Shown: piece after piece, positions 1 through 64,000 of the stretch
Layout of the letters: each line of letters begins with the position of its first letter
Position numbering within the stretch: the stretch's first letter is position 1
IMG/VR virus record: IMGVR_UViG_3300025697_000003
Strand: one strand, 5' to 3'
DNA from: a virus
DNA length: 64,000 nucleotides
Position numbers and translations under genes: made by a program
The notes under the pieces: generated by a model
Databases searched by the model: none
What the model was told of the DNA's origin: nothing
The model's input: the letters and a program-made list of their open reading frames with translations, nothing else

Positions 1-423
1 ATGGCTCTAAGCCAAGGCTATAACGCGATATTCGTTTGGGACACAGATCATGTGCTCCAGACGAATGCAGACATTACGATGGACGTCTCCAGGGCGACGA
101 TCGATGTGACGACTCATGGAAGCGCGAGTCTCCCGTTCCGATCGTTCAAGCTAGGGTTGGTCGACCCTCAAGACATCACGCTCCCCATCTACTGGGATTA
201 CACGCGACCGGAGATTGCAGAGATGGTAACAGCCCTCTGGTGTGAGACGGAAACAAAATGTGAATTCGAAGATGCAACGGGATCAGCCAATCCCTTCTTC
301 AACGGTAACTGTCTTGTAACCAAGATCAGCCCGACTGGACGAATGGAAAACGAGATGCAGATCGTGAACGTCACGTTCCGCGTCACTGGCAAGCCCACGA
401 CAATCCTGGGATACACCCCTTAG
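1..423 (+). CDS. Major tail (tube) protein, TP901-1/phi13-like
   Basis: 140-aa ORF with ATG at nt 1. Pattern ATIDVTTHGS...FKLGL...ITLPIYWD...FNGNCLVTKISPTG...VNVTFRVTG resembles siphovirus major tail proteins. Lies upstream of the chaperone and tape-measure genes. Confidence 0.65.
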   Translation: MALSQGYNAIFVWDTDHVLQTNADITMDVSRATIDVTTHGSASLPFRSFKLGLVDPQDITLPIYWDYTRPEIAEMVTALWCETETKCEFEDATGSANPFFNGNCLVTKISPTGRMENEMQIVNVTFRVTGKPTTILGYTP

Positions 424-439
424 AGGTAGGTGAACTACG

Positions 440-1525
440 ATGACAATTAAGGCAGGTTATCTGATGGGTTTGTTCCTGTCCGAGAAGGTGATTCTGGACG
501 GAGAAACGACCGAGGAAGTGCATCAGCTTGCAGGAACAGAAGGCGTTAGCGGTCAATTCAGCAATGTCCTGTCTCTTGACTGGTGGGATCTTACCGCAGG
601 GGCAGGATCAATCGATTGGGGCGCGAACTACGGATACAACGATCTGTCAGGCGGTTGTGCAATTACGGCAACCGCTGCTGTTGATACGTCGATAGCGCAG
701 ACTGTTACGTATGCGACGGCTCTTGCTGAGACGAAGAAGCTGTCCTTGTCGCTGTGGTCGAAGTTTGCCGCGGGGAAGGAAGCAACTCTGACGGTTACGT
801 TCAAGGACGCAGCTGACGCTACGATTGGCACACCGGATGTGCTGACGATGGTTGCGAATCAGACAGGTTACGGCAATACGAATTGGGGCTACTGGTCTTT
901 GTACCTCACAGCTCCTGTTCTTATGAAGTCGTACACCTTCTCGATCGCTCCCACGTCGGCTCAGACGATGTACATCGACAACGTGCGTGCGACATGCCTC
1001 TTACAGGTGATCGGCGCCCACGACACCCTCTCAATCGGTCTAGAGGCCGAAGTAGAGGATGTCAGTACGTTCAAGAGCCTACAAGACAACAGCGGCTTCC
1101 GATCGTTCTCTACAAGCATCATCAATGCAGGAGAAGTGACGGTTTCGAACTACTGGGGAGTGAAGCAGTGGTGGAACTCCACAGATACATACTCTCCGAC
1201 TGGAACTTGTCACAACTCAGGTGCTGACGTTGTGCAACACGAGCAACGTAGCTACACCTCCATTCTTGAAAGCACTGATAAAGAGCCACCGGATGCCACC
1301 TACTGGGCGGTACTCGGAGCGGAAGAGATGTCGTACTCACTGTTGGAAGGTGAGCGAATCTTTGCGATTCTGTTCACAGACGTTGCATCGGCAGACGAAC
1401 GATTCGAATTCTGGGCATACGTCCCGAAGTCGGGCATTGTTGCCCCTCTTTCCGGCAAGTGCATGAATCCATTCACACTAAAGGTTGACGGCCTGTTGGG
1501 GTTCGTTGACAGAGCGAAAGATTAA
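440..1525 (+). CDS. Tail-associated protein with C-terminal CBM5/12-like carbohydrate-binding motif
   Basis: 361-aa ORF 17 nt after the tube gene. Residues WWNSTDTY..GADVV....SYTSILESTDKEPPDATYWAVLG fit the W..Y..G..V..Y.......P.....W pattern of CBM5/12. Confidence 0.55.
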   Translation: MTIKAGYLMGLFLSEKVILDGETTEEVHQLAGTEGVSGQFSNVLSLDWWDLTAGAGSIDWGANYGYNDLSGGCAITATAAVDTSIAQTVTYATALAETKKLSLSLWSKFAAGKEATLTVTFKDAADATIGTPDVLTMVANQTGYGNTNWGYWSLYLTAPVLMKSYTFSIAPTSAQTMYIDNVRATCLLQVIGAHDTLSIGLEAEVEDVSTFKSLQDNSGFRSFSTSIINAGEVTVSNYWGVKQWWNSTDTYSPTGTCHNSGADVVQHEQRSYTSILESTDKEPPDATYWAVLGAEEMSYSLLEGERIFAILFTDVASADERFEFWAYVPKSGIVAPLSGKCMNPFTLKVDGLLGFVDRAKD

Positions 1526-1536
1526 AGGAGCGACAC

Positions 1537-1662
1537 ATGGCTAAGAAGAAAGTAACGAAGGTTGTAGACACGGCGGATTCGATCAGGAAGGCACGGGATG
1601 ATTCCCGTAGCTCAGTGATCAAGAAGTCGGCAGTGGCGCATCAGAAGGCAAACAAGAAATAG
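1537..1662 (+). CDS. Small basic protein (41 aa), hypothetical
   Basis: Below the ORF-track cutoff. ATG is preceded by AAAGGAG at 1524-1530. Translation is MAKKKVTKVVDTADSIRKARDD...KANKK. Confidence 0.45.
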   Translation: MAKKKVTKVVDTADSIRKARDDSRSSVIKKSAVAHQKANKK

Positions 1663-1675
1663 CATTGGAGGCAAC

Positions 1676-2386
1676 ATGACACATGAACTGAACGCGCAGA
1701 ACCTAGTACAGGCAATTGAACAGGCTGAGAGTGAGAGCCACGTAAAAGAATTCGAGGTCGGGGGACAAATGCTAACGTTCCCCCGACTTTCTCTTCACGA
1801 TCAAGGCAAGTTCGAAATGCGAGTGAGAACTGACGAAGAGAATAGGACTGGGAAACGCTCTACATTCTCTCTCGGTGGAGCTCGCAACAAAGCATCGTTG
1901 ACACTGGCAAATATCATGGCTGGTACTAAGCGAGATATCGCTAAGATGCGCGAAGAGGCTGGAGACAAGCCGCTTGCTGCCACGGATGAAGAAGCACTGG
2001 CAATGGCCAAGAGAATGCAGGAAGACGTGATGGAGAGATTCGAGCCTTACGCCGATCGCATCTTCGCTGACTTCAATCGATCGCACATGGCCTACGCCGT
2101 TGCGATGTCAATGATTGAGCAGTACGGATCCGACATCACTTACACCAAAGAGATTGACGGTGAGACTGTTCCGATCTCTTGCCAGATTGACGAAGAGTTC
2201 GTCGACAAGCTGTTCAAGCCAGAGAGTGGGCGTACCTTCGAGAACGTCTTCTCGTATGTCGTAGGACTAGCTGAGAAACCAAAGAAGACAGCAGCGCAAC
2301 TGGCCGCAGGAATGAGTGTTGGCGACATCGCCAAAGAGACGATAGGTGATGAAAAAAACTCAGGGAGGGAGCAGGACTCCGAATAG
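1676..2386 (+). CDS. Tail assembly chaperone (gpG-like)
   Basis: Sits immediately upstream of the tape measure. Acidic 236-aa product. Contains a slippery heptamer 9 codons before its stop. Confidence 0.6.
   Translation: MTHELNAQNLVQAIEQAESESHVKEFEVGGQMLTFPRLSLHDQGKFEMRVRTDEENRTGKRSTFSLGGARNKASLTLANIMAGTKRDIAKMREEAGDKPLAATDEEALAMAKRMQEDVMERFEPYADRIFADFNRSHMAYAVAMSMIEQYGSDITYTKEIDGETVPISCQIDEEFVDKLFKPESGRTFENVFSYVVGLAEKPKKTAAQLAAGMSVGDIAKETIGDEKNSGREQDSE
2353..2359 (+). promoter_or_regulatory. Candidate -1 programmed frameshift site A_AAA_AAC
   Basis: Zero-frame codons are GAA AAA AAC (seven consecutive A, 2352-2358). The -1 frame is open from 2359 through 2679 and runs into the downstream ORF, which has no SD of its own. 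Confidence 0.55.
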
Positions 2387-2679
2387 ATTTCGAACTGGCG
2401 ATTCCCGTGCTAATGGCCGTGTACAAAAAGTCTGAAACTGAGGTCTTAGCATGGGATGATATCCAGTTTGCGTACTTCTTGAGGCACGCACAGGCGATTG
2501 GTAGGTGGCTGTGGAACTTCTTCCCGCCGGAAGTAGGAGGGAAAGATGAGAACGAAAGACGAGCAGCAGTGCAAGAGCTTCAGGACAAGACGCCGAGCCT
2601 TCTGGTCCCGAGTACAGAGCAGTTTGAAGATATAAGGACGGAATGTGAATCACACGGAATAATCGGTCCTGTTGGATAA
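2359..2679 (+). CDS. Frameshift extension of tail assembly chaperone (gpT-like part of a G-T fusion)
   Basis: The track ORF 2407..2679 starts at GTG without an SD. The same frame is open back to the slippery site. Its position before the TMP matches the conserved G/GT arrangement. Confidence 0.5.
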   Translation, partial: LREGAGLRIDFELAIPVLMAVYKKSETEVLAWDDIQFAYFLRHAQAIGRWLWNFFPPEVGGKDENERRAAVQELQDKTPSLLVPSTEQFEDIRTECESHGIIGPVG

Positions 2680-2688
2680 GGGGATAGC

Positions 2689-5600
2689 ATGGCAGGAGAA
2701 GCTGGCAGTCTAGGTAGAGCGTTTGTAGAGATCCATGTGCCTGTTGAGGCGTTTGCGTCTCAGATGTCATCTGTTGGAACGACATTTACATCTCAGACAT
2801 CAAGAATGATCGCAGAGGCCCAATTGGTCTCTGCTGCCATTGGTTCTGCGAATGCGGGAATCATCTCCAGCTACAACGCTGTTGCTACTTCTGTCATGGG
2901 GCTTCTTACCGCCCAAGAGTTGGCAATCCTGTCAACGAACAATCTTGCCCTTGCCCTTCATCACGGAGATGTAGCTGCACGATCGATGGCTGCAGGCGGA
3001 GTCGTCTTAGGGACTGGAATGGCCGCAGGAGCGGCAGGGATTAAGGCGACAACATTCTCTCTGGCATCCCTTATGTCGATGGCTAAGTCTGTCCTCCCAT
3101 TCATGGCCGCATTCATGGCTGTCTCAAAGACGATTGGGATCGCAAGCGGTGCTGTCACTGCACAACGCGAATACAACAAAGAACTCTATCAGTTGTGGAC
3201 GTTGACTGATCTCACTGTTGAAGGGATTGGTGAGCTCAGTGATGAGATCCGAGATCTTACCCATGATTACAACGTGTTCGCCAAGGCTGGCGCGAAGGCA
3301 ATGTACCAGATTTACAGTGCTACGTTCTTTGCGGACGACGCGACAGAAATCTTAGAGCAGGGCATGAAAGCAGCAGCGGCTGGAGCTACTGATTTGGTCT
3401 CTGCCGTTGATATGACGACAACAGTTTTGAACGCTTACGGAATGGCTGCATCAGAAGCCAGCAGAATCAATGATTTGTTGTTCACTACTGTAAGGTACGG
3501 AAAAACTACGTATGAAGAACTTGCCGGGCAATTCGGTAGATTGGCTGGTGTTGCGGCTCCTGCTGGTGCGCGTATCGAAGAAATGACCGCTGCAATTGCA
3601 ACTCTTACCAGACAGGGGATCATGACAGACTGGGCGGTCACATCTCTACGTCAGACGATCATGTCAATGTTCCGTCCTACTGGAGCATTGGCTGGAGTAA
3701 TCAGGGCCCTTGGGTACGAAACAGGTAGGGCATTGATCACTGAGAATGGATTCGTTGAAGCATTGAAGATGATCAAGCAGGAAGCAGATGCGGCAGGAAT
3801 GCCTCTTGAGAACCTGTTCACAAACGTTCGTGCGATCACTGCTGTACTCCCGTTGCTGACAACGGCATCTGTAGGCTTCGCACTAGATGTTGATCGTATG
3901 GCAGACTCATTAGGTGCGATGGACACAGCCTTCGAAAAGATGGAACAAGATTGGGACTACCGGCTTGAAACATTGAAGTCGCAGCTAAACGATGTATCCC
4001 TCACGATTGGCGAGATGCTCATGCCGGCTGTCGAAGCATTTATGACAGTGTGGGTTGGCTTCTCAGAGGTGATGGAGAAAGGAATAGAAGTCCTTGGGCC
4101 ATTTGGTCAAGGGATGGGCGCCCTAGCTGGCTGGGTTTCCGGCGCGGCTGTTTCTGTTGGTGCGCTGACTGCCGCGATATGGTTGCTAAATAAGGCTTTC
4201 ATTGCCTTAGCTGCTAATCCAGTTGTTGCTGCGCTGGGAACCGTTGCTCTCGCTATCAGTGTAATCGTTTCGCAGATAATGGATGCGAACAGTGCTGTGC
4301 ATACACTCGCTGATGAGATCCGAGGATTGCCAACGCCGGGGACAGTCGAGGCAGGGAGAATAGGGATGCCCACGGCTTCTGCTGACATCGTTGCCAAGTT
4401 CACTCCAGAGATCAACTCCTTCCTTGAAAAGTGGACAGAGATTATGGATCGGTACTCAGGGCCTGGTGCAGCAGTACAAGTAGAATCATGGCTCCCCAAC
4501 CTCATCAGAGAACTCGAATTTGAGGCAATGCCTACTTACACAGGTGGATTCTCTCGACAATCTCCATTTGCCTTAACAATCGACAACGCGCCCGTGCGCG
4601 AAGCAATCATTGCCACTCTAATCTCTGGTGTTGAAGATCCTAGTGTAGCGAGAGCTATTGCCGATAGCTTTGGTATGTCGGCAAAACTCGGATTATCGGG
4701 GAGCGACTTCTCAATGGACTCCTCTGGTTTATCTTCTTCCGTTTTCTACGACGCGAAGGTTGCCATCGCTGCAGCGCGGACAGAGTTTGATGCTCTCTGG
4801 TCGTCTATCCAGAACGGGACAGTTGTTGTAGAAGAGGGAGAAACACAGATAGATGCCGTTATGGACGCATGGGGCGACATGGGAGATATTGCCCAATCAT
4901 CCGCAGAATTCCTGAAGCTCATGGTAGACACCTTGGGTGTAGCCCCTGAACAAGCGGCGTTGCTGCAAGGGCTGGTCGAGGAGATGTTGGCCATTGCCGG
5001 CGTTACTGATGAGGTAATGATGGGCTTTGTCGAAGAGACCTACGCTCTCATTGCAGCATTCGGGGCGGCAGAAGAAGGATCGGCTGATCAGGCGCAGATA
5101 CTGGGAGAACTGGCGGGCAGATATAAGACAGCGGCTGGATGGATGGAGACATTTAAGAAGGCTGGGATTGAAGCAGACGCTGAATTGGTCGACTTGATCG
5201 CGGCGTTTGAAGTATTCAATTTTGCCGTTGACGAGGGGACCGATAGTTTTATTGATGAAACCACAAAACTAATCGCTGCGTACAAACTTCTTGATGAAGG
5301 ATCAGAAGAGCAGGCTGCGGCCCTCACAGAGTTGACGTCGCGTTATCAGACAACGGCACAGTGGACGGAGTTGCTTGCGTCGGTTGGGAAAGAAGCTGAC
5401 GAGGAATTAGTTGGTCTTATCGCTTCGCTGGAAGAACTTGGGATCAAGCTAAAAGACACGACGAAGGCGGTGGACCCATTTGATGTAGCCACCTACAAGC
5501 TACTTACAACATACGACGAAGCCACAGATGGGTCTATCCTGCAAGCGGAGGCACTCTCGGCTTTGTCGGGGAGATACTCGACGGCGACCGGATGGTTAGA

Positions 5601-7728
5601 GCAATTTGCCGCTGTGGGAACTGTGGCAGACACGGTTCTGTTGGACTTGATCGCGGCGTTAGAAGCAATCGGGTTGACTGGAGAGGCCGCGACGAAGGGG
5701 TTCGTCGACGAAACAAACGCACTAATTACAGCATTTGGGTTAGCAGACAAAGGATCAGCTAAACAGGCAGATATTCTTGACGACCTTGCCTCTCGATACT
5801 CGACAGTAACTGGATGGATTGAGGCATTGAGTGCGGTTGGCATTGAAGCGAGTGAAGCTCTCACGCTACTCGTTGCTGCTCTGGAAGAAGTTGGCCTCAA
5901 AGCAGTAGCAGCTGCTGAGAAGACGTTCGTTCAAACGACGTATGAGCTTATTGCTACGTATGATGCGGCGACAGAAGGATCAGTTGCTCAGGCAGAAGCC
6001 CTTCAGTCATTGGCTGGACGATACCAGACTGCGATTGGGTTGGAGGAGTTGCTTACTAGCAAAGGGATCGAGGCAGATGACGAACTCGTTTTGCTAATTA
6101 AAGACCTCGAGAAGTTCGCGGAAGCAGCAGAAGAAGCCGGGGTCGATCTCGTTAATGTTACATCAAAGATGGTAACTGGCGTTGGGCAGCTACTAAAAAA
6201 GTTTGGTGGAGAGGGAGCACAAGGCGCAGGTAGCATCCTGACATCATTAGGAGCATCTATTGGCTCTGTCGGACTAGCAGTGGCTGCTCCAAATCCTATG
6301 ACGATAGGCAACGCGATCCTTGCCGTTGCCGACACAGTTGGAACAGCCTGGATGGAACTTGTTGTAAATCCAGCCGCCGACGCTGAAGAGGAACGTATCA
6401 AAACTGAAGAGGAAAGGCTCGCAGCAGAGCAGGAATTCACAGATAACTTGCTACACGCTGCCGATGCAGCTGCATCAGCATTATGGGGCCTTGTCGAGTC
6501 GGCAGAGTCAGTGGCCGAAATACAGAGCGGCCTTGCCCAACTCCAAGTAAACGTCATGAGCTCATTGCTGGCCTTCCTGTGGCCTCTGGCGGGCATCCTT
6601 GGGTACATCAACGAACTGTTCGTGATACAGGCAGATGTGATAGAGGATGAGGTTGAGGCAAGAGAGAAGATGCTGTCTAACCTTAACGTACCGATTGGCT
6701 TCCCGATCAACAGGATCCGGTTCGCTGCGGGGACACCTGGCGAGCCTGTAACGTTCAACGAAGACGAGATAGGTGGCGGTGCGGATGAGATAGTTGCTGA
6801 GATACTTACGTGGTGGGAAGAGGCACTTGAGCCATTTAGGGATCAGATCATGGAGATGATCCAGCCTATTGCCGACTTCAGGGACGCAATGCAGCAACTA
6901 GCAATCGACTTAATTCCTGCCATGCTGACGATCCTGGAACCTATCCTGGACACATTCGGATGGGCGCTTGGCGAGATTTCCACGTGGATGCAGGATGTAT
7001 TCAAGCCAGATTTCGAGGAGTTCGCAGAGGGCTTTGCGACATTCTGGGAAGACAGGGTAGACCCATTCTGGAAAGAAGACATGTTCCCTCAACTAACAGA
7101 ATGGTTTGACACACTGTACGGCTGGCTTGGCGACATCATCGGATTCTTCGGAGATGAAGGATGGGACTTCCTCACAGACGAGGGTGGTGTGTGGGATAAA
7201 GTTGTAGGATTTGTCGATTCCGTGTTCGATATGTTCTCAGAGTTCGGGCAATGGGTAGACGATAACTGGGAGACGATCGAGAATGTACTCCTGAAACGTA
7301 TTCAAGACGCTCTAGATGCTCTTGGGATAGATCTAGACGACTTTCTCCGCAGAGTAGAGAACTGGCTACTGGGCGGAACATGGGAGCAAGCCGACGAACC
7401 ATCGTGGATTACTAAGTTCCTTACAGGACTAGGCGAGATGAGGGACGCGATCGTTGCTGTACCAGAACCGTTACGAGATATTGCAGGCGTACTGGAAGGG
7501 TTCGCAAACTGGTTAGGCATAGATTATGAATCGTCTGGAGCGATGTCTGTGCAACCTGTCGCTGCAGGTATGGGTGTGGCAGGCGGGATGGGATCTGCTG
7601 GCAAATCAGCAGTAACGATCAACGTCAACCTGTCTCAGGAACGACTCAGCCAAATCATGATCCGTAAAATGACTAGCCAGAATGTGAATGATCACGGCGT
7701 AGGATTTGCGCCAATCAGGGTGGGATAA
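2689..7728 (+). CDS. Tape measure protein
   Basis: 1679 aa. N-terminal helical and TM-like segments, five tandem ~74-aa repeats and an aromatic-rich C-terminal region. Located after the chaperone pair. Confidence 0.9.
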   Translation: MAGEAGSLGRAFVEIHVPVEAFASQMSSVGTTFTSQTSRMIAEAQLVSAAIGSANAGIISSYNAVATSVMGLLTAQELAILSTNNLALALHHGDVAARSMAAGGVVLGTGMAAGAAGIKATTFSLASLMSMAKSVLPFMAAFMAVSKTIGIASGAVTAQREYNKELYQLWTLTDLTVEGIGELSDEIRDLTHDYNVFAKAGAKAMYQIYSATFFADDATEILEQGMKAAAAGATDLVSAVDMTTTVLNAYGMAASEASRINDLLFTTVRYGKTTYEELAGQFGRLAGVAAPAGARIEEMTAAIATLTRQGIMTDWAVTSLRQTIMSMFRPTGALAGVIRALGYETGRALITENGFVEALKMIKQEADAAGMPLENLFTNVRAITAVLPLLTTASVGFALDVDRMADSLGAMDTAFEKMEQDWDYRLETLKSQLNDVSLTIGEMLMPAVEAFMTVWVGFSEVMEKGIEVLGPFGQGMGALAGWVSGAAVSVGALTAAIWLLNKAFIALAANPVVAALGTVALAISVIVSQIMDANSAVHTLADEIRGLPTPGTVEAGRIGMPTASADIVAKFTPEINSFLEKWTEIMDRYSGPGAAVQVESWLPNLIRELEFEAMPTYTGGFSRQSPFALTIDNAPVREAIIATLISGVEDPSVARAIADSFGMSAKLGLSGSDFSMDSSGLSSSVFYDAKVAIAAARTEFDALWSSIQNGTVVVEEGETQIDAVMDAWGDMGDIAQSSAEFLKLMVDTLGVAPEQAALLQGLVEEMLAIAGVTDEVMMGFVEETYALIAAFGAAEEGSADQAQILGELAGRYKTAAGWMETFKKAGIEADAELVDLIAAFEVFNFAVDEGTDSFIDETTKLIAAYKLLDEGSEEQAAALTELTSRYQTTAQWTELLASVGKEADEELVGLIASLEELGIKLKDTTKAVDPFDVATYKLLTTYDEATDGSILQAEALSALSGRYSTATGWLEQFAAVGTVADTVLLDLIAALEAIGLTGEAATKGFVDETNALITAFGLADKGSAKQADILDDLASRYSTVTGWIEALSAVGIEASEALTLLVAALEEVGLKAVAAAEKTFVQTTYELIATYDAATEGSVAQAEALQSLAGRYQTAIGLEELLTSKGIEADDELVLLIKDLEKFAEAAEEAGVDLVNVTSKMVTGVGQLLKKFGGEGAQGAGSILTSLGASIGSVGLAVAAPNPMTIGNAILAVADTVGTAWMELVVNPAADAEEERIKTEEERLAAEQEFTDNLLHAADAAASALWGLVESAESVAEIQSGLAQLQVNVMSSLLAFLWPLAGILGYINELFVIQADVIEDEVEAREKMLSNLNVPIGFPINRIRFAAGTPGEPVTFNEDEIGGGADEIVAEILTWWEEALEPFRDQIMEMIQPIADFRDAMQQLAIDLIPAMLTILEPILDTFGWALGEISTWMQDVFKPDFEEFAEGFATFWEDRVDPFWKEDMFPQLTEWFDTLYGWLGDIIGFFGDEGWDFLTDEGGVWDKVVGFVDSVFDMFSEFGQWVDDNWETIENVLLKRIQDALDALGIDLDDFLRRVENWLLGGTWEQADEPSWITKFLTGLGEMRDAIVAVPEPLRDIAGVLEGFANWLGIDYESSGAMSVQPVAAGMGVAGGMGSAGKSAVTINVNLSQERLSQIMIRKMTSQNVNDHGVGFAPIRVG
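5026..6138. repeat. Five tandem ~222-231-nt coding repeats inside the tape measure gene
   Basis: Repeat starts at 5026, 5248, 5479, 5701 and 5926. Each encodes F(V/I)(D/E)ET..LI.A(Y/F)....EGS..QA..L..L..RY.T..GW.E....(V/A)G.EA.E.L..LI..LE. Confidence 0.85.
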
Positions 7729-9677
7729 TGGCCAGAACAATAGACAATGGGAATATCCTCTCAAAGATTTCTGGAGAGACAGTTAGGGTCTACGACGGCT
7801 CTGACTGGATTGATCTTGTTGATCCAGCAGGATCCTCGTTCCCTGGCTATTCCCGAGTGAAGGCCTACCAGTGGAGCTACAATCAGAGCAACGGTAAGTG
7901 GGTGGCCACGGTCACGTTTGCGAACTATGAGTATCTGAGGGATGCCGGCGAGAGCCTTGACCCAACTGACACGTCAGACTTCAATCCGTTGGACGTTCCT
8001 TTGCTGGGTGCTTACCACAAGTTTGAGATCTGGGTTGGCAAGTACAGCGCAGGAAATGTAGCTGGCACAGAAGCCATGGTATTCAGCGGGCGTATCGGAC
8101 CTGACTCAATCCAACCAGATGAGGGCATTGAGGGCGAGGATTTCGTCGTTGCTCGAATCGTCGGAGTGACGCAGCCGTGGTTTGCGGACTACATCGACAA
8201 GATCGATCGAGGAAGACTCTACACTGACTGCTACCTATCTGGAATCTGGAATGCGACAACGACATTCGCTGTTGGCGATGTCGTTACTCTGTCAGGAGTA
8301 GCGTATCAGTGCATCCTAGCGAGTACAAACAACGAACCTCCGAACATTACCTACTGGACTGTCTTCACTGGGACGAACAACATCTGCAATCAGATCTTGA
8401 CCGACTTCGGGCATGAAGCGAATATCGTTGTTGCACCGTCACCAACTGGACTAGATCCGTTGACGTTCTACTGCGAGAACTACGAGATTGGCGATATATC
8501 GGTAGGGGAGGCCATCCTTCGACAGGTCAGCGCGATCGGGTTCCTCCTCCAGGAGAAGTACAACGCGACACAGGCCAACTTCGTTCCTACCATCGTGGAT
8601 CCAGATCGAGACAACGTGACTCCTGACATCGACCTTGAGGGAAACATCAACACGTCTAGGATTGTCTATTCTGAAGCTAACGTAAGGACGTTCTGCCGTG
8701 TTGTGTTCTACAACAGGGATGACGGCAGCTTCTCGTATGTAGACGCAGAGAACGATGCTGCAAGGCTCATCTACGGCATACCTGGCGCTGGTGGTACGAA
8801 GCTGCACAAGAGAATGCGTGTTGTCGAGAACGACAAGTCGTGGATTGACACAGAAGTCGAGGCCCAGAAGGAAGCGAATTATTGTGTGCAGGATGCAGGG
8901 ACACCGCTCATCAAGAACTCTTTTGTCATTCCGTGGCTAGTCCTTGGAGTCGAGGGTGGAGATCTCGTAAGAATTGTAACGCCATCGAAGACAATGGACG
9001 TTGGCGTGTTGACCATTCAACACAACGTCGGTGAGGGCGACATGTTCGGGCACACCGTCATCACAGGGACACTAGCACGTCGCGTCGGCAACTACGAATA
9101 CTGGTTCAATCGGTCGAGGGTAGACAACGCTTGGAAGCAGGACAGATACAACGAACTGATGCAAGGACCGATTCCGATGAAGCCAAGTAACGTAGTGGCC
9201 AAGTCGGTGTGGGGAAAAGATGTAGCAGGCTCTCCTGCGCCAGTAATCGATGTGTCATGGTTTGGTGCAAGAGATGGTAGAACGCGATCTCACGTTCTTA
9301 GGTATCGATTACTTAGTCCACGAGATTCTGGTACTGCAACTGCTGGCAGCACAACAACTCTGACGGATGGCTCTAAATCATGGACGACAAATGCCTACCG
9401 TAATGGCGGATATGTGTCCATGGCTGGGAATGTTACCTCAAGGAAGGGGACTGACAATCTACGGAGGATCCTTTCCAACACAGGTACTGTGCTGACGTTT
9501 GAGAATGCGGTAGATGTTGCGCCGGCGAATACGGAGACATACGAGATCTATTGGGTAACAGGAGAGTGGCACGAAGTCACAGTAGGCAAGGAACAATTTG
9601 TTCAATTACCTGGACTCCCAGAAGGGAACGAATACATGATCGAAGTGGCGGCTGTACCAACAGTCAGCGGGACATAA
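7728..9677 (+). CDS. Tail/baseplate protein (Dit position) with CBM5/12-like insertion
   Basis: Start overlaps the TMP stop (TAATG). 649 aa. Contains WNATTTFAVGDVVTLSGVAYQCILASTNNEPPNITYWTV (nt 8246-8356) and a beta-rich C-terminus. Confidence 0.6.
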   Translation: MARTIDNGNILSKISGETVRVYDGSDWIDLVDPAGSSFPGYSRVKAYQWSYNQSNGKWVATVTFANYEYLRDAGESLDPTDTSDFNPLDVPLLGAYHKFEIWVGKYSAGNVAGTEAMVFSGRIGPDSIQPDEGIEGEDFVVARIVGVTQPWFADYIDKIDRGRLYTDCYLSGIWNATTTFAVGDVVTLSGVAYQCILASTNNEPPNITYWTVFTGTNNICNQILTDFGHEANIVVAPSPTGLDPLTFYCENYEIGDISVGEAILRQVSAIGFLLQEKYNATQANFVPTIVDPDRDNVTPDIDLEGNINTSRIVYSEANVRTFCRVVFYNRDDGSFSYVDAENDAARLIYGIPGAGGTKLHKRMRVVENDKSWIDTEVEAQKEANYCVQDAGTPLIKNSFVIPWLVLGVEGGDLVRIVTPSKTMDVGVLTIQHNVGEGDMFGHTVITGTLARRVGNYEYWFNRSRVDNAWKQDRYNELMQGPIPMKPSNVVAKSVWGKDVAGSPAPVIDVSWFGARDGRTRSHVLRYRLLSPRDSGTATAGSTTTLTDGSKSWTTNAYRNGGYVSMAGNVTSRKGTDNLRRILSNTGTVLTFENAVDVAPANTETYEIYWVTGEWHEVTVGKEQFVQLPGLPEGNEYMIEVAAVPTVSGT

Positions 9678-9687
9678 GGAGGGCACG

Positions 9688-9999
9688 ATGAGCACCGCGA
9701 CATTCCATCTCAAACAGAACGATACAAAGCCATCCTTGTCTGCGAGTCTGACGCAAGATGGTTCAGTAGTCGATCTGACTGGGGCGACTGTAAAGTTCCA
9801 CATGGGCGATACAGTGGATTCAGCAGCAGTAGTGGCCGGCGCATTAACTGGGTCTGTTAGGTATGACTGGGATGCGGAGGACACAGTAACCGCAGGATCA
9901 TTCCCTGGCGAGTTTGAGGTCACGTTCTCTGATGGGACGATAGAGACATTCCCGAATGACGGGTATCTGACAATCGAGATCCAATCGGAGTTGGCATGA
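9688..9999 (+). CDS. Small Ig-like tail/baseplate protein (BppU-N-like pattern)
   Basis: 103 aa, with AAGGAGG upstream. Pattern LKQNDTKPSL.A.L..DGSVVDLTGATVKFHM resembles baseplate upper protein N-domains. Confidence 0.5.
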   Translation: MSTATFHLKQNDTKPSLSASLTQDGSVVDLTGATVKFHMGDTVDSAAVVAGALTGSVRYDWDAEDTVTAGSFPGEFEVTFSDGTIETFPNDGYLTIEIQSELA

Positions 10000-10370
10000 G
10001 CAATAATCACATAACGATCAACAACTCGATTACAGAGGCGGGACGGACGGTAACTTCTCGCATTCCTCCGAATGCGCCATTAGATTTCGGCACGTTGGCT
10101 ATCCTGTTCAACAACATGGTCCCACAGTCATCGGCGCCGAGCGATCCATCAGAGAAAGATGTGTATCTTGACGACGGTACGAATACCGTGTCAGGGACAT
10201 TGGGATTCAGACAATACGACGGCAGCGCGTGGGAAGATTTCGGATTGCAGACAGGAGGTGGCAGCAGCATTACTTCAACACCTGAAAGCGGACAATATCA
10301 GGTGACTGACATGAGGCTTGCGTCAGACTTCACATTGATTGTCGAGTACAACGATGTACCCGCAGCATAA
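9996..10370 (+). CDS. Hypothetical tail-module protein
   Basis: 124-aa ORF with an ATGA overlap to the upstream gene. No recognisable motif. Confidence 0.5.
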   Translation: MSNNHITINNSITEAGRTVTSRIPPNAPLDFGTLAILFNNMVPQSSAPSDPSEKDVYLDDGTNTVSGTLGFRQYDGSAWEDFGLQTGGGSSITSTPESGQYQVTDMRLASDFTLIVEYNDVPAA

Positions 10371-10376
10371 GGAGAA

Positions 10377-10826
10377 ATGATGATTCATGAGACTGCAGAC
10401 GTAGATCCTACTGCCACGATTGGCGAAGGGACGAATGTGTGGAACAACGCGCAAGTGCGTGAAGGCGCGAAGATTGGGAAGGATTGTGTCATTGGAACGG
10501 GAGCTTACATCGGGAAGGATGTTGTTGTTGGTGATCGATGCAAGATTGAGAACTACGCATGTCTGTTCCGTGGAGTCAGAGTTGGAGACGAGGTGTTCAT
10601 TGGTCCGCATGTTTGCTTCACGAATGACAGGATTCCTCATGCAGATGGGTCAGCATGGGATTTAGCCGTTACGTTGGTAGCCAGCGGTGCAAGCATTGGT
10701 GCGAATGCAACGATCTTGCCTGGAGCTCGCATCGGAGTAAACGCCATGGTTGGCGCAGGAGCAGTCGTAACTAGAGATGTATTGGCGCACGAAACAGTTG
10801 TTGGAAATCCAGCGAGGGAAATATGA
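10377..10826 (+). CDS. Left-handed beta-helix (hexapeptide) N-acetyltransferase, WbpD/WlbB-like
   Basis: Hexapeptide repeats throughout (IGEGTNVWNNAQV, IGKDCVIGTGAYI, VGDRCKIENYA, IGANATILPGARIGVNAMVGAGAVV). AAGGAG upstream. ATG at 10380 is an alternative start. Confidence 0.8.
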   Translation: MMIHETADVDPTATIGEGTNVWNNAQVREGAKIGKDCVIGTGAYIGKDVVVGDRCKIENYACLFRGVRVGDEVFIGPHVCFTNDRIPHADGSAWDLAVTLVASGASIGANATILPGARIGVNAMVGAGAVVTRDVLAHETVVGNPAREI

Positions 10827-11872
10827 TCACAATAGCAAACCCTATCATTGGCGATCTTGAGAAAGCCGCGGTCATGGACGTGCTGAACTCAGGGAATCTA
10901 GCTCAGGGTTCCAAGGTACGCGAATTCGAAGAGGCGTTTGCGAAGTACGTCAACGCTGAGTACGCAGTTGCCGTTTCTTCTGGGACTGCTGCGCTCCATC
11001 TTGCATTGAGGGCGCATGGTGTTGGAGGTGGCGATAGCGTTGTGACGACGCCATTCAGCTTTATGTCGACAGCGAACGCGATCATTCACTGTAATGCGTA
11101 CCCCGTATTCGGAGACATTTCAGAGGAATCGTTCAATCTGACGCCAGAAAGCGCAGAAGCCGCGATTAACCCCTCTACTCATGCTGTGATGCCGGTACAC
11201 CTGTATGGCCTCTCTGCGGACATAGATGGATTTGAGGGCCTCTCTGCTCGATCAGGCGTGCCAATCATCGAGGATGCCTGCCAAGCTCACGGCGCGACGT
11301 ACAAAGGCCAGATGATCGGGTCGATCAACACGACATGCTTCTCGTTCTATCCATCCAAGAACATGACAACTGGCGAAGGTGGAATGGTAACGACAAACGA
11401 TCCTACGATTGCCGACAAGGTGAGGACATTGCGTAGCCATGGTGTCGTAGAAGATGTCATCGGGTTCAACTATCGGATGACGGACATTCAGGCAGCGATT
11501 GGGTGTGTGCAGCTAGATTCTCTTGATGACTGGAATGCTATCCGAGGCCAGAATGCGCGACTGCTGACACACTTGCTCTCTGACTCAGTAATTTGTCCAA
11601 AGGATACAGAAGGGCATGTCTACCACCAGTACACGGTGAGGATCAAAGAGAACAGGGACGAGGTATTACTCAAACTCAACGAAGCTGGGATTGGCGCAAG
11701 GGTCTACTACGACACGCCGATCCATAAGATGTATCCATATTCTGTGGCAGAGTCGACGAGACCTACGGCAGAGATGGTGGCGAAGCAAGTCCTGTCTCTT
11801 CCGGTGCATCCAGGAGTTTCAGCAGAGGATATTGAACGAATTGCGGAGGTGTTGAAATGCGCGTTGGCGTGA
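10823..11872 (+). CDS. DegT/DnrJ/EryC1-type PLP sugar aminotransferase (WbpE/WlbC-like)
   Basis: Motifs: AVSSGTAALHLAL, DACQAHGA, and SFYPSKNMTTGEGGMV carrying the PLP lysine. ATGA overlap with the acetyltransferase gene. Confidence 0.9.
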   Translation: MITIANPIIGDLEKAAVMDVLNSGNLAQGSKVREFEEAFAKYVNAEYAVAVSSGTAALHLALRAHGVGGGDSVVTTPFSFMSTANAIIHCNAYPVFGDISEESFNLTPESAEAAINPSTHAVMPVHLYGLSADIDGFEGLSARSGVPIIEDACQAHGATYKGQMIGSINTTCFSFYPSKNMTTGEGGMVTTNDPTIADKVRTLRSHGVVEDVIGFNYRMTDIQAAIGCVQLDSLDDWNAIRGQNARLLTHLLSDSVICPKDTEGHVYHQYTVRIKENRDEVLLKLNEAGIGARVYYDTPIHKMYPYSVAESTRPTAEMVAKQVLSLPVHPGVSAEDIERIAEVLKCALA

Positions 11873-13062
11873 TTGGTCTAGGGAGTATGGGAGCGAACCA
11901 CGCACGGGTGCTTGATGAACTCGGTGTGCTTGCGGCGGTATGCGATTCTGACAAGTTGGCGCCATGTCGAACGTCTGTGAAGAGATACACGACCATTGAG
12001 GGGATGCTGAAGAATCAGAATCTAGACGCAGTTACGATTGCTGTTCCGACATCGTTGCATTGCATGGTTGGGAGTACGGTACTGAAAGCCGGCATACCTG
12101 CGCTGATAGAGAAGCCACTTGCATCTACAGTTGCCGAAGCACGCTTGCTTGTTGAGGTAGCGAAGGCTGCTGGAGTATTCCTGTCTGTTGGGCTGATCGA
12201 GAGGCACAACCCTGCTGTTATTGAACTGAAGAAACGGTGGGGACAGCTGGGCGACGTATCTCAGATGATCATCCGTAGGATGGGGCCCTTCCCTTCTCGG
12301 GTAGAGGATTCAGGAGTGATACTTGATCTATCTGTGCATGATTTCGATCTCATCCGATTTCTTACGGGATCTACGATAGAGTTTATGGCTGGATTGTCGT
12401 CACGGTCAATTCACGCAACAAGGGAGGATGCAGTCTCGTGTGTAGGGATGACAAAGAACGGAATCCTTACAACCATAATGGAGAACTGGACGACGCCTAC
12501 GAAGATCAGAGACATAACTGTACATGGGGCTGAAGGCATGTTCCATGTGGACTTGTTGATGCAGGACATCACGTTCTATGCAAACAACTACGGGCCTGCA
12601 TCATGGGAAGCTGTAAGTATCTTCAGAGGCGTGTCTGAAGGGGATCGGACACAGTACAAGATAGATCGAAGAGAGCCGCTAAAACAAGAGATATCGGCCT
12701 TCCTGCAGTGCGTGGAAGACGGGACACAGGACGGAGGAACTCCAGGGATTGAAGGCGTGTTCGCGCTTCAGCTATCAGAGAAGCTCCAGGGGATGTGTGA
12801 TGGTAACATGGCGTTGAAGAAAAAGATTGAGCCGAAACTGGGAGTGAAGGGTGGCGCGAAGAAAGAAGCTGCTCCGGTAGAGAAGCAATTGACGGCGAGC
12901 GAAAAGGTGAGAGCCTATCTCGTTGAGCACCAAACCTGTTTTGTGACAAGGAAGCGGTTGGCGGATGGTCCTAATAAAGGGAAGATGCAAGCAAAGTATA
13001 CCGAGCTCAAAGGTGAACAACTGGAAGAAGTAGTAAATTCGTTGGTGTCCCTGTGTCAGTAA
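11857..13062 (+). CDS. Gfo/Idh/MocA-family sugar oxidoreductase (WbpB/WlbA-like) with 84-aa Lys-rich C-terminal extension
   Basis: N-terminal Rossmann MRVGVIGLGSMGANHARV and an EKPLA motif. Overlaps the upstream gene by 16 nt. The extension begins at MALKKK (nt 12808). Confidence 0.8.
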   Translation: MRVGVIGLGSMGANHARVLDELGVLAAVCDSDKLAPCRTSVKRYTTIEGMLKNQNLDAVTIAVPTSLHCMVGSTVLKAGIPALIEKPLASTVAEARLLVEVAKAAGVFLSVGLIERHNPAVIELKKRWGQLGDVSQMIIRRMGPFPSRVEDSGVILDLSVHDFDLIRFLTGSTIEFMAGLSSRSIHATREDAVSCVGMTKNGILTTIMENWTTPTKIRDITVHGAEGMFHVDLLMQDITFYANNYGPASWEAVSIFRGVSEGDRTQYKIDRREPLKQEISAFLQCVEDGTQDGGTPGIEGVFALQLSEKLQGMCDGNMALKKKIEPKLGVKGGAKKEAAPVEKQLTASEKVRAYLVEHQTCFVTRKRLADGPNKGKMQAKYTELKGEQLEEVVNSLVSLCQ

Positions 13063-13119
13063 AGGAAATCAAATCAACTCCTCAGTGCTCAACGACACAG
13101 AGAGGAAAAGGAGGAAATT

Positions 13120-13494
13120 ATGGCTCTAGCAAGTTTGACGATGCCGACCTCTGTTACAGTATCTGAGGCAGAGTCAACCGGGACTAGCTCAGGAGTGGCC
13201 GCATCTACGGCGTCTTCTTCGGCGTCTGCAGCGATCATTGACGCATCTGAGGCTTCATCTCAGGCGTCCGTGGCGATCATTGACGCATCTGAGGCATCCT
13301 CGTTGGCATCATCGGCAGCGGCTGACGCATCTGATGCGAAGTCGACGGGTCTTGTTGACAGCTCGGCTGCTTCGGTTACGAAGTCGTTGGCGGTCTACAG
13401 CGATCCGGGCTCTGATGAGTATCCGGTCAAAGAGATTGTCATGAATGCTACACTAGATACCGTCGTTACTTACGATGATTCATCTATCGCGTAG
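13120..13494 (+). CDS. Ser/Ala-rich fibre-like protein
   Basis: AAAGGAGG upstream. 124 aa, with about 70 residues of S/A/D low complexity. A perfect 23-nt direct repeat GCGATCATTGACGCATCTGAGGC occurs at 13231 and 13273. Confidence 0.6.
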   Translation: MALASLTMPTSVTVSEAESTGTSSGVAASTASSSASAAIIDASEASSQASVAIIDASEASSLASSAAADASDAKSTGLVDSSAASVTKSLAVYSDPGSDEYPVKEIVMNATLDTVVTYDDSSIA

Positions 13495-13503
13495 CGTAAT
13501 CCA

Positions 13504-13525
13504 GGGGCGGTCTTCGGGCCGTCCC
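13504..13525 (+). terminator. Stem-loop with cUUCGg tetraloop (weak terminator or RNA stabiliser)
   Basis: GGGGCGGTC-TTCG-GGCCGTCCC gives a 9 bp stem including 2 G-U pairs. Only a weak T tract follows. Confidence 0.4.
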
Positions 13526-13543
13526 TACTTCTAAGGAGAGAAC

Positions 13544-14596
13544 ATGAAAATTGCACACTGGAGCAGTTTTGCACCGAGTCGCTCTGGGCTCTACGAGGCC
13601 GCGAAAGACCTCGTTCTAGCTGAGAGGGCGGCGGGTATTGACGCACTGTTCATGAATATGAGCATAGAGGATATCGAGCAGCACAAGGCGAAGTGTCCAG
13701 GAGGCAGGATTGACGAGGCGAATCTTAATCCGAGTGATTGGGAAGCGGCAAAGGATGCGAAGATCTGGGTCATTCATCGTGGCATCCCTGCATCGATGCT
13801 CGAGGAGTCTAAGAAGCACTATTTGATCATGGCGATCCACGGTGCTCCAGAACACATGATGATGCACGACATCGAGAACAGCGGTAACGTACAGAGCTTC
13901 AATTCGCACATCAACATGGTGAACAATTACGATCGGTCGGTAGCGTTGAATGAGCACGACTACAGGATATGGCAGATGTATGCACCTCCAGAGAAGCTAG
14001 TCCACATTGACGACTCGATTGACGTCACTCGCTTCTCTCCAGATGGATATGCGTGGGAGTTCACAGGCGAGCCATCGATCCTTCATGCTGACGTATCACG
14101 AAATATCAAGCTGCCGTTCACGCTGTTCTGGGCGATGGGGAAGATCTACGAGAGCATCCCAGAGGCAAGGCTTCAGATGTATGGACTGCCGTTTGCTGAG
14201 ATCAACACATTCAGAAACATGATGGTCAGGGCACAGAACATTCATCTGTTGGGTACGTTGGAATCTGTGCAGATGATCACATCTGATCTTCGACCGATGA
14301 TGAGAGGGTCTGACATTGGAGTCAACCCGAATCTCAGTGGAGTACGCTCGCGTGTAACGATGGAGATGATGGCGTGTGGGCTCCCTGTAGTTGGTGCTGG
14401 CGAAGGCTACCCGATTCGAAGGTATCGCACCTACGACACGCATGGGCTTGCAGAGACGATCCTAGAGGCGTGGGAAGAGATTCAGAAGGATCCTACGGCA
14501 GCGCGTGAGCAAGCTCGAGCGTATGCAGTAGAACACTTTGACGTTAAGAACGCTGTAGAGACTGGATGGATCCCACTCTACGAGGAGGTAGGGTAA
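13544..14596 (+). CDS. GT-B fold glycosyltransferase (GT4-like)
   Basis: 350 aa. The C-terminal motif RVTMEMMACGLPVVGAGEG is typical of group-1 glycosyltransferases. AAGGAG upstream. Confidence 0.75.
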   Translation: MKIAHWSSFAPSRSGLYEAAKDLVLAERAAGIDALFMNMSIEDIEQHKAKCPGGRIDEANLNPSDWEAAKDAKIWVIHRGIPASMLEESKKHYLIMAIHGAPEHMMMHDIENSGNVQSFNSHINMVNNYDRSVALNEHDYRIWQMYAPPEKLVHIDDSIDVTRFSPDGYAWEFTGEPSILHADVSRNIKLPFTLFWAMGKIYESIPEARLQMYGLPFAEINTFRNMMVRAQNIHLLGTLESVQMITSDLRPMMRGSDIGVNPNLSGVRSRVTMEMMACGLPVVGAGEGYPIRRYRTYDTHGLAETILEAWEEIQKDPTAAREQARAYAVEHFDVKNAVETGWIPLYEEVG

Positions 14597-16074
14597 TGGC
14601 ACTACAAACGACGAAGCTAGTAGGTGACATAGAGTTTGGACCGTATTCGATGCTTGCCTCTGTTTCTGATGATACGCCTCTTGCGCTGGCGATCGCGGAA
14701 CAAACGATAGTAGGAAGGATCACGGGCGGCAACATCGCAGCGTTGACCGTGGCTGAATTGCAAACGCTGGCCTTCTCTGCGAACTTGCCTGAGAACGTTA
14801 CTATCCGGCTTGATCCAATCCTCAGTGCAGATACCAAGTGGACAGGGACAACTCGTGATGTGGTAGCTGGCACAACTGCGCTTGTTTATGGCTACTGCTA
14901 CTACTGCGCGTCGACCGGCAAGTGGGAACTGACAAACGCTACCGCGATCGCCACTTCTCATGGAGAGGTCGGCATGTGTGTCATTGCCGCGGCAACTGAC
15001 GCGACTGGTACGTTGTTGATGAATGGAATGATTCGGGCTGATGACGAATTTGATACATTCACTAAGGGCAGTGACATCTACCTGAGTGCTTCTACGGCTG
15101 GGAAACTGACAGCTACTGCGCCTACAGGGACCACGGACTTCGTAGTGAGGATCGTAGCTTCGGCACCAACGGCTGACAGCGTTTCTTTCAAGGGCGGCCA
15201 CGCATACGCTGAACTCGGAGATACTGTGTTCGTTACAAAAGCAACTTATGGCGCACAATCAATTCTTGCTGCTGTGTTGAATGATACACCAGTGGTTGTT
15301 ACTGTTGCTGAACAAACGCTGGTGGGGCGGAAGACAGGCGGCGATGTAACAGCCTTAACCGCTGCCGAGACTAGCGCGATTGTTCATTCGGTTGGGCTCG
15401 CTGCTGACTGGGACGTACTTGACAACAAGATCACAGCCCAAAACCTCACCGCCGATGCGCTGACTGCCGGGCGGGGTGTGTTCACAGGCACAGACGGGCT
15501 TTTGTCGGTTGACGGTGCTTTCATTTGGGACAATACGAATAAGCGGTTGGGGATTGGGGTAACACCGTTACATATTATTCACGTATCATCGTCCATTGAT
15601 ACAGGCATTGGGATTGGCACCACCGACGCGGGGAGAGAAGCATATTTAGCGTTGTACTCAAACTCTGTGAGCATAGGAACGTTCGAGGCGTTTGGATCGA
15701 CCTTTGCCGTTGCGGATTACCAATCAGCGGTATCTTTTACTGCCCAGGTTAATAACGATGGAAAGATATTTTTCACGACAAAGACCAGTGGGACTCCAAC
15801 AGCAAGAATGGTGATTTTGAATAATGGCAACGTCGGCATCGGAACAACCGCCCCCGGCGCAAAGTGCCACGTAGACCAGTCAAGCACCTCAGGCGCGATA
15901 CCCGTGCTGACTTTGGATCAGGCGGATCTTAGCGAGGAGTTCATATCGTTCAAAACTACAGTCGGAGATGGCAATCCGATGGACGCTACTAATGCTGTCG
16001 GCTCAGCTTACGCTAGGTTAAGGATTGACGTAGACGGTGTTGGATACAAGTACATTCAAGTTTACGACGCATAG
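14596..16074 (+). CDS. Tail fibre protein
   Basis: ATG at 14596 overlaps the upstream stop (TAATG), with GAGGAGG 8 nt upstream. Internal duplication (..DTP...(I/V)AEQT(I/L)VGR.TGG...ALT.AE.. twice). C-terminal NNGNVGIGTTAPGAK fibre motif. Confidence 0.7.
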   Translation: MALQTTKLVGDIEFGPYSMLASVSDDTPLALAIAEQTIVGRITGGNIAALTVAELQTLAFSANLPENVTIRLDPILSADTKWTGTTRDVVAGTTALVYGYCYYCASTGKWELTNATAIATSHGEVGMCVIAAATDATGTLLMNGMIRADDEFDTFTKGSDIYLSASTAGKLTATAPTGTTDFVVRIVASAPTADSVSFKGGHAYAELGDTVFVTKATYGAQSILAAVLNDTPVVVTVAEQTLVGRKTGGDVTALTAAETSAIVHSVGLAADWDVLDNKITAQNLTADALTAGRGVFTGTDGLLSVDGAFIWDNTNKRLGIGVTPLHIIHVSSSIDTGIGIGTTDAGREAYLALYSNSVSIGTFEAFGSTFAVADYQSAVSFTAQVNNDGKIFFTTKTSGTPTARMVILNNGNVGIGTTAPGAKCHVDQSSTSGAIPVLTLDQADLSEEFISFKTTVGDGNPMDATNAVGSAYARLRIDVDGVGYKYIQVYDA

Positions 16075-16082
16075 GAGGGAAC

Positions 16083-16331
16083 ATGGCATTTGATCCAGTA
16101 GTTGCAAAAGCACCAGCAAGCATCGGCGACATCAGCGTAGTTCTAACGGACTACATCGACGAAGAGACGTCGACAGCAAAATACGAGGTGCAGGTGAAGG
16201 ACGCAGACGGCGGTATGTTCGAGTTGAAGCAAGGCGATCTAGTACCAGAGTTGCCGCAAGTACACATCGATGCGATGTTGGCGCTGATGGCATACGTTGA
16301 AGGGCGATCGCAGGAGTTCTTGCCAGCGTAG
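16083..16331 (+). CDS. Hypothetical tail-fibre-module protein
   Basis: 82-aa acidic ORF with GGAGGGA upstream. Confidence 0.5.
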   Translation: MAFDPVVAKAPASIGDISVVLTDYIDEETSTAKYEVQVKDADGGMFELKQGDLVPELPQVHIDAMLALMAYVEGRSQEFLPA

Positions 16332-16359
16332 GATCGATTGTGGAGGAGGTGGAATCTAA

Positions 16360-16974
16360 ATGGCGACCGAGACGCTTAGGCCGAATGCGGCGGGTGATGA
16401 GACAGCCATTGCCGATCAATATCCTGACTCAACAGCGCACTGGGATAAGGTGGATGAAGCAGTCGCGGATGACGATACTACTTATCTGCAAGATGTAGGT
16501 GGAACCTATGCCCGCGACTTTTACAATATACCAGATTCGGTAGGAAGCGGAACGATAAGTTCCATCAAAGTTTATGCTGACGTGAGATGTACTGGCGCAC
16601 CAGCGCAAGCCAGCGTAAAAATCGTCATCAAGTCTGGTACTGGAACAGGTGCGCCAGACACAGCCGATGAAGGCAGCGAATTGACTATTACCACTAGCTA
16701 TGTTCTCCGCTCAGAATCATGGGCCACGAATCCTGCCACCTCCGCTGCTTGGACTTGGGATGAAATAGACAAGCTGCAAATTGGTATCTCTATGAGGAAA
16801 GCCTCAATAGTCCCTGAGGCAAGTCGGTGCACCCAAGTCTACGTCGAGGTGGATTATACGGCAGGTAGCGCAACCAGCATCAAGACAGTCATGGGCGTAC
16901 CAATCGCTGACATCAAGACAGTCAACGGGGTAGCAATCGCAGATGTGAAATCATTCATCGGAGTATCGACGTAG
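16360..16974 (+). CDS. Hypothetical tail-fibre-module protein
   Basis: 204 aa, with GGAGGAGGTGG upstream. Starts LRPNAAGDET...HWDKVDE. C-terminal short repeats (PIADIKTVNGVAIADVKS). Confidence 0.55.
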   Translation: MATETLRPNAAGDETAIADQYPDSTAHWDKVDEAVADDDTTYLQDVGGTYARDFYNIPDSVGSGTISSIKVYADVRCTGAPAQASVKIVIKSGTGTGAPDTADEGSELTITTSYVLRSESWATNPATSAAWTWDEIDKLQIGISMRKASIVPEASRCTQVYVEVDYTAGSATSIKTVMGVPIADIKTVNGVAIADVKSFIGVST

Positions 16975-16988
16975 GATAGGAGAAGACA

Positions 16989-17297
16989 ATGGCTGACTAC
17001 AGGAAAGTATTTGGTAGGATTGTTACTGATGCTGAAGGAGCGGTAGGCGGAGTTTCCGTAAATGTCTATCAGCCTGGCACAACGACAGCGATCACTCTAA
17101 AGGCAAACAAGGCTGGGACAGAGGCCAAGGCTAATCCGTTTGATACTGACGCTAACGGTATCTGGGCATTCTTCACAGACACAGATGCTCTTTCTGGAGT
17201 GGACTACGAAGTTGACATCGTGTTCTCTAAGAGTGGGCTAGACTTCTCGAATATGAACGTGATGTACGAGAACGTGACGGTTCCAGGCGGATTCTAG
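16989..17297 (+). CDS. Small beta-sandwich-like structural protein
   Basis: 102 aa, with TAGGAGAAG upstream. GGVSVNVYQPGTTTAITL resembles prealbumin/CarboxypepD_reg-like folds. Confidence 0.5.
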   Translation: MADYRKVFGRIVTDAEGAVGGVSVNVYQPGTTTAITLKANKAGTEAKANPFDTDANGIWAFFTDTDALSGVDYEVDIVFSKSGLDFSNMNVMYENVTVPGGF

Positions 17298-17321
17298 GCC
17301 GCTTCATAAGGAGGAGTGCGA

Positions 17322-18899
17322 ATGTCATCTGCAGTAGCGACTCAAGGATTACCGCTCGGTGAAGGAGTTGGGATTGTCACACACCACTCGGGATGGACTC
17401 AGGCTACGTTTGGAGAAGTACCAGAGAAGACTCTCGTTCCTAGTGCCCCTGTGATCGATTCTATGGCCGCTCCAGACCAGACGGCTGGCATTCTGGTACT
17501 AAGTATCACCCTGCCGACTACAGACACTGGTGGCAACGCCCTAGCGCAGTCTGAGATCGTTAAGATTCGTATGCACCACAGCACGAGTTCCGGTGTCGAT
17601 ACTGGCGACTCGTATGTTGACTTCCCTCCCGGCGTAACTATCCAATGGGGTCCAGGAGATGTTGTTGCCCACTACGCTGCTATCCGCGTCCAAGATACTC
17701 ACGATCATTGGTCTGTACTCTCGAATGAGAAATCAGCTACAGCGAATGCGGGAACAGAGCCTGAGTACGATGGTCTCTGGGCTCACCGGCTTGGGAAGGA
17801 TTCTGTGTGGACAGAGGACTCTCCGACTACTGATGATGTTGCATGGTCGAACGTAACTCTCTACTGGAAGGATAACAAGTATGCGATAACGGACGGCAAC
17901 ACTAACAAGACGTACATTTGGTGGGACCACAGCAGCACTACAACATTCCAGACATCGGATACGAAGCCGACTTTAACGTTTGAAGACATCCTAGTGGCTA
18001 CGACTGATGCAGGGATGCTGTACCTGACAATGTACTCCCCGATGGTGCTTGCTGACTTCATTCGTGCTGGAGTGCTTGAGTCTACGAACTGGACTACCAC
18101 GGCTGGATCGTACTTTGATCTCGATGCAGGGACGATCAAGCTCGGGGGATCAGATGATCCTTCATTCGCAGTCGACGCAGCCGGCTTGATTACAGCAAAA
18201 GCAGGAACAGTTGGCGGATGGACACTCGCAGCGACGACCTTAACTGGCGGCGATCTAACGCTCGACTCTGGGAACACGAAGATCATAGCTGGCACGGGTG
18301 ATGATATTGTCATCATAGACGCAGCTGACGCTGATTATCGTCTAGTAATTGGAGATGCTGTATATGCAGACGCTCCATTCTCTGTACAGAAGGATGGGAA
18401 GTTCTATCTCGGTGGAGTTGCTGGCAATTTGCAGTGGACTCCATCTCCAGCGGCTCTAATAGTTACGGCGATTTATGCCTCTGCCGCTACATCTGTGGAA
18501 CGGATTACAATCGCTACTGCTGACCTAAAGGCAGTAGACGCCTCTAACAATACTCGTGCCAATTTCAGCAGCACTGATATCACGCTGTACGACGCTACTC
18601 CTACGCTGATTGCTTTTATCCCGACAACTTCAGGGGTTACTCACGCTACGAATCCATTCTTTGTACATGCCCAAGTAACTGTCGACAACAAGTTGGTCGT
18701 TGGATCATCGGCCATTGACAATCCATCGCAAGCTCTGCACGTCACAGGGACAGGTCTCTTCACAAGCACAGTAGTCGTCGGAGACCATGGCGAAAGCACG
18801 ACCCCGAGCGTCGTCAACGTCCTCTTCTACACGGCTGGTAATATTCCAACTGCAAGTACGACTCCACGTGGTACGTTTGCTGTGCAGGTGCCCGCATGA
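17322..18899 (+). CDS. Tail fibre/baseplate structural protein
   Basis: ATG at 17322 lies 7 nt after GGAGG (the track start 17316 is a GTG inside the SD). 525 aa, T/S/G/A-rich and beta-rich. Confidence 0.6.
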   Translation: MSSAVATQGLPLGEGVGIVTHHSGWTQATFGEVPEKTLVPSAPVIDSMAAPDQTAGILVLSITLPTTDTGGNALAQSEIVKIRMHHSTSSGVDTGDSYVDFPPGVTIQWGPGDVVAHYAAIRVQDTHDHWSVLSNEKSATANAGTEPEYDGLWAHRLGKDSVWTEDSPTTDDVAWSNVTLYWKDNKYAITDGNTNKTYIWWDHSSTTTFQTSDTKPTLTFEDILVATTDAGMLYLTMYSPMVLADFIRAGVLESTNWTTTAGSYFDLDAGTIKLGGSDDPSFAVDAAGLITAKAGTVGGWTLAATTLTGGDLTLDSGNTKIIAGTGDDIVIIDAADADYRLVIGDAVYADAPFSVQKDGKFYLGGVAGNLQWTPSPAALIVTAIYASAATSVERITIATADLKAVDASNNTRANFSSTDITLYDATPTLIAFIPTTSGVTHATNPFFVHAQVTVDNKLVVGSSAIDNPSQALHVTGTGLFTSTVVVGDHGESTTPSVVNVLFYTAGNIPTASTTPRGTFAVQVPA

Positions 18900-20932
18900 G
18901 TACCGCAGTAGAGATAATCGGGACTTCTAGTGATGGATACATGTACGCTAGAACAGATGCCCATTTCAGCATCGCAAGAGATGCTGAAGATGCGTATTAC
19001 AAGGCTGACGCAGTAGACACATTGCGTGTCGGCTTGTCGTATCCAAATCTCGCAAATGACAAGTACCGATTCTACAGATCGTATCTATACTTTGACACAT
19101 CTAGCATCCCTGATGGCGCAACGATTCTTATCGCAACGCTCTCTCTCTATCTCACTGGGACAGTGACAATCATTCCATCTGGCTTTTCCGTCATTCTTAT
19201 GAAGATGAAAGACAACGATGGAACGTACCCGCATGATCCTCTTGTTGACGGAGACTTTGATCGAGAATTCTATATTGGAGGCGGGGCTTCGTCGCCATCT
19301 GTATCCTCCGGGCAATCAGGATATAAGACGTTCACGTTCACTTCTGCTGGAAGGAGTGGATGGATCAATGATGAAGGGACGTCGAAGTTCGTTGTGATGT
19401 CGTCGCTGGATGTTGGATACACAATTCCGAACATCAACATGCTCGCTTACTTCTACTCGCAAGAGAAGGGCGGGAGTTATCGTCCGAAGATGAACATCAC
19501 GTATTCTACTCCATGCACAGTGACAACTGGGGCAGCAACAAGCCTCTTGCCAGGAGGGGCCACAGGGAATGGTAACGTCACAGATGCCGGAAGCGATACC
19601 GTTACAGTCCGTGGTGTCATCTGGAACGACGATGGTACTGATCCTGTTGACCTGGCGAGCGCAGACAATTCGGCGGCAGCAGTTGCTGGAGGAACAGGTG
19701 CATTCACAGCAGCAATAACTGGATGCGATGCGGAGACCTCGTACTACTACAGGGCGTATGCTACGACTGTGGCCGGGACATCAGTTGGCAGTGCAGTCCA
19801 ATTCACGACGACCGCAGACTCTACCATCTTCTCTGTAACTACTCAGGCAACTGAAGACGCGGCGACTACTACAGCGACAGCAAATGGAACGGTCGTTGAG
19901 GACGCTGCACACGACTTAACAGCGTATGGCTTCGTCTACAAGCTCGGAGGGGATCCTGGTATTCCAGCTGATCCGACAACTGCCGATAACTACACTGATA
20001 AAGGTGCGAAATCATCTCCAGCAGAAGGCGCGTACACCTCAGACCTTACAGGTCTTACCGCTGAGTCTACCTATTTCATTCGTGCCTACGCCACGACTTC
20101 TGAAGACGGCACAGTGTATGGCGACTTAGACATCTTCCGAACTGGCACGACTGCGCAGACTGACATTGATGACGAAACCGGAGACGGAACGCTGTACAAA
20201 TCTACTTTGAAACTTGGTTCGCCATGTACGGCAGGCACAGTTGACGCAACTTCAGCAGATTCAGTAGCTACAGGAGCAGAACTTATTGAATTATCTTCTT
20301 GGGATCACGCGCTTGGTGCTTATTGTGAAAGCTATACGACTCGCGCCTATCTGTATTTCGATACATCTGCGTTGTCTGGAGCTACGGTAACGAGCGTCGA
20401 TCTGAAGCTCTATATGGTCTATGCGTATTATAGCCCAAATTCTGGAGTTTTCGCATGGAATGGGCTTCAAGTCTTACAGGACTCTGATGGCGATTATCCA
20501 TCTGAATCTGGAGGCTCTCCTGCGCTTGCTGTAGGCGACTTCGACAAAACCGAGTACACCCAGATTGCAACGATTGCTGCATCTGCAATGGGAACCGGGA
20601 CGGTAGCAATAATAAATGCGTGGAAAACAGTCTCATTGCCAATCAGCGCGGTAAACACGGAAGGACTAACGAAACTCTGCATCATGGTATACGACGTAGC
20701 TGAGATGGTCGCTTACTCTTCTCAAATCGTGAGCTTCCATTCTGCTGACGGCACGAACGTACCATACCTAGACATTGACTACTCTGCTCCTCAAACCCCG
20801 TCATTCCCAAAAGTGAACAAGGGAGATGCGTGGGTTGATCCAGTAGAGATTCTTGTGAACATCGGTGACGAATGGATACCGTATGACGATCTAGATGTGA
20901 ACATTGGAGACGCTTGGGTCGAGCCGGTTTAA
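18896..20932 (+). CDS. Large tail fibre-associated protein with duplicated end domains and FN3-like repeats
   Basis: ATGA overlap with the upstream gene. YRSYLYFDTSSIPDGATI (N-terminal) is echoed by RAYLYFDTSALSGATV (C-terminal). Two ..(S/T)Y(Y/F).RAYATT... FN3-like units. Confidence 0.6.
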   Translation: MSTAVEIIGTSSDGYMYARTDAHFSIARDAEDAYYKADAVDTLRVGLSYPNLANDKYRFYRSYLYFDTSSIPDGATILIATLSLYLTGTVTIIPSGFSVILMKMKDNDGTYPHDPLVDGDFDREFYIGGGASSPSVSSGQSGYKTFTFTSAGRSGWINDEGTSKFVVMSSLDVGYTIPNINMLAYFYSQEKGGSYRPKMNITYSTPCTVTTGAATSLLPGGATGNGNVTDAGSDTVTVRGVIWNDDGTDPVDLASADNSAAAVAGGTGAFTAAITGCDAETSYYYRAYATTVAGTSVGSAVQFTTTADSTIFSVTTQATEDAATTTATANGTVVEDAAHDLTAYGFVYKLGGDPGIPADPTTADNYTDKGAKSSPAEGAYTSDLTGLTAESTYFIRAYATTSEDGTVYGDLDIFRTGTTAQTDIDDETGDGTLYKSTLKLGSPCTAGTVDATSADSVATGAELIELSSWDHALGAYCESYTTRAYLYFDTSALSGATVTSVDLKLYMVYAYYSPNSGVFAWNGLQVLQDSDGDYPSESGGSPALAVGDFDKTEYTQIATIAASAMGTGTVAIINAWKTVSLPISAVNTEGLTKLCIMVYDVAEMVAYSSQIVSFHSADGTNVPYLDIDYSAPQTPSFPKVNKGDAWVDPVEILVNIGDEWIPYDDLDVNIGDAWVEPV

Positions 20933-20964
20933 TCGGGCGGATAAGGGAGACGGGAGTTGGCGAA

Positions 20965-21420
20965 ATGGATGGTATACCACAGGCGGTAATAGACGGAGCA
21001 GGCAGCATGAGCACAACCACATTGTTGTGGATCATTGCTGGCTTAATGACGGTGATAACAACGCTGGGGGGAGTAATCACCTCGCTGGTCAACAAGCGAG
21101 CAGCAACTGCATTGCAACGTACAAACCCCTTGAACGGTACGCTTGTTAGGCTTGATTCTACCTTGAGAGAGGTCAACACTACGCTCACAAAGGTAGATGT
21201 CAGGGCAGAAGATTCGAACCGTGTTCTTGCAAGACATTCAGAGCAACTGGTTGCAATGGGCGTAGCAACGGCGCAGCTTGCAGCGAATGAAGCGCAGCAG
21301 ACCATCGCAATCTCACAGATTATGCCACAGATAGACACAACGCTAACTGGCTGCGCTAGTAGGCAGGAACAGACTTGCAAAGATCGAACTGGTATGATTC
21401 TGAACGCACTTGAAACGTAA
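20965..21420 (+). CDS. Membrane-anchored coiled-coil protein (i-spanin-like or lysis-associated candidate)
   Basis: Start chosen at MDGIPQ (GGGAG 8 nt upstream). One N-terminal TM (TTLLWIIAGLMTVITTLGGVITSLV), then a helical region with two Cys near the C-terminus. Confidence 0.45.
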   Translation: MDGIPQAVIDGAGSMSTTTLLWIIAGLMTVITTLGGVITSLVNKRAATALQRTNPLNGTLVRLDSTLREVNTTLTKVDVRAEDSNRVLARHSEQLVAMGVATAQLAANEAQQTIAISQIMPQIDTTLTGCASRQEQTCKDRTGMILNALET

Positions 21421-21503
21421 CGAGATATCTGGTATGCTGCATCACCTGTGAGGGCTGCATAGAAACTCATAGACACGAGATACACGAGGAGGTGAATCTC
21501 TTA

Positions 21504-21719
21504 ATGGAAAGAAACGCGCTAATGAAGTTCCTCGCAACGCTTTACGCGCAGGCGGGGGTGCTTTTAGCGATTCTGATTCATTGGATCTTGGATATGGTCA
21601 TTGTCTTCCTGCCGACTGTGGTAGTGGACGCATTATCCAAGATGGTTTTCAAATGGACAGCCAATGAATATCGATTTGCCGAGTTCAAGGCGTTCTGGGA
21701 CAAGAAGAAAACACCCTAG
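21504..21719 (+). CDS. Small membrane protein, holin candidate
   Basis: 71 aa. ATG at 21504 after GAGGAGG. Two hydrophobic segments and a KKK C-terminus. Confidence 0.45.
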   Translation: MERNALMKFLATLYAQAGVLLAILIHWILDMVIVFLPTVVVDALSKMVFKWTANEYRFAEFKAFWDKKKTP

Positions 21720-21753
21720 TAACAACAATCAGCAGAAGAGGAGATTAAACAAG

Positions 21754-22284
21754 ATGAAACGAGCATTAGTTCTAACAGTAGCACTATTGATGGTTTTCAG
21801 CGCAGTGGCAGTTGCCAGCGTGTCTGACACAGGTGCATATCTTGGCATCGCGCAGACATTCGCTGGCATGACAGACTCGTATGTTGGCTATACGTTTGGT
21901 AATGTACTTCAAACTTCAGCATTCACAATTCAGTTTAACGTGGATGATCTGTTCGGTATAAACCCACCTGCGGGAACGCCATTCTTGCTTCAGTCGACGT
22001 ATGGCTTTGGGCTGTTATACGAATATGATGTAGACGCTCTCGAACTGGAGATCTACGCGGATACAGTTCTTACACCAGCCATGACGACTTTTGCTAATTG
22101 GGATGCTGGTGCTCGGGCTGAGTTCCTTGTCCTTCCCAATCCGTGCAAAGAAGCTGGCCCGTGCTACAACCCGGAGCTTAAAATCTTTATTGAGATCGGG
22201 ATTGTGCAGAACTTCTTTGCACGTCCACCGGCAACACGAATGCCTGTTGTTTGGGGCGAGGTAGGATTTGAGGTACACCTGTAG
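21754..22284 (+). CDS. Secreted beta-rich protein with signal peptide
   Basis: Start at MKRALVLTVALLMVFSAVAVASVS (AGAGGAG upstream). Alternating aromatic/hydrophobic pattern, ending ..GFEVHL. Confidence 0.55.
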   Translation: MKRALVLTVALLMVFSAVAVASVSDTGAYLGIAQTFAGMTDSYVGYTFGNVLQTSAFTIQFNVDDLFGINPPAGTPFLLQSTYGFGLLYEYDVDALELEIYADTVLTPAMTTFANWDAGARAEFLVLPNPCKEAGPCYNPELKIFIEIGIVQNFFARPPATRMPVVWGEVGFEVHL

Positions 22285-22385
22285 CCTGTAACGAAACCAA
22301 CACGGTCTGAAAAAGCAACGTAGTGGGTAGGCGTATCAGGTGCGGGCCTACCGCCTGCCCGCTGCTCCTCTAAGGAGGGATGAAC

Positions 22386-23354
22386 ATGAAACTGAAACGA
22401 GCAGTAACTATGATAGTGATCTTTGCGGTGACGCTCCTTACGGGGTGTACGCTGTTTACAGGGACCGATGGGATACTAACCTTAGATGTCCCAGAATCCG
22501 GCTATCCTCCATTTGAAGCAACGCTCACTGCGGGTGGCGTACTCAATGGCACGTACACGTTCGAGGTTGAGGGGAGAACGTACACACAGCCTCAGAACGT
22601 ACTGACAGTCACGATCTACTCTCTGCCATGCGATGTGAAGGTAACGTGGATTGGTAGCGACATTCCACAGGAAGTCACCAAGACGATAGGCCTTGAGAAT
22701 GGCGGACCTTCCATCGGGCGCCCTGTACTCAATGCGATTACAAACCTATGGACAATTCATCCACGGTCTCGATACATTGTGACATTCCCTGATGCTCACG
22801 ATCCACAAGGCGGGGATGTAACGCTGATCAATGCGACTGTCTTCCACACAGGGCAGCAATCTGAGAACACGGTGTTCTGCCCTCCATACACAGGGATGCA
22901 CCCTCCGAAGCCAGATGTCTACCATGTTAAGGACGGGAATGGAACGCTTGAAAATGCCTTCATGTTCTTCTCGATTTGGGACGGAGACATTGATGTCAAT
23001 ATCAACGATTTCGATGAGTGGAAAGACACCACTGACTATGTTTACGGAGATACAGTCCAATATGGCGGAAAGGGATATAAATGTATCTTGGCGCATGAGG
23101 CAAGCGCACTCCCAACTAGAGCAAAGTATTGGGCATTGATCGGGACAGTTATTTCCGGCACAGGGCTCCCATACTCTCCGCCAGATCAAGGAGTACGTGG
23201 CTATCCTGGCGCTGGGACATGTGGCCTTCAATGGACTAAGGAGTTTATTTCTGCTGGAATGACGATCATTACGGCGACATTCGAGGATGAGATGGGAGCA
23301 ACGACTACTGAATCATGGTCGATCCCGACTATGGTGTATCCGGGGTGCTCATGA
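22386..23354 (+). CDS. Lipoprotein with PKD-like region and CBM5/12-like motif
   Basis: AAGGAGG lies 7 nt before ATG 22386. Lipobox LLTGC. WKDTTDYVYGDTVQYGGKGYKCILAHEASALPTRAKYWALIG at nt 23019-23132. Confidence 0.65.
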   Translation: MKLKRAVTMIVIFAVTLLTGCTLFTGTDGILTLDVPESGYPPFEATLTAGGVLNGTYTFEVEGRTYTQPQNVLTVTIYSLPCDVKVTWIGSDIPQEVTKTIGLENGGPSIGRPVLNAITNLWTIHPRSRYIVTFPDAHDPQGGDVTLINATVFHTGQQSENTVFCPPYTGMHPPKPDVYHVKDGNGTLENAFMFFSIWDGDIDVNINDFDEWKDTTDYVYGDTVQYGGKGYKCILAHEASALPTRAKYWALIGTVISGTGLPYSPPDQGVRGYPGAGTCGLQWTKEFISAGMTIITATFEDEMGATTTESWSIPTMVYPGCS

Positions 23355-23911
23355 AACTCTACACGAAGAAGACTGTTGTATTGATCGCGTTGTTCGCCAT
23401 CCTCTTATCAGGGACGGCACTAATCATCGGATGCAATGACGAGAAGCCGCCTGCGCCTCCGCCGGTCGTTGTCAATCAAACTCCCATTGCTTATCCGCCG
23501 TTTGTGGTGGCTACCTCGCAGACTACGCGCTCGCCAGTGACATTGGACGTTCGGTATAGGACGCAGGGTTGTGACGCAAGCGGACATCCGACAAGCGTAA
23601 CCGGGGCGATTGACCGCGACGGCGACTTGTTGGAATACCGATTCACTTGCGAGTGGTCGGTGTTCGAGAAGGACACAGACAGAAAGGTGAACGGCCAGTG
23701 GGTTACGTTCGACACTGAGACGAATCCTAATGGCATTTCAGAGCAAGTGTCTGTGGTCGAGTTGTGGGTTGGATGGACGCAAGACTACCCTCTGATGCCG
23801 ATAAGTCCTGCGGCGTGCAGCCCTGTTACTGGGGCTGTGACATTCACTTACGAGGTTCGTGATGTACATGGAGCGGTTGCCAGCCATACGGTATTGCTTG
23901 GCTCGCCGTGA
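23351..23911 (+). CDS. Lipoprotein (PKD/cadherin-like)
   Basis: ATGA overlap with the upstream gene. Starts MKLYTKKTVVLIALFAILLSGTALIIGC (lipobox). Contains DRDGDLLEYRF. Confidence 0.6.
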   Translation: MKLYTKKTVVLIALFAILLSGTALIIGCNDEKPPAPPPVVVNQTPIAYPPFVVATSQTTRSPVTLDVRYRTQGCDASGHPTSVTGAIDRDGDLLEYRFTCEWSVFEKDTDRKVNGQWVTFDTETNPNGISEQVSVVELWVGWTQDYPLMPISPAACSPVTGAVTFTYEVRDVHGAVASHTVLLGSP

Positions 23912-24093
23912 CAGTCACATAAGGTGCTAATGATCCAAGGCGGCTGTTCTACCGCTATGACGGCCCATCCGGGGGACGGTACATGACCAATACCGGGCGC
24001 ACGTCACTCTCTTCAGACGTGAGGAGTGCAAAGCGTGGCGTGAAAGACAGAGAGCTGGGCACCCAGCCGCCAAGGATCAACAGGAGGATGAAA

Positions 24094-24534
24094 ATGTTCA
24101 GCAACATGAAAGCAGCGATCGTCAAACGCTACAAAGAAATGAAACTGCAACTCACCATTCGATTCAAAGACGGACGTGATGAACTGGCCCTCTATCGGCT
24201 TGAGCGAGATCACGGCATGTCAATCCTGTGGGTGCCATCTAAGAAGCAGTGGGTTAGAGCGCGAGCTCTGTACTGGGGGCAGAAGAATGTCCTTGTGCAG
24301 TTCGTGGATGGAGAAGAGAAGACAGGGTATCGATCCCCGTTGAGCATTCGTCGCAGAGATCCTGTGTGCAGACAGGGAGACAAACCATCTGAGGATGCCA
24401 AGTATTCTGGTAATCGAGGGCATGGTAATCCGGCATGGCTACATGACATGGCTGTCTCTGGATACCGAACATCATTGACAGTCATGCGGCTTGTCTCTGC
24501 AATGAGTCAGTATGAAGGAGGCACCCATGGCTAG
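24094..24534 (+). CDS. Hypothetical early protein
   Basis: AGGAGG at 24082-24087, 6 nt before ATG 24094. The 37 N-terminal codons of the track ORF (from 23983) lack an SD. Confidence 0.5.
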   Translation: MFSNMKAAIVKRYKEMKLQLTIRFKDGRDELALYRLERDHGMSILWVPSKKQWVRARALYWGQKNVLVQFVDGEEKTGYRSPLSIRRRDPVCRQGDKPSEDAKYSGNRGHGNPAWLHDMAVSGYRTSLTVMRLVSAMSQYEGGTHG

Positions 24535-24790
24535 ATTCATGACGCGAGAAGTCGAGGGGCTCTTCAAGAAGCTGGCTGATGCAGCGGGGGACAACATTGC
24601 TGTCAACATGCGTGTCGAGCGGTGGAAACATATAGACTCTCTTCCTGCAGAAGCACAAGTCGCCGTTTCAATCTTGAATAAGAGAAGCCGCTGTGAGCAG
24701 TTCGACCAGGAAGACTACTCATCTCTTGAAGTGATGGTAGTAGAGGTGCTTGCCAAGATCAGAGAATGGAGGGCTAATGAAGAATCTTAG
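24527..24790 (+). CDS. Hypothetical protein
   Basis: GAAGGAGG lies before ATG 24527. 87 aa. Confidence 0.5.
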   Translation: MARFMTREVEGLFKKLADAAGDNIAVNMRVERWKHIDSLPAEAQVAVSILNKRSRCEQFDQEDYSSLEVMVVEVLAKIREWRANEES

Positions 24791-26570
24791 ATTCGTCCCA
24801 GCGGAGATGGCTGGCATCATCAGACGCATTGAAGATAATCCGTTCGTTGGTGACAAGGCCCCAAAGTGGGAAACTAAGGTTGATTCTGTACTATCTGTCG
24901 GCATTTACCCGTCGAGGACACAGGCGAAGAAAGAGTATCGGTGTACAGTCCTGTATGACAACACCGAAGGGCCGCAAGGCCAGTGTTCATGCAGAGGATG
25001 GTCACAGTCGAAGAGGGCTGAAGGCCCGTCGAAGCCATGTATCCACATCGTAGACAATCTGATCAGACAGCCGTGGTTCAAGATTGAGGAGCAACTCGAT
25101 CTTGGCGAACTGGACATTGCGAAGGGGAAGGTTGCTCGGAAGGCGAAGAAGGAAGCTAAGGAGATTGCAATCGTCGAGCCAGAGGTCAAGGTCAAGCGCA
25201 AGAAAGGTAGCGATGCTGTTGCCGTGATTGCCGAAGACGAGATGCACTTTGGAGCAAGCAGCACGCCACTCCTCGTTGCATGTCCAGCAAGCTACGTCAG
25301 CCCTTCTGAGGCGACAACGATTGTCAGATCGTTCGGGCAGCCGGCGAGCCTTGGGACGGTCATTCACACTGCTGCAGAGTTGATCGTTGGAGATCGATTG
25401 ACAGAGCCTCCTGATATGAGCAAGCAACTTGAAGACGCAGGAGTAATCGATCCTGCTCTGCTTGCCGACGTGCCTGGACTTCTATGGGCTGTCATCAACG
25501 AGTGGAACGGTGGCAACTACGACGACCGTGAACCACTGAAGTCGTACTTCAGCACTGTTGACCTTGAACAGCGTTTCTCGATTGAGATGCACCCGAAGAA
25601 CCCGAGGACGGACGAGCGGAAGAAGATCACCGTAACTGCGATCCTCGACTTCAATGGGCAAACGAATATCGAAGGTCATTGGCTGATCGGTGATTGGAAG
25701 TCGAATCGCAAAGAAGACGAGCCGTACTACGCCGAACAGATGCGGATGAACGCCGCTGCACTTATGATGAATGACAAGTCCGTGAACAAGGTGACTGTCA
25801 TCCTCGTGTGGCTGAGACATGGATCCAGGACAGTGCGAACGTATACGCGAGAACAGATAAGAGACTGGATGAAGGTACTCGTTAAGCGAACGCTGTTCTG
25901 GGATGGTCGAACCTACGTCACTGGCGATCACTGCCTGTACTGTCCTCGGACGTTCACATGCGAAGGTCGAAAGACGCAACTGAGAAACTACGTTGACATC
26001 ATGGGCAACATCGATACTGACATGCTGCTACATGACGACACAGGGACGTTGCTTGCACCTGACGAGCTACAACGGCGCCTGACGGTCTGCAAGGCGTTCA
26101 GGAAGATCGACAAGGGATACGTGGATGCTCTCAAGGTATTGCTGTCAGAGGGTGGAGCAAGGCCGTTGGCTGATCAACCTGGATTCGAACTCGCACTCAA
26201 AGAGAAGAGAGGGGCGTTGAAGATTGATGCTGCTGCTGGATGGCCGACGTTCATGGAGTACGTCACGGCAGAGCAAATATCTCCTGCGCTGTCGATCAGC
26301 AAGACGAAACTTGAAGCTGCTGTGAAGGGAGCGACGAAGGATTGTGAAGCGTGTGGTGGGACAGGGAACGGGAACAGTTTGGCAGATCCTAACTCTGATG
26401 TAGCGTGCGAAGCCTGCAACGGAACCGGAGAGGTTGAAGTCTACGGTCGAGGGAAGAAGGGTGCGGCTGTCAAGGAATTGATGGGCAAGCTAGAGGATCG
26501 TGAAGTAGCGAAGCGTGGGAAATCATCTCACGAAGTTGTGGTACAGAAGATCAAGGAGTTGAAGTCATGA
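24777..26570 (+). CDS. SWIM zinc finger / PD-(D/E)XK (Cas4/RecB-like) exonuclease with C-terminal CxxCxGxG zinc fingers
   Basis: SWIM pattern CSCRGW...CIH. Nuclease core D...IGDWKS. Cas4-like Cys cluster DHCLYCPRTFTC. C-terminal CEACGGTG and CEACNGTG. Upstream of recT. Confidence 0.75.
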   Translation: MKNLRFVPAEMAGIIRRIEDNPFVGDKAPKWETKVDSVLSVGIYPSRTQAKKEYRCTVLYDNTEGPQGQCSCRGWSQSKRAEGPSKPCIHIVDNLIRQPWFKIEEQLDLGELDIAKGKVARKAKKEAKEIAIVEPEVKVKRKKGSDAVAVIAEDEMHFGASSTPLLVACPASYVSPSEATTIVRSFGQPASLGTVIHTAAELIVGDRLTEPPDMSKQLEDAGVIDPALLADVPGLLWAVINEWNGGNYDDREPLKSYFSTVDLEQRFSIEMHPKNPRTDERKKITVTAILDFNGQTNIEGHWLIGDWKSNRKEDEPYYAEQMRMNAAALMMNDKSVNKVTVILVWLRHGSRTVRTYTREQIRDWMKVLVKRTLFWDGRTYVTGDHCLYCPRTFTCEGRKTQLRNYVDIMGNIDTDMLLHDDTGTLLAPDELQRRLTVCKAFRKIDKGYVDALKVLLSEGGARPLADQPGFELALKEKRGALKIDAAAGWPTFMEYVTAEQISPALSISKTKLEAAVKGATKDCEACGGTGNGNSLADPNSDVACEACNGTGEVEVYGRGKKGAAVKELMGKLEDREVAKRGKSSHEVVVQKIKELKS

Positions 26571-26800
26571 AAGTTACTGAGCTAGTAGGACAGCGATGCT
26601 TGCTGCTGGTATCCGGGTTGAGATATTCGAGACAGAATGATGTTCAAGAATATCGTGTTCTTGAAGCATCTCCATCTGGTAATTGGATTAGACTGATGAA
26701 TGCCTTTGGGAATAAGTTCTGGAAGCCGGTTGGAGAGGTATCTGTCGCGGAAGTGTTGCAGGAACTTATTCCGTGTAAGCGTGAGGAGGAAGCAAAATGA
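26567..26800 (+). CDS. Hypothetical protein
   Basis: 77-aa ORF with an ATGA overlap. Confidence 0.5.
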   Translation: MKVTELVGQRCLLLVSGLRYSRQNDVQEYRVLEASPSGNWIRLMNAFGNKFWKPVGEVSVAEVLQELIPCKREEEAK

Positions 26801-26997
26801 ACTACGAAATTGAGAAAGGCATCGAAATCCCAGCAACAACGAAGAAGTATCCGTGGAACGACATGGAGGTCGGAGATTCATTCTTCATCCCTGACGGAGA
26901 GAAGCAAGGTGCTTCTGCGTCACATCGGACTCGGTACGGCGAGGCGCACGTAACACGGAAGGTTGAAGGCGGCATTCGAATCTGGCGGACGAAGTAG
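26797..26997 (+). CDS. Hypothetical protein
   Basis: 66-aa ORF with an ATGA overlap. Confidence 0.5.
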   Translation: MNYEIEKGIEIPATTKKYPWNDMEVGDSFFIPDGEKQGASASHRTRYGEAHVTRKVEGGIRIWRTK

Positions 26998-27007
26998 GAG
27001 GCTGAGT

Positions 27008-27769
27008 ATGACTGAGAAGCAGACCGGAACTGATGTTGTTGAAGCTCCAAAGGCATCGTTGCTGATGAAGTTCGGGGCAAAGTATTCCGTTGACCCGATT
27101 AAGATCTACGAGACGCTGTGCAAGACGGTGTTCAAGGAGGCAAAAACAGAAGAGCAGGTTATGGCTCTCCTCGTTGTGGCCGACCAGTACAATCTCAATC
27201 CGTTTACGAAAGAGATATTCGCATTCCCTGACAAACACGGTGGAGTTGTGCCAGTTGTCGGAATCGATGGCTGGAACCGGATCGCTCAAGAGCATCCTCA
27301 ATTTGATGGCGTTGAACTACGATATTCTGACACCATGGTCAAGCCATCTGAGAAAGCGAAGGAATGTCCAGAGTGGGTTGAAGCTGTCGTCTACCGCAAG
27401 GACCGTGAGCATCCTGTAACGATACGTGAATTCATCGATGAATGTTTCCGTCCGACTGGTCCGTGGGAGAGCCACACGAAGCGTATGCTGCGTCACAAGG
27501 CACTGATCCAGGGATATCGAACAGCCTTCGGATTTCACGGTATATATGACCAAGATGAGGCGGAACGGTTCATCGACGTTGATTCAACGATCGTTGGTCC
27601 ACCAGAAGAAGGACGTCAAACGAAGCACGGCGCTGAATCGATTGAGAAGTCGTTGTCGGGGAAAGTGGAGCAAGAGGGCGCATCTACCGGCAAAAAGGAA
27701 GCAAAGACCATTGAGCTTGATCCTGGGCCTGATGTGAAGCCAGAGGACGACGACGGGATTGACCTCTAA
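27008..27769 (+). CDS. recT: RecT-family single-strand annealing protein
   Basis: AGGAGG lies before ATG 27008. Contains LNPFTKEIFAFPDKHGGVVPVVGIDGW and a RMLRHKALIQ motif. Confidence 0.85.
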   Translation: MTEKQTGTDVVEAPKASLLMKFGAKYSVDPIKIYETLCKTVFKEAKTEEQVMALLVVADQYNLNPFTKEIFAFPDKHGGVVPVVGIDGWNRIAQEHPQFDGVELRYSDTMVKPSEKAKECPEWVEAVVYRKDREHPVTIREFIDECFRPTGPWESHTKRMLRHKALIQGYRTAFGFHGIYDQDEAERFIDVDSTIVGPPEEGRQTKHGAESIEKSLSGKVEQEGASTGKKEAKTIELDPGPDVKPEDDDGIDL

Positions 27770-28128
27770 TGCACCACTCCTCGATTGACAACGAGGAGAC
27801 AGTTACCGCAAGGCTCTATGCGATTATGTCAGCGCCAGGAGCTCTCGGGGAGTGGCACGATCCGTTGTCACTCCTCGCGGCTCTGGACAGAAAGTACGGA
27901 ATCAAGGTGACTGCGATCTCCACGTACATGTCGTCTATCCGTGGACAGTTGCGAGATGTATTCCCAGACTGGTGCCAGGAACTCCAGGGGCCTAGAGACT
28001 GTCAACCGACCGCTGATGAGCGAAAGGTGCTAGGCAAAGGGAACTTCTACCGTGTCAGAAAGATAACCAAGGTTGTTGAACAAGTGCCGATGTCGTTTAT
28101 GAATGGCATTCCATGGAGGGACACATGA
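27769..28128 (+). CDS. Hypothetical protein
   Basis: 119-aa ORF with a TAATG overlap. Confidence 0.5.
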   Translation: MHHSSIDNEETVTARLYAIMSAPGALGEWHDPLSLLAALDRKYGIKVTAISTYMSSIRGQLRDVFPDWCQELQGPRDCQPTADERKVLGKGNFYRVRKITKVVEQVPMSFMNGIPWRDT

Positions 28129-28337
28129 GCGATGCAGAATTGAATGGGGGTGTGACGACCGAAGCTGATCGACTAATCAGCGCGTTTGTTGAAGGTGCAA
28201 AGTGGTGGGAGTTCCACGAGAAGAAGGCGACAATGTGGCAGACAGATCAGCACCTTGCAGAGACAACAGCGGAGTGTCGGCTTGCTGCTGGCATCCTTGG
28301 TCTAGATTGCGACTCGCAACGAAAAGGACAACGATGA
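28113..28337 (+). CDS. Hypothetical protein
   Basis: 74-aa ORF. Confidence 0.45.
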   Translation: MEGHMSDAELNGGVTTEADRLISAFVEGAKWWEFHEKKATMWQTDQHLAETTAECRLAAGILGLDCDSQRKGQR

Positions 28338-28468
28338 AACTTCATCCTGAATTTGAACGTATCCGCCAAGAGACCCAGTCGGCTACAGCCATAGCTGACA
28401 GAAAGATACGGGAATCATTGGCTGCTGAGAGAAAGGATCTGAGGAAGGACACGCCATGTTCTACTTGA
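28334..28468 (+). CDS. Hypothetical small protein (44 aa)
   Basis: ATGA overlap with the previous stop. The longer track ORF from 28202 overlaps the preceding gene out of frame. Confidence 0.4.
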   Translation: MKLHPEFERIRQETQSATAIADRKIRESLAAERKDLRKDTPCST

Positions 28469-28647
28469 TCCTCAACGCGGTCCTCATCACTGCAATGTTC
28501 ATGTGTCACGGGTACGAACAGAACTTGCAGCTATGGCTGATCTTCGACGACGTGAGATGGAATGCTGAATTCTCGTTGGCTGAGGACAAGACAAGGGCTG
28601 AGAACAGACTGAATTATCTGGCGTATTACAGGCGCGGCTTGGAATGA
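28456..28647 (+). CDS. Small hydrophobic-N-terminus protein
   Basis: 63 aa, starting MFYLILNAVLITAMFMC. Confidence 0.45.
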   Translation: MFYLILNAVLITAMFMCHGYEQNLQLWLIFDDVRWNAEFSLAEDKTRAENRLNYLAYYRRGLE

Positions 28648-28659
28648 GGGAGGCGGCAG

Positions 28660-28746
28660 AGTACAATGCAATATGTAGGTGGGGCTCGCCGGGGCCTTGC
28701 TTGCAAGTCGTCCCCGTAAGGGGCGACCTCACCTACATACGTACTC
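28660..28746 (+). other. Structured intergenic element (long imperfect hairpin with internal GNRA-capped stem)
   Basis: GAGTAC...GTACTC (6 bp) and TATGTAGGTG...CACCTACATA (10 bp) enclose GTCGTCCCC-GTAA-GGGGCGAC. Located immediately upstream of the replication initiator gene. Confidence 0.5.
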
Positions 28747-28767
28747 TACCTTACGGGAGTTGATGTA

Positions 28768-29679
28768 ATGCCAGCAAAAGGCACGACACGGCGAGAACCG
28801 TGGAACCCAATACTCAAATCATATCCATTCAGTGAACGAGTAAATGCTGTCTCTGTTGGCGCAGAAACCCTGTTCACACGTCTGGTCGCTCAGGCAGACG
28901 ATTATGGCAACTACTACGGCAGTCCAGTCAAGATTCTTGCATACCTATATGGTCATCGCTTTGCTGCGGGGCACGTTACCGCTACGGATACGGGCCGTTG
29001 GCGTACCGAACTCGTATCGAACAAGGTCGGACCACTCATTTGCATGTACTCGATTCAGGGTGAAGAGTACCTCCATTTGATCAATCCGAGGAGAAGGATT
29101 CGCAAGGATGTTGCCCCCGATATTAGGTTTCCTAGAGAACCAGCAAACATAGAAGAGAAGGCTATTCTAGAACAACGTATCGAAAACGGGCCGGGGACGG
29201 GCCGTGGACGGTGCGCTAGACTAGACCTAGACCTAGACAAGACCCAGACTAGACTAGACCCAGAAAAACTATTGGTCGAAAAAGATTCGACCGATCTATT
29301 CGAAATCTTCTGGAAAGAATTCCTAACCATGAAACGCAATGACGGGAAGATAGCAGCAAGAAAAGCATGGATCACTACCACCGTGAATGGACGAACTGGG
29401 AAAGTGAATGGACACAAGCCGATTGATCCATCTGTGATCTTAAATGCGGCAAAGAATTATCGGGAATTCTGCATTGCCGAAGGGACAGCACCGAACATGA
29501 TCAAACTTCCTGCTACGTTCGTTGGGCCTGATCGCCACTGGGAAGACTGGAAGAACCATCGAAAGCCATCGAGCAACGGTAGCGGCGGCAATAGCGGCAA
29601 GCGACTGATAGACACAGGTGGATACCGTCACGGCAAAGAGGATTTTCTGAGGACAAATGATAGCAAGGAGGAATCATGA
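28768..29679 (+). CDS. Replication initiator / replisome organiser-like protein
   Basis: 303 aa. C-terminal FEIFWKEF....GKIAARKAW motif is typical of DnaD/phage initiator C-domains. Directly upstream of the DnaC-like loader. Contains an internal repeat array. Confidence 0.55.
   Translation: MPAKGTTRREPWNPILKSYPFSERVNAVSVGAETLFTRLVAQADDYGNYYGSPVKILAYLYGHRFAAGHVTATDTGRWRTELVSNKVGPLICMYSIQGEEYLHLINPRRRIRKDVAPDIRFPREPANIEEKAILEQRIENGPGTGRGRCARLDLDLDKTQTRLDPEKLLVEKDSTDLFEIFWKEFLTMKRNDGKIAARKAWITTTVNGRTGKVNGHKPIDPSVILNAAKNYREFCIAEGTAPNMIKLPATFVGPDRHWEDWKNHRKPSSNGSGGNSGKRLIDTGGYRHGKEDFLRTNDSKEES
29216..29264. repeat. Array of TAGAC pentamers (iteron-like), candidate origin
   Basis: CTAGACTAGACCTAGACCTAGACAAGACCCAGACTAGACTAGACCCAGA holds 6 perfect copies plus 3 variants at 5-6 nt spacing. 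Followed by an A/T-rich stretch and the inverted repeat GGTCGAA-aaaga-TTCGACC. Confidence 0.5.
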
Positions 29680-30341
29680 TCAGCGGGACAACCATTGGAG
29701 ACAGATATGCGGCAACAAGTTTTGACACATTCGAGGCTACGAATCAATCTGGCAACAAGGCGCTTGAAGCGTGTAAGAGATTGGCAAGCGGCAAATCAGA
29801 TGGTGTCATCCTGTGCGGACCTGTTGGCACTGGAAAGACGCACCTGCTGATCTCAACAGTGAAAGAGTTCAATCGGCTGCGGACTTACATCCCTGCTGAA
29901 GAGAGCGGACCTGAAATTGAAGTGCCTCCGATTGCAGACTTGATGGCTGGACAGTATGGAGAAGTCGATAGATCTGCACCGTACTTGACGCGAGCAGAGA
30001 TATCCGTTGTCGCCAAGGTCCACTACTGGATGATCTTGGATCTTGCCAAGGCGTTGAGGGACGATGCGCTTGACAGCCACGGAACGATGACAGAAGAGTG
30101 CATGACGTGCCATCTGTTGGTCATCGACGATCTTGGGAGAGAGAAGGAATCCGAGTTCCTTCGACAAGAGATCGAGAGGGTCATCGACTTTAGATATCGC
30201 CAGATGTTGCCGACAGCAATCGCTACGAATCACAAACTTGATGAACTGTATGACGTGTACGGCGAACACATGATGTCGAGGCTGCAGCAATCGTGCGAGA
30301 TCGTTGAAGTTCTTGGGAATGACTATCGCAGGAAGAGTTGA
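29676..30341 (+). CDS. DnaC/IstB-like AAA+ helicase loader
   Basis: Walker A GPVGTGKTHLL and Walker B LLVIDDLG. ATGA overlap with the initiator gene. Confidence 0.85.
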   Translation: MISGTTIGDRYAATSFDTFEATNQSGNKALEACKRLASGKSDGVILCGPVGTGKTHLLISTVKEFNRLRTYIPAEESGPEIEVPPIADLMAGQYGEVDRSAPYLTRAEISVVAKVHYWMILDLAKALRDDALDSHGTMTEECMTCHLLVIDDLGREKESEFLRQEIERVIDFRYRQMLPTAIATNHKLDELYDVYGEHMMSRLQQSCEIVEVLGNDYRRKS

Positions 30342-30372
30342 AAAACAGAACCTAGAACCAAAGGAGAGAACC

Positions 30373-30846
30373 ATGAAAATGAAGATCGTCGTAGCAGCAT
30401 TGCTACTGAGTTTGTTGGTATCGTTGGCTGGATGCACGTTGTTCGAACGTGAGGCTGTTAGTATCGAGATGCGATGGGTTCCGAATGTTCGCAGCACGGG
30501 GATGAGCCACTGGTTGCCGAAAGTTCTGTTGGCGGCAGAGGTTGATCCATCGCCGGAATACAACGTCGGGCATGAATGGGTAATCGACTGGGGCGACGGA
30601 ACGACCGACCAGTGGAGCGACAACACGCACAACCAAACTGTTGATCCGTGGGGGAACACTCGTGTTGGTGTAGTTCACAAGTTCCAGCTACCAGGGACGT
30701 ACACAGTGGTCGTGTCCTACGATGGCCGTGACGTCGGTAAAGGAACCTTGGACGTTGAGCTCCAGGAGTTCGCTCCATCGTACACCTACGATGAAGACGG
30801 CAATCGCCAGCTAGTCGTACTTGATCCATGGACGGTGGGAGAATGA
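30373..30846 (+). CDS. PKD-domain lipoprotein
   Basis: AAGGAGAG upstream. Starts MKMKIVVAALLLSLLVSLAGC (lipobox). PKD-like WVIDWGDGTTD...HKFQLPGTYTVVVSYDG. Confidence 0.7.
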   Translation: MKMKIVVAALLLSLLVSLAGCTLFEREAVSIEMRWVPNVRSTGMSHWLPKVLLAAEVDPSPEYNVGHEWVIDWGDGTTDQWSDNTHNQTVDPWGNTRVGVVHKFQLPGTYTVVVSYDGRDVGKGTLDVELQEFAPSYTYDEDGNRQLVVLDPWTVGE

Positions 30847-30968
30847 AACCTGGCGTTCCACGAATAATCGGCGGATTGATTGCGATGGGAGTCATCATCA
30901 CCGCTTGCTACTGGATCCTCGTGTTCCTGTACAAGATCGCTGGTCTGATCGTTCGGGGGATCGCATGA
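30843..30968 (+). CDS. Small single-pass membrane protein (41 aa)
   Basis: ATGA overlaps at both ends. Translation is MKPGVPRIIGGLIAMGVIITACYWILVFLYKIAGLIVRGIA. Confidence 0.45.
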   Translation: MKPGVPRIIGGLIAMGVIITACYWILVFLYKIAGLIVRGIA

Positions 30969-31228
30969 AGATGGAGTTGACCAAGACGATACCTGCTCAC
31001 ACGAGGACGTGGAGAGCAAAGTGGTGCAAGCTCGACTACAAGCGGATGTCAATTAGCTATCGGATACTCAGAAAAGGCGAACATGTTGACACGCTATCAT
31101 GCCATTGGTGCAAGCGTTCACACCTAAACGGAGAGATGATGGCATTGGCAAATTTCGTCCGTGTAGGAAACCGCACTCTATGCCAGAAGTGCGCGAAGGA
31201 ATTGATGAGCGGGGATGACGATGCCTGA
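30965..31228 (+). CDS. Zinc-ribbon protein
   Basis: 87 aa, with CHWC...CQKC. Coupled start (ATGA). Confidence 0.5.
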   Translation: MKMELTKTIPAHTRTWRAKWCKLDYKRMSISYRILRKGEHVDTLSCHWCKRSHLNGEMMALANFVRVGNRTLCQKCAKELMSGDDDA

Positions 31229-31652
31229 CACCAGGATATGCACGACTGAAGCAGCAAAGATCATGGGATGCTCTGTAACCGCTGCAAGAGATCGTGCTAT
31301 GAGATTAAAATGGGATATAGAACTCATGCCTAATCCTAACGGCGGGCAGAAGCGCCTTATGTACAAGCGGTCTACGGTGGCGGCGTATGGGGCCAAAGAA
31401 GAGAAGTGTAAGACTTCGTTGAGATACACCAGGCCGCATGAGATACGGGATCTCGTTGAGTGGGCAAACGGGCTCAGGTGCTGGCCGTTGCGTAATGTGG
31501 CCATCAGAGCCAGGGTTAGCATCCTCTATCAGGAGAAGGACATCGAGGGCGTGATTGATACGAGGGTGTTTCGGAAGAAGGCTGACGGCGAGTATTTTCG
31601 TGCGCTGCGCGAGCCAGCGATGAAGCGTGAAGATTCGATACTAGGAGGATGA
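31221..31652 (+). CDS. HTH DNA-binding protein (excisionase/MerR-like N-terminus)
   Basis: Contains TTEAAKIMGCSVTAARDRAMRL. Start lies in the conserved GATGACGATGCCTGA junction; ATG 31215 is an alternative. Confidence 0.5.
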   Translation: MPDTRICTTEAAKIMGCSVTAARDRAMRLKWDIELMPNPNGGQKRLMYKRSTVAAYGAKEEKCKTSLRYTRPHEIRDLVEWANGLRCWPLRNVAIRARVSILYQEKDIEGVIDTRVFRKKADGEYFRALREPAMKREDSILGG

Positions 31653-31653
31653 G

Positions 31654-32706
31654 ATGAGCAGGAAAGAATCTGTTAGACAGGATGCACTGAAGCGAGACAA
31701 GAATCGATGCCAGATAACAGGCGCTGGCGGACCTGAATGGCAAGGCGTCGTCGACGTAGCGCACTGGAAACGACTCGGGCATGGTGGAAGCTCAGAGCTT
31801 GACGACATCAAGAACGTCATCACGCTCAATTCAGAACTCCATCGAACTTGGGAGCATCCAGGCGTTAGCATCCCGAAGATTCAAATCGTTCACTGGGATC
31901 CGGATGACCTTGACAATGGCCTCGTCGTTGAGCGGCGATCGCTCGAAGGCGACACGATCGGAGAATGGGAGAAGTATCCGAAGTTCGAGCTCTGGTTCTA
32001 TCGCAAGCAGTTCGTCGAGCACGTGAAAGAGAACCTTGGCAACATGCACGCAATCCAGACACTGACAGGCTATCACGCGATGACCATCTTTGAGTTACGT
32101 CTAGTGTGGAAAGATCTCTACGAAGATGCGGCCAGCTTCGATCAGGTAGTGTCGAGCTTAGGATGGGACCCCGAAGCGGCTAACGACCTGGCCGACAAAC
32201 ACGTTTGGCTCTTGGATCACAAATGCCAGTGGCCAGAAGGTCTGACGAATCCCCAGTTGACAGAGATCATCGACCGTGAGGCTCCGATGACGCTGTTCGA
32301 CGACGATGTAGATTCGATGCAATCGTTCCTGAACACGTCGGCTGAGAAGTCATTGAGCGATCTGAAGAAGGCGATGATTGCGAAAGGACTTCGCATCTCG
32401 CAACCATTTTACTACATGGTTGTGCCTGAAATTGCTATACATTGCTGCGTCAATCAAGGGGAAGAAATTGTCACGCGGATGGCAATCGTTCAGTCACGCG
32501 ACGAGCTAGGCATGAAGGCCGCAATACGCAACGGCGAGATATGCCAGGACATCGAGTATCCAGTTGTGTTCCGCATGGGCAAAGCCGTGATGAACCTCAC
32601 GTCGGTCAAGAACAGCCTGCGGTTGAAGGACGATGAGAAGACGAAGATACAGGTCATTCATTGGCCGCTACCGAAGGAGGCTGACGATGTTCGTGACGAT
32701 GGCTGA
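31654..32706 (+). CDS. HNH nuclease domain protein with large C-terminal domain
   Basis: N-terminal RDKNRCQITG...VDVAHWKRLGHGG...NVITLNSELHRTWEH. 350 aa. Confidence 0.65.
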   Translation: MSRKESVRQDALKRDKNRCQITGAGGPEWQGVVDVAHWKRLGHGGSSELDDIKNVITLNSELHRTWEHPGVSIPKIQIVHWDPDDLDNGLVVERRSLEGDTIGEWEKYPKFELWFYRKQFVEHVKENLGNMHAIQTLTGYHAMTIFELRLVWKDLYEDAASFDQVVSSLGWDPEAANDLADKHVWLLDHKCQWPEGLTNPQLTEIIDREAPMTLFDDDVDSMQSFLNTSAEKSLSDLKKAMIAKGLRISQPFYYMVVPEIAIHCCVNQGEEIVTRMAIVQSRDELGMKAAIRNGEICQDIEYPVVFRMGKAVMNLTSVKNSLRLKDDEKTKIQVIHWPLPKEADDVRDDG

Positions 32707-32875
32707 GATGATCGTGATTATGGATACGCTCAGAGGATCAGAGGGCATAGCTGACCATGTGAATATCTTTGGCTACACCAAAAATACACGCTCTACTCTG
32801 CATGGGGATCTACTCAAACGCCTCGACAATATCAAGATCGGAGTTAAGGAGGCTGACGATGGATCATCTGTATAG
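32687..32875 (+). CDS. Hypothetical small protein
   Basis: Start follows AAGGAGGCTGACGATG. Confidence 0.45.
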   Translation: MFVTMAEMIVIMDTLRGSEGIADHVNIFGYTKNTRSTLHGDLLKRLDNIKIGVKEADDGSSV

Positions 32876-33050
32876 CGTTGAACTACGACAATTGTTGGTA
32901 TTCTTCACGCTGTCTATATCTGCGGGTGCTTTGTTCTGCAAAGGCATCAGTTTCAGCAAGGCTCACAGATCACTATTAGTTTTGTCGATAGTTATTGGCG
33001 GTCTAGCATGGTGGGGTGTGTTGACCCAAACGATAGGAGGAGGAGTCTGA
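32859..33050 (+). CDS. Small two-TM membrane protein
   Basis: Start follows AAGGAGGCTGACGATG. Hydrophobic segments LLVFFTLSISAGALF and LLVLSIVIGGLAWWGVL. Confidence 0.45.
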   Translation: MDHLYSVELRQLLVFFTLSISAGALFCKGISFSKAHRSLLVLSIVIGGLAWWGVLTQTIGGGV

Positions 33051-33052
33051 CG

Positions 33053-33310
33053 ATGAATGAAACGGGAGTAATCGCCACAGAAGAAGAACAAGATGAGATT
33101 AGATCATTGGCGGCAAGCGCACAGGCATCAGCTATGCTGTCTTCTAGGTTCGGCCCACACGCTGCAGACGTGAAGTTACGTGAGGCGAGTAAGCGATGTC
33201 ACGAAATTGCATTGACGCATGGACTTCCAGAAATACAGGGATTCTACGGCATGGCCGAAACAGGAGAGTTTGTGTGCCAATACGACGCAGAGGAGGATGA
33301 CAATGAGTGA
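33053..33310 (+). CDS. Hypothetical protein
   Basis: Start follows GGAGGAGTCTGACGATG. 85 aa. Confidence 0.5.
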   Translation: MNETGVIATEEEQDEIRSLAASAQASAMLSSRFGPHAADVKLREASKRCHEIALTHGLPEIQGFYGMAETGEFVCQYDAEEDDNE

Positions 33311-33728
33311 CCGGAAGATCGGAGCGTGTGAGCAGCACGGTGCAACCAGGATTGATATATGGGAAAAACCAATGGGTCCCTTCCCTGGTTTCAATCATAG
33401 GATTCCACGATGCGTTGTGAATATCAGAATACCTGACGCTCCACTCGACAACATGGCGTTCATTGCGATTGCGAAGGAGCAGAAGGATCGAGTGCTGAGC
33501 TTCGGCAAGAAGTACAACGCCATGGCTTTCCACTTCTGGACAGAAACGCAGATGACTGAGCGGGATGAGGATGGGAACCTCAAGTATCCCCACGAACCGG
33601 CTGCAGCCATCGTAGATTGGGCGCCAGGTGGTCTGTGGGAAGAGGCCGTGTCTGCCAAGATCGGTGACTACACGAACCACTCGTTCAAAGTGATTGCGAA
33701 TCTCACGAAGGAGGATGACGATGCCTGA
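33303..33728 (+). CDS. Hypothetical protein
   Basis: Start follows GAGGAGGATGACAATG. 141 aa. Confidence 0.5.
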   Translation: MSDRKIGACEQHGATRIDIWEKPMGPFPGFNHRIPRCVVNIRIPDAPLDNMAFIAIAKEQKDRVLSFGKKYNAMAFHFWTETQMTERDEDGNLKYPHEPAAAIVDWAPGGLWEEAVSAKIGDYTNHSFKVIANLTKEDDDA

Positions 33729-33993
33729 ACACATCAAGTTCGAGATGGACATGAAGCCAGTCGAGGAAGGATTGCCGGAAGACAACAAGGTCTACTGGAT
33801 CAGGCGTAAGGACCGTGGCTGTATCAGACAAGCAGCATACTACGACAATGCAGATTTCAAGGCTGGATGGTATCTATGGCCAAGCGGCTCCATGGTCGAT
33901 GGAGTGACTCACTACGGGCGACCTCCGCAGATGGGTCCGACACCTTGCGACGAACAGAGAGAAGCAGTGCTGGCATCCGAGCGGCACAACTAG
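33721..33993 (+). CDS. DUF551-like phage protein
   Basis: Start follows GGAGGATGACGATG. Pattern W....LP...V.W......AAYYD....GW.......VTHYGRPP resembles DUF551. Confidence 0.5.
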   Translation: MPEHIKFEMDMKPVEEGLPEDNKVYWIRRKDRGCIRQAAYYDNADFKAGWYLWPSGSMVDGVTHYGRPPQMGPTPCDEQREAVLASERHN

Positions 33994-34003
33994 GAGGCAT
34001 GAA

Positions 34004-34276
34004 ATGAGCGAGAAGAAGTTCGTGATTAGCGGTGGACTCATCCTTGACATCCTGCGCGGCTTGAACGAAGACCGCAAAATACGTGTCGAAGGAATTCCAG
34101 AAGATGCGTCCGTCAATTTTGCGTCTTACGATGAAGCGTCGGGTGGAAAGCTCACGTTGTATGTGGAGACGGCGGCAGAGATAAAAGGCGGTGTACTTGA
34201 TGTCATAGTTCACACTAGCGACATAACTAGGAGGGATGATGCCAATTGTCCGCAACATAAACATAATGATCGCTGA
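34004..34276 (+). CDS. Hypothetical protein
   Basis: AGGAGG lies 6 nt upstream. 90 aa. Confidence 0.45.
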   Translation: MSEKKFVISGGLILDILRGLNEDRKIRVEGIPEDASVNFASYDEASGGKLTLYVETAAEIKGGVLDVIVHTSDITRRDDANCPQHKHNDR

Positions 34277-34424
34277 TGGAGATCGCGTCGATGATTCAAT
34301 TAAATGTTTGGACAGGATTCTCAATCACGAGCCGCCAAAAGCTAGAGATGCGTTTCTTCTAATCGACATTAAGAGCATCCTCCGTGGTGTCAAGAAAGCG
34401 TGGGATGCTGGAGATTCTGTTTGA
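34236..34424 (+). CDS. Hypothetical protein
   Basis: 62-aa ORF overlapping the previous gene by 41 nt. The SD spacing is short. Confidence 0.35.
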   Translation: MMPIVRNINIMIADGDRVDDSIKCLDRILNHEPPKARDAFLLIDIKSILRGVKKAWDAGDSV

Positions 34425-34550
34425 TTAGAGAAGATCTAGCCGTGAATCATAGCTGTAATCGTCTTATCCATGCCTCAGACCAATCAGAGGCGCGAAATGG
34501 CATAGTTATACCAAAACGCGAGGAAACGCCTCTCACGGCGTCGATAAAGG

Positions 34551-34892
34551 ATGGAAATGACACAGCGGATAATTCCTAAAACGAGAGACTATTGCGACCG
34601 AGGTAGAGTTGTCAGGCAACGGATGAAATTGCCTAGCCTGAAATGCCTGCCGGATATGGTTGCCGAGGCTGACAAGTTCGAAGGTGATCCGACAGAAGCT
34701 GAGATCATGGAAATGGTATCCAGGTTCAAGGGCATCGAGGCTGGATTGGCAAGGAAACTAGAACGCGACATGGCCGTGATGATAATCAATCCGTACATGG
34801 TGCGGAAGCTGTTTGACTACAGGGTACACCGGAAGAAGAGTGAAGAGCGTAGGACGGGAGTGAAGCATGAAGATGCCGTGGAATCGAAGTAG
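34551..34892 (+). CDS. Hypothetical protein
   Basis: 113-aa ORF after a 126-nt intergenic gap. ATG 34557 is an alternative start. Confidence 0.5.
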   Translation: MEMTQRIIPKTRDYCDRGRVVRQRMKLPSLKCLPDMVAEADKFEGDPTEAEIMEMVSRFKGIEAGLARKLERDMAVMIINPYMVRKLFDYRVHRKKSEERRTGVKHEDAVESK

Positions 34893-35238
34893 AGGCAACG
34901 TAGTTCTGCCGATTGAGCCAGAAGCGCCAGAAGTACCTATCAGAACCAATTGGAAGCTGACGATGTGCCGTAAATGCAAGCGTGTATCCTGGTTCGGTAT
35001 GCCAATTCCGTATGCCGTGACATCGAAAGAGGACGTTGAGCAACTACGGCGAGTGAATCAAGGACGTGGATCATCGAAGCGGATGAAAGTGATGATGCCC
35101 CTTCGCCTAGTTATGAGTCGCCCAGAACGACATCCATGGAGATGCACGTGCGGTGCTGGAGTTGAAATGTGCGGAGTTGCTCAGACTGCAACTAGCGTGC
35201 TGGCTGTAACGCAGTTCAAGATGAGGAGTGATAGATGA
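34867..35238 (+). CDS. Cys-rich (zinc-ribbon-like) protein
   Basis: Contains CRKCKRVSWFG and CTCGAGVEMCG. GGGAG lies 7 nt upstream. Confidence 0.45.
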   Translation: MKMPWNRSRGNVVLPIEPEAPEVPIRTNWKLTMCRKCKRVSWFGMPIPYAVTSKEDVEQLRRVNQGRGSSKRMKVMMPLRLVMSRPERHPWRCTCGAGVEMCGVAQTATSVLAVTQFKMRSDR

Positions 35239-35423
35239 TGGAAATGCAAATGCTGGATGCTGCAATCTATGAGGCTGAGAGGTTTCTGAAGAAGGCTAAG
35301 CGGTGTAAGAAGAGTCCGACCAAGACAGAATATGGATACGCTTACTGGGATTTCAAAGAGACTGGAGCCACTAAACGATCGAGCATGGATCTATCTCGCG
35401 CACTGTCAGATCTTAGACGATGA
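35235..35423 (+). CDS. Hypothetical protein
   Basis: GAGGAG lies 6 nt upstream. 62 aa. Confidence 0.45.
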   Translation: MMEMQMLDAAIYEAERFLKKAKRCKKSPTKTEYGYAYWDFKETGATKRSSMDLSRALSDLRR

Positions 35424-35437
35424 AGATAATCGCCTTG

Positions 35438-35466
35438 GGAAGCGGGGGCAACGCACCCCCGCTTCC
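35438..35466. terminator. Bidirectional intrinsic terminator hairpin between convergent operons
   Basis: GGAAGCGGGGG-caacgca-CCCCCGCTTCC forms an 11-bp perfect stem. Lies between the + gene ending at 35423 and the - gene ending at 35472. Confidence 0.7.
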
Positions 35467-35471
35467 ATCAA

Positions 35472-35876
35472 TTACCCAGACACTTGGTTCTCTGGATGCT
35501 GTTTGTTCCACTTCGCAACCTTTTTTCGCTGAACATCCCAAGCATTCAATGCCGACATCAATGCCTCACTAAGCGATTCAGTGTCATACACAGTCATCGC
35601 ATCTGTGACGATCGCCGCCATCCTCGCTGGGATGTATATCGTTGTACGTTGCGGGATGCCGCGGGGTATTGGAAGTGAAATGCCAAGTGCAGCATCGAGC
35701 TTCGCTTGTGTGCCTTTGTGCGGCGGGGCACTATGTCGCCCCTTCTCAAGGCTGGAGATCACGCACGGCTTGATACCTGCCAATCGCCCAGCATCTTCAA
35801 GCGACAATCCCATCTTTAGACGCGCATCCAAAATCATCTTGCCGACTGCCTTCTTGTCCCATGTCATCGCGGTCAT
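35472..35876 (-). CDS. XRE-family HTH transcriptional regulator (repressor candidate)
   Basis: Contains KMILDARLKMGLSLEDAGRLAGIKPCVISSLEKG. AGGAGG lies 6 nt upstream. Confidence 0.75.
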   Translation of the reverse strand: MTAMTWDKKAVGKMILDARLKMGLSLEDAGRLAGIKPCVISSLEKGRHSAPPHKGTQAKLDAALGISLPIPRGIPQRTTIYIPARMAAIVTDAMTVYDTESLSEALMSALNAWDVQRKKVAKWNKQHPENQVSG

Positions 35877-35910
35877 TTGTGTCCTCCTAAAACACCGTAT
35901 CTGTCTACGT

Positions 35911-35951
35911 TATCGCCTGTTTCGCTGTAGTATTTTCGTTCTATCGCCTGT
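35911..35951. promoter_or_regulatory. Two direct TATCGCCTGT boxes (operator candidates) in the repressor leader
   Basis: Copies at 35911-35920 and 35942-35951, spaced 31 nt. A minus-strand TATAAT at 35958-35963 lies just upstream. Confidence 0.4.
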
Positions 35952-35983
35952 ATACTAATTATATGCCTCAAGCGCAGACTACA

Positions 35984-36124
35984 TCAACGTTTGAGGTAGG
36001 TATGATCCTTGACAAGTGAACGAGTAATTGGCCGTCGGCGTCTTGCGAGACGAAGTATGAAGACGCCGACTCCTGCAACGATATATGGCGCGGTTATCGC
36101 CGCCATGATGCCGAGGACGTTCAT
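35984..36124 (-). CDS. Small membrane protein (46 aa)
   Basis: ATGA overlap with the upstream HNH gene stop. Translation starts MNVLGIMAAITAPYIVAGVGVFILRLARRRR. Confidence 0.4.
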   Translation of the reverse strand: MNVLGIMAAITAPYIVAGVGVFILRLARRRRPITRSLVKDHTYLKR

Positions 36125-36909
36125 TCGTATATACCTCCCTTGGCTAGATTCTCTTCCGCCCATAGAGGCTGTAGGTTTGTGTAGTGACACGCCTGCAAGA
36201 ACTGTTCCCTATCTGTCAAGTCGAACGATGCAAGCGGCTTGATGTGGTCGATGTGCCATCCGTAGAAAGACCAGTTATCCCACGTCATACCTGGACGGAA
36301 TAGCGCCTCAAGATGTGCCTTGAGTTCATTGATTGTGCAGCCGAGGTCTCGGACGGCGCTGCCTGTTTTGAAGTTTCTGTCGAGAGCACGGCGCAAACGT
36401 TCTCGTAGATTATGTCCCAATTTGCCTTGAATTGTATTCCTGAAATACTTCTGATATGCCACACAATAAGCCTTGTACTCAGGTGAATTGCGATATGATT
36501 TCTGCTTCGTCTTCCTTTCTGGCGCATCGAAGTAGTCCTTCATATAGGCTTTCTGCCATGCTTTGTACTTTGGACTCGATTCACGGATCTTCTTCTTAGC
36601 CTTTGCCTCTTTAGTATTTCGATATGCTTTCCGTTTTGCCTTTTGATCTGGAGAATTGCAGAACTCTTTCATATATGTCTTCCATTCTGGCGTCTGCCGT
36701 CGCGCTTTCTGCTTGGCCTCGTATTCTGGTGTTTGACATCGCGCCTTCGCCTCAGCTTTTCGTTTAGCCGCATATTCTTTGTCGCAAACACATGCAACAG
36801 TTGTCTTACAGCATCCAGCCTCTCTTGCTATCGCTGCATACGTCCACCCATCAGCCTTCAACTCACGCATCCTAGATTTCTCTTCCTCAGTTACGCGGTT
36901 AGACATCAA
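36121..36909 (-). CDS. HTH / Lys-Tyr repeat / HNH endonuclease fusion protein
   Basis: N-terminal GWTYAAIAREAGCCKTTV. Central repeats (K..Y..SPEYKA). C-terminal WHIDHIKP...CHYTNLQPLWAEENLAKG. Confidence 0.7.
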   Translation of the reverse strand: MMSNRVTEEEKSRMRELKADGWTYAAIAREAGCCKTTVACVCDKEYAAKRKAEAKARCQTPEYEAKQKARRQTPEWKTYMKEFCNSPDQKAKRKAYRNTKEAKAKKKIRESSPKYKAWQKAYMKDYFDAPERKTKQKSYRNSPEYKAYCVAYQKYFRNTIQGKLGHNLRERLRRALDRNFKTGSAVRDLGCTINELKAHLEALFRPGMTWDNWSFYGWHIDHIKPLASFDLTDREQFLQACHYTNLQPLWAEENLAKGGIYE

Positions 36910-36915
36910 CCCTCC

Positions 36916-37506
36916 TTAAAGCGCAACGGTCTGATGGACGATTTCGATATCGTCGTCATTCAGCCCGAGGTACAACATGGTCTCTCGTTGGTTCGAGTGA
37001 TTGAATGCCGCCTGTACTACTGCCAACTGCTGATCGAACGTAACGACAGCGTGATAACCGAAAGTCTTTCGCAGTGAATGGGCAGCGATAGGATCCTGAA
37101 TTCCCACACGCTTCGCCTCAATCCCCATCTGCCGCGAAAGGTGCTCGCGGCTGTAGACTTCTCGCGTGATTGGATTCCTGAATATCGCCTCATCTCGCTC
37201 GGGGATACGCCCGAGGCTATCCAAGAGGAACCGGAGAGATTCGACAACATTCTCGTTGATGAATATCCGCCGTGGCTTATTCGTCTTCTTCTCAATGAGC
37301 GTGAGGTGGTCACGCATCGTGGTCGTACCATCAAGCCACACTGAGCTCCACGTCAATCCCCGGAGATCGGATACGCGCAGGTTGGTATTGCAGCCAGTGA
37401 CGAAGAAGCAATACATCGCCGCTGTCTTCTCCGTCTTCAAGTTTCGCCTAATTCGCTGGATATGGTCTATTCGCCTAATCGGGTGTACACGGATCATCTT
37501 AATCAC
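36916..37506 (-). CDS. int: Minimal tyrosine recombinase (catalytic domain only, 196 aa)
   Basis: Candidate catalytic residues: R in LRVSDL, HSLRKTF (HxxR), FNHS and TMLYLG (Tyr). No N-terminal core-binding or arm-binding domain. Confidence 0.8.
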   Translation of the reverse strand: MIKMIRVHPIRRIDHIQRIRRNLKTEKTAAMYCFFVTGCNTNLRVSDLRGLTWSSVWLDGTTTMRDHLTLIEKKTNKPRRIFINENVVESLRFLLDSLGRIPERDEAIFRNPITREVYSREHLSRQMGIEAKRVGIQDPIAAHSLRKTFGYHAVVTFDQQLAVVQAAFNHSNQRETMLYLGLNDDDIEIVHQTVAL

Positions 37507-37521
37507 CTCGATTGCATCATA

Positions 37522-37788
37522 CTACTGGGAGAGCGATATATCAAACTTCATCTTAGCTATCGCCTCGGTTGGCAAGTCTGGCAGGTCGGCCTTCACAAAT
37601 AAGCCGATTGCTCCCTCTTCGGCATACCAAAAATGACCATCTCCAACGATAACGAATGAGTTGTTCCCGGTGAGAGAAACCTTTACAAGTGACCGCCTTG
37701 GTTTCTCTTCTATCTCTCCAAATTTCCATCCATAGAACCACCATTCACCTACCTCGTCAGGCCATTCTATTCGCCATTCGTAGATCAT
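37522..37788 (-). CDS. Hypothetical protein
   Basis: AGGAGG lies before ATG 37788 (MIYEWRIEW...). 88 aa. Confidence 0.5.
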   Translation of the reverse strand: MIYEWRIEWPDEVGEWWFYGWKFGEIEEKPRRSLVKVSLTGNNSFVIVGDGHFWYAEEGAIGLFVKADLPDLPTEAIAKMKFDISLSQ

Positions 37789-37990
37789 CTGCGCCTCCTG
37801 ATTCCGCCGTTTCAAGCACGTGCTCAAGGATCGCCTGCTGCGTCGCTGTCGGCTGTGTGAGGTACATGCTGTCTCGCTCGATCGCGTATTCGCCTCTTCC
37901 TGCGTGATGGTATACCTGATTCCCGCCGATTGTCAGCGGTGCGCCTGCGATTACGACCTTCTTGTATCCTGGTGCTGGTTCAAATGGCAT
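37757..37990 (-). CDS. Hypothetical protein
   Basis: GAAGGAGG upstream. 77 aa. Confidence 0.5.
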   Translation of the reverse strand: MPFEPAPGYKKVVIAGAPLTIGGNQVYHHAGRGEYAIERDSMYLTQPTATQQAILEHVLETAESGGADDLRMANRMA

Positions 37991-38219
37991 TCGCCGCCTC
38001 CTTCAAATTCGCCTTTTCTCGCCCAGTATCGGGCCTGCCTTCATGCCTCTCCTGATGTCGCAGATGATCGCCTACTTTGTCGCGCTTTGACTCGCTAGGC
38101 TCCCACGCTGGCCGGTTCATGCTGGAATAGCACGACAAACACGGTTCGCAGTCGCCTGACGTGTCGAAGTGCTGGCAGTCGCGGCAATTATTCGCCGTCC
38201 TTCGCTTGATTCCTTTCAC
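37980..38219 (-). CDS. Cys-rich small protein
   Basis: GTG start 6 nt after GGAGG. Contains CRDCQHF..GDCEPCLSC. Confidence 0.45.
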   Translation of the reverse strand: MKGIKRRTANNCRDCQHFDTSGDCEPCLSCYSSMNRPAWEPSESKRDKVGDHLRHQERHEGRPDTGREKANLKEAANAI

Positions 38220-38235
38220 CTTGCACCTCCAGAAA

Positions 38236-38298
38236 TTCGCCTATTTTCGCCTATTTTCGGCAGTGCCTGGGGTCGCCCCGGTCCGCCCGGGACGACCC
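38236..38298. promoter_or_regulatory. Tandem TTCGCCTATT 10-mers plus GC-rich hairpin in intergenic region
   Basis: TTCGCCTATT at 38236 and 38246, with a partial third copy. An imperfect GGGGTCG...CGACCC hairpin spans 38269-38298. Confidence 0.4.
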
Positions 38299-38308
38299 GC
38301 GCCCCCTC

Positions 38309-38803
38309 TCAGTCGATCGATTTCATGAATTCGCGCAACGCTTCGACTTCGTTGATGATTTCCGCGCCGCCGTCTTCCCATTCTGTCGCCTCGACTCGCT
38401 GCATGAATTCTAGGGCGCTTGTAAGCGCGGCCACCATCGACGGGTAAGCGTTGAGCGCCTTCATGATCTGGACGAAGGGCGCGACATCGTGCGGGTCGTC
38501 TCCGCCGTCGTGAGATACAAGAGAGCAAAGAAGGCTTTCCGGCTGTTCTTTCGTCGTGTCCCATACATGGACGCCACGCGCTCCGCTGTCTTCCGTCCAG
38601 GTGGACCCAAATCTGTATCTCGGTGCGGGAACTTGCTTTGCTTGTTCTTCTGGTACGCCCGCCCACTGCAGTAGTTGAACGTCTCCCGGTTCGATATGGT
38701 CAGACAGGTTTTGTAGTTCCACGAGATCGCCATAGCTAATCCGCTCTGCTTCGATCTCGCCGCGCAGGTATTCCAGCCGGTCTTTCGTTGCTTGATCTGT
38801 CAT
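38309..38803 (-). CDS. Hypothetical acidic protein
   Basis: Start chosen at MTDQATKD. 164 aa. Confidence 0.5.
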   Translation of the reverse strand: MTDQATKDRLEYLRGEIEAERISYGDLVELQNLSDHIEPGDVQLLQWAGVPEEQAKQVPAPRYRFGSTWTEDSGARGVHVWDTTKEQPESLLCSLVSHDGGDDPHDVAPFVQIMKALNAYPSMVAALTSALEFMQRVEATEWEDGGAEIINEVEALREFMKSID

Positions 38804-38862
38804 GATTCCACGTCCTTTCCCTGGGACCGCCCGCACGGACGGCCCCGACTGGGAGGTGATAC

Positions 38863-39279
38863 TTATTCTCCGAAGTAGTGCATCTGGCAGTATGAAAGAA
38901 CCGCGTCGCGTTGTTCGCTTGATATATCAAACCATTCCGTCCACGGTGTGCCCCAGTCCTGGAACTGAACCAGCGCCGAGGTCGGTTGGCAGTATTCGTT
39001 AAGATCTCCGATGATTCGCACCGCAGGCCCCCCCGTGCATAGCAGTATGCAGAATTCGTCCGGCTTGTCTTCCGTCCCCGGTGCATACCATGAGCGCCGA
39101 ACTTCAACGCTTAATGCGTTTTCTTGGATCCGTTCCCGCATTCCGTCTTCGTCGTATTCGTACCCTTCGAGCAATACCTCGCCGGATTCCCGCGCCGTCT
39201 CAAGTGCCGCCATTAGCTCGACAATGCTTTCAACTTGTGCCCGTGCCTGGTCCTTCGCTTGTGCTGTGTCCGTTGTCAT
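38863..39279 (-). CDS. Hypothetical acidic protein
   Basis: Start chosen at MTTDTAQ, 9 nt after GGGAG. 138 aa. Confidence 0.5.
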   Translation of the reverse strand: MTTDTAQAKDQARAQVESIVELMAALETARESGEVLLEGYEYDEDGMRERIQENALSVEVRRSWYAPGTEDKPDEFCILLCTGGPAVRIIGDLNEYCQPTSALVQFQDWGTPWTEWFDISSEQRDAVLSYCQMHYFGE

Positions 39280-39359
39280 TCTCATCATCTCCCGTGATGT
39301 TTTTACCGCTTGCCGCCCGCGAGGGAATTCAACCCCCGCGAGCGGGTGAGGTGGTACGC

Positions 39360-40487
39360 TTATACATTCACCGGCATAACTACCCACGATTGAAGCACGC
39401 GCCCCGGGACTGTATCTGGAGAGCTTGAGAACGTCCCCGCCTGCAGTCGCCCCCCGAGAGATACGCGCACTGTTTCAGATTTCCCGAACTTTAGAACGTC
39501 CTCGAGTAGCGAACCGTTAAAGCTCACCGGCTCACCGTCCGCGCTTGGTGAATCGTCAAGCCTTACATTTTCGCTATAGCTCCCGAGGTCACGGCAACCG
39601 CTGGACATCTGCAGAACACTAGAACCGCCTACAGTGGCAAGCGTTACCGCTAAGGAATCACGAAAGGCGACAATGAGCCCGCGCCTTACCGCCGATAGCA
39701 AGGCTTTTCTATTCACTGTGAACTCTACCGCGCACGCTTTGGGAATTACGCGCTCAAAATCCGGGAACTCCTCAGGGATACCCCGCAACTGATAGCAAGC
39801 AGACGCGAAAGAGACCACAAGCCGCTCATAATCCCCGTGGATAATTTCAAGCCGCACGCTTTCCGAGGACTTAACAAGCGTTGCAATCCTGGCCAGTTCT
39901 GCAGCATTGACTAGGACGGCCCCTTCTTCGTTGCAATCCGTAGCGAACTCCTCAAGCAGTAGACGGAAACCGTCTGTAGAGGCGAACTTGACGCGCCCCT
40001 CGCTATATATCACGTTGACACCTGCAAGCTCTGGACGATTCCCGGTTTTTGAGCTCGCCGCCTTGAGTCGCTTTGTTAGCCCCTTGAACACGTCGCCGGC
40101 GAATACTCCGAGTGTGAAGCTCGGAGCCGCGCCCGGTGTATCTGGGTAGTCCTCAATGGTCAGAGTCGGAATGACCGCGCCCCCGATTGTCAGAGTACCG
40201 GCCTCAGTTGATAGAACAACCTCACCGGCTGGAAGTTTCCCGGTTATCTTTGCCAGTATCGACGCGGACACAATAACGGAATCCGGCCCCTCGTCTTTAT
40301 AGGTCAAGCAGTCAGGGGACGAATAACCCCACGTTTGCAGATTCGTTGCGGACAACTGCAACTCCCCGGGTAGTGCGTCAATACGAACCGTCTGCAGGAT
40401 AGGCATTCTTGAGGACTTACCCCCCGCAACCTTTCCCGCTTGCTTAACTGCTTGCTGCAGCTCTTTTGCTTCAATGATGGCCTGCAT
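39360..40487 (-). CDS. dnaN: DNA polymerase III beta sliding clamp
   Basis: 375 aa from MQAIIEAKELQ. Contains ASTDGFRLL, EFPDFERVIP, SFNGSLLEDVL and C-terminal VVMPVNV. Confidence 0.88.
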   Translation of the reverse strand: MQAIIEAKELQQAVKQAGKVAGGKSSRMPILQTVRIDALPGELQLSATNLQTWGYSSPDCLTYKDEGPDSVIVSASILAKITGKLPAGEVVLSTEAGTLTIGGAVIPTLTIEDYPDTPGAAPSFTLGVFAGDVFKGLTKRLKAASSKTGNRPELAGVNVIYSEGRVKFASTDGFRLLLEEFATDCNEEGAVLVNAAELARIATLVKSSESVRLEIIHGDYERLVVSFASACYQLRGIPEEFPDFERVIPKACAVEFTVNRKALLSAVRRGLIVAFRDSLAVTLATVGGSSVLQMSSGCRDLGSYSENVRLDDSPSADGEPVSFNGSLLEDVLKFGKSETVRVSLGGRLQAGTFSSSPDTVPGRVLQSWVVMPVNV

Positions 40488-40489
40488 GG

Positions 40490-40882
40490 TTACACCGCCC
40501 CGATTGTTTCCGCGTATCGTTCGGTTTCCTGATCGTGGTTGTGACAAATCCCCGCAATCATTGCACCCTCTGAGCCGCGCACGTGCAAACGGATGTAGCA
40601 GCACTGAGCCCCCCGCGCTTGATTGTCAAACGACTTGTCTAAGCCCTTACCGCTTACCTCGTTCCTGGACAACCCCAGCCGCGTGACGTTGTTCTCACCG
40701 TCAATCAACGTCTGGAGATTCGATAGGACGGCATCGATAAACTCCGGGTTCCCGTCAATCCGCACCCCGCACGCGCCATACGTCGAACCCTTGGCCTTAT
40801 ACGGCAATGGCGCCATATACTGTAGGGGATCCTGACCGGGTGAGAGTTCCTTCCATGTTTGCAGTGCTTCCTTCTTTAGCAT
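40490..40882 (-). CDS. Hypothetical protein
   Basis: GAGGTGA lies 6 nt upstream. 130 aa. Confidence 0.55.
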   Translation of the reverse strand: MLKKEALQTWKELSPGQDPLQYMAPLPYKAKGSTYGACGVRIDGNPEFIDAVLSNLQTLIDGENNVTRLGLSRNEVSGKGLDKSFDNQARGAQCCYIRLHVRGSEGAMIAGICHNHDQETERYAETIGAV

Positions 40883-40897
40883 CTCGTATCACCTCAA

Positions 40898-41182
40898 TCA
40901 GATATTACCTATAAATGGCGACAGTCTCAATACCCTTGCCCCGTCGCTATGTCTCGCCGTATAATGGTCGTATGTCACGCTTATCCCTTTCACGCAGCAC
41001 GAAGAAGAATAACGCCGAAAACGCAGCAGGGCTGCAAAGGACAGCACCCCATCTAACACGGAAGCCTGGGGTGCCAAAGGAGTGTCTTTCGACGGGTCCT
41101 TGCTGCTCAGCCCTGTCATTTCCCCGTGACGCGAGCAGTCGTCTTCCAGGGCCACACTTTGCTGGATACGGAGAGTTCGCAT
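40898..41182 (-). CDS. Possible 94-aa CDS (ambiguous region)
   Basis: GAGGGAG lies 5 nt before ATG 41182, and the stop is 15 nt before the next gene. The product is low-complexity and an equally long + strand ORF overlaps it. Confidence 0.3.
   Translation of the reverse strand: MRTLRIQQSVALEDDCSRHGEMTGLSSKDPSKDTPLAPQASVLDGVLSFAALLRFRRYSSSCCVKGISVTYDHYTARHSDGARVLRLSPFIGNI
40902..40930 (-). promoter_or_regulatory. Candidate sigma70-like promoter (minus strand)
   Basis: Minus-strand TTGAGA-17 nt-TAATAT, upstream of the SD of gene 40490..40882. Confidence 0.4.
40936..40965 (+). promoter_or_regulatory. Candidate sigma70-like promoter (plus strand)
   Basis: TTGCCC-18 nt-TATAAT, facing the Thr-protease gene about 390 nt downstream. 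Confidence 0.4.
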
Positions 41183-41356
41183 GGTCGCTCCCTCATCCGT
41201 CCCTCGACCTTGACCGCGGCTTGGACCATCAAGTACGGTTATCGGCATGGGTAGGGTTCATGTGTTGCAGCACTACGCTGATCAAGACAATCACCCCCTT
41301 TGTAGTCCACGCGGGACTACCACACAGAATAGGCGAGAACTGATGGAAGAGTCAAT

Positions 41357-42244
41357 ATGAGGGATGACAATCCTCTAACAATGGCAGACCTCCCATCATT
41401 CCCGATAGAACGGGAGAGATACGGCCCTTTGTACGCTTTCTGGGACGGGGTTGCGCCAATGTACATGGAAGAGGTGTATACTCTTCCCAATATGACTCTA
41501 TGTGTCGCAGTTGCAGCAAAAGACGGTGTTGTTTTGGGTACAGATACACAGGAAACACGATCGGATGGATCCAAACGCAATGGCGTCAGCAAGATTGTAG
41601 AAGTTAGCGACACGATGGCCGTAGGGCTTTCTGGAACTGGGAATGTTGCCAAGGGTATTCTAGGACACCATGGCCTATTGGAACATGCGCGAAGTCTGAA
41701 AGACGCAGACCAGATCGGAGACTTCTTCGGCAGTTGCTTCCTGGGAAGCGTCCAAGGGCACTCGCATAGGCCAGACTTTTATAGGGAAACATATGACTTG
41801 AAAAACGGTGCGGTTGATCCGAAAGTTCTAGATCTGCGACTACTGCTTGCATCCTTCGACGGGGAAGCATCTATTGGAGAGGTATCTCCTCAGACTGGCT
41901 ATTCATTTGCCCCGATGCAGAGAGCGCATTGCATAGGAGTAAATGCCTTTGCAAACGCCCTCCTTCCAACGCTTGCCCCAATTGGGAAGCCTTTGCCAAC
42001 AGTTGCCGAAGCAGAGATAATTGTGGCGTTATGCCTGATGGTTACAGCAGATCGCTTTTATGGTGTCGGCGAGCCATTTGACATTGTGAGGATTACAAAG
42101 GGAAAGATAGAGCGATATAGCACCGCAGAGAAACCACAAGTGTTGAAATCGGCTAGGAAGTTGTGCAAAGCATGGAAAGAAATGTTCAGGATCATCTCTG
42201 AAGAAGCGTCTAGCAACTCTGAAGAACTAAATCCATCAACTTAG
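41357..42244 (+). CDS. Proteasome beta-subunit / HslV-like Ntn threonine protease with 46-aa propeptide
   Basis: Reads ...NM|TLCVAVAAKDGVVLGTDTQETRSDGSKRNGVSKIVEV. Counting from T47 gives Thr1, Asp17 and Lys33. Followed by AVGLSGTGNVA. Confidence 0.7.
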   Translation: MRDDNPLTMADLPSFPIERERYGPLYAFWDGVAPMYMEEVYTLPNMTLCVAVAAKDGVVLGTDTQETRSDGSKRNGVSKIVEVSDTMAVGLSGTGNVAKGILGHHGLLEHARSLKDADQIGDFFGSCFLGSVQGHSHRPDFYRETYDLKNGAVDPKVLDLRLLLASFDGEASIGEVSPQTGYSFAPMQRAHCIGVNAFANALLPTLAPIGKPLPTVAEAEIIVALCLMVTADRFYGVGEPFDIVRITKGKIERYSTAEKPQVLKSARKLCKAWKEMFRIISEEASSNSEELNPST

Positions 42245-42500
42245 CCCTTTCATCCCTGTGCGAGCATCTAAACGCGAACTCATCCAGATATTCCTGTAGA
42301 TGGATGGCCGATACATGATGGTAGACACCGACGAGTCCTCGCTTGAAAAGCGACCACGCATTCTCCACATGGTTCACGTGCACACCATTCTCTGAGTAGT
42401 GGAGCCAATGATTGACAGTACGATGTAGCCCGAACTTGGACAGGATCTTGAACCGCCGCGCTTGGTCTGTGTAGATCGTCTTGACATAACCAAGGTTCAT
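42210..42500 (-). pseudogene. IS1595-family (ISXO2-like) transposase C-terminal fragment
   Basis: 96 aa: TDQARRF...HRTVNH....GVHVNHVENAWSLFKRGLVGVYHHVSAIHLQEYLDEFAFRCSHR. The N-terminal zinc ribbon and DDE portion are absent. Confidence 0.7.
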
Positions 42501-42689
42501 GGTACATACGCGGTTGATCTCAGCGTGAGTGAGCCTATCAATGCGTGTGTCCTAAGTGCAAAAACCCTTATTGGGATAGACCTAGACGCGATTCACAGAA
42601 GAAGAACTAACACACACAAGGTAGGTGCGCTCTTGAATTCACAAGGCCTAATTCCGTACTCTGCTGCATCAAAGGGATAAGGGGGTCGT

Positions 42690-43397
42690 ATGTCCTCAAA
42701 TGGTACAACCAAGAAAAGGGTAACAGATTACGATTGGCCCGCTTTGCTCGCTGAATTCCTTACCCAGCCTACGATGTCTATTCAAGATTTCGCAGAGTTC
42801 AAGGGTGTACCGTTCTCCACTGTCAAGAATCACAGCGATAAGAAAGGCGATTGGATAACCAAGCGTAATCAGCATTACAGAGAGATCCACCAACTCACTT
42901 TCGATCGTATCGCAGGCATCATTGCCGAAACTCGTGCAGATGACATCTCATCTTTCAGAGCACTAGAAGAACGCCTGCAGGCCGTTGTCCTCAAATCGCT
43001 TGAATTGCTATTCCCGCCAGAAGATGCACCGCTTGAGGCCGTTCTAGCAGCAACCGCACGACTCGAGGAAATGTCAGCGGACAAACTAAGCACGATCATA
43101 AACACCGGCATGAGAACGCTAACCGAGACAGGCAGGCATCGACGTCTATTATCTGGACAAGCAACCGCCATTTTCTCGCGTGCTGAATTGCCCGATATTG
43201 AGCTTCCTATCCCGCTGGAAGAAGCTAAAATGTTGGAATTACGCAGCAGATTAGCACAACAAGCCCTCAACGCTATCGACAACGGGCAACCGCTTGACGT
43301 GGAGTACACCGTGGCAGAATCGCCTGAGATCGCCGGAGATCCTGACCCCGTGGCCAGTTCCGCCGGTTCGCCTGGAGTTCGCCGCCACAAAGAATAG
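42690..43397 (+). CDS. HTH protein, terminase-small-subunit-like architecture
   Basis: Contains MSIQDFAEFKGVPFSTVKNHSDKKGDWITKR, then a long helical region and an acidic/Pro tail. GGGGG-type SD. Not adjacent to terL. Confidence 0.45.
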   Translation: MSSNGTTKKRVTDYDWPALLAEFLTQPTMSIQDFAEFKGVPFSTVKNHSDKKGDWITKRNQHYREIHQLTFDRIAGIIAETRADDISSFRALEERLQAVVLKSLELLFPPEDAPLEAVLAATARLEEMSADKLSTIINTGMRTLTETGRHRRLLSGQATAIFSRAELPDIELPIPLEEAKMLELRSRLAQQALNAIDNGQPLDVEYTVAESPEIAGDPDPVASSAGSPGVRRHKE

Positions 43398-43399
43398 CC

Positions 43400-43428
43400 G
43401 TGTATACGTTACTGGATAAGGTATACAC
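43400..43428. other. Hairpin between convergent genes
   Basis: GTGTATAC-13 nt-GTATACAC, an 8-bp stem. Contains two copies of the enriched GTATAC core. Confidence 0.4.
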
Positions 43429-43442
43429 TCGATTTCGCCAAC

Positions 43443-43781
43443 TCACTCATAGCCAAGCTCGCGGTACAGTATCGCCCTGAGGTAGGCGGCTTTCGTTAGT
43501 TCGCCCTCCTGTATTCGCTTGGATAGCAAGTCTTCAACTATTGGGCACACTCGGAACGTGAGAAGGACAGAGTTCGCCTTATCGCTATCCTGTAGGGGTA
43601 TACATGCCGGTTCGCCCTTGTGTATACGTGTAGGGGTGGCCGGTTCGCCTGTTTCAACCCGTGAAACGATCTGTGACGCTTGCGCCATTCTCTCTTTCTT
43701 CAAGCAAGCAGTACACTTGCCGTATTGCTTCTCTACTGTAGACAGGATGGGAGCTTGACATACCTTGCAACGTGTAGCCAT
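43443..43781 (-). CDS. Zinc-ribbon + ribbon-helix-helix-like DNA-binding protein
   Basis: N-terminal CKVC...CTAC. C-terminal LLTFRVCPIVEDLLSKRIQEGELTKAAYLRAILYREL has an RHH-like pattern. Confidence 0.55.
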   Translation of the reverse strand: MATRCKVCQAPILSTVEKQYGKCTACLKKERMAQASQIVSRVETGEPATPTRIHKGEPACIPLQDSDKANSVLLTFRVCPIVEDLLSKRIQEGELTKAAYLRAILYRELGYE

Positions 43782-43832
43782 ACTTCACCAACTCCATTGT
43801 ATACGTGATGGCATCGAGTATACAGTGCGATA

Positions 43833-43869
43833 GCCAAAGAGAAAAGGGCGTCCAGTGCTGCAGACGCCC
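43833..43869 (-). terminator. Intrinsic terminator (minus strand)
   Basis: GGGCGTC-10 nt-GACGCCC stem, followed on the minus strand by CTTTTCTCTTTGG. Confidence 0.6.
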
Positions 43870-43883
43870 CTGATCTCCCCTCA

Positions 43884-44027
43884 CTAGCAAGCGTAGGGAT
43901 TCTCCTCACTGAACACGATGAACATAGCTTTGGGGTCAATGCCGTCATACTCGCACGCCTTGAGCCAACGCTCTCGATAGGATAGAAGCACGATCTCTAC
44001 GGGTCCGTCTGTCATTGTCTTAGGCAT
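43884..44027 (-). CDS. Small protein (47 aa)
   Basis: GAGGAGG lies 6 nt before the ATG. Translation is MPKTMTDGPVEIVLLSYRERWLKACEYDGIDPKAMFIVFSEENPYAC. Below the track cutoff. Confidence 0.5.
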   Translation of the reverse strand: MPKTMTDGPVEIVLLSYRERWLKACEYDGIDPKAMFIVFSEENPYAC

Positions 44028-44196
44028 TGTCTTCCTCCTCGTTGTTGTTGCCCTGCAGCCTGGCCAGTACCACAGCCAGGCTAGCGCGTTGCGTCGCTGT
44101 CATAGCTTCGACGTGTACTTGGTTGTTCACGATGTGAAGCACCTTCCTAGCGTGATTGATCGCTCGCCGTTTAATGCTTCTGCGATGTGCTCCCAT
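44020..44196 (-). CDS. Possible small basic protein
   Basis: Starts MGAHRRSIKRRAINHARKVLHIV.... No SD. Overlaps 44127..44363 by 70 nt in another frame. Confidence 0.35.
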   Translation of the reverse strand: MGAHRRSIKRRAINHARKVLHIVNNQVHVEAMTATQRASLAVVLARLQGNNNEEEDNA

Positions 44197-44363
44197 GTTG
44201 AATGGGTGCAGAAGGATCCAGTTCCATTTAATGCAGGGGGACTGAGCTCCTCGCCAAATATAGAATAGCGTTGAACTCTGGCACATATAATCTGGCCATC
44301 GCCTAGGCAGTTGACTGTCTTTGCTTCTTCCCTTGCTCGTCGTGCTGTCCACTTCTGAGTCAT
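44127..44363 (-). CDS. Hypothetical protein, first gene of the minus operon
   Basis: GAGGTG lies 6 nt before ATG 44363 (MTQKWTARRAREEAK...). Confidence 0.4.
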   Translation of the reverse strand: MTQKWTARRAREEAKTVNCLGDGQIICARVQRYSIFGEELSPPALNGTGSFCTHSTWEHIAEALNGERSITLGRCFTS

Positions 44364-44478
44364 ATCCATCACCTCACTGTTAGATGTACCATCATAGCGA
44401 ATCCCTATAGGGTAATACTAGGGAACAGTGTCACCTTTCTATCTGGACACGTGTCACTTAATGGGCAGTGTGTGACAT

Positions 44479-44615
44479 GGATGAGCGGATGAGCCTAGGC
44501 GACACGGATGAGCCGAGCCGAGCATGCCGAGCATGTCACACAATCAAACGGATGAGCGGATGAGCGACACGGATGAGCGCATGCCGAGCGCATGCCGGCA
44601 CCGGGATCGATGAGC
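44479..44615. repeat. GGATGAGC box array (6 perfect + 1 partial) in two ~71-nt super-repeats
   Basis: Boxes at 44479, 44487, 44506, 44550, 44558 and 44571, plus a partial at 44609. Each half reads GGATGAGCGGATGAGC..GACACGGATGAGC followed by GCATGCCGAGC repeats. Confidence 0.85.
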
Positions 44616-44669
44616 TGTTCGGATCCCGTATGGCCCCGATTGCACGACCAACGGGAGAGGGGGGAGGTT

Positions 44670-44741
44670 GCTCAAGATTTTCTGGTAATAATTTGAAAAG
44701 GGCATGCTCAAGATTTTCTGCTCCCAGTTTCAAAAGTGCCA
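44670..44741. repeat. Two tandem 36-nt repeats
   Basis: GCTCAAGATTTTCTG at 44670 and 44706, each followed by TTT(G/C)AAAAG. Followed by a G8 run (44782-44789) and a T-rich UP-like tract. Confidence 0.8.
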
Positions 44742-44822
44742 ATTCGAAACATCTTTTAATCCTAGCTGGATTTCTTTTGGAGGGGGGGGTGCCATTTTTT
44801 ATTTCTGAAATTTCCAGCGAAC

Positions 44823-44851
44823 TTGCATCACCTGAGAGTTTCTAGTAGGAT
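44823..44851 (+). promoter_or_regulatory. Promoter, TTGCATCACCT family
   Basis: TTGCAT-17 nt (CACCTGAGAGTTTCTAG)-TAGGAT. Confidence 0.55.
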
Positions 44852-44857
44852 AGGTGC

Positions 44858-45004
44858 ATGGCCAAGAAGGAAGTGCGGACAGACGGAGATGAAGACACAG
44901 GCAGGTATTGTCCATGCAGCAGGATCCCTAAGAGCTGGTGGGTGAAGTTAAGGTACAGGCCACGAGATGTGAGGATGAAGAACTGTCGGACTGACGATGA
45001 TTGA
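44858..45004 (+). CDS. Possible small basic protein (48 aa)
   Basis: ATG lies 7 nt after the -10 hexamer, so it may be leaderless. Translation starts MAKKEVRTDGDEDTGRYCPCSRIPKSWWVKLRY.... Confidence 0.3.
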   Translation: MAKKEVRTDGDEDTGRYCPCSRIPKSWWVKLRYRPRDVRMKNCRTDDD

Positions 45005-45017
45005 TAGGAGAATGAAG

Positions 45018-45542
45018 ATGAAAGTAGAGATTCTGCGTGAAGCTGGATTTGAAGAAGCACTGCTGGGGATATCTCTGAGCTACAACAGTGGTGGAGATAT
45101 GAAAGTGGTTGCTGACAAGCTGGTAAAGAGAGGCGGGAGTCATTCGAAGTTTCTCGAGAGCATTGCAGTGTGGCTGGATATCGAAGCTCCTCGATATTGG
45201 TGGCAGCAATTTGCTACATATCGTATTGGGACATCTGCTCAATCAGAATCTACGATGCACACGCTGCTTGATGGAGAGCTCACTGAAGATAACTTCTCGT
45301 GTGAGGTACATGATGTGTATCTTGACATCATCAACGCAGTGATCAAGGCAGGAGATCTTGCCCATGCGAAAGGACTTCTTCCTGAGTCCTTCCTACAGCG
45401 GCGGATTGTCTGCACGAACTACATGGCGTTGAAGCGGATGATCCAGCAGCGACGGCACCACAAGCTGATAGAATGGCAGATATTCTGTACTCAAGTTGTG
45501 ATACAGGCAGAGCATCCAGAGTTTCTTGAGGTGGCGAAATGA
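45018..45542 (+). CDS. ThyX-fold protein with degenerate ThyX signature
   Basis: Aligns by eye to ThyX (HS.FLESI.V.L.IEAP....QQF...RI; LP......R.....N...L..MI..R). The RHRxxSxxxxSxRY motif is replaced by TYRIGTSAQSESTM. Confidence 0.6.
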   Translation: MKVEILREAGFEEALLGISLSYNSGGDMKVVADKLVKRGGSHSKFLESIAVWLDIEAPRYWWQQFATYRIGTSAQSESTMHTLLDGELTEDNFSCEVHDVYLDIINAVIKAGDLAHAKGLLPESFLQRRIVCTNYMALKRMIQQRRHHKLIEWQIFCTQVVIQAEHPEFLEVAK

Positions 45543-46090
45543 TTCTTAACGACAGACAGATCCACGAGTTGTGCATGTTTTCAGACGATCCAATGATCAA
45601 GCCATTCCTATCTATGCAGGTAGGCAAGCCATCGTTCGGCTTGGGCTCCTTCGGTTATGACCTAAGACTAGGAAGTAATTTCCTTCTGGCATCACGGATT
45701 GACATCATCGCTGACCCGATCGATTACGATTCGAATCTATGCCATGTTCTCAAGCGCGAGGACGAGTTTATCCTGCATCCTGGACACCACGTCCTAACTG
45801 AGTCCGTGGAGACGTTTAACATGCCTAACGATGTCTGTGGAGTGTGCTGGGGCAAGTCGTCTTACGCTCGTTGCGGGCTTTTGGTGAACGTAACGCCGCT
45901 GGAGCCTGGATGGAAAGGAATTCTGACTCTTGAGTTGGCGAATGTGTCTCCGAATCCGATTCGATTGCATGTCGGCAAAGGGATCGCACAGGTAGTCTTC
46001 TTCCGAGGCGAGAGGCCGGATCGAACGTACACTGAGAAAGAGAGCGGCGGCATATATCAGAATCAGATTGGAGTTACAGTTCCGCAGTAA
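45539..46090 (+). CDS. dcd: dCTP deaminase family protein
   Basis: Contains IKPF.....GKPSFGLGSFGYDLRLG and GKSSYARCGLLVNVTPLEPGWKGILTLELAN. ATGA overlap with the upstream gene. Confidence 0.85.
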   Translation: MILNDRQIHELCMFSDDPMIKPFLSMQVGKPSFGLGSFGYDLRLGSNFLLASRIDIIADPIDYDSNLCHVLKREDEFILHPGHHVLTESVETFNMPNDVCGVCWGKSSYARCGLLVNVTPLEPGWKGILTLELANVSPNPIRLHVGKGIAQVVFFRGERPDRTYTEKESGGIYQNQIGVTVPQ

Positions 46091-46389
46091 TGAAGCACGA
46101 ACCAGCCTCACCGTAGCTGCGACATTCCTCGATGTGGTGTTGGGGTGGGGCTGGTAGTAGAATGCGAACGACGGCGGTGTGGAAGGACACGCTGAACCCA
46201 TAATGAGCTGTGTGCTGGTGACTGGGATGTCAGCTAAGACGTAACGATATTGACGGTTAGCGACCGCAAGCATGTACAGTAAGCAGGTATCAATCCCTGC
46301 CCGTCGTTTGCATTTCCATCCTGATCTTGCTATGTTTGTGTGTGGAAAGGCAGCACCGCTTCAACGCATTACCTCCTTGATTCGAGAGG

Positions 46390-46427
46390 CGCACCTGGGA
46401 CTTAGGCCCCTGGGTGCGTTTCTTTTG
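46390..46427 (+). terminator. Intrinsic terminator
   Basis: CGCACCTGGG...CCCTGGGTGCG stem (with wobble pairs), followed by TTTCTTTT. Confidence 0.55.
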
Positions 46428-46429
46428 AG

Positions 46430-46458
46430 TTGCATCACCTCGGAGTTTATCATATACT
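46430..46458 (+). promoter_or_regulatory. Promoter, TTGCATCACCT family
   Basis: TTGCAT-17 nt (CACCTCGGAGTTTATCA)-TATACT. Begins 3 nt after the terminator T tract. Confidence 0.55.
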
Positions 46459-46478
46459 TCCAAGAGAGGTGATTGGCG

Positions 46479-46766
46479 ATGGCCGATAAAGTAATTGAGA
46501 GGCAAGAACTTCAGTGTCATGCCTGTGGCAAATACGTTCAATTCGACATCGATCTATCTTTGAATGGGAATCATGTGCTTAACTGTCCGAACTGCGGTCA
46601 TGAGCATTGCTTTGTATCAGGCGTGGGCGAACACCGTAGGAAGCTCATGAGGCATCAACAAGAAATGAGCAGGACCATCGTGGGGAATCCCAAACCAAAC
46701 GGAAGAAACTTGAGTTTAAGTTGTCGGGCGGTGGGCTCCTGCTCGCTGAATATGGAGGATAGATGA
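46479..46766 (+). CDS. Zinc-ribbon protein
   Basis: ATG 46479 lies 9 nt after AGAGAGG. Contains CHACGKY...CPNCGHEHC. Confidence 0.5.
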   Translation: MADKVIERQELQCHACGKYVQFDIDLSLNGNHVLNCPNCGHEHCFVSGVGEHRRKLMRHQQEMSRTIVGNPKPNGRNLSLSCRAVGSCSLNMEDR

Positions 46767-47110
46767 CTGAGAAAAACGCTGGCGTCGTGCGCTCAAGGAA
46801 CAACAAAGAGAGATCGTTCGCGCCTGTTACAGCTGAATCGATGCGACAGCGGATGACGATTCGAACGAACAAGCAACTCCAGTATGTGTTGGCGAGGATC
46901 GGCAAGGCGGCTAAGAACAACTGTGGTCGAGTGAGGTGCCATCCTGACGAGCTTGATGCAGCGTCTAGGGCATTCCTCACTGATGATCTTGGATACGTCG
47001 TTACGTTCATCACTGAGAAGGACAAGTACGAAGTGCGATGGGCGGGATCAGCGGACGACGATGAAGAGAATGTTGATGTAGAAATCGATCCAGGTTTTGC
47101 GGAGGGATGA
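46763..47110 (+). CDS. Hypothetical protein
   Basis: 115-aa ORF with an ATGA overlap. Confidence 0.5.
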   Translation: MTEKNAGVVRSRNNKERSFAPVTAESMRQRMTIRTNKQLQYVLARIGKAAKNNCGRVRCHPDELDAASRAFLTDDLGYVVTFITEKDKYEVRWAGSADDDEENVDVEIDPGFAEG

Positions 47111-47283
47111 TGAGTAGAGACACAGACCAAACGCTCGACAATCTGAAGGATGAAATCGGAGAACTCGATGACAGGATTTCTGATCTTGAAAACTACAACT
47201 ACACTCTGAAAGAGCGCGTTGCAGAACTGGAAGCAGAAGTTGGAGAGAGGGATGCACAGATAGCACAGATGGAGGGCTCATGA
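47107..47283 (+). CDS. Small coiled-coil protein (58 aa)
   Basis: ATGA overlaps at both ends. Translation starts MMSRDTDQTLDNLKDEIGELDDRISDLENYNYTLKERVAELEAEV.... Below the track cutoff. Confidence 0.45.
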   Translation: MMSRDTDQTLDNLKDEIGELDDRISDLENYNYTLKERVAELEAEVGERDAQIAQMEGS

Positions 47284-47582
47284 GTGAAGTGAAGCACATG
47301 GACATCAGGGAATTCAAAGAGAAAGGGTATCTCCAGGAAGCGAACAGGAGATTCTTCCATCCTCTCGGATTGGCATTGGTCGTCTCCAGGAATGATAGCG
47401 ACGGGAGCATGGAACTGTTCGGGATACAAGATTCAAGAGACGATCCAGAAGGCATCGTGTTTGATGAGTTCGACGTCGCTCTGGCGACTAGCGTGTCGTG
47501 TGACATGCTGGCAAGGGCTGAATACCGCGGCAAGCTGCCCTATTGCAACAATGGTGGAGTACAGACGGAGAACGCATCATGA
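47280..47582 (+). CDS. Hypothetical protein
   Basis: 100-aa ORF with a coupled start. Confidence 0.5.
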   Translation: MSEVKHMDIREFKEKGYLQEANRRFFHPLGLALVVSRNDSDGSMELFGIQDSRDDPEGIVFDEFDVALATSVSCDMLARAEYRGKLPYCNNGGVQTENAS

Positions 47583-47914
47583 AGATAGCGAAAGAGATTG
47601 CGGAGCATATCGAAGACCGGCAGTGCCCGGGGGGAGAGATGTCGGCAGCGATGCTTGAGAACATCGTAGCGGCGAAGCTGGAGCCTGTGAAGAAGGCGCT
47701 GAATGATCTGATTGAAACCTGCACAAGCAGTGATGTGATGGAATTTGGCGAGACACCGGACAGAGAGGCAATTAGAGGTGCGCAAGCCGCCCTTGCGCTA
47801 TTCGAGGACGAATGCGATCACGAATGGGTGGACGCAACAAACGAGGTTGTATCTGGCGGAGAGGTCTGCGTGAAGTGCCATGCTATCCGCGCCACGCACG
47901 AGGAGGATTTATGA
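47579..47914 (+). CDS. Hypothetical protein
   Basis: ATGA overlap. Starts MKIAKEIAEHIED.... Confidence 0.5.
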   Translation: MKIAKEIAEHIEDRQCPGGEMSAAMLENIVAAKLEPVKKALNDLIETCTSSDVMEFGETPDREAIRGAQAALALFEDECDHEWVDATNEVVSGGEVCVKCHAIRATHEEDL

Positions 47915-48342
47915 ATCTTCCTGACGGCGTAGCATGTGGCCATCGAGCGTGTCTGTCGCACAAGACGTATCCATGCCCGTTCTGTGGCAGGATTGCCGGC
48001 AGAGAGTTGACGACATCGGAGAGGGTAGCGAAGGCCGTGCTGGATACGTTCCCTGGTTCTGGTGGTAGAACAGAAGAGGAATGGTTCGCTGCGTGCGTTG
48101 AGCTCATAACTCCGATCGTTGATGGTGCCGACGCAGAGCAAGGGATTGACGTAAGCGGCTTCTCTTCATCAGCGGCAAAGAGATCAGTACCGATAACTCT
48201 CAAGATTGAACCTCGTATTGAACCGCGTCCATGGCTATGTATGCCAGCACGAAAGAACTATCTCAAGGCTGCATGGGAGTGTATTAAGTTCCCGTTCAGA
48301 CTCGTAGCGAACTTTCTGACAGCGATGGGGCAGGTCAAGTAA
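47911..48342 (+). CDS. Hypothetical protein (Cys/His cluster at N-terminus)
   Basis: AGGAGG upstream and an ATGA overlap. Contains CGHRACLSHKTYPCPFCG. Confidence 0.5.
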   Translation: MNLPDGVACGHRACLSHKTYPCPFCGRIAGRELTTSERVAKAVLDTFPGSGGRTEEEWFAACVELITPIVDGADAEQGIDVSGFSSSAAKRSVPITLKIEPRIEPRPWLCMPARKNYLKAAWECIKFPFRLVANFLTAMGQVK

Positions 48343-48371
48343 TTGCATCACCTCAGAGAATGTAGTATGAT
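48343..48371 (+). promoter_or_regulatory. Promoter, TTGCATCACCT family
   Basis: TTGCAT-17 nt (CACCTCAGAGAATGTAG)-TATGAT. Begins immediately after the preceding stop codon. Confidence 0.6.
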
Positions 48372-48397
48372 TGCGGAACAAGACTTTAGGAGGCAAC

Positions 48398-48756
48398 ATG
48401 AACCTGTCAGACGAAACACGGAAGAACTTGATCGAGGAACGCAGCAAGATTGATGCGTTGTTGGGAGATGTGCCTACGCTTGAATGCAAGCTAGGCCGTC
48501 CAGTGTTGGTGACTACGGACAAGCGCGGGGTGTTTTTCGGGTATGCAGACGACACATCTGGAGATCCTATCGTGCTGTTGAATGCACGCAACTGCATCTA
48601 CTGGCACAAGTCAGTTGGAGGATTTGCTGGGTTGGCTACTGTTGGCCCTAACGATCAATGTAGAATTGGTGCGCAGGTCAGCCAGATTGAACTGCGTGGC
48701 ATCTGCTCGGTTAGCGAAGTCGAGAGCCCTGCGGTAAAAGCGTGGGAGACGGCATC

Positions 48757-48769
<13 letters not shown>
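48398..48769 (+). CDS. Hypothetical protein
   Basis: TAGGAGG lies before ATG 48398. 123 aa. Confidence 0.55.
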
Positions 48770-48969
<200 letters not shown>

Positions 48970-49000
48970 AGGTAGTATGATTGCAGTGGAGGGGATTTAG

Positions 49001-49324
49001 ATGGCAGAGCAACCGCTGAGATTTAACACCATGCAGGGACTCATTCGACATACAGGTGGCAATGGCATCATGTTGAATGGCGTCAACTTTGAAGTCCCAG
49101 CGGGAGGCTTCACATTCGTAGGAATCGAGCTTGTCATCGCTGGGAATATGATGATGCCGAAGGTGCGCGAGTTGACAGGGCCAATGGCTGAACGCTACGG
49201 CGCGATGCGATTCGGAGAAGAACAGCTGCAGAATGTGATACAGCAATCAGCTATGGCCGGAGGAATGGATGTGCCGTTTATGTTCTCGTTCGACAGACCG
49301 AGGCCAAAGACATCAGTGAACTGA
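49001..49324 (+). CDS. Hypothetical protein
   Basis: GGAGGGG upstream. 107 aa. Confidence 0.5.
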   Translation: MAEQPLRFNTMQGLIRHTGGNGIMLNGVNFEVPAGGFTFVGIELVIAGNMMMPKVRELTGPMAERYGAMRFGEEQLQNVIQQSAMAGGMDVPFMFSFDRPRPKTSVN

Positions 49325-49473
49325 AATGTCGTCGGCCATGATGTGGTCGTGCCGTAAAAGCCTTGCGCCTCGCTTGTCGCAGGGGCACGCCACGGAATGA
49401 GTCGACAACCTCCAAGGAGGGCGGCGTAGGAAGAGAGCCCGCGCCGTCACTCCTGCATATATGAAGGAGTGTG

Positions 49474-49644
49474 ATGATGCCTAAGACTGCAGAGAAGCCA
49501 GCACTCAGCGAACGTGACTGGGAAGAAGACACCAAGCACCACCATGGGCGCCACAAGAATCGGTGCGTTGTGTGTGGGCATACGTTCATCGGCTACAGGC
49601 GCCGCCACATCTGCAAGAAGTGTATAACGGACTGGCGGAAATGA
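49474..49644 (+). CDS. Small zinc-ribbon protein (56 aa)
   Basis: GAAGGAG upstream. Contains CVVCGH...CKKC. Below the track cutoff. Confidence 0.45.
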   Translation: MMPKTAEKPALSERDWEEDTKHHHGRHKNRCVVCGHTFIGYRRRHICKKCITDWRK

Positions 49645-49859
49645 ATTGCATCGTCGCGCACAAGAATCTTGACGACTTCGATCCTGGGAAGATAAGAGCA
49701 GTGTGGAATAATCGAAGAATCCATCCTGTCCGATGGTGGCGTACACGATCGAAGTACGGTGTGAGCGTTGAGACAACCGACGGGGAGAAGGTGTCTGGTA
49801 AATTCATAGTAGTCCTGACGGTATCTGAGTTCGATCAGTGGAGGGAGCGTCATGCCTAA
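49641..49859 (+). CDS. Hypothetical protein
   Basis: ATGA overlap. Starts MNCIVAHKNLDDF.... Confidence 0.45.
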   Translation: MNCIVAHKNLDDFDPGKIRAVWNNRRIHPVRWWRTRSKYGVSVETTDGEKVSGKFIVVLTVSEFDQWRERHA

Positions 49860-50118
49860 GCCGAGAGCCACGAAAGAGATCAAGACTGCGAAGGTAGCGT
49901 TAGAGCAAGAGATAAGTGATGCCATGCACGTCATTACAAGCAAATTCCATGCTAAGTATCCTGGATGGATTGTCACTGATTCAGATCTTGGCATCATTGA
50001 TGTGTCGACGCGTGATAGACAGGAGAGGATGACAGCCTCGTCTCGAGTAGAGCTCACAAAGACTGATATGTCGATGAAGATCTGCAAGGGCAATCAGGTC
50101 AAGGATATGAAATCGTGA
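49852..50118 (+). CDS. Hypothetical protein
   Basis: 88-aa ORF. Confidence 0.5.
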   Translation: MPKPRATKEIKTAKVALEQEISDAMHVITSKFHAKYPGWIVTDSDLGIIDVSTRDRQERMTASSRVELTKTDMSMKICKGNQVKDMKS

Positions 50119-50465
50119 AGAGGCATGGTGTGCCAAACACAATCTCTCATTTCCCAGGATGGTATACCCATAAGGCGTTCAAGATTAGCAGTTGGGCGAG
50201 GATAGATGGAGTAATCTATGTTGAATGCGAGAAGCCGTTTGAATGGGGCGAAGGCGGAACAGTTGATGAAGCAGTTGCTTCTCTGAAGGAGAATCTGTCG
50301 GATCATCTTAGGATGCTACTGGAGGACAAAGACACGCTTGCTAAATGTGCTCAAGAAACGTTGTCTCAATTCATGGACGATCATCAATGCGAGAGATGTA
50401 GCGAGACGTTCTCAAATGCCAGCGACATGATTGTCGAGTTAAGAAAGATCAAGGAGCTCAAATGA
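50115..50465 (+). CDS. Hypothetical protein
   Basis: GTGA overlap start. 116 aa. Confidence 0.45.
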   Translation: MKRHGVPNTISHFPGWYTHKAFKISSWARIDGVIYVECEKPFEWGEGGTVDEAVASLKENLSDHLRMLLEDKDTLAKCAQETLSQFMDDHQCERCSETFSNASDMIVELRKIKELK

Positions 50466-50548
50466 AAATTGAATTGGAGTACATCGTCAAGTTCGTCGTC
50501 TTCATGGTGTGGTTTGCGATGATGGCTGATGCTCTGGGGAGACTGTGA
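50462..50548 (+). CDS. Tiny hydrophobic peptide (28 aa)
   Basis: ATGA overlap upstream, and its stop overlaps the next ATG. Translation is MKIELEYIVKFVVFMVWFAMMADALGRL. Confidence 0.3.
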   Translation: MKIELEYIVKFVVFMVWFAMMADALGRL

Positions 50549-50838
50549 TGGCTGAGAAACTGAAGCCGTGTCCGTTTTGTGGTGCCTTTGCCAAAGCAAT
50601 CATTGATCCAGGATGTCCTTGGGTTGTGACCAAATGCACTCAGTGTGGGGCAGAATCAAATCTAATGATGGAGAACGCCAGATATCAGGACAATGAAATG
50701 GCGGCAATAGCCGCCTGGAACAACCGCGCTGGCCGCAACGAGACAATCGAGGAGTGCGCGAAGACGTGTGAACAGATGGTGAAGGAAATTGTTTGCCCCG
50801 AAGAATGTGCTGCTGCGATACGAGATATGAAGGAGTAA
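50548..50838 (+). CDS. lar: Lar-family restriction alleviation protein
   Basis: Pattern LKPCPFCG...C..CG....AAIAAWNNRA matches the Lar pattern (KPCPFCG ... C..C ... WN.R). Confidence 0.65.
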   Translation: MAEKLKPCPFCGAFAKAIIDPGCPWVVTKCTQCGAESNLMMENARYQDNEMAAIAAWNNRAGRNETIEECAKTCEQMVKEIVCPEECAAAIRDMKE

Positions 50839-50840
50839 TA

Positions 50841-51098
50841 ATGGGATGGGATCAACAGAAGTGTGATGCTGCTGCAGAGAACATGACAAATGTGTTGTTC
50901 CTATCGTCTAATCAGGAACGCGATTTGAAGATTGCAGCAGCAGTATCAACGCTGACAGAGGCTCTTGGCTCAACTTGTAACGTTGAGATCAATGCAGAAT
51001 ATGGGGTCAAGCAAGTCGATCCAGTAGATGGGTGGCGTAACTACGAAAGGGATCCTAGTGGCAACAAGGTAATAATCACGATCACGGTAAAGAAATGA
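50841..51098 (+). CDS. Hypothetical protein
   Basis: AAGGAG upstream. 85 aa. Confidence 0.5.
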   Translation: MGWDQQKCDAAAENMTNVLFLSSNQERDLKIAAAVSTLTEALGSTCNVEINAEYGVKQVDPVDGWRNYERDPSGNKVIITITVKK

Positions 51099-51180
51099 AC
51101 AATCCTCCGGCGTTATCACCTCACATGATTACCGAGTGTAGATTTGCACTCAGCGCCGGAGGTATCTGTGAACATGGTGA

Positions 51181-51209
51181 TTGCTCTTATGTGCATCACC
51201 TATTACACT
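51181..51209 (+). promoter_or_regulatory. Candidate promoter overlapping a partial GCATCACCT motif
   Basis: TTGCTC-17 nt-TACACT. GTGCATCACCTAT lies at 51191. A 9-bp long-range stem CCTCCGGCG/CGCCGGAGG (51104/51154) lies upstream. Confidence 0.4.
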
Positions 51210-51234
51210 TAATGCGGAAATGGAGATGATCTGA

Positions 51235-51408
51235 ATGGCGAAGAAATTGATGCAAACGGCGACTATCTACGTGCCTCAGAAGAAAGTCGAAGAGAGGCTG
51301 ATCGAGCGAATGATTGCGGTCGGCGCGAAGAAGGATCGATCGTTTAACTACGTTTTGTTGAAAGCGATCGAGGAGTATCTTGAAAAAGAGGAATCACAAG
51401 GAGCGTGA
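51235..51408 (+). CDS. Ribbon-helix-helix (CopG/Arc-like) protein, 57 aa
   Basis: Contains TATIYVPQKKVEERLIERM...SFNYVLLKAIEEYL. Below the track cutoff. Confidence 0.5.
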   Translation: MAKKLMQTATIYVPQKKVEERLIERMIAVGAKKDRSFNYVLLKAIEEYLEKEESQGA

Positions 51409-51410
51409 AC

Positions 51411-51749
51411 GTGGCTAAGGATGAAAAGATTGCATCTGAAGTAGCAACTGGCGGAACGACATCGGCGGAGAAGACTCCATGGCAGCTACAGAATGAGATA
51501 GACAAGCTGGAGCAGCAAATAGAATCACTGAGGGCGCAGAACGCATTGCCGTTGACTGGCCTTGAGATCATGCAACTGCGAACCGTCCTGGCTGACAAGA
51601 AGGAGAAGCTAGGAGATCATGACGCTGTGATTGCTGGGATCGAATTGATTGCCAAGCTGGACGCATATCTGAATCCAGAGTTGCCGTTTAACGCTGGCGA
51701 TGGAACGTCTTCTGTGTCGATGCCGCTTGATGGCGTGACGGCGCAATAA
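51411..51749 (+). CDS. Hypothetical coiled-coil protein
   Basis: GTG 51411 lies 8 nt after AAGGAG (the track start 51405 is too close to the SD). Confidence 0.45.
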   Translation: MAKDEKIASEVATGGTTSAEKTPWQLQNEIDKLEQQIESLRAQNALPLTGLEIMQLRTVLADKKEKLGDHDAVIAGIELIAKLDAYLNPELPFNAGDGTSSVSMPLDGVTAQ

Positions 51750-51822
51750 GATTCATTGAGTAGAAGATGGCGGCATACCTCCTGCGTAGTACAGCGGGAG
51801 GACTGCTGCTGAAGGAGTAGAC

Positions 51823-51996
51823 ATGGCCGTAGCACCAGACATGGAACGGACATCGGCAACTGTTCCCAAAGAGCATGTCGAGTTCTATAAAGCAGAAGTG
51901 AAGAGACTGCGGATACTTGGCGAACGAACATCAGTGGCTGAACTTGTCAGAGAGGCGATCGCAAGAGATGTCAAACGGATCCAGAGGAAGCGATAG
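51823..51996 (+). CDS. Ribbon-helix-helix (CopG-like) protein, 57 aa
   Basis: GAAGGAG upstream. Contains SATVPKEHVEFYKAEVKRL...SVAELVREAIARDV. Below the track cutoff. Confidence 0.5.
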   Translation: MAVAPDMERTSATVPKEHVEFYKAEVKRLRILGERTSVAELVREAIARDVKRIQRKR

Positions 51997-51999
51997 CTG

Positions 52000-52533
52000 A
52001 TGGCGGAAGAATGGAGATCAGTCGTTGGGTACGAGGGATGGTACGAGGTTAGCAATCTCGGGCGGATACGAAATGTGAAGAAGAGGCAAGGTACTGTTGT
52101 TGGCAGGATGATGAGTCCATCAACGAATCGACATGGATATTCATACGTGTGTCTCCGTCAAGATAATGAACAGAAGACAGCATTAGTTCATCGCGTAGTG
52201 ATGGCTGCATTTGTAGGCCCATGCCCAGATGGATTAGAAACAAACCATAAAGATGGAATCAAAGGAAACTGCCAACGGTCGAATCTTGAGTATACGACTT
52301 CTTCAGAGAATCAAAGACATGCGTATAGACTCGGACTGAAAACTCCATGGGATGAGAGAGGAGAAAAGAACCCCTACGCTAAACTTACCGAGAGCAAGAT
52401 CCACAATATCCGCAGAAGGCTAAAGCACGAAACGCAGACAGCTATTGCTAAGAGCGTCGGGATGTCTAGGGCTGCTATAGGGCTTATCGCAAATGGAAAA
52501 ACATGGGGATGGCTAGAAGAGGAGCCAGTGTGA
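52000..52533 (+). CDS. Free-standing HNH homing endonuclease (NUMOD4 + HNH_3 + C-terminal HTH)
   Basis: Contains WRSVVGYEGWYEVSNLGRIRN and HRVVMAAFVG...NHKDG...N....NLEY.T..EN..H. C-terminal HTH QTAIAKSVGMSRAAIGLI. Confidence 0.8.
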   Translation: MAEEWRSVVGYEGWYEVSNLGRIRNVKKRQGTVVGRMMSPSTNRHGYSYVCLRQDNEQKTALVHRVVMAAFVGPCPDGLETNHKDGIKGNCQRSNLEYTTSSENQRHAYRLGLKTPWDERGEKNPYAKLTESKIHNIRRRLKHETQTAIAKSVGMSRAAIGLIANGKTWGWLEEEPV

Positions 52534-54122
52534 CTAGACAGACGTTTTCAGGAAAAGAGGCAATTGCTGCATCGCGTGCGAAAGCCGGTGCGAATGCGTA
52601 TCAGTGGGCAAATTCCTATCGGGTCATGCCCGATGGATGCACCTACTCGCTATTTAATCCTGATCGGTATATGGAATACCTATATGAGATATATATTGAA
52701 GCATCTCGTCTTAGAATCCCAGGTGGTAGAATAACTGTAATGAAGAGCGTTCAGACCGGGTTCTCAGAATGGGCAATCAATATGGCATTATGGTTCATGG
52801 ATGTGAAGAAAGAACCCTGCCTGTACATGCTTCAGACGGACAAGCAGTTAGGTCCATTCGTACTCGCTAGGCTAGACCCTGCGATTGAGATCTCACCATA
52901 TATCAGAGAAGGATTCTCTGGAGAGGCTGATAGTGTTGGGCTAAAGATCGGATGGAAGCAACCAATATACTTCCGTGGTGCGAAGTCCCCAGGAAGCTTG
53001 GTTGAGTTCTCTGTCGGAATGGTAGTGCAGGACGAGAAAGACCAGATGGAGCCATTGGGCGTTGCTGCATCTCAAGGGCGTCTACAGGGAAGGAAACACA
53101 AATGGGTGCTGCGACTCTCTAACCCATCGATACCGGAACACGGCATTCACATCGATTACCTGGAAGGATCAAAGGGCGAACATGCTCTGTGGTGTGAGAA
53201 GTGCCAAGAGTACAAGGTCCCGAGGTGGCCTGACAGCGCGAACGTAAATCATCCGTATGATGTCATGTGCCCAGACTACGATCACGTCCTAGACAAGAAA
53301 AACGGTAAATGGATACACGAAGAGCCTGAGAATCCTCACAAGTCCTATTCAATGGGGCATTTTGCATCACCGACAGTACAGCCGATTGAAATGCTCGAGG
53401 AGTGGGAACTCATCCGAGGGGATCCTACGAAGATGGGCGCATTCTACAATCTACGGCTTGGACTTCCTTGGGCAGAGGCTGGAACGCGAATCACAGACGT
53501 ATCAGGCTTGCCATCGATGGGAGAGATGATCCCTTCCTACGATCGACAGAGCGTGATGGGCGTCGACGTAGGGACATTGCTCCATGTGGTAGTAAGGCGA
53601 TCGTATGGCGGCATCTTGTGGGCAGGGAATCTGGTTGGGAGTGCTCAGTGGGAAGAGCTTGGACGAATGATGCACGCATACAATGTTGACCATTGCGCGA
53701 TCGATGTCCGACCCGAGACGACGAAAGCCTCAGAGTTCGCAAGGCTATTCCCAGGAAGAGTCACTCTGGTCGAGTACAACCCCAATCCTATGGCCACGGA
53801 GGAGAAGTACGGGGAAAAGAACGGAGTACCTCTGTACAGCGGCCTGAGGACACCGATGATCGACAATGCAGTGGCGAAGATTCTTTCTAAGACTGAGGGA
53901 GTTCCGTCGAATCTACCGACAGACTTCTGGGACCACTTCAGGGCAGTATCAAGACAGTACGTGACGAGGGCGGACGGGGCTGTATACGTATCGTATGTGC
54001 ATACGAAGCCTGACCATTACGTCCATGCGTTCAACTACGCGGTATTTGCAGGGAGCCGATTCGAAGGCTCTGACGGTGAGAGGACACAGTTCTTCAGCCC
54101 GAGAGGGAGGGGGAGACGATGA
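52530..54122 (+). CDS. terL: Terminase large subunit, GpA-type
   Basis: Walker A-like VMKSVQTGFSEW and Walker B MVVQDEKD. GTG 52530 lies after GAGGAG and overlaps the HNH stop; ATG 52503 is an alternative start. Confidence 0.88.
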   Translation: MTRQTFSGKEAIAASRAKAGANAYQWANSYRVMPDGCTYSLFNPDRYMEYLYEIYIEASRLRIPGGRITVMKSVQTGFSEWAINMALWFMDVKKEPCLYMLQTDKQLGPFVLARLDPAIEISPYIREGFSGEADSVGLKIGWKQPIYFRGAKSPGSLVEFSVGMVVQDEKDQMEPLGVAASQGRLQGRKHKWVLRLSNPSIPEHGIHIDYLEGSKGEHALWCEKCQEYKVPRWPDSANVNHPYDVMCPDYDHVLDKKNGKWIHEEPENPHKSYSMGHFASPTVQPIEMLEEWELIRGDPTKMGAFYNLRLGLPWAEAGTRITDVSGLPSMGEMIPSYDRQSVMGVDVGTLLHVVVRRSYGGILWAGNLVGSAQWEELGRMMHAYNVDHCAIDVRPETTKASEFARLFPGRVTLVEYNPNPMATEEKYGEKNGVPLYSGLRTPMIDNAVAKILSKTEGVPSNLPTDFWDHFRAVSRQYVTRADGAVYVSYVHTKPDHYVHAFNYAVFAGSRFEGSDGERTQFFSPRGRGRR

Positions 54123-54472
54123 GCGAATGGGAGGCAGCAACGCCACTTGAGGTTGGACAATTCTACACGATCGATGGCGAACGTCGGCAGTGCATCAGTG
54201 GAGGTATGAACATGAATAAAGCGTGGATGAGAGATAAAGAAACGCGAGATAAAGTTGCCAGCGATATCCTTGTTTATGGGGGCGGATACGTGGTGGAGAA
54301 CAAAGATGGATCGTGTCCGATTAGAATCCATCCAGAAAGAATGGTCGCTATCCTAGACAAGAAAACGCACAAACCTATCGCGTATCGAACTGTGATAATG
54401 GGGCATGAAGTTACATACGAGCTAGAGAACGTATGGCACGGGCGGCTTACTGTAGAGGGAGATGAATCATGA
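54119..54472 (+). CDS. Hypothetical protein
   Basis: ATGA overlap with terL. 117 aa. Confidence 0.5.
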   Translation: MSEWEAATPLEVGQFYTIDGERRQCISGGMNMNKAWMRDKETRDKVASDILVYGGGYVVENKDGSCPIRIHPERMVAILDKKTHKPIAYRTVIMGHEVTYELENVWHGRLTVEGDES

Positions 54473-54723
54473 AACTGACGAAAGGCACGATACTGAAGGC
54501 GAAGGGCGGGTGGGACGCAGAGGTCGTTTGGGTAAGAACGATTGAGGGACACGGATTCTACGCGGTGCATAGACCAGGAGAAACGGATCCTACCTGCCCT
54601 GAGTCATGTCCAGTATGGCACAGGGCGAATGGCCATGCACATAGCCAGTTTGGTGTGCTGGAACCTCCATGTTACGGTGCTGGCCATCCGGCAGATCTTG
54701 AGATGGGGGATTACGAGCTATGA
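54469..54723 (+). CDS. Hypothetical protein
   Basis: ATGA overlap. 84 aa. Confidence 0.5.
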   Translation: MKLTKGTILKAKGGWDAEVVWVRTIEGHGFYAVHRPGETDPTCPESCPVWHRANGHAHSQFGVLEPPCYGAGHPADLEMGDYEL

Positions 54724-54983
54724 AACTGAAGAGATTCAGCGCGGTCGTGGTACTGGCATTAGTGGCTATCATGCTTGTGAGTTGTATGGGGCAACGAGCG
54801 ATCAGAGAAGGGATAAATACAGTATTCCCGAATGCGGATGGAATTCTTGGAGTAGACGACAATAATGAACTTTGGATGGTGCAAACGGAGGCAGAAGTGC
54901 TACTGGTCAAGTACATCCGAGGAAGTTATGGAGAGATGGAGAACTCGTTCAAAATACTGGCGCGAATGGAGATCGGACTATGA
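54720..54983 (+). CDS. Small lipoprotein
   Basis: Starts MKLKRFSAVVVLALVAIMLVSC (lipobox). ATGA overlap. Confidence 0.6.
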   Translation: MKLKRFSAVVVLALVAIMLVSCMGQRAIREGINTVFPNADGILGVDDNNELWMVQTEAEVLLVKYIRGSYGEMENSFKILARMEIGL

Positions 54984-55309
54984 AATACATAAGAGGGCAA
55001 GACGGCGGCATTTATTCTGTGTCACGTCTGAAGCCTCCATGCAGGCATACGCATGAAGGTGAAGCGATCTGGCGCATGTCTGTTGTGACGTGGAGCGGCG
55101 AGTACATCACGTATGCGACGTTCAGAACTGAGGCCCTGGCGATCAAGGCATACAAGTCTATGACAGATTTCATGCTCAGTTTCCAGAATATGATCGTCTT
55201 CAGACTAGGCGTTGACGGTGAAGCACCTACCTTGATAACTAAGGGGCAGTTAGATTGCACGGCTGTTGGGCCTGGAGGCACAGAGATTTATGGAAGGAGA
55301 CAGGAATGA
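54980..55309 (+). CDS. Hypothetical protein
   Basis: ATGA overlap. Starts MKYIRGQDGGIYS.... Confidence 0.5.
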   Translation: MKYIRGQDGGIYSVSRLKPPCRHTHEGEAIWRMSVVTWSGEYITYATFRTEALAIKAYKSMTDFMLSFQNMIVFRLGVDGEAPTLITKGQLDCTAVGPGGTEIYGRRQE

Positions 55310-55572
55310 CGACACCGCTTGATACGCTGTATAGCATTGGGAAGCTGTTCGTTTTCTTCGGCGCTGCGATGTTCGTGTGGCTGTCGATTCTTGGACAGCA
55401 GACGTACTGGATGCGTGCTAGGAACACTAAGATGAAGGATCTGCCGAAGAAGTATCGATTCTTGGCGAAGGCAGCTTACTACGAGTGCTGGTTCTTTGCC
55501 GGCTGGTTCGTGATATTCGTAACGGTGGCACTGTGCCGAGTTCTTTGGCGACTGGTAACTGTTGGGTGGTGA
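55306..55572 (+). CDS. Membrane protein (2 TM)
   Basis: ATGA overlap. Hydrophobic segments LFVFFGAAMFVWLSILG and CWFFAGWFVIFVTVALC. Confidence 0.5.
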   Translation: MTTPLDTLYSIGKLFVFFGAAMFVWLSILGQQTYWMRARNTKMKDLPKKYRFLAKAAYYECWFFAGWFVIFVTVALCRVLWRLVTVGW

Positions 55573-55787
55573 TGAAGATGAAAGTCCACATCAAGAAATC
55601 GGAGGCAGCGGCGTTATTGGTCCCTATTGGTCATGCGTGGGATTCTGGCGTGTTCTGTCCTTCATGGAAGGATGTTGATGTTGTCAAGCGGATATTTATT
55701 AACTGGCCTGAGTTGCTAACGGAAGGATGGGATTGGCTTCTGCCGTTGATGGCTGGCAAGGATAACGATAAGGAGAATCATGAGTGA
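55572..55787 (+). CDS. Hypothetical protein
   Basis: TGATG overlap. 71 aa. Confidence 0.45.
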   Translation: MKMKVHIKKSEAAALLVPIGHAWDSGVFCPSWKDVDVVKRIFINWPELLTEGWDWLLPLMAGKDNDKENHE

Positions 55788-56295
55788 CGCAACCAAATTA
55801 AGGAACAAAGAGGTATTGGACCTATGCAGGAACTTCCTCGACGCAGTTCAGAAACGTGAAGATTGGCATCCGTTCGCGCAGTTGGGAGCCCGACAGAAGA
55901 AATCACCGCCAAATATCCCAGCATTCCAGTCGTTCAAGGTGCTGATGACGCAGCATCCTGGTAAGGGATTTGATGACGATCAGATGCGAACCGTCTGGAT
56001 TGAGATCACGCTTGGAGGGAACGAGAGGCTGAAGCTGCAGAGAGTCCCTGCGAAGCTGCTGGCCGTCAGAGAGATTGGCTGGGAGCAGTGTGACCGCTGT
56101 GAAGGTGAAGGAAGCACTGAGGAAGAAGAAGTCTGTGATAAGTGCAGAGGCACTGGCAAGGTAGAGATACAGCCTCCGAGGATTCCTCAGAAGGGGACTG
56201 ATACCTATGAGTACGACAACGAACATGCTGTTTGGGGTATCTGCCCGACGAGTTTCAAGTGGCGTGAGGGTGAGCGAAGGCTCGTCAAACTGTAA
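55780..56295 (+). CDS. Hypothetical protein with DnaJ-type zinc finger
   Basis: Contains CDRCEGEG....CDKCRGTG. Confidence 0.5.
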   Translation: MSDATKLRNKEVLDLCRNFLDAVQKREDWHPFAQLGARQKKSPPNIPAFQSFKVLMTQHPGKGFDDDQMRTVWIEITLGGNERLKLQRVPAKLLAVREIGWEQCDRCEGEGSTEEEEVCDKCRGTGKVEIQPPRIPQKGTDTYEYDNEHAVWGICPTSFKWREGERRLVKL

Positions 56296-56519
56296 TGGCG
56301 TTGAGTCGTGATCAGATAAGGCAGTTGTCCATTGAGACGAGCATGGTAGCTGTGCAAAATGTCTCATTTATTGGACATACTGGCCTTATCACATTGAAGA
56401 TGCACAACGGAATTGTTCAGAGGGTGTGGGCTGGTACTCCTGCAGGCTTGCTATTATGGGTCCAGGGGCAGCAATTGATCCACCTTGTGCCTAACGCGGA
56501 GTTGCCGCTGAAGCATTGA
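56295..56519 (+). CDS. Hypothetical protein
   Basis: TAATG overlap. 74 aa. Confidence 0.45.
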   Translation: MALSRDQIRQLSIETSMVAVQNVSFIGHTGLITLKMHNGIVQRVWAGTPAGLLLWVQGQQLIHLVPNAELPLKH

Positions 56520-56535
56520 TGAGGAGTGGTTCTAG

Positions 56536-56703
56536 ATGAAAGAGCAGCGTATCCCTATGTCGGGTGGTGACGAATACGATGCGCTTACGCAGTGGAAGAA
56601 CGTCTGTTATTGGCAATCAGGTGAGCGCAAACGGATCAAGCGCAAATACCGGAAGCGCGTCAGGCGGCTATGGCGTGAAAACCGCAACCGGAAAAACACG
56701 TAG
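56536..56703 (+). CDS. Small basic protein (55 aa)
   Basis: GAGGAG lies 9 nt upstream. Contains GGDEYDALTQWKNVCYWQSGERKRIKRKYRKRVRR. Below the track cutoff. Confidence 0.5.
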   Translation: MKEQRIPMSGGDEYDALTQWKNVCYWQSGERKRIKRKYRKRVRRLWRENRNRKNT

Positions 56704-56709
56704 AGGCTA

Positions 56710-56738
56710 TTGACATCTACCATGTAAGTCGCTAGACT
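56710..56738 (+). promoter_or_regulatory. Strong sigma70-like promoter (copy 1 of duplicated AGGCTATTGACAT)
   Basis: TTGACA-17 nt-TAGACT. The HNH GTG start lies only 10 nt after the -10 hexamer. Confidence 0.6.
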
Positions 56739-56747
56739 GTCCTTGAC

Positions 56748-57347
56748 GTGAGAAAACACAAGGATACGGCATTACCTATATTTGGCGGCACGGAGGGGGC
56801 CATCAGTGCCCAACCAAGTCTCACGTCACTCCGTGTCGCTGATGAATTGATCGACAAGAAAGCCAAGAGACGTGCCTACTACGCAAAGAACCGAGAGAAG
56901 ATTCTCGCTCAAAGGACCGCCAGGTATGCAGCAAATCCCGAGAAGCTCATCGCTCGCCAGAAAGCATACAACGATACACACAAGGAAGAGGTACATGCCT
57001 ATCAAGTGGCATATCGAGCGTCTCACAAGGAACAGCGCCACGCATACTACGCCGCTCATCTGCCAGAAAACGCAGCATATGCGTCAGTACGAAGAGCTAG
57101 GATAGCTGGCTCAATCATCGGTGATCGCGCAGAGATTGCTGAGATTTATCGCAAGGCGAAGGAAGATCCTAAAGTGCGATGCTATATCTGCAACAAGATG
57201 ATTCGTATGGGTGACAGGCATGTAGATCACATTTTCCCAGTTAGCAAAGGATTCCCAACAAGGCCATCTAATTTAGCAATCGCGTGCAGCAGATGCAATC
57301 GGGCAAAAGGCGCGAAGCATCCTAACGAACTAGGAATGCTGATATGA
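56748..57347 (+). CDS. HNH endonuclease with N-terminal helical Tyr/Lys repeats
   Basis: Repeats AYYAKNREK, ARYAANPEK, KAYNDTHKE and AYRASHKE. HNH core CYIC....RHVDHIFPVSKG....NLAIACSRCNRAKG. Confidence 0.8.
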   Translation: MRKHKDTALPIFGGTEGAISAQPSLTSLRVADELIDKKAKRRAYYAKNREKILAQRTARYAANPEKLIARQKAYNDTHKEEVHAYQVAYRASHKEQRHAYYAAHLPENAAYASVRRARIAGSIIGDRAEIAEIYRKAKEDPKVRCYICNKMIRMGDRHVDHIFPVSKGFPTRPSNLAIACSRCNRAKGAKHPNELGMLI

Positions 57348-57362
57348 TAGATGAGTAGGCTA

Positions 57363-57391
57363 TTGACATAAGAGGCAGAATGCTGTAGGTT
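57363..57391 (+). promoter_or_regulatory. Strong sigma70-like promoter (copy 2)
   Basis: TTGACA-17 nt-TAGGTT. The same 13-nt AGGCTATTGACAT as at 56704. Confidence 0.6.
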
Positions 57392-57414
57392 GTAGTCGAG
57401 CAAGTATACGAAGG

Positions 57415-57457
57415 CTCCTGGCGAACAAAACGTTCGTCGAGGAGTCTCTTTGTTTTT
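57415..57457 (+). terminator. Leader hairpin + U tract (attenuator/terminator candidate)
   Basis: CTCCT..CGAAC-aaaa-GTTCG..AGGAG followed by TCTCTTTGTTTTT. Lies between the promoter and the SD of gene 57470. Confidence 0.45.
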
Positions 57458-57469
57458 CAGGAGGGCAAG

Positions 57470-57874
57470 ATGGCGGATACAGCGACGTCTACACCAGTAG
57501 AATCAGGCGACAACATATCTAATCAGCAGTCAGGAAAACCTCGAGCGATGTTGTCGACATTCGTTGCCAACGATACCGATTTCCATTTCATGGAAGTCGA
57601 TATGAGCGTGAATGGTGGATTGACTTATGGTGCAACGAATCCCAGCAACCAGATCCTGACGATCACTCTCTACGGAGCATTCGAATCCGGCGTTGATCCA
57701 GCAGGAGCAGCAGCATTCCCAATCGATATTACTGGATTCACTGTTCCTGCGGGTGAATCAGAGTACACGACCACAACCGATAAATTCCCATTTTATCTCA
57801 TCAGATGCACATTCGCTGTGGTTCCTGACGGCAAAACAGTGACGATCAAGACTTGCAGTTGGGAAACGAACTAG
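57470..57874 (+). CDS. Hypothetical structural-module protein
   Basis: CAGGAGGG upstream. 134 aa, beta-rich. Confidence 0.55.
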   Translation: MADTATSTPVESGDNISNQQSGKPRAMLSTFVANDTDFHFMEVDMSVNGGLTYGATNPSNQILTITLYGAFESGVDPAGAAAFPIDITGFTVPAGESEYTTTTDKFPFYLIRCTFAVVPDGKTVTIKTCSWETN

Positions 57875-57883
57875 GGAGGAGAC

Positions 57884-59839
57884 ATGGCGGGATTCGGAGC
57901 GGTAGGTAAATCGGCACAGAATCTAGGGTTTCTCATGGCGACTGCCGATGCGTCGCTTCTTCACGTTATTGACGACAGCGCGATGGCACAGCTATTAGCA
58001 ATCGGTGGAGACGCATCTGACTTCGACGACACGACCGACTCTCTTGAAGCAATCTCCAACGCGATCTCTGCTATTCCTGGCGGAACGTGTGATGCCTTCC
58101 TAGCGTCTGTAGGCGGTCTCCTTACCACAGCAGCGGCAACAGGGGCTGTAGGTGTAGGTACGACGCTAATGGGCTATGAGAAGCAGATAGTAACCGCCAT
58201 CCTCGATGGAACGTATGGCCTCTCTGCACTACAGGTTGATATATCGGGAATACCGACAACGATGGTAGGCACGAACTCATCCTTCCTGGAATCGGTCGGC
58301 GGTCTTCTGACCACAGTGGCAGCGACGGGGGCTGTCGACACCGCAACTCCAATGATGGGATATATGAAGCAGGTCGTAAACTTCACAGAGAGCGGCGGGG
58401 CTACGAATGTTCCGCAGTTTGTAGGCACTCTAGCGTATGCTGATGCTTCTGCTTCTGACGATACTGGTAGCGGATTGACTCCAAGCGCACCTAAGAAGAC
58501 TATTGCTGCTGCTCAGGTAGTCGCAGGGATTGGTGGGGCTGTAACGATCAAGGCAGGAACCTACGCAGAAGACGTAGCGATGAGTTACGCCGCGCAGGAG
58601 CTATGGCCTGAGATTGGGACTGTATTCGATGGCACTGGTCCGTGTATCACGATCTCTGCTGCAAACTGCAAACTTGGGCGACCTGGAGATAGATTCCAGA
58701 TCACACCGGCAGCAGATCAGATTGGCGTTGTTACTACAGCCGCAGGTACTGGCTCATTCATCAATGGCGCGATGGTAGTTGGGTCGGCAAGTGCCGGAGG
58801 ATTTGACATCAATGGCTCAGGTGCTGAGTTGCATTGGTGCCGTGCTACTGGCATGAAGGCAGGCGCTAAGGCTTTCGATTCAAGCGTGTCGCAGTTCAAA
58901 TGGATAAACTGTTCAACGACAGGGAATACGACCTCTTACGGTTTCTATGCAGGTGGTGCGACGATCTCAAGAGGGCTTATACTCAATTGCACATCTGTTG
59001 GGCATCAGACATCCGGCTTCTACTTGGACACAGGCGTATCGCTTATAACAGTAAACGACTGTTCATCAGGTGGAGGCGACGGTGGTAAAGTAGACAGCGG
59101 AACGAACAACATGTGGGGCAACTTCGTTGATCGACTTAACGACGAACACCATGAGCATATCTATCCTCGATGCACTGGGCAGGGCGCGGCTGGCAATCCA
59201 ATATCTGTGGCGAATGCCACCACTGACGGTGCAGGTGGAACCCGCGACGATCAGGACTATTGGGGAGATGTTGCGACGATCATCCCCATGTCAACTATTA
59301 CAACTATCTGGAACGCAGTTGGCGTATACATCCATGCGAATACAGCATCAGACATTCAACAGTGGGACATATTCTTCCCAAGGACAGCTTACAGCTCTGC
59401 TCAGAATGGCGGTAACGATTGGGACGAGAACGAAACTGCGTTGACTGTTGCCGATGGCACAATATTTGAAGACGGCGACTTCGTTTGGATCACTGGCACT
59501 GACAGAGCGGCTGGCGAGATCGTGAAGGTCAGCGGAGCTCCTGCTGGCAATGTCGTGACTATTGCGAGAGAGACTACCGCAGACGCAGAGGCTGGATTGC
59601 GGTACAACTACGATGGCACTCCTGGTGCTAACACCATGTACGTTGCGAGTCGTCCTGGTACTCCTTCTCTGCACAGGATCGAAGGCGACTTCAGCGCGGC
59701 GACGACAAGGGATATGAAGGCATACCGATGGCACGAGGCAAGAGAGATGCCTCCGAATACAGGAATGATTATGCGTATGCTAAATGCTACTGATGGTGGC
59801 GCAAGTTCGTTCGACACACGCGCCATCTACGAAGACTAA
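57884..59839 (+). CDS. Right-handed beta-helix protein (tailspike/depolymerase-like)
   Basis: 651 aa. Duplicated FL(A/E)SVGGLLTT.AATGAV....MGY.KQ(I/V)V. Beta-helix-like turns (NCSTTGNTTSYGFYAGG, NCTSVGHQTSGFYLDTG, NDCSSGGGDGG). Confidence 0.6.
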   Translation: MAGFGAVGKSAQNLGFLMATADASLLHVIDDSAMAQLLAIGGDASDFDDTTDSLEAISNAISAIPGGTCDAFLASVGGLLTTAAATGAVGVGTTLMGYEKQIVTAILDGTYGLSALQVDISGIPTTMVGTNSSFLESVGGLLTTVAATGAVDTATPMMGYMKQVVNFTESGGATNVPQFVGTLAYADASASDDTGSGLTPSAPKKTIAAAQVVAGIGGAVTIKAGTYAEDVAMSYAAQELWPEIGTVFDGTGPCITISAANCKLGRPGDRFQITPAADQIGVVTTAAGTGSFINGAMVVGSASAGGFDINGSGAELHWCRATGMKAGAKAFDSSVSQFKWINCSTTGNTTSYGFYAGGATISRGLILNCTSVGHQTSGFYLDTGVSLITVNDCSSGGGDGGKVDSGTNNMWGNFVDRLNDEHHEHIYPRCTGQGAAGNPISVANATTDGAGGTRDDQDYWGDVATIIPMSTITTIWNAVGVYIHANTASDIQQWDIFFPRTAYSSAQNGGNDWDENETALTVADGTIFEDGDFVWITGTDRAAGEIVKVSGAPAGNVVTIARETTADAEAGLRYNYDGTPGANTMYVASRPGTPSLHRIEGDFSAATTRDMKAYRWHEAREMPPNTGMIMRMLNATDGGASSFDTRAIYED

Positions 59840-59854
59840 GCATAGGAGGTGCCT

Positions 59855-59974
59855 GTGAAGGCGACAGCGCACACACAATGGCAAGTCATGAAAGAACGAC
59901 TGGTGAAAGTGTGGAAGCGGATCAAAGCATGGGTACTGAAGATACTGAACGCAATTGCAAACGTTGAATTTTGA
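59855..59974 (+). CDS. Possible small amphipathic protein (39 aa)
   Basis: GTG lies 5-6 nt after AGGAGG. Translation is (M)KATAHTQWQVMKERLVKVWKRIKAWVLKILNAIANVEF. Confidence 0.35.
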   Translation: MKATAHTQWQVMKERLVKVWKRIKAWVLKILNAIANVEF

Positions 59975-59984
59975 AGAGGTGAAC

Positions 59985-60320
59985 ATGACTGAGAACTTGA
60001 CGGAGACTGTGGCAGAGAGCATGACGGCGCATATCTTCCATGAGCAGATTCAGCTTATGAAAGACACGCTCGACCGCGGACTGATGATATATCAGGGAGA
60101 TAAGACCAATCGCGGGTACAGGCACTACAAGCAGGAGACGATGAGAACGTTCCATGCGTTCATCGACGCCTTCTGGGGAACACTGCTCAAGGATGGATTG
60201 GTAGAGGTATGCCAGTGCGGGGCGCCCACGCGACGGTGGAGCGAATGCCCGTGCTGCGGCGGTTCAGGGTTCAAGGTAGTAGAGGAGGACTCTAGTGGGC
60301 TTCATGAAAGCACTGGATAG
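59985..60320 (+). CDS. Hypothetical protein with C-terminal Cys cluster
   Basis: ATG 59985 follows GAGGTG. Contains CQCG....CPCCGGSG. Confidence 0.5.
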   Translation: MTENLTETVAESMTAHIFHEQIQLMKDTLDRGLMIYQGDKTNRGYRHYKQETMRTFHAFIDAFWGTLLKDGLVEVCQCGAPTRRWSECPCCGGSGFKVVEEDSSGLHESTG

Positions 60321-61698
60321 GGCATTAGGCACCCCCGTCAAAGAAGCGGCGGAGATGACCCCCAGCCGATTAGTTAGCCAGGAGCGCCCGAGCTACAACG
60401 ACGGGCGCGTTACTCGTCCTGCTGGCCTCCAGAATATCTTCAACGCTTTCAAAGAGGATCCTGCTGTCTTTACCGCGATTGAGAGAATTGGTGCGTCGAT
60501 CGCAGACATCCCTCTTATCATGATCGAAGCGGAACAGGCAAAGGAAGATCGCAAGTTCGTCAGCGCACGCCACTTCCACGCAGCGTCACGGTCTAAGACC
60601 TACGCTGGCGTGATGGAGAAATGGGCGTCGATCGAAGGCGGACGAGTGATCAGGCAAGATCCTATTCTCGACATGCTGGCGAATCCCTGTCCCTCTGCCG
60701 GTGTGTCGGGAAACCTCATGAAGCGTGCCATTGTCGCGTACATGGAGCTTACTGGCATGGCCTACGTCGAGAAGCTCTACGATCCCAAGGACGATAAGAA
60801 GGTCACTGGCCTCTGGCCGTTGATCAACCCTCTCAAGATGCAGGTTATTGCTGGAAAGACACGGCTCATTGATGGGTACGTGTGGAATGGTTCGAGAGGC
60901 GCTGTCGTTTTCAAACCAGAAGATATGATTTACTTCCGCAGCTTCAATCCAGATACCCCGTACTACGGCTACTCACCAACGCAGGTACTGCGCGTAGTCA
61001 TCGGTACTGATCTCAAGGCCCTGAACTGGAATGCTGTGTTCTTTGCCAATTCCGCTAGGCCAGAAGGCATCTTATCATCCGATCAATACCTCAACGATGG
61101 GGATGTAGAGATGATCATGCAGACCTGGGATGACAACCACAGGGGAGAGGAAAACCAGAGCAGACCTGCTGTTATGGGAAAAGGCATGAAATGGCTTCCA
61201 ACTGGATCTAGCCACCGTGATATGGATTTCCCGTCTCTACGTCGTTACAGCAAGGAAGAGATCCTTGGATCATACGGAGTTCCTCCTATAGTTGCAGGGG
61301 ATTATACTGATGCTAACCGGGCGTCTTCTGAGATAATGTACCGATTATACTATGAAAATGGCATACTCCCTCGATGCGACGTGATGGAAGACTTCTGGAA
61401 TACCGCATTGATGGAGCCAGGGAGCGGCAAGCGCATTGTCTACGATCTCGGAGCTATCGAAGCATTGAAAGGAGACGTCCTCGAGATGGCCAAGGTGTCG
61501 GCCAGGGTGAAAGAGGAATTCTCAGTCAACGAACGAAGGGTCTTCCTTTGGAATCTTCCGATTATCAAGGGGAACGACGGTAATGCTCTGTGGGATCCGA
61601 AGCGAGAGGAAATCATTGGATACGCTCCGATTCCATCAGAGGTTGCAAGCGAGAATCAATTGACGGCTGGTGATGGAACAACTGGTGGACCTGAATAA
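60295..61698 (+). CDS. Portal protein (HK97/Phage_portal type)
   Basis: GTG lies 6 nt after GAGGAGG. Contains GYSPTQVL...FFANSARPEGIL...TWDDNHRG..N...PAVMGKGMKW...DMDF...R.YSKEEILGSYGVPP. Confidence 0.88.
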   Translation: MGFMKALDRALGTPVKEAAEMTPSRLVSQERPSYNDGRVTRPAGLQNIFNAFKEDPAVFTAIERIGASIADIPLIMIEAEQAKEDRKFVSARHFHAASRSKTYAGVMEKWASIEGGRVIRQDPILDMLANPCPSAGVSGNLMKRAIVAYMELTGMAYVEKLYDPKDDKKVTGLWPLINPLKMQVIAGKTRLIDGYVWNGSRGAVVFKPEDMIYFRSFNPDTPYYGYSPTQVLRVVIGTDLKALNWNAVFFANSARPEGILSSDQYLNDGDVEMIMQTWDDNHRGEENQSRPAVMGKGMKWLPTGSSHRDMDFPSLRRYSKEEILGSYGVPPIVAGDYTDANRASSEIMYRLYYENGILPRCDVMEDFWNTALMEPGSGKRIVYDLGAIEALKGDVLEMAKVSARVKEEFSVNERRVFLWNLPIIKGNDGNALWDPKREEIIGYAPIPSEVASENQLTAGDGTTGGPE

Positions 61699-61802
61699 TG
61701 GGCGCGGATCTCACAAACCTTGTGAATGCACAGGACATGAAGAGCAGACGGATAGCGGACAAGAAGGACATATTGCTATTACAGCATAAGGTAGGTGGGT
61801 AG
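61698..61802 (+). CDS. Possible small protein (34 aa)
   Basis: TAATG overlap with the portal stop. Translation is MGADLTNLVNAQDMKSRRIADKKDILLLQHKVGG. Confidence 0.3.
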   Translation: MGADLTNLVNAQDMKSRRIADKKDILLLQHKVGG

Positions 61803-61803
61803 G

Positions 61804-63207
61804 ATGGCAACAGCACTAGATAGCGCAGATTATCGAGTTTGGTGGGTAGCTTCGGACTGCACGACAGTAATCGGTGGGATCACCGATGCTGGAGTATTGG
61901 AGACGTTAGCTGGGTTTAATATAGACGTCGATTTTTCAACTGGCAAGGCGATAACAATCGACATAGACGTCCCATTGGCGGCTGACAATTATGTCTATGG
62001 GATCGACAGTGACCTGCAGCAAACGTCGGCCTATGCAGCCGGTACATGGTCTACTAGCGGTGGCATGATCGGTATTCGATCAGACGTAAGGGTCGACTAT
62101 AAAATTACCGATGCTTATGCAGGCTACTTCAACGTATTGATTGACCCTGCGGCGACATGCACGGTAAACGACATGTTCGGTCTATTCGCGCAAGCTCAGT
62201 TGATCGGGCCATTTACAGCCGGTTCTGCTGGGAGTCAAATTGCGGCATTGCGTGGAAGCATTACGAACTCGTGTACAGGGACATACGACGGTCAGGTATT
62301 TGCGTTGTCTCTGGACTACGGTTCTGACATCAACTACGGCAGCACGACTGCGTTGATCTACATGTGGACTCATGGGAACGCATATTGCGACCATGGGATC
62401 TACCTGCAGAACTGGTCTCCGTATATGCAGACAGGCATGACGCTGACGGAGTACAACACGACTTCATCGATGCTTGTTGGAATTGACATTGACGTAAACG
62501 CTATTGGCGCAGATGTCAACTACTTCGGTATCGACAACGATCTAACCCAGCGTAATGTCGCTGCGGGCGGATATCTAAGCCGTGGAAACTTGATCGGTGC
62601 TGCTAACTCTGTTACTTCGATTGGGAATATCGATGCTGTATATGCTACATACTCCTCTTCGACGCTTACGATGGCAGCAGATACTGAGTCTAACCAGCTA
62701 TACGGCGGAATCTTTGCGTCTAATGTTGCTGGTGCTTTCACACTGACACTCCATGACGGAGTGATGGGTGCTCAGTTTGCCGTCGAAATCGATTCTGGTG
62801 TAACTGACGTTACTGGCGGAATTATTGCAGCGGGGTTCTTCTTCCCGAATGCACAGAAGGCTCTTACATCGATCGTATATGGTGGCTACTTCAAGTGTAC
62901 GAACTACACTGACTACGGCGTAGCTGTCATCGTGGAGAGCAACAACATCTCTGCCGGTGTGCAGATTCGCACAAAGGATTCGGCTGTATTGCCGATTGGG
63001 TTGCAGATCACATCGACGTCTGGATCCGTTACGAAGGAGATTGAGCTTACGAGCGGAGTTGGCATCTACACAGGCACAGCAGATCCTAACGGTTCTCTTT
63101 CTGGAGTGGATGGCGATATGTATCTTCGCACAGGCACATCCACGGCAAACACGACGCTTTACGTGTGCCAAGGCACGACCAACTGGTCTGCGCTTGGGAC
63201 TGGCTAG
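61804..63207 (+). CDS. Beta-rich repeat protein, fibre/decoration-like (function unresolved)
   Basis: 467 aa, G/T/S/D/Y-rich with few Lys or Arg. Internal duplication (IDIDV....(D/N)(Y/N).(Y/F)GID(S/N)DL(Q/T)Q). C-terminal GDMYLRTGTSTANTTLYVCQGTTNWSAL fibre-tip-like motif. Confidence 0.5.
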   Translation: MATALDSADYRVWWVASDCTTVIGGITDAGVLETLAGFNIDVDFSTGKAITIDIDVPLAADNYVYGIDSDLQQTSAYAAGTWSTSGGMIGIRSDVRVDYKITDAYAGYFNVLIDPAATCTVNDMFGLFAQAQLIGPFTAGSAGSQIAALRGSITNSCTGTYDGQVFALSLDYGSDINYGSTTALIYMWTHGNAYCDHGIYLQNWSPYMQTGMTLTEYNTTSSMLVGIDIDVNAIGADVNYFGIDNDLTQRNVAAGGYLSRGNLIGAANSVTSIGNIDAVYATYSSSTLTMAADTESNQLYGGIFASNVAGAFTLTLHDGVMGAQFAVEIDSGVTDVTGGIIAAGFFFPNAQKALTSIVYGGYFKCTNYTDYGVAVIVESNNISAGVQIRTKDSAVLPIGLQITSTSGSVTKEIELTSGVGIYTGTADPNGSLSGVDGDMYLRTGTSTANTTLYVCQGTTNWSALGTG

Positions 63208-63215
63208 TAACTAAC

Positions 63216-63248
63216 GGGAGGGGCTTCGGCCTCTCCCTCTATTTGATT
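63216..63248 (+). terminator. Intrinsic terminator with cUUCGg tetraloop
   Basis: GGGAGGGGC-TTCG-GCCTCTCCC (9 bp, 1 G-U pair), followed by TCTATTTGATT. Confidence 0.65.
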
Positions 63249-63294
63249 GACGCGGCATAGGGCCGCACGAAAGAGAGCAGCAAAGGAGCACAGC

Positions 63295-63732
63295 ATGACA
63301 ATGAAAGTGACGTTGACAGATGCACAGCGGATCCAGGCAGCGGCGGCGAAGTTTGTAGGGATTGACCTTCCGGTTAAGACCTCGTACTTGCTGGCGCGAA
63401 CTGTTTTGGAGATCACGACGCATCTACAAGCATTCCAAGAAACGCGAACGAAATTTGCGAAGAAATACTGTGCCCTGGATGAGAAAGGGGATCCGAAGTC
63501 CGAACCGATTGAAGGCGCTCCTGGTCAGGCGAAGCTGTCGTTTAAGACGCCGGCTGACGAAGAAGCATTCGTGGAGAAGATCTCTAAGCTCGGTGAGGAA
63601 GAAGTGGAGCTTACGCTCAGGAACAAGCTGGCTCTTACAGCGTTTGACGATCCGAACACGGAAGACAAGACAGTCATTCCGTGGGATCTGTTGGGCGGCT
63701 TGATGCCGATTCTTGAAGACATAGAGGAGTAA
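63295..63732 (+). CDS. Hypothetical head-module protein
   Basis: AAGGAG lies before ATG 63295. 145 aa, helical and acidic. Confidence 0.5.
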   Translation: MTMKVTLTDAQRIQAAAAKFVGIDLPVKTSYLLARTVLEITTHLQAFQETRTKFAKKYCALDEKGDPKSEPIEGAPGQAKLSFKTPADEEAFVEKISKLGEEEVELTLRNKLALTAFDDPNTEDKTVIPWDLLGGLMPILEDIEE

Positions 63733-63735
63733 GGA

Positions 63736-63870
63736 ATGAAACGAATATGTCCGACCTGCGGAATGGTACAAACAAATCAAACGGATGTTTGTCCGAGATG
63801 TAAAAAGAAGACCGTTTCCAAAGGTCGGCGTATCGTTCAGAAGGGATTAGCTAAAGGGAGGGCGCAGTAA
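63736..63870 (+). CDS. Small zinc-ribbon protein (44 aa)
   Basis: Contains CPTCG...CPRC. AAGGA upstream. Below the track cutoff. Confidence 0.4.
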   Translation: MKRICPTCGMVQTNQTDVCPRCKKKTVSKGRRIVQKGLAKGRAQ

Positions 63871-64000
63871 TGGATAGGAAGGCACTAACAGTAACCGAGA
63901 TTGCGGTGAAGGGAGAGGACGGGCATGTAGTTCTCGACCGCGGCGAGATCACGACTCTGTTGAAAGAAGGGAACGTTGCATCGATGTTCAAGTACGCATT
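63870..64000 (+). CDS. Partial CDS truncated by the window end
   Basis: TAATG overlap. Starts MDRKALTVTEIAVKGEDGHVVLDRGEITTLLKEGNVASMFKYA.... Possibly a protease or scaffold given its position. Confidence 0.4.
   Translation, partial: MDRKALTVTEIAVKGEDGHVVLDRGEITTLLKEGNVASMFKYA

Follow-up and report, generated by a model that had tools for sequence, protein, structure and literature searches.

The DNA analysed here, referred to as the window, is a 64,000-nt (64-kb) stretch of the ~69-kb genome of an uncultured siphovirus, one of a phage family in which the large terminase reaches only ~22% identity with its counterparts in isolated phages. Its genes form two divergent units: a leftward, minus-strand module of 9 kb (35472-44372) and a rightward operon of ~59 kb holding all plus-strand genes, from 44858 round to 35238. 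They diverge from a non-coding gap of 485 bp (44373-44857), for which megablast and blastn searches against 50,697 phage records gave no relevant match. Features are given on the plus strand unless another strand is indicated.

An earlier note had described positions 44400-44822 as a repeat-dense intergenic region without a credible coding sequence, possibly a binding platform for several proteins between divergent operons. The gap is indeed empty, its proper limits being 44373-44857. Gene callers placed nothing in it on five independent contigs that are 100% identical, a tRNA search of the gap found none, and two mechanically derived open reading frames, 44573-44845 (plus strand) and 44536-44742 (minus strand), had zero family matches and are both broken by a sequence exchange in relatives. 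A real gene of ~78 aa that the callers missed starts at 44363 on the minus strand. The gap contains both the lowest-GC 100-bp interval of the 64 kb (44679-44778, 0.35) and the second-highest (44565-44664, 0.67). Direct 8-mer repeats cover 152 nt of the 420-bp interval singled out by the earlier note, where the median of all 420-bp intervals is 32 and the 99th percentile 133; the only interval that ranks higher is a coding Gly/Ser/Tyr repeat. Judged from its sequence, the gap is probably a transcription control region, ordinary in kind and moderately interesting in its detail.

Relatives and shared architecture

Relatives were obtained through homologues of the neighbouring 235-aa gene (42690-43397) and then their contigs, complemented by a scan for an invariant 16-mer. 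A search through the ThyX-like gene led to L016-L018, where this gene directly follows the replication genes, so that there is no equivalent gap, and one through the 112-aa gene (43443-43781) gave only contigs of 1-1.7 kb that end before the gap. Seven related lineages share the architecture with the window (eight lineages in all), the 235-aa neighbour being 46-94% identical and the gap 330-485 bp long. The shared elements are a leftward promoter, a palindromic operator (O_A), half-sites, the 16-mer, a G-run, an A/T-rich promoter-upstream unit and a TTGCAYCAC promoter. The anatomy of the region, its conservation, the promoter family and the turnover of an internal cassette are all directly visible in these comparisons.

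All repeat features listed in the earlier note are in the sequence, exactly where it had placed them or 1-2 nt away. Its emphasis has to be shifted: on comparison of the sequences, it is the promoters and operator sites that are conserved, and the GGATGAGC boxes are strain-specific and lie in a hypervariable cassette. The palindrome built from TGTCAC/GTGACA motifs, the 16-mer and the promoter modules, all conserved, had been given little or no weight.

Predicted leftward and rightward transcription signals

For the leftward unit we propose a promoter, P_L, with the -10 hexamer TATGAT (44391-44396, minus strand), an inferred start near 44384 and a poor -35. The call is drawn from sequence and conservation: TATGAT, TACAAT, TAGGAT or TAGAAT stands at the matching place before a GAGGTG Shine-Dalgarno sequence (44370-44375, minus strand, in the window) in L274, L271, L278 and L280. 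A perfect 10-bp palindrome, CCCTATAGGG (44403-44412), lies within the P_L spacer; L271 carries CCCTTACAGGG in its place, and the palindrome was not seen in more distant relatives. Three small minus-strand genes follow (43884-44363), encoding ~78 aa (44127-44363), ~40 aa (44020-44142) and 47 aa (43884-44027). The 40-aa product is 63% identical to that of a called 42-aa gene of L271 and also matches L277. The 78-aa product has a weak homologue in L025; a word-based search found it no homologue and an exhaustive search gave four weak matches, to repeats within long proteins. The short unit would end at a predicted terminator-like hairpin (43844-43871, minus strand) with an 11-pair stem, including 6 GC pairs, followed by the T-tract TTCTCTTT.

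The predicted rightward promoter, P_R (44823-44851; TTGCATCACCTGAGAG...TAGGAT), has a -35 TTGCAT (44823-44828), a 17-nt spacer and a -10 TAGGAT (44846-44851). These are sigma-70-type hexamers at a distance within 16-18 bp, and a simple consensus scan missed them. The TTGCAT promoter named in the earlier note is borne out by recurrence, since the window has the same 11-mer, spacer and -10 at three places, 44823, 46430 and 48343, and every relative has them too. With one mismatch or fewer the 11-mer has 7 matches, against 1.4 expected, and none of 100 shuffles reached 7. Each P_R-type copy is followed within 6-30 nt by a Shine-Dalgarno sequence and an ATG; relatives carry one to four such promoters, always on the plus strand, and TTGCAYCAC recurs along the early genes. 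From these sequences the promoter class can be written TTGCAYCAC-N-GAG-N-TAnnAT, with an A/T-rich UP-like unit and a G-run upstream. The first rightward open reading frame (44858-45004, 48 aa), for which L271 encodes an 88%-identical product of 50 aa, has its ATG only 6 nt past the -10 of P_R, and the rightward mRNA is therefore probably leaderless; the same -10-to-ATG geometry occurs in L274 and L276.

Upstream of P_R lie two tandem 36-nt units (44669-44739), which the earlier note had recognised; they begin with TGCTCAAGATTTTCTG at 44669 and 44705 and are 80% identical over 35 nt. No further copy was found in the window, even at three mismatches. Relatives have a single unit, ending ...TTTsAAAmgs, that directly abuts TTGCAYCAC. 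Unit 1 resembles that of L273 and unit 2 that of L271, and both map to one unit in L282. We read them as duplicated UP-like promoter-upstream modules that have lost their core promoters. The stretch from 44771 to 44822 consists of a putative lost-terminator tail (TTTCTTTTGG), a G8 run and a T-rich UP-like tract, the last, already called UP-like in the earlier note, being part of the conserved promoter-upstream module. Homology with L282 resumes at 44771, just past a 457-bp insert of that strain containing a promoter, a 55-aa gene, a tRNA-Arg and a terminator. The G8 homopolymer is present at 44782-44789, and L282 has GGGGTGGGGGG instead. The suggestion that this run might vary in length found no echo in five contigs that are identical over 44000-44900, assemblies being apt to hide minority variants.

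Putative operator sites and a candidate regulator

O_A is a 24-bp palindrome, GTCACTTAAT-GGGC-AGTGTGTGAC (44453-44476), at about -80 from the inferred P_L start. Its consensus, GTCACWNWAT-N4-ATWNWGTGAC, was found in all eight lineages, a dyad-symmetric site conserved among relatives, and in L274, L278 and L280, as in the window, its centre is at -79.5 to -81.5 relative to the start inferred for P_L. Two further half-sites accompany it at a spacing fixed across lineages. Half-site B (GTCACACAAT, 44535-44544) makes a perfect 11-bp inverted repeat with the right arm of O_A, TGTGTGACATG at 44469-44479 and CATGTCACACA at 44532-44542, which upholds the TGTCAC/GTGACA inverted repeats of the earlier note; GTGTCAC also occurs at 44428 and 44451. 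Site B aligns with half-sites in L273, L274, L277 and L280 and is seen too in L285 and L287. At the position of half-site C (44562-44569) the window has GAGCGACA where a conserved GAGTGAC is expected. In the window, as in L273 and L277, 92-93 bp separate site C from the right arm of O_A. With a half-site weight matrix, the three top scores in 64 kb fall only at O_A and site B, the sites on which the matrix was trained.

The protein that we infer to bind O_A and the half-sites is an XRE-type regulator conserved in the family (35472-35876) and found in five lineages, where its recognition helix is conserved. The position of the operator, at -80 from a promoter whose -35 is weak, speaks for activation or looping more than for simple occlusion.

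The conserved 16-mer and G-runs

The best-conserved non-coding element is a 16-mer, block D (GGATCCCGTATGGCCC, 44621-44636), near-invariant across lineages as GGATCCCGTWTGGCCC followed by a G-run. Its consensus is rGATyCCkTwTGGCCC, and L285 carries the variant TAGATTCCTTTTACCCC. The element is single-copy in each genome, always in this gap and on the same strand; a second copy that might delimit an invertible or excisable segment was not found at three or fewer mismatches. It overlaps an imperfect hairpin, CCCGT...ACGGG, that reaches with the first G-run (G6, 44659-44664) from 44625 to 44667, and the G-run is present in all relatives. A search for covariation around the 16-mer was negative, with a consensus energy of -3.6 kcal/mol and a covariation term of +0.25. 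Inspected by eye as possible sigma-54 or LexA/Cheo-box sites, neither the 16-mer nor the CGAAC arrays of relatives had a fitting spacing or symmetry, and these readings were dropped.

Box arrays in a hypervariable cassette

Six perfect GGATGAGC boxes start at 44479, 44487 and 44506 (cluster I, 44479-44513) and at 44550, 44558 and 44571 (cluster II, 44550-44578). The sole further copy in the 64 kb is at 30500, so that six of seven copies fall within 100 bp; seven per window against 3.8 expected is unremarkable, and the signal is the clustering. The cluster starts are 71 nt apart, in agreement with the ~71-nt super-repeat of the earlier note, and represent a duplicated unit with small indels, [box box (CTAGGC) GACAC box ... 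GCATGCCGAGC], in which all six boxes are perfect whereas the sequence between them differs by indels. Cluster I is followed by (C)GAGC and GCATGCCGAGC short repeats (44514-44532) and cluster II by GCATGCCGAGC and GAGCGCATGCC repeats with a degenerate, partial box, CGATGAGC, at 44608-44615 (44579-44615 altogether); GCATGCCGAGC has copies at 44522 and 44579 and GAGCGCATGCC at 44575 and 44586. A literature search for the box sequence returned primer matches only. The exact 16-mer GGATGAGCGGATGAGC had 15 matches in viral contigs, zero of them related to the window by blastn, and the matches listed for a three-box gapped pattern in metagenome and genome collections were unrelated, mostly coding repeats, with none homologous to the window.

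The boxes lie in a cassette of 141 bp (44476-44616) that is non-homologous to the close strain L282/L271. Flanks of L282 and the window are 80-89% identical (about 88% over 44361-44475 and about 80% over 44617-44684), and the interval between does not align: this strain, ~88% identical in the flanks, has non-repetitive DNA and zero boxes there. For the boxes this is the outcome that the earlier note had named as contradicting it, repeats absent or not conserved in related phages. L277 and L278 are 99.9% identical over 8842 bp, after which the first gene and the array differ, and in both close strain pairs the first leftward gene is exchanged together with the array. Other lineages have different repeats at the cassette position (CAACGACCA x3, ACGAACGAACC x3, CACAACCAC x6, CGACACCCGACGA x2 and GAACGGAC x3). 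Two of the eight lineages (L271/L282 and L280) have none, those of L287 are weak, and the array is thus not required for the region to work.

This turnover bears on a possible but unlikely explanation, that within the same control region the arrays are filler prone to slippage and duplication, without a sequence-specific partner. Selection would then act only on the length between operator half-sites (O_A and the 16-mer being 113-145 bp apart) and on a composition that is three-letter and poor in T. Such a composition would be unable to form -10-like TAnnnT hexamers on either strand and would keep a long untranscribed spacer free of promoters. Top-strand T is 13% in the window cassette against 23% in the genome. 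Across the four lineages with repeats that were tested, it is 6-13% where the whole genome has 23-25% (p 3e-3 to 2e-8); in the two repeat-free lineages the values are normal. Also as filler would have it, the arrays are unrelated between lineages and absent in two, very close strains differ in them, the differences between the clusters of the window are all short-unit indels, the half-site spacing is conserved, and one contig ends within a (CGAA)n run, as expected of an unstable or heterogeneous repeat. Six perfect, interspersed 8-mers are nevertheless unlike a simple microsatellite; five identical contigs show no copy-number variation; a CGAAC motif type recurs in two otherwise different lineages, L274 and L278, which is more like the exchange of a functional type; and promoter avoidance is our own rationalisation. 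Should the arrays prove unbound, they would warn against taking striking perfect repeats between phage genes for functional sites by default.

That the arrays form an iteron-type replication origin, possibly a second one, we consider distinctly unlikely. The octamers would bind an initiator, the A/T-rich 36-nt repeats together with the GC-rich block would be the unwinding region, and divergent transcription would activate it. The origin of phage P4 uses octamer iterons, and at least three direct repeats beside an A/T-rich element are present here (6-7 boxes, with 44669-44822 at 35-44% GC), the two octamer clusters adjoining the lowest-GC 100 bp, right beside the second-highest-GC 100 bp. A sliding-clamp gene is in the adjoining module, and lineage-specific repeats are typical of iterons. 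The cumulative GC skew also has its minimum at the gap, where it coincides with the switch in gene orientation and so carries no independent information. Against an origin here, promoter-upstream modules already account for the A/T-rich repeats, two lineages lack the arrays, one of them a strain ~88% identical in the flanks, and a DnaD-like initiator and DnaC-like loader (28768-30341) are encoded 15 kb away with repeats of their own. A cognate initiator with retained repeats was not found in the comparison, from which the replication genes of L271/L282 were left out. Within the initiator gene itself, TAGAC repeats form an array at 29216-29264, and the adjoining 29265-29364 is low in GC (0.38); TAGAC repeats occur also in the initiator homologue of L016. 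By analogy with the lambda-type arrangement, 29216-29364 is the better origin candidate.

An RNA role for the motifs, in which GGAUG copies in a small RNA or leader would sequester an RNA-binding protein like a CsrA/RsmA sponge or form a structure, is extremely improbable. There are six to seven GGAUG copies in 140 nt, and (AC)GGAUG(A) resembles the CsrA SELEX core. The array nevertheless lies upstream of both inferred promoters, relatives lack GGA motifs at its position, Rfam matches are at chance level only, and the sequence does not fold more stably than its shuffles (z -0.03 for the plus strand, -1.47 for the minus strand). With folding, Rfam and covariation all negative, a CsrA sponge or structured RNA is largely refuted.

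Candidate binding proteins

Two proteins encoded nearby were considered as box binders or packaging factors. The C-terminus of the 112-aa protein (43443-43781) has a beta-helix-helix pattern resembling a ribbon-helix-helix (RHH) fold. Its NikA-like matches are below the 27-bit cut-off (E 0.07 for the window protein, 0.007 for a homologue; PDB 2ba3, E 0.32), a profile search against PDB was uninformative, and in a structure model the two C-terminal helices have a pLDDT of ~50, too low for structure search. This domain differs in type in L271, L273 and L277; L273 and L277 share an RHH-like domain and have similar, not identical, CA-rich arrays. A related domain occurs in L271, which has no array, and L274 has CGAAC arrays and no 112-aa protein.

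An RHH protein coating direct repeats would be expected of a centromere-like partition site doubling as an operator in a plasmid-like prophage, after the manner of R1 parC, the pSM19035 omega sites or TP228 parH, a reading that we hold to be very improbable. Two short direct-repeat clusters do stand between promoters, 600 bp away there is a gene for a possible RHH protein, and the family's sole recombinase, a small (193-aa; 36916-37497), conserved tyrosine recombinase, could be a dimer resolvase rather than an integrase. No ParA-, ParM- or ParB-type protein was found, however, among ~60 open reading frames of the window compared with Pfam or PHROGs, with ~5 kb of the genome lying outside the window; the arrays are absent in some lineages; and a distant relative of the 235-aa gene that sits in a bacterial chromosome contig hints at integration.

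The 235-aa protein (42690-43397) has an N-terminal helix-turn-helix (HTH) and a 53-residue helix, with a variable DNA-binding end and an invariant centre and C-terminus. It had zero Pfam or PHROG matches; of the eight predicted viral structures that match it best, three carry the annotation terminase small subunit (E 2e-3 to 1.3e-2; TM 0.23-0.56). It enters an explanation that we regard as quite improbable, in which the small terminase would bind both box clusters around an IHF-like site and the 16-mer or a G-run would be the cut of a pac or cos site. Its HTH architecture and fold matches suit this role, no other small-terminase candidate was recognised beside the GpA-type large subunit, and the invariant 16-mer and G-rich tract need a conserved function. 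Between the clusters, AATCAAACGGATG (44542-44554) is, in our own reading, one mismatch from the IHF consensus, which we take to be WATCAANNNNTTR. G-rich cohesive ends are known for P2 and lambda. Yet these structural matches are weak, the IHF-like site is not kept in relatives, and a strain whose 235-aa protein is 94% identical, with an essentially identical HTH, has zero boxes. The site lies 7.6 kb upstream of the large-terminase gene, and for the boxes neither location nor co-conservation fits. Of the ~15 contigs examined, not one has an end at the 16-mer or G-run, and in several assemblies the sequence continues straight across, metagenome contigs being weak evidence either way.

The guesses of the earlier note that the region is an origin, a partition site or a terminase site thus each went without support in the sequence analysis. 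The picture of a dense region between two divergent units stood, and a genetic switch came closest among its four guesses.

A tentative model of the control region

As our best explanation, held tentatively and at slightly less than an even chance as a whole, we propose a central early control region with regulator-bound operators, in which the boxes are bound by a strain-specific protein. Two promoters would fire outwards from the gap, P_R starting the ~59-kb rightward operon, probably with a leaderless mRNA, and P_L starting the three-gene leftward unit that would stop at the terminator at 43844-43871. The XRE-type regulator would bind O_A and the half-sites and act by activation or looping. 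Between conserved half-sites and 16-mer, the T-poor cassette would be exchanged or rebuilt even between very close strains. Our best guess for the boxes is that they are cooperative sites for a small strain-specific DNA-binding protein that tunes both promoters, the candidates being the RHH-like C-terminus of the 112-aa protein or the first leftward gene product, swapped with the cassette. Which protein binds which site, the sign of regulation and whether the boxes are bound are parts of the model that we infer from the sequences. Several findings count against it: the window P_L has no recognisable -35, the boxes are spaced at 8, 19, 44, 8 and 13 nt without helical phasing, there is no clean co-variation between array type and any single protein, and the 16-mer, the best-conserved element of all, is left unexplained.

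A more specific proposal, which we think unlikely, is that the T-poor arrays are swappable specificity cassettes, an array and its co-exchanged first leftward gene forming a strain-specific protein/site module between family-conserved half-sites. Near-identical phages would then have private control of their early promoters, immunity-like or incompatibility-like. As a separate part of this proposal, the whole family might use the 16-mer with the G-run as a cis site, either in packaging or for the 193-aa tyrosine recombinase. More generally, arrays bound by strain-specific proteins would be a compact way to diversify regulatory specificity.

This work offers a first map of transcription signals for the family (promoter class, operator, likely regulator and the start points of both early units) and concrete DNA/protein pairs for testing. 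It also provides a clean natural example of a fixed framework of operator spacing, 16-mer and promoters within which a ~140-bp cassette is rebuilt in strains 88-99.9% identical.

Comparison with known systems

The control region resembles temperate-phage switches such as lambda OR (P_R/P_RM) and those of TP901-1 and 186 type in its back-to-back promoters, in a palindromic operator for an XRE or Cro/CI-type HTH protein, in extra half-sites at a fixed distance that suggest looping (TP901-1 and 186-type switches have distant auxiliary operators), and in the mosaic exchange between related phages that is concentrated there and in the first genes beyond. Unlike in those switches, the operator does not cover the promoters but is centred at about -80, the regulator is encoded at a distance of 8.5 kb rather than alongside, and the gap of 330-485 bp contains an unexplained 16-mer and a hypervariable repeat cassette; lysogeny is here unproven.

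The boxes recall arrays bound by RHH proteins (the 8-bp metboxes of MetJ, the omega heptads of pSM19035, R1 ParR/parC and the ParG boxes of TP228), being same-orientation 8-bp boxes in two clusters between promoters, near a gene for a small protein with an RHH-like C-terminus; a fast change of specificity would be expected in such a system. They differ in that the RHH assignment is sub-threshold, no partition NTPase accompanies them, their spacing is irregular and some lineages do without the arrays. P4 ori/crr and lambda-type origins likewise have two clusters of direct 8-bp repeats by an A/T-rich tract, but here that tract is promoter-upstream, the initiator is encoded elsewhere with in-gene repeats, and the repeats are not in close relatives. 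With the P1 pac hexamers and IHF site and the R sites of lambda cosB the region shares repeat clusters around an IHF-like sequence and a small-terminase-like gene within 1.1 kb, whereas a strain that shares the DNA-binding domain lacks the boxes, and they lie far from the large-terminase gene.

P_R itself is close to sigma-70 promoters with UP elements, having the -35 TTGCAT, a 17-nt spacer, a TAnnAT -10 and an A/T-rich tract directly upstream. It departs from them in its conserved spacer sequence (CAC-N2-3-GAG), the G-run at about -75 and the 16-mer at about -100, which suggest that additional factors act at P_R.

Genomic position and extent of the repeat region

The phage is siphovirus-like, ~69 kb in size and known from metagenomes only. 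Its proteins are found on contigs as long as 69,540 bp, and positions 44000-44900 recur at 100% identity in five contigs (ENA and JGI samples); no DNA match to the window was obtained among 50,697 phage records, and the GpA-type large terminase shares ~22% identity with that of the nearest isolate. Plus-strand genes run from 44858 round to 35238 and include a ThyX-like gene, a dCTP deaminase gene, many small genes, an HNH gene and those for the large terminase (52503), portal (60295), tape measure (2689), a PD-(D/E)XK nuclease, RecT, a DnaD-like initiator (28768) and a DnaC-like loader (29676). A 9-kb module at 35472-44372, largely on the minus strand, carries genes for an XRE-type HTH protein, a 193-aa tyrosine recombinase and a sliding clamp, together with small genes. 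Because the plus-strand genes start at 44858 and the minus-strand module ends at 44372, the repeat region is the exact divergence point of both transcription directions.

Every feature listed in the earlier note is present in the sequence. Six perfect GGATGAGC boxes lie within 44479-44578, with one more copy in the rest of the 64 kb; their two clusters represent a duplicated 71-nt unit with small indels between the copies, and cluster I is bracketed by a perfect 11-bp inverted repeat. The window has just two copies of the 16-mer TGCTCAAGATTTTCTG, at a distance of 36 nt from each other, and a G8 run occupies 44782-44789. In direct-repeat coverage the region ranks second among all 420-bp windows and first among non-coding ones, and it includes the 100 bp with the lowest GC content in the window as well as the 100 bp that rank second for high GC. 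Gene calls are absent there on every contig, in agreement with the view that it holds no credible CDS. The interval first delimited (44400-44822) is indeed non-coding, but the true gap is 44373-44857, and an uncalled minus-strand gene of ~78 aa starts at 44363, with an SD (GAGGTG) at 44370-44375. A ~40-aa and then a 47-aa gene follow on the same strand, and this leftward unit ends at a terminator (43844-43871).

A conserved frame in related phages

Searches with the repeats, the ThyX-like gene and the gene for a 112-aa protein (43443-43781) yielded no relatives, or contigs ending before the gap. Homologues of the 235-aa protein (42690-43397, plus strand), in 26 clusters at 39-94% identity, gave access to contigs that share this divergent gap: the close strain L271/L282 (94%), L273 (73%), L274/L276/L283 (62%), L277 and L278 (55%), L285 (50%), L280/L284 (48%) and L287 (46%). 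A 52%-identical homologue also lies beside phosphoglycerate kinase at 5300-8528 of a 57-kb chromosomal contig of a Candidatus Bipolaricaulota MAG (NCBI GCA_042581305.1), which may hint at the host or at integration, or else result from faulty binning; that contig has no equivalent of the control region.

The gap is framed by conserved elements. O_A, a 24-bp palindromic operator (GTCACWNWAT-N4-ATWNWGTGAC; 44453-44476), has its centre, in four lineages, 79.5-81.5 bp upstream of the point where leftward transcription is inferred to begin. Half-site B lies at 44535-44544. Of half-site C (GAGTGAC) the window has a degenerate form (GAGCGACA, 44562-44569); in the window, L273 and L277 alike, this half-site is 92-93 bp from the O_A right arm. 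The three top scores of a half-site weight matrix in the 64 kb all fall in this gap; trained on these same sites, the matrix tells no more than that the rest of the 64 kb lacks a site as good. No additional half-site outside the gap scored comparably in the window. Further good GTCACWNWAT matches (L274 7497-7624, L280 1856-1973, L273 8005-8014) sit in other intergenic gaps of relatives, near a 235-aa-type or regulator gene, and are possible secondary operators.

A 16-mer (family rGATyCCkTwTGGCCC; GGATCCCGTATGGCCC at 44621-44636) is invariant, single-copy per genome and confined to this gap, where its strand never changes, with a conserved G-run ~25 nt beyond it. A conserved A/T-rich unit, CTCAAGATTTTCTrCTCyCArTTTsAAA, is directly followed by the promoter TTGCAYCAC-N2-3-GAG-N-TAnnAT. 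The window has three promoters of this type (44823, 46430, 48343) and seven occurrences of its 11-mer against 1.4 expected, a count reached by none of 100 shuffles. Relatives have one to four copies each, all pointing rightward with an SD and ATG downstream. At the first rightward ORF the ATG lies 6 nt past the -10 in the window (44846-44860), L282 and L274/L276 (L274 9735-9749), a geometry that would imply leaderless mRNAs; the remaining copies have ordinary SD leaders.

On the leftward side, alignment shows that the first gene has kept its start codon and SD across relatives. A -10-like TATGAT, TACAAT, TAGGAT or TAGAAT sits 15-25 nt upstream; the -35 is weak in the family and unrecognisable in the window.

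The region is of a recognisable kind, a phage divergent early control region. That it controls transcription is highly probable on sequence grounds, and fits its position, promoters, operator and conservation. Among the functions proposed earlier, a genetic switch comes closest, whereas a second origin, a partition site and a terminase site found no support. What is unusual is a conserved frame around a repeat cassette with fast turnover, together with an invariant 16-mer that has no explanation.

Turnover of the repeat cassette

In blastn, the window and L282 aligned over 44361-44475 (88%), 44617-44684 (80%), 44700-44735 (92%) and 44771-45022 (89%); the cassette, 44476-44616, with all clustered GGATGAGC boxes, remained unaligned, and at its position L282 has 110 bp of non-repetitive DNA. 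Other relatives carry CAACGACCA three times and GACGCAAGCC twice (L273), ACGAACGAACC three times (L274), CACAACCAC six times and CGACACCCGACGA twice (L277), (CGAA)n at a contig end (L278) or GAACGGAC three times (L285), with no repeats in L280 and little in L287. The earlier proposal had been made to depend on conservation of the repeats in related phages; the repeats as such are not conserved there. The distance from O_A to the 16-mer is kept at 113-145 bp, and in the four repeat-bearing lineages tested the top strand of this interval is T-poor (6-13% vs 23-25%).

L277 and L278 are 99.9% identical across 8842 bp, after which the first leftward gene and the array both diverge; the same two features set the window apart from L271. 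The body of that gene is swapped (~78 aa vs 54 aa in L271) while start codon, SD and promoter are kept. Homology between the two ends exactly after the common ATG (window 44361-44363, L271 4291-4293).

We favour the boxes as putative strain-specific protein-binding sites, because the copies are perfect, the layout is interspersed, the array is co-exchanged with the first early gene, and the CGAAC type recurs in unrelated backbones. That they are filler constrained by length and composition is rather unlikely, although repeats are absent in two lineages, the differences are indels only and one contig breaks inside an array. That the repeats act as RNA is extremely improbable; RNA readings were rejected, failing on structure, covariation, family search and position.

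Probable promoter-upstream modules and the G8 run

Judged by their alignment, the two 36-nt units of the window are two copies of the A/T-rich unit; unit 1 is closer to the L273 version and unit 2 to that of L271, and both align on the single unit of L282. Since the unit abuts the -35 in relatives and neither window copy does so, they look like promoter-upstream modules with lost core promoters. L282 retains the intact unit and promoter as a working copy that drives a 55-aa gene, tRNA-Arg and a terminator; this part measures 457 bp in L282 and just 35 bp in the window. TTTCTTTTGG, ahead of G8, is the tail of the terminator lost from the window and kept in L282. P_R, the inferred rightward promoter, has G8 and the T-rich tract as its upstream module. 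The suggestion that G8 might vary in length was not borne out, as it is constant across five contigs. L282 encodes tRNA-Arg(TCT) and tRNA-Glu(TTC) in its early region (1959-2031 and 3432-3504); the window has no tRNA.

Candidate binding proteins and alternative functions

The XRE-type protein (35472-35876, minus strand) is found in five lineages at 37-91% identity with its recognition helix conserved. As its conservation matches that of the operator, it is the candidate binder of the GTCAC sites. Its C-terminal segment beyond the HTH is also conserved (TTIYIPAR...SLSEALMSAL, a strand-helix-helix pattern), and the protein may combine two DNA-binding modules. The 112-aa protein has an N-terminal zinc ribbon and a strand-helix-helix C-terminus with weak NikA-like (ribbon-helix-helix) matches (E 0.07; homologue 0.007; PDB 2ba3, E 0.32) and a low-confidence structure model; this domain differs in type in L271, L273 and L277. 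No protein co-varied cleanly with array type among the few lineages compared. Three copies of a 13-mer, GCCGGTTCGCCTG, one of them an 85% match, are spread over the end of the 235-aa gene (43362-43374) and the interior of the 112-aa gene (43606-43618, 43639-43651).

The 235-aa protein is modelled as an HTH plus a 53-residue helix (pLDDT 71). Its DNA-binding end, the N-terminal HTH, is variable and its centre invariant, with the motif RTLTETGRHRRLL. A family search gave no match; of the eight top viral matches by fold, three carry a small terminase subunit annotation (E 2e-3 to 1.3e-2), and the protein may be the small terminase of this phage. Its gene lies on the opposite strand to its neighbours and, if TerS, 9 kb from TerL. 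A terminase site in the region is nevertheless decidedly improbable: as regards the boxes, these are missing from a strain that shares the HTH, and the absence of contig ends at this place also weakens the reading. The invariant 16-mer with its G-run might still be such a site.

A replication origin in the region is quite improbable: the skew minimum cannot be told apart from the effect of gene orientation, the A/T-rich part is accounted for as promoter DNA, and TAGAC repeats with an A/T-rich stretch behind them lie within the initiator gene itself, as they do in its homologue in L016. These ~7 TAGAC/CTAGAC repeats (in gene 28768-29679) encode LDLDLD in the interdomain linker of the DnaD-like initiator; a low-GC stretch (0.38) follows, and by analogy with lambda the whole segment, 29216-29364, is a candidate in-gene origin. 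Two independent contigs start at ~29430. A centromere is very improbable, as no partition NTPase was found among the scanned window ORFs.

Within the leftward module, a plus-strand HslV/proteasome-like protease gene and a 96-aa IS1595-type transposase fragment (41357-42500) are missing from L271 and a second relative, which suggests a recent insertion. The tyrosine recombinase (36916-37497, minus strand), of only ~193 aa, consists of the catalytic domain alone; it is a family-wide feature, with homologues in L273, L274, L277 and L280, and may serve in integration, dimer resolution or inversion. A long GGCTCC/GGCTAC tandem repeat at 48796-48966, with 81% GC the window maximum, codes for a Gly-Ser/Gly-Tyr low-complexity ORF tail. 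Amid the tail genes, 10823-14596 encodes enzymes of sugar modification: a DegT/DnrJ/EryC1 aminotransferase (E 1e-120), a GFO/IDH/MocA oxidoreductase and a group 1 glycosyltransferase.
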